24,000 nt of DNA from Pseudobdellovibrio sp. HCB154. GTDB taxonomy: Bacteria; Bdellovibrionota; Bdellovibrionia; Bdellovibrionales; Bdellovibrionaceae. Below the pieces are notes generated by a model. The model made no database searches, was not told the origin of the DNA, and saw nothing but the letters and a program-made list of their open reading frames with translations. Made by a program: the position numbers and the translations under genes. The DNA is taken from positions 478,881-502,880 of the forward strand of contig NZ_CP176530.1 in assembly GCF_046267985.1 (NCBI RefSeq), read 5' to 3'. Positions 1 through 24,000 of the stretch are shown here, one piece after another; position 1 is the first letter of the stretch; each line of letters starts with the position of its first letter.

Positions 1-562
1 TATCGCCAACGAAGTGACCCATTAAACCCATATTCACGATCATTGAGTAGAAATGTTTGTTAAATGGTAACTCGTCGTTTTGTTCTTCTTTGCTGTTTGC
101 TGGAGCTGGGTTCATCGCTACTTCTTCAGCGTCTTTTAAAGCTAAACGGTAAAACTGATCAGCTCTCCACCAGTTAGACCCGAAATCTTGTGGGATAGAT
201 TGAATGCGCGAATTGCGTTTATGCATGTTTTCTTTGCCCGTGTATTTTTCAACAATGGCTTTGTAATCAGTAGGAACATCTTTAATACCGATTCCTAAAA
301 TTTCTACATCGATAAAATGACCAGCGTCTCCGTGTTTGCGAGTGTCTGCAGATAATGATTTCCAGTAGATATCTGGAATATTGCACAGGTGACCCATCAC
401 ATGTTCTTTTTGTAATAAAAAATCTTTAAGTGGTTTGGCTTGCACAAGGTGAACAGCCGCTTCACAGATAGTGTGGTGGCCACGGTGACCCCACGCTAGC
501 GCGTTCTGTGCGCTGAACGCTAAACCCACAACAGTTAACGAAGAAAACAGTTTTAATGACAT
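1..562 (-). CDS. Secreted S1/P1-type zinc nuclease (N-terminal ~187 aa; 3' end of gene lies beyond window start)
   Basis: Own reverse-strand translation from ATG at 562-560, with a GGGAAAGGG SD-like run ~7 nt upstream. Product: MSLKLFSSLTVVGLAFSAQNALA|WGHRGHHTICEAA...GDAGHFIDVE...NMGLMGHFVGD. The signal peptide has an A-x-A cleavage site that would expose an N-terminal Trp. W-G-x-x-G-H, H-F-x-D and H-x-x-G-D motifs match the S1/P1 nuclease (phospholipase C/P1 nuclease) superfamily. The frame is open to position 1. Confidence 0.7.
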   Translation of the reverse strand, partial: MSLKLFSSLTVVGLAFSAQNALAWGHRGHHTICEAAVHLVQAKPLKDFLLQKEHVMGHLCNIPDIYWKSLSADTRKHGDAGHFIDVEILGIGIKDVPTDYKAIVEKYTGKENMHKRNSRIQSIPQDFGSNWWRADQFYRLALKDAEEVAMNPAPANSKEEQNDELPFNKHFYSMIVNMGLMGHFVGD

Positions 563-648
563 AAAAGGACCCTTTCCCTTATTTTTTCAGCAGCTAGTTT
601 GGCTTTCCTGTTAAGGGGCCATCAAGTTATTTTTTTATTAATGCTTAC

Positions 649-1434
649 GTGTTGCACAGAGCTGCGATTTCCCTTATAAAATCAAGCGTGGGCGACACTC
701 TAAACACTTTCACATTCAAACCCATTGGCTTTATTAAAAGCGCTTATCCCGATAAATTTGGCGTTCCTCGCCAATCGGGGCTTGTTAAACAAACAGTGTC
801 TGAACTTTCGATCTTACCTGAATGGCAGCCTGAGTTTGCCTTACAGGGTTTAGAAGAATATTCGCACGTGTGGGTGACGTGGGTATTTCACTTAAATACC
901 AACACGAAATATCATCCAAAAATTCACCCCCCACGTTTAAAAGGTGAAACGATTGGTGTGTTTGCCACACGTTCTCCGCACAGGCCAAATCCTTTAGGAT
1001 TATCGTTAGCCACTGTTGAAAAAATTGAAGGCGGAAAAATTTATCTCGGCGGACTAGACTTAGTTGATGGAACACCGATCTTAGATATCAAACCATATCT
1101 TCCGCAGTTTGAATCTTTACCATCGGCGCGTGGTGGCTGGGCTACAAAAGATGAAAACCAAGTGGCGACGATTGAAGTTTCTTTCAACGACGAAGCTCGT
1201 GTGATCTTAAATCATTGGATGGAGCGTTTAGATAATTCTAAATTAGAAGAAACCATTATTGATATTTTAAAACAAGATCCGCGTCCGGTAGTTTACCGTG
1301 GTTTTGAAGAATCGGGTAATTCTCCGTACCGCAGTGACCATGCGTTTCGTTTGTATGACGGAGATATTCATTTTCGTTTTACCGCGCCCACGAAGGCCGA
1401 AGTTTTTGCCATTAAATTTGTGAGTGAAAAATAA
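649..1434 (+). CDS. trmO: tRNA (N6-threonylcarbamoyladenosine37-N6)-methyltransferase TrmO (TsaA/YaeB family)
   Basis: 261-aa ORF. GFIKSAYPDKFGVPRQSGLV, HVWVTWVFH, GVFATRSPHRPNPLGLS and LDLVDGTPILDIKPY match the TsaA/YaeB signature. GTG 649 is the longest start. GTG 688 would give an N-terminus closer to typical family members, so the start is uncertain. Confidence 0.85.
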   Translation: MLHRAAISLIKSSVGDTLNTFTFKPIGFIKSAYPDKFGVPRQSGLVKQTVSELSILPEWQPEFALQGLEEYSHVWVTWVFHLNTNTKYHPKIHPPRLKGETIGVFATRSPHRPNPLGLSLATVEKIEGGKIYLGGLDLVDGTPILDIKPYLPQFESLPSARGGWATKDENQVATIEVSFNDEARVILNHWMERLDNSKLEETIIDILKQDPRPVVYRGFEESGNSPYRSDHAFRLYDGDIHFRFTAPTKAEVFAIKFVSEK

Positions 1435-1889
1435 TGACAGAACTTAACGAACAACATGACATTTTCGTTAAGCACTTAAAAAGATTTGATCTCGTTCTAT
1501 TGCATTACCGTTATAAATTTCAAAATTCGTTTTATGCTCACCCAGCGGCATTGCCTTTAGAGTCGATGTTTTATATTTATGCTCGTGCTGAAAAAAATTT
1601 AACGATTCAATTTAGTTTTATTATCAATCGCGTTCAGCAACGAAGAATCGAAATTGAATTTCGTATGAACGATGGCGAGATGGGGTTTTTCTTATTAAAC
1701 GAATACCAAAAACGCCATCAGTTAGAGCATAAAATAGAAACTGCATTTTCTGACAGTTGTGATTTTGAAGTCGCTATGGAAAAATTTTTCGCTGATTTAA
1801 AACTGGCGGTTGAGACGCATTTGAATGACCAAATCTCGGGGTTCACCTTCGAGCGCCATAATGATCTAGGTCTTGGAAAGCTGGATTAG
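1434..1889 (+). CDS. Hypothetical cytoplasmic protein, translationally coupled to trmO
   Basis: 151-aa ORF whose ATG overlaps the trmO stop (TAATGA, shared base at 1434). No signal peptide, TM segment or recognisable motif. Confidence 0.55.
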   Translation: MTELNEQHDIFVKHLKRFDLVLLHYRYKFQNSFYAHPAALPLESMFYIYARAEKNLTIQFSFIINRVQQRRIEIEFRMNDGEMGFFLLNEYQKRHQLEHKIETAFSDSCDFEVAMEKFFADLKLAVETHLNDQISGFTFERHNDLGLGKLD

Positions 1890-2033
1890 AGCGGATTTAG
1901 CACTGTCTATTCCCTTTACAGTCCTGAAAAATCGCCAAAACTATGCTTAACACGTCGCCATTTTCTAGAGATTTTGCCTAATATATGGTTTATTGGTTTG
2001 GTTTGAAAATAACGCTAAGTAGGGGAGATTTGC

Positions 2034-3020
2034 ATGCAAACGCAAGACGCTGCTAAAAAAGAGACTCAATCAACGTTACGTAAAGTTCCAACATTAAGCC
2101 TTGGAAGTTACACGAAAGGCTCTGAAGCCGACAAAGTGAAGTTCATCGAACAGCTTTTCACAGGCATTAAAGATTACGGTTTTATCGTGTTAAAAGATCA
2201 CGATGTTGATCAAGATCTTCTTAAACAATCGTATCAAATCTTAGAGAAATTCTACGCGCTTCCAGATGCAAAAAAACGCTCTTACATTTCTGAAAAAGGC
2301 GGCGGTCAACGTGGTTACACGGCGTTTGGTACTGAGCACGCTAAAGGCGCTGAAGTAAAAGATTTAAAAGAATTCTGGCACGTGGGTCGTGAAGTTCCAG
2401 ACGATCACCAATTTTCTAAATACTATCCAAAAAATATTTGGCCAGATGACACGATTCCTGAATTCCGTCCGGTGTTTGAAAAGTTATTTTCTAAACTAGA
2501 AGAAGCCGGAATCCAAATGATGGAAGCCTTAACGTATCCATTAGAAGTTGAAAAAACTTATTTTAAAAACATGGTGCAAGAAGGTAACTCGATCTTACGT
2601 TTACTTCATTACCCGCCAATTCCAGAGGGCACTGATCCTCGTTGCATCCGTGCAGCGGCTCATGAAGATATTAACTTTATCACGATATTACCTGCAGCTA
2701 CGCAGTCAGGTCTTCAATTAAAAGACCGCGATGGCACTTGGTTAGATATCGAATCTGATTTCGGAACATTAATCGTTGATGCGGGTGATATGTTAGCGCG
2801 TTTAACGAATGAAGTGATTCCATCAACAACTCACCGAGTGATCAATCCACAAGATGGAACAAATCAGTCTCGTTACTCAATGCCTTTCTTCATGCATCCA
2901 CATCCAGAAAGTTTATTAAGCTGTTTACCATCATGCCGTGGTGCGGGCGCTAAATACCCAGACATCACAGGTCACGAATTTTTGATGCAAAGACTTCGTG
3001 AAATTGGTTTAATTAAATAG
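2034..3020 (+). CDS. 2-oxoglutarate/Fe(II)-dependent oxygenase (isopenicillin-N-synthase-like family)
   Basis: 328 aa, with an AGGGGAGA SD ~7 nt upstream of the ATG. The facial triad and 2OG-binding motifs are in the right order: LLHYPP, AHEDINFITIL (H-x-D), STTHRV (distal His), RYSMPFF (R-x-S). Confidence 0.85.
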   Translation: MQTQDAAKKETQSTLRKVPTLSLGSYTKGSEADKVKFIEQLFTGIKDYGFIVLKDHDVDQDLLKQSYQILEKFYALPDAKKRSYISEKGGGQRGYTAFGTEHAKGAEVKDLKEFWHVGREVPDDHQFSKYYPKNIWPDDTIPEFRPVFEKLFSKLEEAGIQMMEALTYPLEVEKTYFKNMVQEGNSILRLLHYPPIPEGTDPRCIRAAAHEDINFITILPAATQSGLQLKDRDGTWLDIESDFGTLIVDAGDMLARLTNEVIPSTTHRVINPQDGTNQSRYSMPFFMHPHPESLLSCLPSCRGAGAKYPDITGHEFLMQRLREIGLIK

Positions 3021-3074
3021 TCCGAGCAGCTTAACTCTCGCTGCCGGCAAAGTCTGGCCAGCGGAGAAGAAGCT

Positions 3075-3833
3075 ATGAGAAAAGATTTGTTACTAGGAAT
3101 TGGAGCCACGTTAATCGCGATGGCTCTTTTTTATTTTGCAGACCATCCCACTGAAGCTTTAAATATCAAAAAAAATAAAATCGACTCAGATTCTGATTAC
3201 AACGTTCCTACGACTAAGATTGTGAATGAAAGTGTTCCGGCTGAAGTCGCTCGCCCGGCCGTTTCAGCCTCGGCCGCTTTACAACCAGGAGCAGCGCGCG
3301 ACACGATTTCAAAAAACTTCGTCGAGCATTTAAAAACGATCGGCACCTGCTTAAAAGTCTCTACAGCGATTGATAATCCAACGATTGAGCCAACTTATGA
3401 TAATTTACTTGTCAGCTTACGCCCGGGCTTAGGTGAAGTTGTGGTGCAAATGGATGATTGGACTCAGTTAGATCTGCAAAACCCAGATGGCTCACGCAAA
3501 AGAATTCGTACGGAAGTGAACTACGAAAATCCAAACGCACCGGTTAAATACGCCCAGCTTTACAATATCAACGATCAGGGCTTTCCTGAATTACAGCAAG
3601 TGGACCCCGAGAAAGCTCGTAATCCTTCGGATGATTATATTAATTATTTACGTGGAGGAGCCAACTTGGTTTTAGATGAACGCGGAAGCCGCGCCTATTT
3701 CCAAGAGGGTGAAGAGGTCGTTCTTGTTGAACGTGCCGGTATTATCGAATCTTTCTCGATTACGAAGAACGGCAAAACTGTCAGCTGTACGGGACTAGAT
3801 AAAATCGATTCCAACTGCCAGTGCGTCGAATAG
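3075..3833 (+). CDS. Hypothetical exported or N-terminally anchored protein
   Basis: 252 aa. N-terminal hydrophobic segment LLLGIGATLIAMALFYF, followed by a Ser/Ala/Pro-rich spacer and a Cys-containing C-terminal domain (C..C.C at the end). No family recognised. Confidence 0.6.
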   Translation: MRKDLLLGIGATLIAMALFYFADHPTEALNIKKNKIDSDSDYNVPTTKIVNESVPAEVARPAVSASAALQPGAARDTISKNFVEHLKTIGTCLKVSTAIDNPTIEPTYDNLLVSLRPGLGEVVVQMDDWTQLDLQNPDGSRKRIRTEVNYENPNAPVKYAQLYNINDQGFPELQQVDPEKARNPSDDYINYLRGGANLVLDERGSRAYFQEGEEVVLVERAGIIESFSITKNGKTVSCTGLDKIDSNCQCVE

Positions 3834-3862
3834 TCATAACTACCGACGTAAACACCGTGATC

Positions 3863-3934
3863 TTACGCGATCACGATGTGAGTTACGATAAGAGCAGCTA
3901 GTACAACCATTAATGACATATTTAAATTGTTCAT
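3863..3934 (-). CDS. Candidate 23-aa hydrophobic micro-ORF (MNNLNMSLMVVLAALIVTHIVIA)
   Basis: Own reading of the minus strand in the 322-bp spacer. ATG at 3934-3932 with an AAAGGGGA SD ~7 nt upstream. The stop codon lies in the loop of the 7-bp inverted repeat CGTGATC/GATCACG (3856-3875). Very short, so it could be chance. Confidence 0.2.
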   Translation of the reverse strand: MNNLNMSLMVVLAALIVTHIVIA

Positions 3935-4155
3935 GGGATTTTCCCCTTTCTTGGGTGTATTCATAAAACGAAATTACCCCTATTTCCACTGTCATGATTC
4001 TGACAGGGATTAACTTCACGAAGTGACAAATATCGAAAAAAGTATGTCATCTGATTAGACGATCGCTGATCAGATGCCCGTAAAATTAAGCCTGTTCTGG
4101 CCAGTATTCTGCTGTAAACGTCATTAGCCCGTACCGGGTTTGGTGAGGACGTATT

Positions 4156-5712
4156 GTGAAAAAGCTTGGATTATACCTATTTTTAACGATTCTATTGCAG
4201 GCCATGACGGCTTCGGCTGATCTATGGACTGTCACTCAACAATGGACCCCAGAGCTTGAGGTGAAGTACTCGGAGTGGGTAAAAGCCAATGCGCGCGTAG
4301 ACATGTTCTCGCGTGAATTTTTAGATACGAAAAAGACGATTAAAAATCCTTACTTTGGAATGACCACTGACTGCGCGGATACAGTGTATGCGTTACGTGT
4401 GATTTTCTCTTTTGAAAATGGACTTCCTTGGGCGATTAAAAATCCAGCGAGCCCGACAAAATCAATCATCGCACAATCGATGAAACGTTTTGATAACTAC
4501 CCAGAAGGTCATCCACGCTTACGTGCTTTTTTTAATATGTTATTTGATATCGTTTCAACAACGAGCTTACAGCATGATACGTATCCGGTTTCTATTAATA
4601 ACATTCGCCCAGGTGTTATCATCTTAACGGCAAAAATTAACCACCACTCTTGGACAATTGCTGGTATCGATGCCAAAGGTAATCCCCGTTTAGTGTATAA
4701 CTCGGTTGTGGGTAAAGCTTCAGGTTCAAAATTACAACAGCGTTCAAGCTGGCCGAATCCTTTCTGGGTTTTTCAGCCCGATGAGAAATTAACGAATCCG
4801 GCAGATCCGTTATCAGCAAAAATTAAAGTTCCAACTTATGTTAATGATGGTTACGCTGGCTTTCGCTACTGGATTCCAACTGATAAATTACAAACTGATG
4901 CCCGCATGCTTTCTGAATACAGCAACGATCAATATCAGTTAGATTTAAAATCTTGGAAGCAAACGATTCAAACTAAATTAGCGACGAAAAAAGAATCGCT
5001 GCAAGAAATTGTTGAGCGTTTATTGAAAGATGCTTGTGATGATGTAAAACAACGTATTACGGCGATTGATGAAGCTGAACACTATAAAAAGCAATTAAAA
5101 ATCGCGATTGTTAAAGAAGCTGAATTAAATCAAAAGAAAATCAGTGCAAGTCCGTTGGCGCAAGAAGATGAAGATCTTTTAGATATTTTAAAAGGTTTCA
5201 GAGCTGAAGAAAAAGTTCTTCCGAATATACAGTGTTTGGTGGCGAAACAGTATGACCAGTTATCAACACCAAGCCGTGACCGCCGTTTATTTGATGCGGT
5301 GATGTTAGCACGTGCGTACTTCACGCACGGCATTCAGCACTTAGGAACAAAAGGTTTTAGCGATATTCGCTTAAAACAATTTAAGAGAATTTTTGCTCAC
5401 CCCGAATTATCAGCGCGTGCTGAATCTGATTTAGCAACAAAAGCTATTGCTCCAAGCGAATTATCAATTTGTCGCGTAAAAATTGGTAAAGAAACTTTAG
5501 ATATGGCTGAAATCAAGCGCCGTCTTTTCAAAAGCTATTTATCTTCAAACCCGAATGAAGATATTCTTGGCCGCTGGGGCGGACGTGAAGGTCAGGCTTC
5601 TGGCTTAGCACAAGTGTGTCCGACTTACGGCGAAGTTTATAACCCGTATGATTTAGACCAAGCTGAATCAGAAGCACAGAATGAAATCCAAACTTATAAA
5701 GGGATGAACTAA
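4156..5712 (+). CDS. Secreted hypothetical protein (518 aa) with possible papain-like Cys/His N-terminal domain
   Basis: GTG start. Signal peptide MKKLGLYLFLTILLQAMTASA|DL. The N-terminal ~190 aa contain TDCADTVYALRV ... IRPGVIILTAKINHHSWTIAGID, which recalls the D-C-S-G ... P-G-D-hhhh ... H-h-G-I-Y layout of NlpC/P60-type hydrolases (weak, by eye). The C-terminal ~300 aa are helical and charged. Confidence 0.7.
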   Translation: MKKLGLYLFLTILLQAMTASADLWTVTQQWTPELEVKYSEWVKANARVDMFSREFLDTKKTIKNPYFGMTTDCADTVYALRVIFSFENGLPWAIKNPASPTKSIIAQSMKRFDNYPEGHPRLRAFFNMLFDIVSTTSLQHDTYPVSINNIRPGVIILTAKINHHSWTIAGIDAKGNPRLVYNSVVGKASGSKLQQRSSWPNPFWVFQPDEKLTNPADPLSAKIKVPTYVNDGYAGFRYWIPTDKLQTDARMLSEYSNDQYQLDLKSWKQTIQTKLATKKESLQEIVERLLKDACDDVKQRITAIDEAEHYKKQLKIAIVKEAELNQKKISASPLAQEDEDLLDILKGFRAEEKVLPNIQCLVAKQYDQLSTPSRDRRLFDAVMLARAYFTHGIQHLGTKGFSDIRLKQFKRIFAHPELSARAESDLATKAIAPSELSICRVKIGKETLDMAEIKRRLFKSYLSSNPNEDILGRWGGREGQASGLAQVCPTYGEVYNPYDLDQAESEAQNEIQTYKGMN

Positions 5713-5748
5713 GGTCCAGATTATTTAGTTACACTCTGGGTGTTGTCT

Positions 5749-5775
5749 CATGACTTCGCTAAACTAGAAGTCATG
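5749..5775 (+). promoter_or_regulatory. Perfect 9-bp inverted repeat (CATGACTTC-N9-GAAGTCATG) whose 3' arm contains the ATG of the downstream gene
   Basis: Read directly: arms at 5749-5757 and 5767-5775, with ATG 5773-5775 in the 3' arm. Located 37 nt after the stop of the upstream gene. No T-run follows, so it is not a canonical terminator. Confidence 0.3.
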
Positions 5776-6888
5776 AGAAACTTAATCATTTTACTCGTAG
5801 GCTTGTTCGCGTCTTTAACTTCTCAAGCTGAAATCATCGAATTTAAATTGCAAACTGAAGACCAAGCCTGCAAAGGGTTGTCGCAAGTTGTGGTCAGCCA
5901 GGATAAAATGGTTTTGTATCATCTTGAAGTTCCGATGTATGGAACAGGGCAAGTGCATTTACTTACAGGCAACTATCAAATCGATGCGGTTAATAAAGAG
6001 GGCTGTGCGTTTCAAGATGTAATTCAGATTTCTGATCTGCCGAATAAATTAATTAACGTTAACTTAGCAAAGTCAGTTCGTAAAACAGCCTCAACAGACA
6101 TGGAAACTTCGATGGGCTATGCAAAGCCTGCGGTTTTTAATCCGATGTCTTATAACTTATGGCCGTCTCCTTGGTGGGGCGGTTGGGGATACCAACAGTT
6201 CAATCAAAATTTCTATAACCCGTGCGGATGGAGTATGTACGGCTGTGGTGGAAACTATTATCCACATGGTGGCAACATCGCCATGGGTAAGCCAAATATC
6301 TACTTAACCGGAAAAGACGAAGGTAAGTTTAAATTAAAATTTACAGGGAATAGTTTTAACTTCTTAGCGACAGTGCCGTCGTTTAAAGAAAAAGAAATCA
6401 CCGGCGAACTTCGTAAAGGTAGTATTTATTCTGATAATACTTGGTACCCGTATTTATTTTACGATGCGCGTGTGAGTGACGAACATTTTCAAAGCACGCA
6501 AGGTTTCTGCGGAACGAGAAAAGAAATTTTCAAATTCATGATGGAAGGCTTGGCTAAATACGAATTCCCGAATCAGGCGAGAACTGATTTTGCTGAGTAT
6601 TGGTCAGTGAAAATTCCCGAAGCTTTAAAATACTGTGTCTACCCGCAAGCCAGCGCACAGTTAGATAAAGTGGCACCATTAGAATTTACTTTTGATGATA
6701 AATCACAGATACAAACAGAAAGATTATTTTACCTGGTGATTCCGCAAGACTATAAAGGTAAGCGTATTCCCACAAAAGAACACCGTTTTTCAGATAAACC
6801 AAAAAATCAATGGAAGCACTATAGCCGTACAGTGGCTCCAAAAATGCCTTATCTCTACGAGTGGGGTGTGGGCTTTATGTTTGAATAG
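5773..6888 (+). CDS. Secreted hypothetical protein with Trp/Gly/Tyr/Asn-rich segment
   Basis: The supplied ORF begins at GTG 5740, but ATG 5773 gives a clean signal peptide, MRNLIILLVGLFASLTSQA|E. The mature protein contains the aromatic/glycine-rich stretch YNLWPSPWWGGWGYQQFNQNFYNPCGWSMYGCGGNYYPHGGN. No family recognised. Confidence 0.7.
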   Translation: MRNLIILLVGLFASLTSQAEIIEFKLQTEDQACKGLSQVVVSQDKMVLYHLEVPMYGTGQVHLLTGNYQIDAVNKEGCAFQDVIQISDLPNKLINVNLAKSVRKTASTDMETSMGYAKPAVFNPMSYNLWPSPWWGGWGYQQFNQNFYNPCGWSMYGCGGNYYPHGGNIAMGKPNIYLTGKDEGKFKLKFTGNSFNFLATVPSFKEKEITGELRKGSIYSDNTWYPYLFYDARVSDEHFQSTQGFCGTRKEIFKFMMEGLAKYEFPNQARTDFAEYWSVKIPEALKYCVYPQASAQLDKVAPLEFTFDDKSQIQTERLFYLVIPQDYKGKRIPTKEHRFSDKPKNQWKHYSRTVAPKMPYLYEWGVGFMFE

Positions 6889-6904
6889 TTCATTAAGTTA
6901 AAGA

Positions 6905-6940
6905 AATAAAAAAGGGACTTTTAAGTCCCTTTTTTATTTC
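6905..6940. terminator. Bidirectional rho-independent terminator between convergent genes
   Basis: AAAAAAGGGAC-TTTTAA-GTCCCTTTTTTATTT: a GC-core stem flanked by an A-run upstream and a T-run downstream. It sits between the stop of the 5773-6888 gene (+) and the stop of valS (-). Confidence 0.8.
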
Positions 6941-6978
6941 TCATCTCGAATTTAAACGTAGCGAAAAAGGCCTGGCAC

Positions 6979-9678
6979 CTATTGAAAACGAGTTAACGCT
7001 TCTTTAAGTGAAACGATTTGTACTTTTGATTGCGCCAGTAATTGGCGGTCGGCGGCGATCACGTCTTCATCAGCATTTGCTACGAACTTTTCGTTAGAAA
7101 GTTTGTTCGTTAAAAGATTGATATCTTTATCAAGCTTTTCAATTGTTTTTTGGATACGTTTTAACTCTTCACCAAAATCAACTAAACCTTCAAGCGGGAT
7201 GATCACTTTTACTTGCGCTTCACGTACTGATACCGGAGCCACGGCACATTTCATTAAGTTACCATCAGCACCGATGTCTAAGTTTTCTAAACGACCGATG
7301 GTCATGATCGCGGTGCGGTTCTCAGATAACGTTTTTTGAACTGAAGCTTCAGTCACGCCTAAACGAACAGTTAACTTCGTAGCTGGGCTAATACGGTTTT
7401 CACCGCGGATATTACGGATCGCTGTGATCACTTCTTTAACGATATCAATTTCATGCTCAGATTTTTTATTACCTAAAGCTAATAGCTCTTTATCGTTCGC
7501 CACTGTTGGGTACTGATCAATGATACAAGCTTCGCCTTTTAGCGGAAGTTTAGCATAGATCTCTTCAGTGATAAACGGGCAGAACGGGTGAAGAAGTCTG
7601 ATCATACGGTTTAGAACCTGTGCCATCACAAGTTGTGTCGCACGTTTTTCTTCTAAGTTCGTTGATTGCATGATTGGTTTTGAAAATTCAATATACCAGT
7701 CACAGAACTCATTCCAGATAAAGTGGTATAATTCTAAAGCGGCTTCAGAAAACTTTTCGCCTTCTAAAGATTCTTGAACTTTCTTTTCCACTTCGCCTAA
7801 TTTTGAAATGATCCATTGGTCAAATACGCTTGTGTGCGCTTTATTTGGTAAAGCCTTTAAACCTTCAGCTGGAATAGGCATATCGGCAATGTTTGATAAG
7901 ACGAAACGAGAGGCATTCCAAACTTTATTCATAAAGTTACGGTAACCCTCTAAACGTTGTTCAGAGAATTTAAAGTCTTTGCCGCTAAATAAATGGGCTA
8001 AGAAGCTAAAACGTAAAGCATCAGCTCCGTATTTATCGATCATATCGATTGGATCAATCGAGTTACCTAAAGATTTAGACATCTTACGGCCTTGGCTATC
8101 GCGCACTAAACCGTGAACGTAAACCGTTCTAAACGGCACATCTTTTTTAAATTCAACGCCCATTACGATCATTCTGGCTACCCAGAAGAAAATAATATCA
8201 TGACCAGTCACTAGGTAATTAGTTGGATAGAAAGTTTTTTGTGTTTCAACCGAGTGTTGGTCTTCATTTGGCCAACCCATAGTTGAAAACGGCCATAACG
8301 CTGAAGAGAACCACGTATCTAACACGTCTTCTTCTTGAGTTACTTTTGTACTTCCGCAGTGTTCACATTTCTCAGGAGCGATTTCAGCTACCGTGTGCTT
8401 TTCACAATCACCGCAGTGCCAAGCAGGAATTCTATGACCCCACCACAATTGGCGCGAGATACACCAGTCTTCGATGATGTTCATCCAGTGAAGGTAAACT
8501 TTTGTCCACGATTCTGGTTCAAAGCGGATTGTGCCTGATTCAACTACGCGTTTAGCAGGAGTCGCCAACTCTTCCATTTTTAAAAACCATTGTTCAGATA
8601 AGAACGGCTCAACCACAGCGTCTGTGCGCGAGCAGTGACCTACCGACATCATGTGTGGTTCTTCTTTAACTAATAAGCCAAGTGCTGTTAAGTCTTCGCG
8701 AACTTTTTTACGCGCTTCTTGAACTTTTAAACCCTGGTAAGGACCAGCGTTTTCATTCATCGTCGCTTTTTTAGTTAAGATATTAATGAAATCTAATTTG
8801 TGAGTTTTACCGATTTTGTAATCGTTAAAATCATGCGCCGGGGTAATTTTCACAACTCCAGATCCGAAATTAAGATCAACATAAGTATCTGCGATGATTT
8901 TAATTTTACGATTAATTAACGGAACGGTAACTGTTTTGCCGATTAAGTGTTTGTAACGTGGATCATCCGGGTGAACGCAAAGGGCTGTATCGCCTAACAT
9001 CGTCTCTGGACGAGTCGTTGCCACTGTTAAAAGTTCACCCGTGCCATCAACCGGGTAGTTGATGTGGTAAAGAGTTCCCTTAACTTGTTTGTGTTCTACT
9101 TCAAGATCTGAGATCGCTGATTCAAGCGGGCCTGACCAGTTCACTAAACGTTGGCCTTTGTAGATTAAATTCTTTTTGTATAAAGAAACGAAAACTTTAC
9201 GAACCGCTTTTGATACGCCTTCATCTAACGTGAATGTGGCGCGATCCCAGTCACAAGAATCACCAAGTCTGCGCATTTGACGGTAAATGCGGTCGCCGTA
9301 TTCGTGTTTCCATTCCCAAACTTTTTCTACGAATTTTTCGCGGCCCAGATCATGGCGAGTCACGCCGCCGTTTTTCTTTAATTCTTTTTCAACAACAGTT
9401 TGTGTCGCAATACCGGCGTGGTCTGTTCCTGGTAACCACATAGCATTGTAACCAGACATACGTTTCCAACGGATTAATAAATCTTGGATCGTGTGATCAA
9501 GCGCATGACCTAAGTGTAAAAAACCTGTGACGTTCGGCGGAGGTAAAATAATTGAGAACGGAGGTTTTGTTGATTGATCTTGAGCTTTGAAATAGCCCTT
9601 ATCTTCCCACTGTTTGTAAACAGTAGCTTCAACATCTTGAGGATTGTAACGGTCAGCTAACGTAGTTGGATTTGTCAT
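6979..9678 (-). CDS. valS: Valine--tRNA ligase
   Basis: ~899 aa. Class I HIGH motif (PPPNVTGFLHLGHAL), KMSKS motif (RKMSKSLGN), editing-domain region and a C-terminal coiled coil typical of ValS. The supplied ORF starts at TTG 9684. ATG 9678 (MTNPTTLADRYNPQDVE) is the more conventional start. Confidence 0.97.
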   Translation of the reverse strand: MTNPTTLADRYNPQDVEATVYKQWEDKGYFKAQDQSTKPPFSIILPPPNVTGFLHLGHALDHTIQDLLIRWKRMSGYNAMWLPGTDHAGIATQTVVEKELKKNGGVTRHDLGREKFVEKVWEWKHEYGDRIYRQMRRLGDSCDWDRATFTLDEGVSKAVRKVFVSLYKKNLIYKGQRLVNWSGPLESAISDLEVEHKQVKGTLYHINYPVDGTGELLTVATTRPETMLGDTALCVHPDDPRYKHLIGKTVTVPLINRKIKIIADTYVDLNFGSGVVKITPAHDFNDYKIGKTHKLDFINILTKKATMNENAGPYQGLKVQEARKKVREDLTALGLLVKEEPHMMSVGHCSRTDAVVEPFLSEQWFLKMEELATPAKRVVESGTIRFEPESWTKVYLHWMNIIEDWCISRQLWWGHRIPAWHCGDCEKHTVAEIAPEKCEHCGSTKVTQEEDVLDTWFSSALWPFSTMGWPNEDQHSVETQKTFYPTNYLVTGHDIIFFWVARMIVMGVEFKKDVPFRTVYVHGLVRDSQGRKMSKSLGNSIDPIDMIDKYGADALRFSFLAHLFSGKDFKFSEQRLEGYRNFMNKVWNASRFVLSNIADMPIPAEGLKALPNKAHTSVFDQWIISKLGEVEKKVQESLEGEKFSEAALELYHFIWNEFCDWYIEFSKPIMQSTNLEEKRATQLVMAQVLNRMIRLLHPFCPFITEEIYAKLPLKGEACIIDQYPTVANDKELLALGNKKSEHEIDIVKEVITAIRNIRGENRISPATKLTVRLGVTEASVQKTLSENRTAIMTIGRLENLDIGADGNLMKCAVAPVSVREAQVKVIIPLEGLVDFGEELKRIQKTIEKLDKDINLLTNKLSNEKFVANADEDVIAADRQLLAQSKVQIVSLKEALTRFQ

Positions 9679-9697
9679 AGGCAATCAGCCTAGCAAA

Positions 9698-10027
9698 TTA
9701 GCCTCTATCAGTCACCATTTGCTGATAACCGCCATCAATCAGATAGACGTTTGTATAACCTTTTTTTTCTAAATCTTTGGCGATACGCTCAGATTGCTTG
9801 CCATCAGGGCATAATAATAAAATAGCGAAGTCTTTGGGGATCTTACGGCTATCTAATTCGCTTTGGGTCTGGCTTTCCGTCAGCATGACCTGCCAAGCTT
9901 CAACGTGCAGCTTCTGAATTGACGTGTACCAAGGGGTTAAATCTGTGCCGTAATTGAAAAATAAAAACGGAACGCGGTTTTCAATTAAATTATTTAACTG
10001 GTAATAGCCAATTTTGTTGTAGCTCAT
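9698..10027 (-). CDS. Single-domain rhodanese-like protein
   Basis: 109 aa. Layout ...FAILLLCPDGKQSERIAKDLEKKGYTNVYLIDGGYQQM, i.e. the rhodanese active-site loop C-x-x-G-x-x-S followed by the GGxxxW/M tail. The ATG overlaps the stop of the upstream MFS gene (ATGA). Confidence 0.75.
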   Translation of the reverse strand: MSYNKIGYYQLNNLIENRVPFLFFNYGTDLTPWYTSIQKLHVEAWQVMLTESQTQSELDSRKIPKDFAILLLCPDGKQSERIAKDLEKKGYTNVYLIDGGYQQMVTDRG

Positions 10028-11253
10028 GCAGTCACCTTTTTGCCGTGATCAGGCAGATCTTTAAAAATCATAAAAATAATCGCTAAGGCAAATAACGTAA
10101 AGCCCCCAGCAAGTACAAACGGCGAACCTTTAAAAGTGCTTTGTAATAAAAAGCCACCAATCGCGGGGCCAATCACACGGCCTAAGGCTGATAAACTTTG
10201 TGTTGTACCTAAGGCAATACCTTGTTCTTCAGGCGGCACTAATAACGAAACGCTTCCCATAAACGATGGATTTGTTAATCCGTGGCCTAAAGAAAGTAAT
10301 GTCATCACAACACCCATCATTGGAATACTTGGCGCAAACGCGATGCCTAAAAGGCCTAGGCCTAATAAAAGTAATCCTGCACATAAAACTTTTCTTTCAC
10401 CCACTTTAGGAAGCAAACGGCGAACTAAAAAACCTTGTGTGAAAACAATAATCACACCGATGTAAGCAAAGCCAAAACTCACTTCTTTGATGTTCCAGTT
10501 AAATTTATCTTTCATGTAGAGAACCAAAGTTGATTCCATCAACGCCATTGAAAGTGTGGCTAGTGCAAAGCCTGTAATTAATGGGCCCACAGTTTTCATG
10601 TGAAAGTAGCGCACAAGGTGAGTAAACTTTTTTTGTTTTTCAGAACTGTTTTTCGCTCTGGTTTCAGCGCTGATCGATTCTTTTAAATTAAAGAACGCAA
10701 AGATAAATGTGAATAAGCAAAGTAGAGCAACGCCATACGCGGAGAAGCTGGCGACGAACCCCATGTCTGAGGACATCGTTTCAGCCCACACCGTTAAACC
10801 ACCGCCGATGGCCGGGCCAAATAAAAACCCTAAACCAAAAGCTACGCCAATTACGGCCATACCTTTTGAACGGTTTTCTGGAGTTGTCACATCTGACACA
10901 TAAGCTGAAGCGGTGGAAATTGAAGCGCCAAAAAAGCCAGTCATGATTCGCGCGATAAAAAGCATTTCTAATGAACGAGACCAGGCTAGAACTAAATAAG
11001 AAATCATTTCGCCTAAAAGGCAGTACATTAAAATCGGTCTGCGACCATAGCGGTCAGAAAGTTTTCCCCAAAACGGAGCAAAGATAAATTGCATGAGTGA
11101 ATAACACGACATTAAAAGACCAGCTACCCAAGGAGTGGCGCCGTAGTGTGTGCTCAGTAGGGGCAGAACCGGAATAATCATTCCGAATCCTAAAAGGTAA
11201 ATAAAAACTGTGAAAAAAATTACGATAAGTGGTTTTGCGTTTGGGTTTTTCAT
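10024..11253 (-). CDS. MFS transporter (12-TM, drug:H+ antiporter/tetracycline-efflux-like)
   Basis: 409 aa, very hydrophobic with about 12 TM segments. MFS motif A (GKLSDRYGRRPIL) lies between TM2 and TM3, and a motif C-like GPAIGG occurs twice. Confidence 0.9.
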   Translation of the reverse strand: MKNPNAKPLIVIFFTVFIYLLGFGMIIPVLPLLSTHYGATPWVAGLLMSCYSLMQFIFAPFWGKLSDRYGRRPILMYCLLGEMISYLVLAWSRSLEMLFIARIMTGFFGASISTASAYVSDVTTPENRSKGMAVIGVAFGLGFLFGPAIGGGLTVWAETMSSDMGFVASFSAYGVALLCLFTFIFAFFNLKESISAETRAKNSSEKQKKFTHLVRYFHMKTVGPLITGFALATLSMALMESTLVLYMKDKFNWNIKEVSFGFAYIGVIIVFTQGFLVRRLLPKVGERKVLCAGLLLLGLGLLGIAFAPSIPMMGVVMTLLSLGHGLTNPSFMGSVSLLVPPEEQGIALGTTQSLSALGRVIGPAIGGFLLQSTFKGSPFVLAGGFTLFALAIIFMIFKDLPDHGKKVTA

Positions 11254-11317
11254 TTTAGCCGATCTGGACCTTTGTCTTCTGCTCTTAGTATATAAACTCG
11301 GTTACACTGATGTGGCT

Positions 11318-12523
11318 ATGAAAAAAACATCCACTACACTGCGTTCTAAGGTGAATTTGGCCCTTCTAGGATTGGCTCTTTTTTCGACTGCTCAGGCTAA
11401 GGCATTTTTTGATCCTTACCAGGTCTATCGCTCGCAAAGATTCGATCTGGCGATTGATACACAATTCTACAAAACGACAGCTAACTTTGATTCAGGTGGT
11501 GAAAAAACAGATCTGCCATTTGAAAACAGCTATCAGCTTATAGATGTGACACCTCAATTGCGTTGGGGAATGTTCCGTGATTTTGGAGTACGCGTGGGCG
11601 GTAACGTCGGAACCTCGGAGTCGGTTGACCCAATTAATACACGTAACAATTCAACTTTTAACCGCATTGATGTGGGTGCTGATTATCAATTGCTCAACTT
11701 TGATTCTTTTCAGACGATCCTAGATTTTGAATATTCGCATCCTATGGAAAAAGTCAGTGAAACTGGCGATGACAGCTTAAACAGCAATGGTGCCAGCGAA
11801 ATTAAACCAACAGCCATTATGCGCATGGATTTAGGAAGTTTTTATCCTTACGCTTACGTGGGCGGAAATATTCGCTCTGAAGGTTTATCAACACTGTTGA
11901 CTTACGGTGTTGGCGGAGAATTTCGTTTTTCTGAATTGGGATTAGGTGCCGCGCTTGATGGTTTTAGTTCAGTTAAAGATGATCAATACACAAATTCGGC
12001 TTCACGTCGTGATGCGGTCACAACACGTGTGAATGGCGGAAGTAAAAGATTTTATTCAATCAATCCAAATGCTTTAGCTGCAGAACTTTTTGTGAATTTT
12101 GCGATGACAGATTTTATTAAGTTTAAAGCTTACGGCGGAGCTGATGTTACCGGTTCAAATTATTCACAAGGATTTTTTGTCGGAGCCGCTTTAACTTTTA
12201 CGCTTGATTACGGAAATAATGATCACGATGAAGAACCTGTGGTTCGTAAAGCGCGTCCAGCGGCGAAGAAAACAAAAGCGAAGCAACCTGTGGATAATGG
12301 ATTTCGTGAAGATACAAACGATGGCGTAGATCAAAATTATTTTAAATCAGTTGATCCAAGTAATGATGATTATGTGCAACCTATTGAAGAAGAGCAGCCA
12401 CCCCAAAATGGAACCAGCTCAAGTGTTAATCCGAACTCTGAATCTTCAACGCAGCAGGATTTAGATCAGCTCGGTTATACAATCAAATTAAAGAAGCTTA
12501 AAAAGAAAAAGAAGAATCAGTAG
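11318..12523 (+). CDS. Exported beta-barrel-like (outer-membrane) protein with long disordered C-terminal tail
   Basis: The supplied ORF starts at 11210 and overlaps the divergent MFS gene. ATG 11318 gives the signal peptide MKKTSTTLRSKVNLALLGLALFSTAQA|KA. About 300 aa show alternating hydrophobic/polar strands and Gly/aromatic-rich turns, ending FFVGAALTFTLDY. A ~100-aa acidic/Ser/Pro/Gln tail follows, ending KLKKLKKKKKNQ. Confidence 0.6.
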   Translation: MKKTSTTLRSKVNLALLGLALFSTAQAKAFFDPYQVYRSQRFDLAIDTQFYKTTANFDSGGEKTDLPFENSYQLIDVTPQLRWGMFRDFGVRVGGNVGTSESVDPINTRNNSTFNRIDVGADYQLLNFDSFQTILDFEYSHPMEKVSETGDDSLNSNGASEIKPTAIMRMDLGSFYPYAYVGGNIRSEGLSTLLTYGVGGEFRFSELGLGAALDGFSSVKDDQYTNSASRRDAVTTRVNGGSKRFYSINPNALAAELFVNFAMTDFIKFKAYGGADVTGSNYSQGFFVGAALTFTLDYGNNDHDEEPVVRKARPAAKKTKAKQPVDNGFREDTNDGVDQNYFKSVDPSNDDYVQPIEEEQPPQNGTSSSVNPNSESSTQQDLDQLGYTIKLKKLKKKKKNQ

Positions 12524-12585
12524 TTCTCTTCAACGGGCAATTCGCCACAGTAGCGTTTCTTATTACAATCATAACAAAATAAATC

Positions 12586-12618
12586 TAGACAAGTTTTCTA
12601 TATCAAGATAACTTGTCT
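12586..12618 (+). promoter_or_regulatory. Candidate promoter (TAGACA-17 nt-TAACTT) embraced by a 9-bp inverted repeat AGACAAGTT/AACTTGTCT
   Basis: Read directly: the repeat arms at 12587-12595 and 12610-12618 coincide with the putative -35 and -10 hexamers, ~27 nt upstream of an SD-preceded small ORF. The hexamers are only moderate matches to the sigma-70 consensus. Confidence 0.25.
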
Positions 12619-12644
12619 TCATTCTTATGAAAGGAGAATCGCAT

Positions 12645-12743
12645 ATGATTACACATTTTAATATTATCGCCTTAGGACTTACTGTCGCAGCCAATGTTGC
12701 TATTTCAGATATGACCGATTCTCCTAAGTCGCAGCAATTCTAG
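12645..12743 (+). CDS. Candidate 32-aa small protein (MITHFNIIALGLTVAANVAISDMTDSPKSQQF)
   Basis: Own reading: strong SD AAAGGAGA ending ~6 nt before the ATG. Hydrophobic N-terminal half and polar tail. Too short for the supplied ORF track. Confidence 0.3.
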   Translation: MITHFNIIALGLTVAANVAISDMTDSPKSQQF

Positions 12744-12978
12744 CAAGAAAGTATGTTTCCCTAGAGGAAAAATGCCTTTAAAGCGGAAACCTGAAAAGTT
12801 AGAAAGCTTCTAACAAGAGAATCAAAAAAATAAAAAGAATGAAATGAAAACGATAATCATTTTTATCGTCTAAGTTTGTTGTGAATTTTTTCGCAGCCAA
12901 TTTCTCATTCTGCAAATCAAAACAAATTAATAATTTTTATTTAACCGCGTTCGGCAACGGGCGCAAAAAGGACTATTT

Positions 12979-13230
12979 ATGAAAAACGCTAAAAACTATT
13001 TAGCACATTATGAAAATTGGGAAAACGTAAACGCGGAGGAGCTTTGGCGCCTTTGGAAAAGTGTTCTCAAGTGTATTAACCTGATCGCTTATTGCCTTCA
13101 CGCTTTAGTGAAATTAGCGATCGGGTTTTTATTAAACGCCAACTATTTGGTAAAACATCACGAATTAGGAAAGCTACCGGAAGAAATCAACGGTAGCTAT
13201 GCTTGCAGCAGGAACTGGGATCTTAGCTAA
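12979..13230 (+). CDS. Hypothetical 83-aa protein
   Basis: The only ORF of at least 60 aa that is confined to the 0.8-kb spacer. AAAGGA SD 6 nt upstream of the ATG. Amphipathic/hydrophobic central helix (CINLIAYCLHALVKLAIGFLL). The stop codon lies inside the loop of a strong terminator hairpin. Confidence 0.4.
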   Translation: MKNAKNYLAHYENWENVNAEELWRLWKSVLKCINLIAYCLHALVKLAIGFLLNANYLVKHHELGKLPEEINGSYACSRNWDLS

Positions 13231-13250
13231 GACCAGTTCCTGTTTTTTAT
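13209..13250 (+). terminator. Rho-independent terminator
   Basis: CAGGAACTGG (13209-13218) pairs with CCAGTTCCTG (13233-13242). The loop region is itself partly self-complementary (TCTT-AGCT-AAGA). TTTTTTATT follows. Confidence 0.8.
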
Positions 13251-13321
13251 TGCTCTCTCTGTCATGTTGTAAATCGTCGTTGGGGAGGGGCGATTTGGTT
13301 TTGGAATTTTATTTTATAAGA

Positions 13322-13807
13322 TTATTCGAGATCCATGTGCTGCATGCGCATTTTCGGCATGTAGGCTTCGGCTTGCTCAAGTAAAGATAAGTGAGCTTGC
13401 GCCATGGCTTTTAGGTTGGCTTCAAATTGCATTCTTGATTTTTTAAGATCAGAAATTTCTTGATAGATTTTACGTAAAGAATCTTTCGCGTCGCGAGTGA
13501 TTGTTTCGGCCTTGTGTTGGGCGTCAGCAATGATTAATTTCACTTCGTGCTCAGTTTCAGTTTTCATTTGATCAGTCATTTTCGTAGCTTGGGTAATAGC
13601 GCTACGTAAAACATTATCGCGGTCACGGTATTCGTGAAGCTGTAATTCTTTTTCTTTTAATTCTTCAGTTAATGTTTGAATTTGTTGCGCCAGGTTTTCT
13701 GTTTGCGCAGCAATAACTGTTAGAAAGTTAACTACTTGTTCAGGATCAAAGCCCATCATCTTACGATCGAAGGTCTTATTTGCTATTTCAGTAGGGTAAA
13801 ATTTCAT
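13322..13807 (-). CDS. divIVA: DivIVA-domain cell-division/polarity protein
   Basis: 161 aa. N-terminus MKFYPTEIANKTFDRKMMGFDPEQVVNFL is the canonical DivIVA lipid-binding head. The remainder is heptad-like coiled coil. GGAGGA SD. Confidence 0.9.
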   Translation of the reverse strand: MKFYPTEIANKTFDRKMMGFDPEQVVNFLTVIAAQTENLAQQIQTLTEELKEKELQLHEYRDRDNVLRSAITQATKMTDQMKTETEHEVKLIIADAQHKAETITRDAKDSLRKIYQEISDLKKSRMQFEANLKAMAQAHLSLLEQAEAYMPKMRMQHMDLE

Positions 13808-13850
13808 TTAATTCCTCCATGAATCAAATTAACGAAACCCGTGGTTCACT

Positions 13851-13878
13851 ATTTTAGTATAGGTAATACTTGCCCCAA
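13851..13878 (-). promoter_or_regulatory. Candidate sigma-70-type promoter for divIVA (TTGGGG-16 nt-TAAAAT on minus strand)
   Basis: Read on the minus strand in the 156-bp proC-divIVA spacer, ~45 nt upstream of the divIVA ATG and preceded by a T8 run (UP-like). Hexamer match only. Confidence 0.25.
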
Positions 13879-13963
13879 AAAAAAGTCGAGTCCAAGGATG
13901 TGCCTATATCCTGTACTTTAGGTTGAGCGACAAAAGTCGTAATGCTTTGTGAGAAAGCCAGAC

Positions 13964-14794
13964 CTACGTCTGGCGGGCGATTTCTTGTGAACGTAAAGCG
14001 GCTTTTTCGAAGCTGATACGTAGGGCGCGTTCGATTTCAAGCTCACGCATTGAATTTAATCCAGCTGCGGTAACGCCTTTTTTAGAAGTGACTCGTTGTT
14101 GTAATTCTTCGATATCAACACCCGCTGATTGCGCAGCTAAAAGTGAAGCGCCAACGAAAGTTTCAATCGTCATCATTTTAGCTTGTTCAGGTGTAAAACC
14201 GTGTTCGATGATCCAATCTTGCCAGTACATCATCATTTCAAAAACAAAGCCTGTACCGCTTGAGCATGAAATCATTAAAGCATCGAATTGATCTTCAGTT
14301 TCTAATTCTAAAATAACACCTAAGCCAGAAAATAAGTCTTTCGTGATTTCAGTGACAACTTCATCTTTTTTATTCGCTAAAACACCTAAAACACCGCGGC
14401 CAATTAATGACGGCGTGTTTGGCATTAAGCGAACCAAGCGTGGTTGTGGAATCATTTTTTGTAATGAACGCATAGTGATTCCCGCAGCTAACGAGATCAC
14501 GATTTGGTTTTCGTTAAACGCCGAAGCCAGGTTGGCCATGGCTTGTGGAAGATCTTGCGGTTTCATTGCTAAAATAACAATGTCACACTCTTCGACGATC
14601 TGTTCATTATGTTCACGCGTTTGAATTTGATATAATTCTTTTAACTTAAGAGGCTTACCCGGAGTGCGGTTTGAAACCAAGATTTGATCTGGTCTTAATA
14701 ACTTTGACTCTACCATTCCTTTGATAAGAGCCTGAGCCATGTGTCCTGCGCCGATGAAACCAACTTTGTACGTCTTAAGTAAAGGATGAGTCAT
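13964..14794 (-). CDS. proC: Pyrroline-5-carboxylate reductase
   Basis: 276 aa. N-terminal Rossmann motif VGFIGAGHMAQALIKG, MPNTPSLIG and C-terminal TSKKGVTAAGL, typical of ProC. Confidence 0.93.
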   Translation of the reverse strand: MTHPLLKTYKVGFIGAGHMAQALIKGMVESKLLRPDQILVSNRTPGKPLKLKELYQIQTREHNEQIVEECDIVILAMKPQDLPQAMANLASAFNENQIVISLAAGITMRSLQKMIPQPRLVRLMPNTPSLIGRGVLGVLANKKDEVVTEITKDLFSGLGVILELETEDQFDALMISCSSGTGFVFEMMMYWQDWIIEHGFTPEQAKMMTIETFVGASLLAAQSAGVDIEELQQRVTSKKGVTAAGLNSMRELEIERALRISFEKAALRSQEIARQT

Positions 14795-14803
14795 ATAAAA
14801 AGA

Positions 14804-16036
14804 CTACTTTACTTTTTGCCTTTCGCCAAACAAAACCGTGCCGATTCGAATCCATGTCGCACCTTCTTTCAAGGCGACTTCGTAATCGTGGCTGGTTCCC
14901 ATCGAGAGCTCTTTGACTTGTAAGCGATCGGCCAAAGTTTTTAATTTTTTAAAATGAACTTGATTGTCTAAAGCCTGATTTTGCAGGGGAGGCATGGTCA
15001 TAAGCCCCACAATTTTTATATGAGCCAATTGAGTCAATTTATCCCAAGCGGCGAGAACGCTGGATTCGTCGAAACCCGCCTTGGTAGCTTCGTTCGCAAG
15101 ATTTACTTGAATAAAAACTTTTTGCACATGCCCGATTTCAGACGCTTTTTTTGAAACTAATTCGGCCAGTTCCAAAGAATCAATGGCGTGCAAATAAGCA
15201 AAGTTGTTTTTTAAATACTTTACTTTGTTTTTTTGAATCGGGCCGATCAGATGCCATTCTAAATTTAAATCTTTTAAGGCCTCGATTTTTTCTAAAGCCT
15301 CTTGAATATAGTTTTCACCAAAAGCCTTTTGGCCTTGTGAAACCAGTTCACGGATTTTTTCCAACGGTTGTAGTTTACTCACCGCTAGTAAATGTTGGTC
15401 AGCATTCAGTTTAGCTTTAATTTGTGAAAGGGCTGATTTTTCAAATGACCAATTCTTAGAGGTAAAGATTTTTTCTAATGCCGAAAGTGGAAGTCCAACG
15501 ACATTGTTGTAATCACCAACAAACTTTTCCACAAATTTTCCACCAAGACCTTGAATGGCGTAAGAGCCGGCTTTATCCATCGGTTCACCGGTTTTGATGT
15601 AATCCCAGATGTCTTCATCACGCAGGTTTTTGAAAAAAACTTGTGATGTCTCGATATGAGACGTGACTTCAGGTCCAGATTGACCAGCCCCTTGGTCCAG
15701 CAGGATGATCGCGGTTTTTACTTCGTGCATTTTGCCTGAAAGTTTCTTCAAAGTATCAAATGCATCCTGTTCGTTTTCAGGTTTGCCGATCGCTGAATTT
15801 TCTAAACAAACCATGGTGTCCGAAGCCAAAATAATATTGCTCGGATTTTTATCAGGACATAGGTCTAGGCAGGCCAGGGCTTTTCGTTTCGCAATGTCGA
15901 TTATCTGCTCGTCTAAGCTTAGGTTTTCATTCGGAATTTCCGATATGAAGACTGGGAATGAGACAAAATAATAACCGGCTTTTTTCAGAATTTCTGCGCG
16001 CCGCGGAGATTGCGAAGCTAGGACAATTTTTTTCAT
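14804..16036 (-). CDS. maf-yggS: Fusion protein: Maf-like nucleoside-triphosphate pyrophosphatase (N-terminal ~200 aa) + YggS/YlmE-family PLP-binding protein (C-terminal ~210 aa)
   Basis: Single uninterrupted 410-aa frame. Maf half: ASQSPRRAEIL, LASDTMV, DKAGSYAIQG, GDYNNVVGLP. YggS half: LLAVSKLQP (PLP Lys), FGENYIQE, WHLIGPIQKNK, LSMGTSHDYEVALKEGATWIRIGTVLFG. The stop lies 9 nt before the proC start. Confidence 0.9.
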   Translation of the reverse strand: MKKIVLASQSPRRAEILKKAGYYFVSFPVFISEIPNENLSLDEQIIDIAKRKALACLDLCPDKNPSNIILASDTMVCLENSAIGKPENEQDAFDTLKKLSGKMHEVKTAIILLDQGAGQSGPEVTSHIETSQVFFKNLRDEDIWDYIKTGEPMDKAGSYAIQGLGGKFVEKFVGDYNNVVGLPLSALEKIFTSKNWSFEKSALSQIKAKLNADQHLLAVSKLQPLEKIRELVSQGQKAFGENYIQEALEKIEALKDLNLEWHLIGPIQKNKVKYLKNNFAYLHAIDSLELAELVSKKASEIGHVQKVFIQVNLANEATKAGFDESSVLAAWDKLTQLAHIKIVGLMTMPPLQNQALDNQVHFKKLKTLADRLQVKELSMGTSHDYEVALKEGATWIRIGTVLFGERQKVK

Positions 16037-16067
16037 TCAACCAAATTTATAAACCAAAAGAGGATCT

Positions 16068-16976
16068 ATGGGTAGTGCTGAACTCATGTTATTTACTGGT
16101 CTCATCCTAGCGGGTGTGGCGGTTTATCTTTTCATGACTTCCATTTTGGCGGGGAAGCCCGGCGAAGCGCAATTGCAATGGGCCAGCGGTACTGAACCGA
16201 TTAAATCTAAAAATGGAATCATCAATCTTTGCCGTCCGATGGTGCATCAGTTTACTCTGCAGCACGCAGCAAAATTTAAATCTGAGGCTTATCGTAAAAA
16301 AATCCGTCACTTGATCAAAACTGGCGGCATGACATCTGAGATGAACGAAGATGAATTTATCGGTTACCAAATTTTCTTAGGTATCGCTTTTCCGATTTTT
16401 TTAATCATCATGAACTTTTCGTTAGACTTAGGATTTTCTCCGATGATCTTGGCGATGTTAGGCGTTGTGGGTTGGTTCATGCCACAGATGCACTGTAAGG
16501 CGCAGAAGAACGTAAGAACATTAAGCGTTCAGCAAGACATGCCATTTTTTATCGACCTACTTGCGCTTTCAGTTGAAGCGGGTCTTGATTTCTTCGGCGC
16601 GATTCAAAAAATCGTAGATAAAGTGGCTGACGAAAATTCAGTTTTAGCTGAAGAATTTAAAACAGTTTTAAAAGATATCAAAATTGGTTCATCAAAAACA
16701 GATGCGTTAAAAGAAATGGCCGCTCGCTTAGACATGCCAGAGATCACATCTTTCGTAGCCGTGTTAATTGATGCCGAAGCAACAGGCGCTTCAATTTCGC
16801 AAGTGTTAAAAGACCAATCGGTGCAAATGCGTTTAGAGCGCTTTGTTCGTGCGGAAAAAGCCGGAGCGCGTGCTTCGCAATTAATTTTACTTCCATTAAT
16901 GGGATTTATTTTACCAGCCGTATTCATCATGGTTTTCGGACCAGTGATTTTAGGCTTTGTGTACGGAAAGAATTAA
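16068..16976 (+). CDS. Type II secretion system F-domain protein (TadB/TadC-type Flp-pilus platform protein), orphan
   Basis: 302 aa, AAGAGGA SD. N-terminal TM, central double TM and C-terminal TM. T2SS-F domain motifs MPFFIDLLALSVEAGLDFFGAIQKI and ISQVLKDQSVQMRLERFVRAEKAGARASQLILLPLMGFILPAVF. I cannot tell TadB from TadC by eye. Confidence 0.85.
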   Translation: MGSAELMLFTGLILAGVAVYLFMTSILAGKPGEAQLQWASGTEPIKSKNGIINLCRPMVHQFTLQHAAKFKSEAYRKKIRHLIKTGGMTSEMNEDEFIGYQIFLGIAFPIFLIIMNFSLDLGFSPMILAMLGVVGWFMPQMHCKAQKNVRTLSVQQDMPFFIDLLALSVEAGLDFFGAIQKIVDKVADENSVLAEEFKTVLKDIKIGSSKTDALKEMAARLDMPEITSFVAVLIDAEATGASISQVLKDQSVQMRLERFVRAEKAGARASQLILLPLMGFILPAVFIMVFGPVILGFVYGKN

Positions 16977-16979
16977 AAG

Positions 16980-17336
16980 ATGGCAAAACTTTACAAGATT
17001 CAACATGGGGATAAAGCCGAGCTTCTGATTGAAAATCTGGAGTTGGCGGAATCATTTTTTGCCCGTGGTAAAGGGTTGTTAGGCCGAAAATCTTTAAGCC
17101 CGAATGCGGCGTTATGGATTAAGCCTTGTAACAACATTCACACCTTTTTTATGAATTTTGCGATCGATTGCATTTTTGTGAATAAAAAAATGGAAATTGA
17201 AAAAATAGTATCCGTTGTAAAACCCTATAAGATCATTGGGCCTTTTTGGAAAGCATCATCAGTCGTAGAAACAGCAGCTGGCAATGCAGAAAAGTGGAAC
17301 CTTCAGGTAGGAGATCAGTTATATGTGGTCAGTTAG
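16980..17336 (+). CDS. DUF192 (COG1430) family protein
   Basis: 118 aa. FARGKGLLGRKSLSPNAALWIKPCNNIHTFFMNFAIDCIFVNK fits the DUF192 pattern (G-L-M/L-G-R...hhF.....hH..FM.F.hD.hFh). Starts 3 nt after the upstream stop. No signal peptide seen. Confidence 0.8.
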   Translation: MAKLYKIQHGDKAELLIENLELAESFFARGKGLLGRKSLSPNAALWIKPCNNIHTFFMNFAIDCIFVNKKMEIEKIVSVVKPYKIIGPFWKASSVVETAAGNAEKWNLQVGDQLYVVS

Positions 17337-18990
17337 AGTATTATCCGGCCCACAAACCGGACAGATCTTTGATTTAAAGATGGGAAAAAACCTGTTAGGT
17401 CGGGGAATGAGCTGTGATTTTAAAATCACTTCAGGCGGTATTTCGAAAGAGCACTGCGAGATTCACGTATATAAAGATAAAGTGATCGTGGTTGATTTAA
17501 AATCAAGTAACGGAACATTCGTTAATGGCGTAAAAATTCAGAATTCAATTATTAAGTTAGGCGATAAAGTCAGTGTGTTCGACGTAATTATGGATGTAAT
17601 TCCTTCACCGGATATTCGTCCAAAACCATCAGCACCGGCTCCACGCCCGTTAGTGCCGCGCCCACGTCCGCCGGCACAACCAAGACAAATGCCTCCGCAA
17701 ATGTACCAGCAACCCCCAGCATTTCCGACGCAAGGTGGAGCGGCGATGCAAATGCAATATCAGCAGCAAATGCCACCGATGCAAGGTGTGCCGCCACAAA
17801 ATAATTTTGGTGCAGCCGTTGAGCCGCAAAAAACATTGGGTGAGCGCATTGATGACTACATGGAAAATGTAGTGATGCCGGTATTTTATAAAATGTCGGT
17901 GGTGTTTCCATTTAAACAAGTGTTAATGGGCATGATGATTCTCTTTGTGGTGTTTGTCACAATGGCGTCGATTTTTCCTCTGACAACTATTTTAAAAGAA
18001 TCAAATTTTAATGAAGCTTCAAAACGTGCTAAATCTGTGGCGCGTGCCATGGCTCGTATCAATGAGCAGGCACTTCTGTCTGGACAGCTAAATAATCTAA
18101 ATGTCAGTGAAGCTTTAAAAGAAGATGGTATTAAAGAAGCAATCATTATCCAACAAGCTGACGGGGCGATCGTTGCGCCGACAGAAAAAGTGGGTCGTGA
18201 TATGTCTAAGGGCTTTGTGATTCAGGCGCGTAAAGAACCACGTGCCATGGCTGCGCAAGTTGATGATAACACAATTGGCGCAAGTCATCCGATTGCAGCG
18301 TACGATCCATTATCTGGTGAAACAGCCGTTAAATACGTAGCTATCGTATTCTATGATGTCAGTTCATTAAATGTAGATGATGGCCGCGTGGTGAGTTTAT
18401 TCATGCAGACATTAGTTATTTCAGCTCTATTTGGTATTGTTTTATATCTATTATTTGCACGTCTTATCGAATATCCACTGCGTGCTTTGAATAAACAGAT
18501 TGATACGGCCTTACGTGAAAAAACAGATCGCACTGAAGTGGCGTTTGATTATCCAGAGTTACAAAAATCTGTAGCGAATGTGAATTTACTTTTAAACCGT
18601 TTATGGAATGGTTTAAGCGATTCTGAAAACATGAAACCTACGCAAAATCGCGATGTGGAATTTTCACAAATGGTGAATATGATCACGCAACCTGCGGCGG
18701 TGATTAATGTGAGTGGCTCGGTGGTTTCATGCAATCACCAATTTGCAACATTAGTGCAAACATCGCCAGAAGCGTTAGTTTCGCAAAACTACAACACGAT
18801 TGTAGACCCGGCGATGGTGCAAAACATTGAAAGTTTAATTACGCGTGCAAAAGAATCTGTTTATGAAACGCATAGAGATAAAATTCCGTTCTCACAATTT
18901 GAGTGCGAAATTAATTTACAAGCGTTTTTAGACAGTGCCGGTGCACCAGAGTATTTCTTTGTAAGTTTATCTAAGGTGAATCAGGAGTAA
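17323..18990 (+). CDS. FHA-domain transmembrane sensor-like protein (FHA / Pro-Gln-Met linker / TM / periplasmic domain / TM / HAMP-like / PAS-like), no output domain
   Basis: 555 aa.
- FHA at aa ~20-90 with the complete triad (LLGRG; ISKEHCEI; DLKSSNGTFVNG).
- Pro/Gln/Met-rich linker at aa ~95-165.
- TM ~199-221, a ~135-aa extracytoplasmic alpha/beta segment, then TM ~356-381.
- HAMP-like region: EYPLRALNKQIDTAL...ELQKSVANVNLLLNRL.
- PAS-like C-terminus: ITQPAAVINVSGSVVSCNHQFATLVQTSPEALVSQNY.
ATG 17323 overlaps the upstream gene by 14 nt, with a GGAGA SD ~8 nt upstream. Confidence 0.85.
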   Translation: MWSVRVLSGPQTGQIFDLKMGKNLLGRGMSCDFKITSGGISKEHCEIHVYKDKVIVVDLKSSNGTFVNGVKIQNSIIKLGDKVSVFDVIMDVIPSPDIRPKPSAPAPRPLVPRPRPPAQPRQMPPQMYQQPPAFPTQGGAAMQMQYQQQMPPMQGVPPQNNFGAAVEPQKTLGERIDDYMENVVMPVFYKMSVVFPFKQVLMGMMILFVVFVTMASIFPLTTILKESNFNEASKRAKSVARAMARINEQALLSGQLNNLNVSEALKEDGIKEAIIIQQADGAIVAPTEKVGRDMSKGFVIQARKEPRAMAAQVDDNTIGASHPIAAYDPLSGETAVKYVAIVFYDVSSLNVDDGRVVSLFMQTLVISALFGIVLYLLFARLIEYPLRALNKQIDTALREKTDRTEVAFDYPELQKSVANVNLLLNRLWNGLSDSENMKPTQNRDVEFSQMVNMITQPAAVINVSGSVVSCNHQFATLVQTSPEALVSQNYNTIVDPAMVQNIESLITRAKESVYETHRDKIPFSQFECEINLQAFLDSAGAPEYFFVSLSKVNQE

Positions 18991-18999
18991 GGCTAAGTA

Positions 19000-20259
19000 A
19001 TGTCAACGGCTGAAAAGCTACAACCCGCAGTTCAGATTAAATTGAAAGTGCTGAAAGGACCGCACGAAGGGCAGTCTTTTCATCTTTCAAAGAGCTCATT
19101 TACTGTGGGTCGTGGCCCAGAGAATGAGGTCGTTTTAATTAATGACCCGCAGATCAGCCGTCAGCATGCGCGTTTACAAGTGGTTGGCCAAGATATCGAG
19201 ATCATCAACTTATCTAAGAAAAATAAAGTGATGGTGGGATCAGAAGAAATCCAAAAATGGAAACTGATCAACGATTCAACTTTCATGTTGGGTGATACCG
19301 AAATTCAAATCGCCTTTGAAATTGAAAAATTAACACCGATGACGCCAGGTCCGCAATTAGTGCGCACGGATTTACCGGCTGTGCCCGTGGGGTTAGATCT
19401 GAATCCTCCGCCAGCTCCAGCGGCAACACCGCAAGCGAAAAAAACGCCAGCGATGACTCCGCTGCAACCGCAAGCGCCACGCAAGCGACCGATGCCGCCT
19501 CCGGCAAATCGCCAGCAAGTTCCTGCAAATCGTCAGGGGCAAGTGCAAGCACGCGGTCCGATGCAACCAGGCAGACCAGGCCCGCAAGGGCAGATGATGC
19601 CGCGACCAAATCAGCAAATGGGTCCGCAGTTTATTCCAGAAATGGGAATGGGAGCACCACGCCCAGCTACGAATTCTCAAGCAAATAGTGGTGGTGGATT
19701 ACTGGCTAATCCGAAAGCGCGTTTTTATTTAATTGTTGGAGCGATAGTCTTAGGTCTAGTTTATTGGTTAAATATGGAAGAGCCGAAGAAGCCTCAGTCG
19801 AATGAAATTAAATCGACTCTGAAATACGAAGATGAATATCTTCTTAAGCAAAACTCGGTGGCTGAAAAAGAACTGGACCAAAAGCGTAAGGCAAAACTTG
19901 AACAAAAGATGTCGCCGACAAATTTACGTGTTGAAGAGAACTTTCAAAAAGGCATGCGCGATTATCAGCTAGGTAATTACACGCGTGCCCTAGACTTTTT
20001 TCAGGTGGTGTTAAACTTAGATGCCAGCCATGTGATGGCTCGCCGTCATTTATACTTAGCTAAAATCCGCTTCGATGAGATCGTAAAAGCGAAATTAGCA
20101 CTTGGAGAAAGTTATTATCAGAAGCATAATTTTAAAATGTGCAAGGCGATGTACCAGCAAGTTTTGATTATGCTTCAGGGAAAAAACAACGATCAAAGTT
20201 ATCAAACAGCCCAAAGCATGTCAGAAAAATGTGGTCTGGCCGCTGAGGGAATTCGTTAG
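19000..20259 (+). CDS. FHA-domain bitopic membrane protein with extracytoplasmic TPR-like domain
   Basis: 419 aa.
- FHA at aa ~13-107 (FTVGRG; ISRQHARL; the N-G position reads N-K).
- Pro/Gln/Arg-rich linker at aa ~110-238 with several T-P dipeptides.
- One TM (FYLIVGAIVLGLVYWL).
- TPR-like repeats (FQKGMRDYQLGNYTRALDFFQVVLNLDASH; LGESYYQKHNFKMCKAMYQQVL). Confidence 0.85.
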   Translation: MSTAEKLQPAVQIKLKVLKGPHEGQSFHLSKSSFTVGRGPENEVVLINDPQISRQHARLQVVGQDIEIINLSKKNKVMVGSEEIQKWKLINDSTFMLGDTEIQIAFEIEKLTPMTPGPQLVRTDLPAVPVGLDLNPPPAPAATPQAKKTPAMTPLQPQAPRKRPMPPPANRQQVPANRQGQVQARGPMQPGRPGPQGQMMPRPNQQMGPQFIPEMGMGAPRPATNSQANSGGGLLANPKARFYLIVGAIVLGLVYWLNMEEPKKPQSNEIKSTLKYEDEYLLKQNSVAEKELDQKRKAKLEQKMSPTNLRVEENFQKGMRDYQLGNYTRALDFFQVVLNLDASHVMARRHLYLAKIRFDEIVKAKLALGESYYQKHNFKMCKAMYQQVLIMLQGKNNDQSYQTAQSMSEKCGLAAEGIR

Positions 20260-22341
20260 ATGTCGAGATTAAAAGTATTACTAAGGGGAGCACAGATCAG
20301 TGACTTAAACCTTAGCCCTGACCGTGAATATGTCGGTGGGCGTAAGGAAAGTTGCGATATCCGTTTGCAACCTGAAAAAGGCATCTCGCGCGAACATTTC
20401 AAATTAAAATTTGAAGAAGGCCGTTGGGTTTTAACCTCGTTATCACGTTTCGGCGAAATTTTTTCTGTGGGCCAAAGAGTTGAATCAACGCCTCTTGAAC
20501 ATGGCCAGGTTTTTCAAATTCCACCGTATGAATTTATTTTAAGTGATGTTCCTGATTCGGCCAGCGATTCGGTGAACGCCAGCGAAATGCCTGAGGCCGG
20601 TGAGAATGAACGCACGGTTATCGGTGTTGCTCAACAAGTGCCGTACATCAAAATGATGTCGTCTGACGGGCAAGTGCGCGAAATGCTTCGTCTGGAAGTG
20701 GGCGATGTGTGGGCCGCGGGCCGCGATCCTTCGTGCCAAATTATTATTCCTGATCAACGTGTTTCGCGTCGTCAGTTTGAAGTTAGAAAAATTAACGGCA
20801 TTTACACGATTATCGACTTAACAAGTGTGAACGGAACTTTCTTAAACGGTTCACCAATTTCAAGCACTGATCCACAGCCGTTAAAATCAGGTGATGCGAT
20901 CACGGTTCTTGATAATACAATGTATTTCGAACTTCATGACCCGAACTTTCAATACCGTATGGAACGTATCGAAGTTCCTCCAATGCAAATGGGTGGAGCG
21001 GGCGTTGATGACGTGGTTGAAGAAGTTCCGCTTGAAGAAGTGCCTTACGAAGAAGAATATGATCCGAACCAGGATATGAATTATCCGCAGGAAATTGATC
21101 AAGGTTATTATCAAGATCAATTAAATCCGGATGGTTCACCGTTTACCGGTATGCCGCCAGGCCAAATGCAGGGTGACTACTACACTATGCAAGGGGCCGA
21201 GGGTGTCGCACCTGAACAACAAGGTCCACCACCAAGCCCGATCAAACAGGCTTGGACTCGTTTTAAAAATAACAAGCCGGTATTTTATTCGGTTGTCGCT
21301 TTATTTTTAGTGGGTATGTATTTCTTAAGCGAAATGCTGAATGAACCTACTCCACAAAAAGCAACGCAACAGCAAGCATTTAATCCGGACGATCCCTTAT
21401 CACGTTTAAAACCTGAAGAGCGTGAAAATATCAGTCTCTGGTATAACAATGCCGAAAAAGCTTTACGTCAGCAGGCCTTCACGATTGCTAAAGAAAATTT
21501 AGATAATATTCATAAACTTTTACCTTTAGGTTATAAAGATTCAAAACTTTACGAAGCTGAAGCCTTAAACGGTGAGCAAACTCTTTTAACACAACAAGAA
21601 ACTGAACGTCGTGATAAAGAGCAAGCTGAATTACAGGCTTTAATCAAATCCACTTTGGAAAAGTGTGAAAAATCAATCGTGCCAGAAACAACACCTGAAG
21701 GTTTACAAGAGTGTTTGGCGCCAGTGACAATCAACGACCCGACAAATGCTGACGCCGAAAGAATGATTAGCAAAGTTCGCCAAACGATTGCCGACCGTCA
21801 AGCTAAAGAAGATGCTGAACGTGTGGCTAAACAGCAGCGCGAAGATATGAAAGCTATTTTTGAACGTGCTGAAGAAGTTCATAAAACCGGTTTTCCGAAA
21901 AAAGCGATTAAAGCTTATAACGAAGTTTTAGCCAGCGATTTACCAGATCCAGATGGTTACAAAGATATTTCAAAACAACGTATTAAGTTTATCGAGAAAA
22001 AATTAGCAGAACGTAATCAAAACAACATCAGCAATGCCGAAACTTTCCTTAAAGACGGAAAACTTAAAGAAGGCATTATGGCCTTACGTGCAGCGCTGTT
22101 ATTTGATCCAGATAACCAAACGATCAAAGATAAAATTGAGCGTTATTCAAATGATTTAAGAAACCAGGTTAAGGTGATGTACCAAGAATCCATCATCGAT
22201 GAAAACTTTGGTTACGTAGACGGGTCTGATAATAGACCGGGCGCTAAAGACAAATGGAAAAAAATTATTGAAATCGACCTTGAAGATGGTGATTACTACC
22301 GTAAGGCCTTCATTAAACTTAGACGCTACGGAGTTTTCTAG
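20260..22341 (+). CDS. Tandem-FHA bitopic membrane protein with extracytoplasmic coiled-coil/TPR-like region
   Basis: 693 aa.
- FHA-1 at aa ~3-95, divergent (YVGGRKESCDIRL; ISREHFKL; no N-G).
- FHA-2 at aa ~128-226 (WAAGRDPSCQIII; VSRRQFEV; DLTSVNGTFLNG).
- Acidic/Pro/Gln/Tyr linker at aa ~239-329.
- One TM (VFYSVVALFLVGMYFL).
- ~330-aa charged helical region with TPR-like repeats (KAIKAYNEVLASD; GKLKEGIMALRAALLFDPDN).
The ATG directly abuts the upstream TAG. Confidence 0.85.
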   Translation: MSRLKVLLRGAQISDLNLSPDREYVGGRKESCDIRLQPEKGISREHFKLKFEEGRWVLTSLSRFGEIFSVGQRVESTPLEHGQVFQIPPYEFILSDVPDSASDSVNASEMPEAGENERTVIGVAQQVPYIKMMSSDGQVREMLRLEVGDVWAAGRDPSCQIIIPDQRVSRRQFEVRKINGIYTIIDLTSVNGTFLNGSPISSTDPQPLKSGDAITVLDNTMYFELHDPNFQYRMERIEVPPMQMGGAGVDDVVEEVPLEEVPYEEEYDPNQDMNYPQEIDQGYYQDQLNPDGSPFTGMPPGQMQGDYYTMQGAEGVAPEQQGPPPSPIKQAWTRFKNNKPVFYSVVALFLVGMYFLSEMLNEPTPQKATQQQAFNPDDPLSRLKPEERENISLWYNNAEKALRQQAFTIAKENLDNIHKLLPLGYKDSKLYEAEALNGEQTLLTQQETERRDKEQAELQALIKSTLEKCEKSIVPETTPEGLQECLAPVTINDPTNADAERMISKVRQTIADRQAKEDAERVAKQQREDMKAIFERAEEVHKTGFPKKAIKAYNEVLASDLPDPDGYKDISKQRIKFIEKKLAERNQNNISNAETFLKDGKLKEGIMALRAALLFDPDNQTIKDKIERYSNDLRNQVKVMYQESIIDENFGYVDGSDNRPGAKDKWKKIIEIDLEDGDYYRKAFIKLRRYGVF

Positions 22342-22343
22342 TC

Positions 22344-22922
22344 ATGAAATCAAAAGTCAGTTCACACAATGGCCAGCAGAAATTTCCACAAACACATGTG
22401 CATAGTCTGTTAAATGATAATTTATTAGTGTGCATTCGTTTATGGAGCGGCCCTGAAGTAGAACAAAAAGCAGTTGATGAAATTCTACGTTACCTTTCAG
22501 CGGCTGATGCGGATCTGGAAGTTACAACGCCGTTTGATTATATCGAAAGTTTATCGTCGCTTGCAAATAAAGTGCGCGTCGCTTTATTACTGGCCAATGA
22601 AGCTTTATACATTGATAACAAAGAAAAATATTCGCAAGGTTTTGAAATTGCAATTTGTTATAAACACAATAAAGAAATCAGCTTAGGTTCGGTGGGGCGC
22701 TTTGCTTTTACAGCAGAAAAGAAAGACAAAAAGTTTTTAATGTTTGAATCAGGTGGCTTTTTAGATGATTTAGTGCTGCTTCCGACAGATCTTTTAGGCA
22801 TTGAACGTGAAGTTGATATTAAGTGCACGTCTGTTTCAACGCGCGATTTATCTTCAATTCAGATTAGTTCTAAGTTTGACCAAAATACATATTGGTCAAC
22901 AACTGTTAGTCAGTTTGACTAG
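22344..22922 (+). CDS. Hypothetical cytoplasmic protein, last gene of the FHA operon (possible degenerate PP2C-like fold)
   Basis: 192 aa. The ATG lies 2 nt after the upstream stop. No signal peptide or TM. LLVCIRLWSGPEVEQKAVDEILRYL and EIAICYKHNKEISLGSVGRFAFT are spaced like the DGMGG-helix and GDSR strands of PP2C phosphatases, but the metal-binding Asp residues are absent. This is a by-eye impression only. Confidence 0.55.
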   Translation: MKSKVSSHNGQQKFPQTHVHSLLNDNLLVCIRLWSGPEVEQKAVDEILRYLSAADADLEVTTPFDYIESLSSLANKVRVALLLANEALYIDNKEKYSQGFEIAICYKHNKEISLGSVGRFAFTAEKKDKKFLMFESGGFLDDLVLLPTDLLGIEREVDIKCTSVSTRDLSSIQISSKFDQNTYWSTTVSQFD

Positions 22923-22941
22923 TAGGCCTTTTAAAAGAAAA

Positions 22942-24000
22942 TTATTGCACGAAATTAGGGTCAACGAAGATCAGCGGGTGATACCAGGTTTTATTTTGCT
23001 CATGCAGGCCCCAGATATTTTCCATCGCTAAATTCCAATTAGCGATTTTGATTTCTTCAAAATATTTTTTACGATTTAATTCGTAAGCCAGTTTAGTTTT
23101 TTCAGTATTTAAATCAAACTGCGGAGCATGTTTATATTTTAAATAATCAACGAACAGGCTATCGTGACAAGATTTAAGCTGCGAAATCACCACAGGTGGT
23201 TTGCTAATAAGATTTAGACAACCACTGTAAGCCATATCAAGCTTTATTAAATCCATTTTTTCAATCTGTTTGGCTTTTAATTGCTGGTTTAGCCAGTACA
23301 AATAAAGCGGGTGAGTTTCAGCAATTTTTACAGAAAAGAAATCGGCTGCGGGTAAAGTATTTTTTAAATAGTCTTTGGCCAAAGTCATCCCGTTATCGCC
23401 AGGTTGGGTAATACTTGTCACAAACAAACGGCGCGGGCTTGGAATATCTTGTTCGCTATTTGTTTTGTACAGGTTGACCACTTCAAATTTATCAGTGGCT
23501 AAGCTAAAAACTTCAGTTTCTTCTTTGCGATCAATAATCAGTAAAGTTGGTGTGATGACAGCAAAATTTAATTGCAGCGGTTTTTTAATCCAAGTGTTGG
23601 CGGCTTCAACCAAAAGATAACGGGGATTTGTTTTACTGTCTGCCGAAGCTTCGCTGTAAAACGGTGTTAAATTTAACAGCGGAAAACCTTCTAAAGCCGA
23701 CGGTTCGTCAGCGCCAAAAAAGCTTTTTAAGGTATGCCCGATATCCGCTAAAGAGATGGGGGTATCGTTCTTCCAAGAAATACCCTCATCGCCTGACATG
23801 CGAGGCGGCTTAATTAACAGAGAAACTAACGTGTTTTCAGAGTGAAGATTTAAAAAAGGTGTTTCGTTTAAGCGATTATAGTTGTTGCCACCACGAAGAC
23901 CCACCACATACACATAGGTTTTATCCCAGATGCCACGGTGTTTTAATTCGCTGATAAAATTAAAAAGTTTTTCGTCTAATTTTTCGATATTTGTTGTCGA
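22942..24000 (-). CDS. Sulfatase/alkaline-phosphatase-superfamily-like protein, C-terminal part (5' end beyond window)
   Basis: The supplied ORF starts at GTG 23913, but my translation shows the frame stays open to 24000 (STTNIEKLDEKLFNFISELKHRGIWDKTYVYVVGLRGG...). ELKHRGIWDKTYVYVVGLRGG ... TLVSLLIKPP ... ISLADIGHTLKSFFG parallels the L..G..DNT-hhhh-sDHG ... vP ... Dh.PTL layout of sulfatase-family enzymes, with D-H-G replaced by L-R-G. A ~200-aa unfamiliar C-terminal extension follows. Confidence 0.55.
   Translation of the reverse strand, partial: STTNIEKLDEKLFNFISELKHRGIWDKTYVYVVGLRGGNNYNRLNETPFLNLHSENTLVSLLIKPPRMSGDEGISWKNDTPISLADIGHTLKSFFGADEPSALEGFPLLNLTPFYSEASADSKTNPRYLLVEAANTWIKKPLQLNFAVITPTLLIIDRKEETEVFSLATDKFEVVNLYKTNSEQDIPSPRRLFVTSITQPGDNGMTLAKDYLKNTLPAADFFSVKIAETHPLYLYWLNQQLKAKQIEKMDLIKLDMAYSGCLNLISKPPVVISQLKSCHDSLFVDYLKYKHAPQFDLNTEKTKLAYELNRKKYFEEIKIANWNLAMENIWGLHEQNKTWYHPLIFVDPNFVQ

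Follow-up and report, generated by a model that had tools for sequence, protein, structure and literature searches.

Tad machines and FHA proteins in predatory bacteria

The closest described counterpart of the locus analysed here is that of Bdellovibrio bacteriovorus HD100, where Bd0470-Bd0475 have been named as an operon and phenotyped (PMC6561027), their products have been studied by AlphaFold-Multimer and BACTH (PMC12034629), and the whole has been drawn as the "tadC locus" (bioRxiv 10.64898/2026.07.08.737194). These genes encode, in order, TadC, a DUF192-type "conserved protein", two FHA proteins, a 674-aa protein with a double FHA and TPR, and a small hypothetical protein whose fold resembles that of phosphatases. 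Bd0470 lies apart from tad locus 1 (Bd0110-0119), which encodes TadB, TadZA, RcpA and Flp. In Tn-seq, all six genes present severe predation fitness defects (W about 0.002-0.03; 0.015/0.00098 for Bd0471), insertions in upstream genes being possibly polar and complementation being limited to Bd0470 and Bd0474. The Bd0470::tn mutant is defective in attachment, killing and rounding, while the Bd0474::tn mutant, which was complemented, retains prey attachment and neither kills nor rounds its prey (PMC6561027). Deletion of tadC was unobtainable in HD100, as was that of rcpA, tadZA and tadB; CRISPRi depletion of core Tad components blocks invasion, and TadC-mCherry is located at the invasive pole, co-localising with RomR and the secretin RcpA. 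Furthermore, another FHA protein, DgcB, governs invasion via phosphothreonine (pThr), and the PknG-like kinase Bd3148 of HD100 is essential for predation.

In Myxococcus, KilH, the ortholog of Bd0470 by reciprocal best hit (PMC8460266, Supplementary file 2), adjoins FHA genes in the Kil cluster (PMC8460266, Supplementary file 1). Kil cluster 2 of M. xanthus (MXAN_4648-4652) carries an FHA and TPR protein (MXAN_4648) and an FHA, PrgH-like protein (MXAN_4649) directly before KilH, and there too a predatory Tad machine is split between loci with FHA proteins over-represented around it. An analogy with threonine phosphorylation in the T6SS was earlier drawn for Kil (PMC8460266): the Pseudomonas aeruginosa pathway, formed by the PpkA kinase, the PppA PP2C phosphatase and the Fha1 scaffold, associates an FHA scaffold and a PP2C-fold protein with a contact-triggered, envelope-spanning nanomachine. 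In the Agl-Glt system, GltG consists of two cytoplasmic FHA domains, a disordered linker, one TM helix (TMH) and a long periplasmic domain, and docks on the motor through its TMH and FHA parts with no known phosphorylation (PMC11761067), whereas GltJ has a ZnR-GYF-TMH-periplasmic extension layout.

A gene-for-gene ortholog of the tadC locus

The window, i.e., the whole 24-kb stretch of DNA that was analysed, contains six ORFs (g1 to g6) on the + strand, separated by junctions of +3, -14, +9, 0 and +2 nt. These values reproduce those of the original prediction; the overlap between g2 and g3 (-14 nt) was seen by direct reading of the sequence, and at the g4/g5 junction (0 nt) TAG is followed by ATG. 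This operon is the gene-for-gene ortholog of Bd0470-Bd0475: gene order, domain architectures and the upstream DivIVA gene (Bd0464 in HD100) all match, and the flanks are, as in HD100, divIVA-proC-maf/yggS. Identity between the two loci is about 70% for TadC and about 30-40% for the accessory proteins. The window is also collinear with L063, a locus of the B. bacteriovorus type; the L063 ortholog of g5, of 680 aa, equals the 674 aa of Bd0474 after a 6-residue start offset, and it reproduces 12/12 of the published Bd0474 interface residues (residue list in PMC12034629). The gene set, which had been presented as an undescribed combination, is thus a published one (PMC6561027, PMC12034629) and forms part of a characterised Tad locus. 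We read the operon, with a probability of roughly 0.7, as that of tadC in a Pseudobdellovibrio-like predator of the Bdellovibrionales, where the TadB/TadC platform would be associated with a pThr-read, membrane-spanning scaffold or checkpoint licensing the steps that follow attachment.

The six-gene order is kept in all 62 species-level loci of Bdellovibrionales long enough to show it, over a TadC identity range of 57-99%; same-strand collinearity was established by tblastn in 60 of them and via the family HMM in the other two. The nearest loci to the window belong to Pseudobdellovibrio MAGs (98-99% identity). Intergenic junctions in related loci are mostly of -1, -4 or -14 nt, and this recurrence of gene order and tight junctions indicates an arrangement that is more than chance. 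The operon-like coupling proposed earlier is upheld.

The first gene, g1 (16068..16976, +), encodes the TadC-type inner-membrane platform subunit, ortholog of Bd0470 and KilH. Pfam finds one T2SSF domain in it (PF00482, aa 161-290; 4.9e-17, 62.5 bits, cut-off 25.2), and hydropathy marks aa 1-30, about 96-139 and 268-301 as hydrophobic segments. Its homologs from Pseudobdellovibrio and Bdellovibrio carry the annotation "tight adherence protein C". By orthology, it would pair with TadB from the separate main tad locus, and at the invasive pole the two would form the inner-membrane platform of the Tad (Flp) pilus machine, as shown in HD100 and as would hold for the window. The platform had been called an orphan, a description that does not survive the location of TadB, TadZA, RcpA and Flp in tad locus 1 of HD100. 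Compared with this dispersed arrangement, the M. xanthus system keeps TadB (KilG), CpaB and pilins in KilH's own cluster, its ATPase KilF itself bears an FHA domain, and the annotation of the Kil cluster lists neither a DUF192 nor a PP2C-like gene; FHA proteins of Kil and of the window are likened here by annotated domains and gene position.

Over the 24 kb of the window, Pfam and motif scans turned up neither a kinase, ATPase, pilin or secretin gene nor a second platform gene. Such a gene content would suit a self-contained, undescribed transmembrane signalling complex that is organised around one platform subunit and needs no pilus machine, an idea that had been put forward as one option and that we regard as very improbable. 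In HD100, the ortholog serves as TadC in a Tad system that is complete and has its genes dispersed, and it co-localises with the secretin; tadC, rcpA, tadZA and tadB are undeletable and CRISPRi of the core components blocks invasion; moreover, the operon had already been described and phenotyped. The other option then offered, in which the module would gate or localise a Tad machine whose genes lie elsewhere, agrees with the evidence.

A different possibility is that the FHA, PP2C-like and DUF192 genes are merely co-transcribed with tadC and serve another polar process, be it DgcB/c-di-GMP invasion signalling, T4aP, gliding, or pole and division development. In related loci, divIVA-proC-maf/yggS invariably adjoins the operon, the best NCBIfam match of g3 and g4, at domain level, is the cell-division/PG-linked FhaB/FipA, mutants in Bd0474 and Bd0470 fall into different phenotype classes, and DgcB provides the precedent of an FHA protein that controls invasion through pThr. 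Nevertheless, the translational coupling of the junctions with tadC persists throughout the TadC identity range given above, FHA genes adjoin the TadC ortholog KilH also in Myxococcus, a different phylum, and the same extreme predation defect is common to all six genes, so that we consider such a separate role improbable.

Three membrane-spanning FHA proteins

Profile searches with Pfam upheld the T2SS-F, DUF192 and four FHA domains that had been assigned. Three of the products, g3, g4 and g5, carry the FHA domains, and of the common blueprint attributed to them the cytoplasmic FHA domain, the Pro/Gln-rich linker (14-26% Pro, 12-17% Gln) and the TM stand, while the extracytoplasmic placement of the g3 PAS domain does not.

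The g3 product (17323..18990, +; Bd0472 ortholog) comprises an FHA domain (aa about 1-95; Pfam 3.6e-15), a Pro/Gln-rich disordered linker, a periplasmic alpha/beta PAS-like domain (aa about 225-350) between two TMs (about 197-222 and 358-382, hydropathy), HAMP-like helices and a PAS domain (aa 447-549, 8.5e-6), which the presence of two TMs places in the cytoplasm. Its AF2 model, moderate overall (pLDDT 64) and poor in the FHA part, has WalK (9a5d_A) as best Foldseek PDB match (4.9e-15), and aa 199-517 align with the NCBIfam WalK model at 24.4 bits, far under the cut-off of 725. WalK shares with g3 the succession of TM, extracytoplasmic PAS-like domain, TM, HAMP-like helices and cytoplasmic PAS; g3 differs by its N-terminal FHA domain and disordered linker and by the absence of the DHp and catalytic ATPase domains. 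No DHp/CA kinase core was found in g3, nor any kinase domain among the 120 g3 homologs listed (536-582 aa). The g3 product is a WalK-like sensor architecture fused to an FHA domain and devoid of a kinase core; as a sensor, it would deliver its output by protein-protein contact instead of phosphotransfer.

In g4 (19000..20259, +; Bd0473 ortholog), an FHA domain (aa about 16-104; Pfam 8.3e-11, with Yop-YscD_cpl at 8.7e-16) and a linker are followed by one TM (239-260, hydropathy) and a periplasmic TPR region, which has to be scanned in isolation for TPR_2 to pass its Pfam threshold (28.8 bits against 27). In turn, g5 (20260..22341, +; Bd0474 ortholog) has tandem FHA domains (aa about 16-96 and 153-215; Pfam FHA in two stretches, 2.7e-30, 105 bits), an acidic/Pro-Gln linker, one TM (340-360, hydropathy) and a long periplasmic helical, TPR-like domain. 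The BACTH partner of Bd0474 is Bd0075, with cytoplasmic GYF, TM and periplasmic TPR (PMC12034629).

These architectures could also belong to a phospho-independent structural ring or connector, like SctD (PrgH/YscD) or GltG, that builds or anchors the Tad basal body. Yop-YscD_cpl scores above threshold on g3-g5 (48-65.7 bits against 33.2), Phyre2 notes on Bd0472 mention T3SS, the operon has no kinase gene, and g5/Bd0474 together with the GYF protein Bd0075 mirrors GltG/GltJ, in a system where docking proceeds with no known phosphorylation. The curated full-length SctD, GltG and TagH models, however, remain far under their cut-offs: GltG reaches 24-28 bits against 650, over the FHA/linker part only, and TagH (TIGR03354) 72 bits against 120. 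The periplasmic parts are TonB-CTD-like in GltG/GltJ and TPR-like here, and the partner is a TolQR-like motor there and a Tad platform here. Furthermore, each of the four FHA domains keeps the pThr-binding GR and SxxH/Q residues, with the Arg and Ser that contact pThr, at a conservation of at least 95% (69-75 orthologs), the PP2C-fold partner and the PknG-like kinase of HD100 point to pThr chemistry, and the Bd0474 mutant still attaches, being thus not simply machine-less like the tadC mutant. A purely structural role is therefore, in our judgement, unlikely, even if it is the most serious of the alternatives.

The products of g3, g4 and g5 are inner-membrane proteins, each with cytoplasmic FHA on a long, disordered Pro/Gln-rich tether and with a periplasmic sensor or TPR domain. 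In the favoured pThr-read scaffold, they would gather round the platform by way of their TM segments and periplasmic domains. The four FHA domains would read pThr marks deposited by a Hanks-type kinase encoded elsewhere, for which Bd3148 is the candidate writer in HD100, and this reading would couple prey contact to pilus action, prey rounding and entry.

A PP2C-fold protein and a DUF192 protein

The last gene, g6 (22344..22922, +; Bd0475 ortholog), had been left as unknown. Its product of 192 aa (228 aa in HD100, the C-terminal region being shorter here) has no match to Pfam families or PDB sequences, and among its relatives profile searches gave one sub-threshold match to SpoIIE (5.2e-4) and, for another, a chance-level match to PP2C_2 (E 0.15). 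The AF2 model (pLDDT 91.9, pTM 0.88) nevertheless confidently assigns it a PP2C fold, with tPphA (4.5e-9), PstP (8e-8) and the T6SS phosphatase PppA (1e-7) among its Foldseek PDB matches, and Bd0475 had received the Phyre2 note "serine phosphatase" (PMC6561027, Data Set S4). Because of this fold, the earlier statement that kinase, phosphatase, ATPase, pilin and secretin were all lacking holds for every item except the phosphatase, at the level of the fold.

Residue counts show that the canonical metal-binding aspartates are missing from the whole g6 family, so that g6 is probably a pseudophosphatase; the alignment behind this loss of catalytic residues is non-significant in sequence (hhalign probability 0.2%) and agrees with the fold match in register only. 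As in the P. aeruginosa T6SS pathway, FHA and PP2C-fold proteins are encoded here alongside an envelope-spanning machine; unlike that pathway, the operon has no kinase, its PP2C-fold protein is devoid of catalytic aspartates, and its four FHA domains are all membrane-anchored. AF-Multimer gave ipTM 0.604 for Bd0473-Bd0475 (PMC12034629), published scores of about 0.6 being borderline. In the proposed scheme, g6 would be held by an FHA protein and work as its adaptor or regulator, not as an enzyme. The PP2C fold of g6 with its lost catalytic aspartates, the WalK-like build of g3 without kinase, and the pThr residues in all four FHA domains are the new elements that this analysis adds to the published locus.

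Finally, g2 (16980..17336, +; Bd0471 ortholog) encodes a DUF192 (COG1430) protein of 118 aa (Pfam PF02643, 1.5e-18, 67.2 bits against 27). Hydropathy revealed no TM or signal-like segment in it, whereas Bd0471 is annotated with a signal sequence that the non-hydrophobic N-terminus of g2 does not match. The gene is found in 80 of 80 loci.

Gene content of the tadC operon

Six genes (g1 to g6, 16068-22922) follow one another on the forward strand, and their reading frames and junctions (+3, -14, +9, 0 and +2 nt) are those of the original prediction, the TAG-ATG abutment and the g2/g3 overlap being seen directly in the sequence. The T2SSF, DUF192 and FHA assignments, made at first from the sequence alone, were likewise confirmed by Pfam profile search. 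The first gene, g1 (16068-16976, +), contains a single T2SSF stretch (PF00482, residues 161-290, 4.9e-17, 62.5 bits against a gathering score of 25.2) and three hydrophobic regions by hydropathy; one T2SSF copy in a polytopic membrane protein is the mark of TadB/TadC, whereas PilC and GspF have two, and close homologs of g1 carry the source annotation "tight adherence protein C". The DUF192 gene g2 (16980-17336, +, 1.5e-18) has no hydrophobic N-terminus by hydropathy, whereas Bd0471, its counterpart in Bdellovibrio bacteriovorus HD100, is annotated with a signal sequence. Three FHA genes follow: g3 (17323-18990, +; FHA 3.6e-15, C-terminal PAS 8.5e-6), g4 (19000-20259, +; FHA 8.3e-11) and g5 (20260-22341, +; two FHA stretches, 2.7e-30), whose FHA (PF00498) scores of 56.6, 42.6 and, for the two stretches of g5, 105.1 bits stand against a cut-off of 20.7. 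Hydropathy gives one transmembrane helix to g4, one to g5 and two to g3, which places the C-terminal PAS of g3 in the cytoplasm. The linkers of the three proteins hold 14-26% Pro and 12-17% Gln, and a TPR in g4 reaches the Pfam threshold only in a scan restricted to the periplasmic part. The last gene, g6 (22344-22922, +), is without a Pfam family.

Profile and motif scans of the 24-kb window found no Hanks kinase, T2SS-E ATPase, Flp pilin, secretin or second T2SSF gene. The description of the operon as having no kinase, phosphatase, ATPase, pilin or secretin is therefore upheld, except for the phosphatase, since g6 has a predicted PP2C fold. Canonical Tad loci join flp-tadV-rcpCAB-tadZABCDEFG in one cluster; here, tadC lies without a co-clustered ATPase, second platform, pilins or secretin, and the same dispersal is found in HD100, where tadC is separate from tad locus 1.

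Identity with the operon studied in Bdellovibrio bacteriovorus

The locus is a further example, in a Pseudobdellovibrio-like genome, of an operon already known and in part characterised; no new type of system is revealed. The order of the six genes, shared with B. bacteriovorus-type loci, identifies g1 as the ortholog of the studied TadC (Bd0470/KilH). One such locus (L063) is collinear with the window, and its g5 ortholog, 680 aa with the upstream start choice and 674 aa after a 6-residue offset, carries 12/12 of the published Bd0474 interface residues at their published positions. Published work on Bd0474 itself (Abulude et al., 2025; PMC12034629) gives it 674 aa, two FHA domains (2-100 and 134-241) and a TPR domain in the periplasm, shows by BACTH its binding to Bd0075, a GYF-TM-TPR protein, and predicts a Bd0473-Bd0475 pair with an ipTM of 0.604. 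KilH, the platform protein of the Myxococcus Kil system and the counterpart of Caulobacter CC_2940, has Bd0470 as its reciprocal best hit (Seef et al., 2021; PMC8460266, Supplementary file 2), and Bd0470 is encoded away from the main tad cluster Bd0110-0119 (PMC8460266).

In HD100, all six genes are needed for predation: fitness values (W) in the full Tn-seq are 0.002-0.03 for each gene from Bd0470 to Bd0475 (PMC6561027, Data Set S4). The tadC mutant shows no attachment, killing or rounding of prey, the Bd0474 mutant, the only "class II" mutant, attaches and neither kills nor rounds, placing the action of Bd0474 after attachment, and both have been complemented (Duncan et al., 2019; PMC6561027). 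More recently, a Tad system that is complete yet dispersed, its "tadC locus" standing apart, has been described (Tesseur et al., 2026; bioRxiv 10.64898/2026.07.08.737194). A tadC deletion was unobtainable, and TadC-mCherry was seen together with RomR and RcpA at the invasive pole, making TadC part of an essential polar Tad machine; the FHA, TPR and PAS proteins encoded beside tad genes, notably tadC, were remarked upon and left untested there (bioRxiv 10.64898/2026.07.08.737194). The RomR proximity-labelling paper does not mention Bd0470-0475 or Bd0075 in its main text or in a portion of its supplements, and the DUF192 literature offers nothing relevant to pili.

The original prediction had favoured a self-contained, undescribed module read through phosphothreonine (pThr). 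Such a stand-alone system is not supported, the operon having been published and phenotyped as Bd0470-Bd0475, and it is the alternative put forward at the same time, the gating of a Tad machine encoded elsewhere, that finds support.

Conservation of the neighbourhood

Homologs of the g1 TadC are numerous, their sources being Pseudobdellovibrio and Bdellovibrio. When a single genome from each GTDB species was scanned for tadC, 80 loci were obtained, every one of Bdellovibrionales type, with TadC identities of 57-99%, the closest being two Pseudobdellovibrio MAGs (98-99%). Gene order was counted in the 62 loci where 7 kb or more follow the tadC start. By tblastn, the six genes are collinear on one strand in 60 of them; in the other two, g6 is too divergent for tblastn and is placed at the expected site by the family HMM. 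The module is thus kept in 62/62 loci of sufficient length. Among related loci, median identity falls from 77% for TadC to 36-43% for g4, g5 and g6; together with their constant presence, this drop describes accessory genes that evolve fast and yet are never lost.

The upstream flank is conserved as well, with a divergent maf/yggS fusion, proC and divIVA, in agreement with the identification of Bd0464 as DivIVA (PMC6561027, Data Set S4). The fusion is divergent and at most 1.5 kb upstream of tadC in 67/73 related loci; in the window it is a 410-aa ORF (14804-16036, -) joining Maf (aa 3-191, 3.7e-53) to a YggS-type PLP domain (Ala_racemase_N, aa 203-406, 3.8e-20).

A g5-g6 fusion in another related locus (L071, about 12737-15430, an 897-codon ORF) was considered as "Rosetta stone" evidence and rejected as an artefact: an ambiguous base (X) falls exactly at the expected stop-codon site, and the fusion most likely reflects a masked stop codon.

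Transcription and probable translational coupling

The six genes are predicted to form a single transcription unit. The tight or overlapping junctions, mostly of -1, -4 or -14 nt across loci, are kept in related loci. Promoter-like sites inside the operon (20, against 16.0±4.2 in shuffled sequence) and terminator-like sites (10, against 8.0±2.9) are at background, and these counts are uninformative. Only 31 bp separate the tadC start from that of the divergent maf/yggS, which means that the tadC promoter must lie within maf/yggS. The sigma-28 attack-phase promoter motif is TAAA-N14-17-CCGATA, and this consensus has no match in the window. In HD100, Bd0470-Bd0475 have been termed an operon (PMC12034629, PMC6561027).

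Within the 14-nt overlap of g2 and g3 (17323-17336), the g3 ATG falls within the 3' end of g2 and is preceded by AGGTAGGAG, and an overlap of exactly -14 recurs in many of the 80 loci (L001-L080). This recurrence suggests a conserved translational coupling of g2 and g3 in particular.

Sensor and FHA domains of g3 to g5

An FHA domain contacts pThr through a Gly-Arg (beta3-beta4 loop), a Ser-x-x-His (beta4-beta5 loop) and an Asn-Gly. Each of the four FHA domains of the operon has the Gly-Arg and the Ser (with Lys/Arg) of Ser-x-x-His conserved in at least 95% of 69-75 orthologs; the second FHA of g5 has a conserved Gln instead of the His, and Asn-Gly is retained by g3 and by this second domain of g5. 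The conservation of these residues favours genuine pThr reading over the rival view of the domains as purely structural.

The third gene appears to couple such a reader to a sensor. By NCBIfam, g3 residues 199-517 align with positions 9-330 of WalK and score 24 bits, where the cut-off is 725. The AF2 model of g3 (overall pLDDT 64, about 80-88 for residues 200-350 and 445-551) runs from TM1 and a long helix through an alpha/beta, PAS-like periplasmic domain to TM2, HAMP-like helices and PAS, and its best PDB match is WalK (4.9e-15). HisKA (DHp) and HATPase_c are absent from g3 and from all 120 homologs listed (536-582 aa). Given this WalK-like model and the missing kinase domains, g3 is, as modelled, the input half of a sensor kinase in which an FHA domain replaces the kinase output.

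The Pro-rich linkers were also considered as canonical GYF ligands (PPG) for a Bd0075-like partner, and this was rejected, PPG occurring in only 2-4 of 68-74 orthologs.

A predicted PP2C fold, probably without catalytic aspartates, in g6

Gene 6 had been left as "unknown" by the original prediction. Its AF2 model, built from 46 homologs, is of high confidence (pLDDT 91.9, pTM 0.88), and a Foldseek search against the PDB retrieved tPphA (4.5e-9), PstP (8e-8), the T6SS regulator PppA (1e-7) and Stp1, the values ranging to 5e-7. The top matches have a probability of 1.00 and query TM-scores of 0.60-0.69, and 109 matches lie at E <= 1e-3. The model thus assigns to g6 the alpha-beta-beta-alpha sandwich of PP2C phosphatases.

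A link to PP2C at the sequence level was rejected. Pfam PP2C, PP2C_2 and SpoIIE gave no match above the gathering score in g6 and its 46 relatives, a PDB profile (HMM) search with g6 found nothing relevant, and hhalign of the g6 family against PstP and tPphA was non-significant (probability 0.2%), its register being that expected from the order of secondary structures. Among eight more distant relatives scanned, one reaches SpoIIE at 5.2e-4 (20.4 bits, gathering score 25) and another PP2C_2 at chance level (E 0.15, 12 bits, gathering score 24). As the sequence searches are non-significant, the connection lies in the fold and in the sub-threshold matches of these two relatives. An exhaustive profile search for the family retrieved only 228 representative clusters in 1.84 billion proteins, and the 150 listed are all small proteins (108-253 aa), with lengths mostly of about 190-250 aa.

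For the catalytic residues, PstP, whose sequence was verified against PDB 2cm1, and tPphA, taken from the same output, served as references. In register with them, g6 has R-L-W-S-G at the DGxGG motif, G118-R119 at GDSR and S176-K177 at SDG, and the same columns over 142 family members read T-P-W-G, G-[QGHSN]-P and S-[RSH]-S, never with Asp; the comparison spans these three motifs, the DN motif being beyond the aligned region. We consider g6/Bd0475 to be probably a PP2C-fold pseudophosphatase, with moderate confidence, since the mapping of residues depends on the alignment. No canonical PP2C gene for comparison was found in the 80 loci.

The invariant residues of the family are W34, T61, N75, N92, E101, G118, G152 and W184. 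T61 belongs to an ordered loop, D-x-E-V-T-[ST]-P-[FY], which in g6 (residues 56-64) reads A-D-L-E-V-T61-T-P-F64; T61 is found in 142/142 members, D57 in 132/142 and an aromatic at position 64 in 134/142. Speculatively, T61 may be a phospho-acceptor or the ligand of an FHA domain.

Relation to other systems and proposed working

The nearest system is the HD100 operon itself, and the next is the Myxococcus Kil cluster, where an FHA+TPR gene and an FHA, PrgH-like gene lie directly 5' of KilH, and whose authors pointed to the over-representation of FHA proteins and suggested a phosphorylation cascade like that of the T6SS (PMC8460266). GltG, SctD and TagH are resemblances and not memberships, as the curated full-length models fail by wide margins: 24.5-27.8 bits against 650 for GltG (NF033760), over FHA and linker only; 15.9-28 against 86 for the SctD equivalog (TIGR02500); and 72.1 for g5 and 31.1 for g4 against 120.25 for TagH (TIGR03354). 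The match to SctD of the T3SS (YscD/PrgH) is limited to the N-terminal FHA-like domain model PF16697. In architecture, g5/Bd0474 and the GYF partner Bd0075 mirror the gliding pair GltG (two FHA, a TMH and a periplasmic extension) and GltJ (ZnR-GYF-TMH).

The orthology, the invariance of the module, the retained pThr-binding residues, the predicted PP2C fold without catalytic aspartates and the kinase-less sensor are the results of the present analysis; the working scheme that follows is proposed. The products of g3 to g5 would be assembled around TadB/TadC through their transmembrane and periplasmic domains, and their tethered FHA domains would capture pThr marks set by a distant kinase on prey contact; g6 would act as an adaptor or regulator, not as an enzyme, and the parts would jointly license the post-attachment, pilus-dependent steps. 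A candidate for the kinase is the PknG-like Bd3148 of HD100, with a Tn-seq W of 0.003 and earlier proposed as the kinase of the FHA-gated cyclase DgcB.

In its most complete form, to which we would give about one chance in five, this reading has the tadC operon encode the whole "reader" arm, without a kinase, of a checkpoint for the pilus machine at prey contact; the arm would be composed of a WalK-like periplasmic sensor with FHA output, two GltG-like FHA-TM-TPR connectors and a dedicated PP2C-fold pseudophosphatase, whose exposed T61 would be the phospho-ligand of one FHA. Upon contact with prey, phosphorylation by a distant PknG-like kinase would fix these parts to TadB/TadC and move the Tad machine on from attachment to invasion, and the FHA genes beside KilH in Myxococcus, if homologous, would make the checkpoint ancestral in predatory Tad systems.

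How reversible attachment is converted into invasion is an open question in Bdellovibrio, and the tadC operon holds the one published mutant, Bd0474, that attaches and is unable to proceed. The module of six genes does not vary among the Bdellovibrionales species genomes sampled. For annotation, six "hypothetical/FHA" calls in hundreds of MAGs become a recognisable Tad-accessory module; the remaining interest lies in the mechanism of its FHA/pseudophosphatase part.

Other features of the window

Rfam and tRNA scans of the window were empty. Between a 2OG-Fe(II) oxygenase gene and valS, ORFs of 151, 252, 518 and 382 aa (1434-1889, 3075-3833, 4156-5712 and 5740-6888, the last three +) have no Pfam match at E <= 1. 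A 323-aa ORF (22942-23913, -), which converges on the end of the operon and belongs to no Pfam or NCBIfam family, is found at the same position in 56 related loci with 24-96% identity; it may or may not be linked to the operon. Further upstream, a 437-aa ORF (11210-12523, +) has a hydrophobic segment at its N-terminus and matches no family; 45 related loci keep it upstream of divIVA, at low identity (median 31%).

Follow-up and report, generated by a model that had tools for sequence, protein, structure and literature searches.

A kinase-less membrane protein with FHA, PDC-like, HAMP-like and PAS parts in the tadC operon of Pseudobdellovibrio

How does Bdellovibrio recognise its prey, and how does it then switch on the Tad machine and c-di-GMP signalling? 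We approached this open question through one gene of the window, by which we mean the whole stretch of DNA that was analysed (24,000 nucleotides of Pseudobdellovibrio sp. HCB154, contig NZ_CP176530.1, positions 478,881 to 502,880 of the forward strand). The gene joins an FHA domain to a module that resembles the input half of a sensor kinase, and it lies in a pilus-platform operon. Is this protein complete, and what could such a module do there?

Architecture of the protein

The protein and its parts are laid out as follows.

17323..18990, + strand: gene for the FHA / PDC / HAMP-like / PAS membrane protein (555 aa; MWS start invariant in homologs)
17323..17604, + strand: cytoplasmic FHA domain, aa 1-94 (Pfam FHA, 56.6 bits; Yop-YscD_cpl, 48 bits)
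17605..17832, + strand: Pro/Gln/Met-rich linker, predicted to be disordered, aa 95-170 (pLDDT <50, many indels, conservation 0.24)
17833..17916, + strand: conserved juxtamembrane helix before TM1, aa 171-198 (AF2 helix 172-194)
17917..17985, + strand: TM1, aa 199-221 (Kyte-Doolittle windows >1.6 centred on 200-216; conservation 0.60)
17986..18384, + strand: periplasmic domain of predicted PDC/sCache fold, aa 222-354, 133 aa (AF2 and Foldseek)
18385..18456, + strand: TM2, aa 355-378 (hydrophobicity; conserved R355, S358, L359, Q362 and G371)
18457..18612, + strand: divergent HAMP-like segment, aa 379-430 (AF2 helices 353-401 and 411-429; position directly after TM2)
18613..18648, + strand: short variable linker that joins the HAMP-like segment to PAS, aa 431-442 (pLDDT <50 over 427-441; conservation 0.29)
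18649..18975, + strand: cytoplasmic C-terminal PAS domain, aa 443-551 (Pfam PAS and Foldseek)

The first 14 nt of the reading frame lie within the DUF192 gene, and the downstream gene begins at 19000. From end to end the protein consists of FHA, a Pro/Gln linker, TM1, PDC, TM2, a HAMP-like segment and PAS, and then it stops, 4 aa past the PAS domain. Conservation is 0.57-0.67 in the FHA and PDC domains, the two TM helices and the HAMP-like segment, and low in the linkers.

At the N-terminus, Pfam PF00498 matches aa 25-84 at 56.6 bits against a cut-off of 20.7, and all matches returned by a PDB profile search with this segment are FHA domains. The residues that bind pThr (G26-R27, S41-x-x-H44 and N63-G64) are invariant in close homologs and at least 90% conserved in distant ones, and the FHA domain is the most conserved segment of the whole protein (0.67). 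The Yop-YscD_cpl model PF16697, which overlaps the generic FHA model, also scores above its cut-off (48 bits against 33.2). In the full-length AF2 model the FHA domain reaches a pLDDT of only ~50 despite this strong profile match. The 76-aa linker that separates it from TM1 varies in length between homologs and is the least conserved part of the protein; the juxtamembrane helix that follows keeps P186, Y189 and F197 in at least 90% of homologs.

Exactly two hydrophobic spans, ~aa 199-221 and 355-378 on the Kyte-Doolittle scale, bracket the extracytoplasmic segment; on this topology the FHA, HAMP-like and PAS parts are cytoplasmic and the DcuS-like PDC domain is periplasmic. Across the 71 related loci with a complete gene, the periplasmic segment measures 131-134 aa, with 133 in nearly all of them and almost no indels. 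Its AF2 model (pLDDT 89.7, pTM 0.85) shows a long helix followed by a five-stranded sheet, and the sole Foldseek match below 1e-3 is the PDC domain of E. coli DcuS (3by8, E 1.3e-4, TM 0.57, full length), with weaker matches to Cache, LuxQ and PAS structures. The two share 11% identity and no detectable sequence similarity; the Pfam models, sCache and PDC included, find nothing in aa 222-354, and a PDB profile search is also empty. On the strength of the model, we predict that aa 222-354 adopt a PDC/single-Cache sensor fold. One face of the first periplasmic helix carries a conserved stripe (E231, R235, A236, A240, A244 and N247), which would fit a dimer or partner interface.

Directly after TM2 comes a segment of ~50 aa made of two heptad helices and a connector. 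AS1 starts at P385-L, with P385 invariant, and is followed by a connector at 402-410 and by AS2 at 411-429, which contains N421; the heptads run through L386/L389/I393/L397 and through L413/V417/V420/L424/L427. Pfam HAMP (PF00672) has no match on the protein at E values up to 1, and the segment is absent from the 24 HAMP matches of this genome. Yet hhalign aligns it end to end and in register with the genome's own HAMPs (47% probability, E 1.9e-4, 53 columns), although it lacks both the conserved Gly of the connector and the Asp-Glu with which AS2 should open, and for these reasons we call aa 379-430 HAMP-like and divergent. A conserved phosphosite in the connector (K-T-D-R-T-E-V) was considered and dropped, T401 and T404 being conserved only in close relatives.

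The joint between this segment and the PAS domain is variable and modelled with low confidence, so mechanical coupling to PAS may be weak. The PAS domain itself is recognised by Pfam PF00989 over aa 447-549 (26.2 bits, cut-off 22.6), and a Foldseek search with the full model brings up mainly PAS structures (PAS/LOV/PYP, including NifL, PYP, LOV and FixL). It is the least conserved of the domains (0.47) and shows no cofactor motif.

Most of this had been anticipated in a preliminary description of the locus. The complete FHA triad, the two TM helices around an extracytoplasmic segment, the PDC/Cache-like character of that segment and the PAS-like C-terminus all hold up. The HAMP that it placed after TM2 survives in part: position, paired heptad helices and P385 speak for it, and the silence of the Pfam model speaks against it. 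Its likening of the protein to the input half of a sensor kinase is borne out as well. In fact, WalK is the top Foldseek match of the whole AF2 model (9a5d_A, E 2.4e-13, 392 columns) and also the best non-FHA match in NCBIfam, a weak one that pairs aa 199-517 with profile positions 9-330. Pfam and NCBIfam detect no HisKA or HATPase_c signal and no other output domain in the 555 aa, in keeping with the earlier claim that the protein ends without one. Together these results support a sensor-kinase input half that has no enzymatic output.

The tadC operon and the spread of the family

The gene is the third of six in an operon headed by a platform gene of the TadC type. Its companions are these.

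16068..16976, + strand: operon gene 1, single-domain T2SSF platform protein, counterpart of TadC / KilH (Bd0470) (Pfam T2SSF; PMC8460266, supplementary file 2; PMC6561027)
16980..17336, + strand: operon gene 2, DUF192 protein, counterpart of Bd0471 (Pfam DUF192, 67 bits; 14-nt overlap with the sensor gene)
19000..20259, + strand: operon gene 4, FHA / TM / TPR protein, counterpart of Bd0473 (Pfam and synteny)
20260..22341, + strand: operon gene 5, 2xFHA / TM / TPR-like protein, counterpart of Bd0474 (Pfam and synteny)
22344..22922, + strand: operon gene 6, 192-aa protein, counterpart of Bd0475 (synteny)

The order TadC, DUF192, sensor, FHA-TPR, 2xFHA-TPR, small protein is kept wherever the contig reaches (79 loci, down to 27% identity), and, four distant families included, a DUF192 gene precedes the sensor gene in all related loci with sequence on that side. 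These four families keep the FHA and sensor parts directly after T2SSF and DUF192, with a detectable PAS domain in two. As in the Bd0470-Bd0475 region, divIVA lies upstream; by synteny and description the sensor gene is the ortholog of B. bacteriovorus Bd0472. The T2SSF gene stands 354 kb from the TadB/TadZA-like locus of this genome. Bd0474 has the same domain layout as operon gene 5 (PMC12034629). Operon gene 6 has no Pfam or NCBIfam match, and its family profile finds only sub-threshold PP2C matches in the PDB (E 0.6-1.1); it is possibly a degenerate PP2C-like protein. By Pfam, here and in the related loci, the operon contains no kinase gene.

The family extends over most of the phylum. The same layout of ~505-650 aa recurs in more than 150 sequence clusters, and 281 of the 301 Bdellovibrionota genomes sampled have a match in open frames of that size. 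All but three of the 80 loci kept from a GTDB scan are labelled Bdellovibrionota, the others being one each of Bacillota, "bacterium" and Oligoflexia. In the Bdellovibrio-like family the sensor gene is single copy per genome, and genomes of a sister genus encode a 41%-identical protein of ~550-575 aa, whose gene lies at ~0.35-0.53 Mb in most of the complete chromosomes listed.

Is the missing output domain a local accident? The best 150 representatives of 50%-identity clusters are full proteins of ~500-590 aa or shorter fragments, and in all of them the sensor part reaches the C-terminus. A relative fused to a kinase, which the preliminary description had named as a sign of domain loss, is not found among these 150 clusters. 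Since the same C-terminal end recurs in the best 150 clusters, in the 281 genomes and in the four distant families, comparison of the sequences supports a lack of output domain that is ancestral and stable rather than a truncation.

Proposed role and competing explanations

What is known of the locus comes from Bdellovibrio and Myxococcus. Transposon insertions in Bd0472 abolish prey killing, with fitness values of 0.002 and 0.0007 and 95% prey survival in the killing assay (Duncan 2019, PMC6561027, Data Set S5). The phenotype may be polar on Bd0473-Bd0475; complementation was confined to Bd0470 and Bd0474. Bd0470 has KilH as its ortholog in Myxococcus, where kilH is flanked by FHA genes (PMC8460266). 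A 2026 preprint places tadC apart from the main tad locus and beside FHA/TPR/PAS genes, locates TadC to the invasive pole, and names FHA, TPR and PAS in a figure legend among the domains of genes neighbouring tad genes (bioRxiv 10.64898/2026.07.08.737194). The papers that could be searched describe Bd0472 only as an FHA protein; we did not find its reading as a PDC/HAMP sensor in print, and our literature search met no description of an output-less FHA-HAMP-PAS sensor.

We envision that the Bd0472-type protein sits in the inner membrane, probably as a dimer, and serves the Tad (Kil-like) prey-invasion machine as a sensor/adaptor without a kinase, a reading to which we give a probability of about one half. 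Its PDC domain would bind or feel an envelope cue that arises on prey contact, be it a small molecule, the periplasmic part of a partner protein or a particular state of the pilus or its platform. The resulting change could travel along TM2 and the HAMP-like bundle until it reaches the PAS domain, whose surface would then engage its partners differently, be they the platform or ATPase of the Tad machine or the FHA-TPR proteins encoded alongside. Through its long flexible tether, the FHA domain would dock the complex to a Thr-phosphorylated partner, which may be a Ser/Thr kinase that has phosphorylated itself, a Tad protein or another product of the operon. Tad activity would thus be the point at which envelope sensing meets Ser/Thr phosphorylation. 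The small set of phospho-signalling proteins in this genome, with seven FHA proteins, a single ORF above the Pfam Pkinase cut-off and one PP2C, is in line with this reading. Against it count the 47% hhalign probability of the HAMP assignment, the variable joint in front of PAS, the low conservation of PAS itself, an operon that brings no kinase gene and a last operon gene that looks catalytically degenerate.

Which end of the protein carries the regulated surface? In HAMP receptors the signal exits via TM2 and the HAMP domain, toward the C-terminal side. Because of this, and because the linker behind the FHA domain is long, poorly conserved, variable in length and predicted to be disordered, the FHA domain looks like a tethered docking module, serving as input, localiser or recruiter, and the regulated surface is more likely HAMP-PAS. 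The preliminary description had suggested that the FHA domain is itself the output. Of this idea, scaffolding of the co-encoded partners is plausible, since the operon is invariant and interactions are documented or predicted for the rest of its products (PMC12034629); a ligand-driven change of FHA binding is not supported in the form proposed, given the floppy, unconserved linker that separates the domain from TM1.

The protein could instead play a structural role and nothing more in the inner-membrane part of the Tad/Kil-like machine, much as SctD/PrgH/YscD, TagH/Fha or GltG do in theirs. Its FHA docking would be phospho-independent or constitutive, and the PDC, HAMP-like and PAS parts would be kept only for dimerisation and spacing, with no signal sensed. 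The Yop-YscD_cpl match above its cut-off and weak NCBIfam matches to SctD, GltG and TagH point this way, as does the unusual conservation of the TM helices, which is expected of fixed intramembrane contacts. Both neighbouring FHA-TM-TPR proteins also look like connectors, Bd0474 interacting with Bd0075 in the periplasm in a two-hybrid assay (PMC12034629), and the six genes are tightly coupled in translation, as one would expect for the subunits of a stoichiometric complex. However, the FHA domain keeps all its pThr-binding residues phylum-wide, which is unexpected for phospho-independent binding; the TM / PDC / TM / HAMP / PAS order is a canonical transmembrane signalling chassis with WalK as its best structural match; and, in contrast to SctD, the protein spans the membrane twice and lacks ring-building motifs. 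We regard a structural role as rather unlikely.

Another competing reading ties the protein to a kinase encoded elsewhere. In Bdellovibrio, the FHA domain of DgcB is gated by pThr from an unidentified prey-encounter kinase, and the PknG-like Bd3148 has been proposed as that kinase, acting on DgcB (Meek 2019, PMC6733907); Bd3148 is needed for predation, with a fitness of 0.003 (PMC6561027). The protein would then be the sensing half of a split receptor kinase, its FHA domain docking a separate autophosphorylated Ser/Thr kinase, for example of the Bd3148 type, and its PDC-HAMP-PAS part controlling the activity of that kinase or its access to DgcB and Tad proteins. The conserved FHA pocket is consistent with this, as are an operon that brings no kinase gene of its own and the scarcity of Hanks kinases in a genome with eight FHA domains in seven proteins, three of which belong to the tadC operon (among the rest are a DgcB-like FHA-GGDEF protein and a sigma-54 activator with an FHA domain). 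On the other hand, nothing ties this protein to a kinase. The sole ORF above the Pfam Pkinase cut-off carries its own C-terminal PEGA domain, the second Pkinase match is a UbiB/ABC1 protein, and a Bd3148-type kinase or ortholog was not located in this genome. Moreover, tight control of a docked enzyme by allostery is hard to reconcile with so long and floppy a linker, and we consider a split receptor doubtful. A bolder version sees in the protein the prey-encounter receptor long sought in Bdellovibrio, built as a receptor Ser/Thr kinase in two pieces, in which the PDC domain would detect a prey-envelope cue and the FHA domain would recruit a soluble PknG-like kinase, which would phosphorylate DgcB and Tad components and so license invasion; we hold this to be quite improbable.

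Finally, a histidine kinase that lost its DHp/CA part by mutation or sequencing error near 18990, supported only in that aa 199-517 resemble WalK in its N-terminal half, is effectively refuted by a C-terminus that falls at the same place in all listed homologs and the 281 genomes, by the lack of kinase-fused relatives among the best 150 clusters and of any HisKA or HATPase_c signal, and by a next gene that begins 9 nt on with its own conserved FHA domain, so that the earlier view that no frameshift lies there stands.

The kinase-less sensor/adaptor would matter in two ways. A nearly universal Bdellovibrionota protein, reported to be needed for predation and wired into the tadC operon, combines a periplasmic domain of a ligand-binding type, a chassis for transmembrane signalling and a pThr reader, and so becomes a concrete and mutable candidate for what connects the sensing of the envelope and Ser/Thr phosphorylation to the activity of the pilus machine. 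The protein would also exemplify a histidine-kinase input module used without any enzymatic output.

Comparison with known systems

WalK/VicK kinases have the same input order of TM, extracytoplasmic PAS/PDC, TM, HAMP and cytoplasmic PAS. Unlike them, the present protein has no DHp or catalytic ATPase domain, carries an extra N-terminal FHA domain with a long linker, has no paired response regulator and sits in a pilus-platform operon. Its PDC domain has the fold and size of those of DcuS, CitA and PhoQ (133 aa, long N-terminal helix, five-stranded sheet); the likeness is one of fold, and the carboxylate-binding residues cannot be mapped. The SctD/PrgH/YscD ring proteins share a cytoplasmic FHA-like domain but have a single TM and ring-building motifs, where this protein has two TM helices and a PDC fold, and TIGR02500 scores 28 bits against a cut-off of 86.

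Among proteins of predatory, deltaproteobacteria-like lineages, Bdellovibrio DgcB (FHA-GGDEF) and Myxococcus EspA (FHA-PAS-histidine kinase) likewise join an N-terminal FHA domain to signalling domains, and the NCBIfam EspA model partially matches the FHA domain of this protein. In DgcB, FHA/pThr gating controls prey invasion (PMC6733907). Each of the two has an enzyme for its output, a cyclase in DgcB and a kinase in EspA, and neither is a double-pass periplasmic sensor, whereas this protein has no enzymatic output. The Myxococcus Kil FHA proteins (MXAN_4648, MXAN_4649, KilD and KilF), compared here by gene position and description, are likewise encoded, in a predator, beside the platform gene of an envelope machine that acts on contact, and P. 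aeruginosa T6SS Fha1/PpkA shares the idea that Thr phosphorylation gates assembly on contact. None of these has been described with a PDC-HAMP-PAS module, and Fha1 is soluble.

The closest counterpart is Bd0472 itself (EP01_RS14010), third gene of Bd0470-Bd0475, where the same order of DivIVA, TadC, DUF192-type, three FHA genes and a small hypothetical gene is found under the same FHA annotation. There is no difference in kind between the two, and the gene of this window is a new ortholog in a relative of lower GC.

Architecture of the putative sensor protein

The gene under study reads:

17323-18990, + strand: target open reading frame, 555 aa.

Its first 14 nt overlap the upstream DUF192 gene, and 9 nt separate its end from the next gene. 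A Pfam scan finds only two domains: FHA at aa 25-84 (56.6 bits) and PAS at aa 447-549 (26.2 bits, cut-off 22.6). Hydropathy predicts exactly two membrane spans (about aa 199-221 and 355-378), and aa 199-517 weakly match positions 9-330 of the NCBIfam WalK model, the WalK input half. All the elements claimed in the preliminary description (FHA domain, two TM helices, periplasmic domain, HAMP-like segment and PAS domain) were found in the places it gave them. The PDC domain is periplasmic; the FHA domain, the HAMP-like segment and the PAS domain are cytoplasmic.

Overall, AF2 modelled the full-length protein with mediocre confidence (pLDDT 64), aa 222-354 and 443-551 being the confident parts. 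In the PDB, Foldseek ranks the integrative model of WalK first for it (9a5d_A, E 2.4e-13, 392 columns), followed by tandem-PAS proteins which, with the Pfam score, bear out the PAS-like C-terminus proposed earlier. We modelled the periplasmic segment separately from 42 sequences cut out of related loci and obtained a long helix and, after it, a sheet of five strands (pLDDT 89.7, pTM 0.85). A PDB profile search detects no similarity of this segment at the sequence level. The sole Foldseek match of the model below 1e-3 is the PDC sensor domain of E. coli DcuS (3by8, TM score 0.57, equal length), as expected from the PDC/Cache-like segment first described, and weaker matches are Cache, LuxQ, TlpA and PAS domains. 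In the 71 loci with the whole gene, this domain measures 131-134 aa and nearly always 133.

AF2 predicts that the TM2 helix continues unbroken as far as aa 401; a short connector leads from there to a second helix (411-429). The Pfam HAMP model misses this segment in the protein scan and again across the whole genome, where it picked up 24 other HAMP domains. Aligned against a profile built from 13 HAMP domains of the same genome, the profile of the segment fits end to end and keeps the register (hhalign probability 47%, E 1.9e-4), pairing the AS1 Pro-Leu and the AS2 Asn. Of the HAMP-like pair first claimed, the position and the two helices stand; the Pfam model stays silent, and we call the segment a putative divergent HAMP-like segment. 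Elsewhere on the source contig (G000:C1), a 1896-aa open frame at G000:C1:2225905-2228817 encodes a poly-HAMP protein, with 11 or more Pfam HAMP matches in a row.

Mean conservation is 0.57-0.67 in the FHA domain, both TM helices, the HAMP-like segment and the PDC domain, all of which are under constraint; it is low in the FHA-TM1 linker (0.24) and at the HAMP-PAS joint (0.29), which are not. A conserved stripe (E231/R235/A236/A240/A244/N247) lines one side of the first periplasmic helix. Just N-terminal to TM1, P186, Y189 and F197 of a cytoplasmic helix (window 17833-17916) are at least 90% conserved. This helix could pack on the HAMP-like bundle, and the N-terminal half would then have a way of sensing the HAMP state.

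A kinase-less layout across the phylum

We ran aa 190-555 through HMMER against 1.84 billion cluster representatives. Each of the best 150 matches, all below 1e-30, is either a full protein (about 500-590 aa) or a shorter fragment; the sensor part always runs to the C-terminal end, and none of them has a C-terminal extension. The sensor was also matched in 281 of 301 sampled Bdellovibrionota genomes, where every matching open frame is about 505-650 aa long, and one family (f20) gave no match in its 13 genomes (85-98% completeness). Four members from distant families, checked singly, contain an FHA domain (506-574 aa, PAS detectable in two) and directly follow a T2SSF gene; DUF192 is also present in the three scanned for it. 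Because the same C-terminal layout recurs in the best matches, the sampled genomes and the distant families, the kinase-less layout is, as judged from sequence, ancestral and stable. The absence of an output domain or hidden frameshift, noted in the preliminary description, is borne out by a C-terminus kept family-wide; the domain loss it had raised finds no kinase-fused ortholog among the best 150 representatives.

Many genomes of another family, f19, have two sensor matches, and in one genome of the same genus (G023) the gene contains an internal TAA.

A proposed docking module in a small phosphothreonine network

The M-W-S start and FHA residues G26-R27, S41, H44 and N63-G64 are invariant in 34 homologs, and the same FHA residues are invariant or at least 90% conserved in 45 sequences down to 27% identity. 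The residues of the predicted pThr pocket are therefore intact. The FHA domain had been proposed as a conformationally driven output. This is not supported as stated: the linker before TM1 spans 76 aa, is disordered in the AF2 model and varies in length among homologs, and we therefore read the FHA domain as a tethered docker rather than an allosterically driven output.

PDC/HAMP/PAS proteins are generally dimeric, and by this likeness the target protein would form a dimer; the conserved periplasmic stripe would fit a dimer or partner interface. We envision that the PDC domain reads a periplasmic cue, which TM2 and the HAMP-like bundle would pass to the PAS domain. The altered cytoplasmic surface might then engage the Tad platform, the Tad ATPase or the FHA-TPR proteins of the operon in a different way. 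The FHA domain would dock a Thr-phosphorylated partner.

Alternatively, the protein could be a non-sensing structural component. In favour of this, the FHA region matches Yop-YscD_cpl, the neighbours are connector-like and the TM helices are conserved; the pThr pocket, however, is intact and the chassis is a canonical signalling one, which makes this reading doubtful. The protein could also be one half, the sensing one, of a split receptor Ser/Thr kinase, a reading that is attractive and, in our estimate, quite improbable. A truncated histidine kinase is effectively refuted by homologs that end alike, none of the best 150 with a C-terminal extension.

The genome encodes seven FHA proteins, three of them in the tadC operon; the others are a DgcB-like FHA-GGDEF protein (307 aa), an FHA sigma-54 activator (430 aa) and two large proteins (676 and 736 aa). 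In the genome scan a single ORF, of 635 aa with a PEGA domain, passes the Pkinase cut-off; a second Pkinase match is a UbiB/ABC1 protein 7 kb upstream of the window. There is one PP2C. Thus, with one Pkinase ORF and one PP2C against seven FHA proteins, the pThr network is small. Four pThr-toolkit genes lie outside the window:

G000:C1:2665742-2667649, pThr-toolkit gene
G000:C1:3058413-3058970, pThr-toolkit gene
G000:C1:2762261-2763181, pThr-toolkit gene
G000:C1:2708944-2710233, pThr-toolkit gene

In Bdellovibrio, DgcB is gated by pThr from a kinase presumed to sense prey, with Bd3148 proposed as a candidate (Meek et al. 2019, PMC6733907); Bd3148 is predation-defective in Tn-seq data (Duncan 2019, PMC6561027).

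The tadC operon and its counterparts

The operon runs T2SSF (TadC-like), DUF192, target, FHA-TM-TPR, 2xFHA-TM-TPR and a 192-aa protein. Wherever the contig reaches, this order is kept in 79 of 79 related loci (from GTDB species representatives, nearly all labelled Bdellovibrionota), with sensor identity down to 27%. By gene order and descriptions, it matches the B. bacteriovorus Bd0470-Bd0475 operon (PMC12034629). A DivIVA gene precedes it in the window, as before Bd0470 in the gene list of Duncan et al. 2019 (PMC6561027). Upstream, window 14804-16036 (-) encodes Maf and YggS fused in one 410-aa frame. The fusion is apparently clade-specific, because L005, a 55%-identical relative, keeps two separate, overlapping genes (205 and 225 aa).

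The last gene (window 22344-22922), the Bd0475 counterpart, has no Pfam or NCBIfam match. The PDB matches of its family profile (25 sequences) are only PP2C Ser/Thr phosphatases, all sub-significant (E 0.6-1.1), and few acidic residues are conserved (E101 alone invariant, D57 and E59 at least 90%). It may be a degenerate PP2C-like pseudo-phosphatase; a Phyre note likewise suggests a PP2C-like Bd0475 (Duncan 2019, PMC6561027).

Bd0472, the sensor counterpart, has predation fitness values of 0.002 and 0.0007; when its single mutant was assayed for killing, 95% of the prey survived, and both attachment and rounding were scored as intermediate (Duncan Data Set S5, PMC6561027). Only Bd0470 and Bd0474 were complemented (Duncan 2019, PMC6561027), so the Bd0472 phenotype is possibly polar on downstream genes. 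The gene family, its predation requirement and the FHA annotation of Bd0472 are already published, and a figure legend lists PAS among the domains of tad-neighbouring genes (bioRxiv 10.64898/2026.07.08.737194). In the papers searched, we did not find this protein described as a complete WalK-like input module with a DcuS-like periplasmic domain and a HAMP-like transmitter, lacking enzymatic output and kept across the phylum beside tadC. The target protein offers a concrete candidate for the sensor with which the invasion machinery would read the envelope.

In B. bacteriovorus, TadC localises to the invasive pole, and tadC is found at a distance from the main tad locus, beside FHA, TPR and PAS-domain genes (bioRxiv 10.64898/2026.07.08.737194). 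In the source genome, 354 kb separate the single-domain T2SSF gene of the window from a TadB-like one (G000:C1:141170-143094). The latter adjoins an open frame of 757 aa that matches T2SSE ATPases and is of a length that points to a TadZA-type fusion. This dispersed tad layout is like that described for B. bacteriovorus HD100. Bd0470 is, moreover, the ortholog of Myxococcus KilH, and the FHA proteins MXAN_4648 and MXAN_4649 are encoded immediately beside kilH (Seef et al. 2021, PMC8460266).
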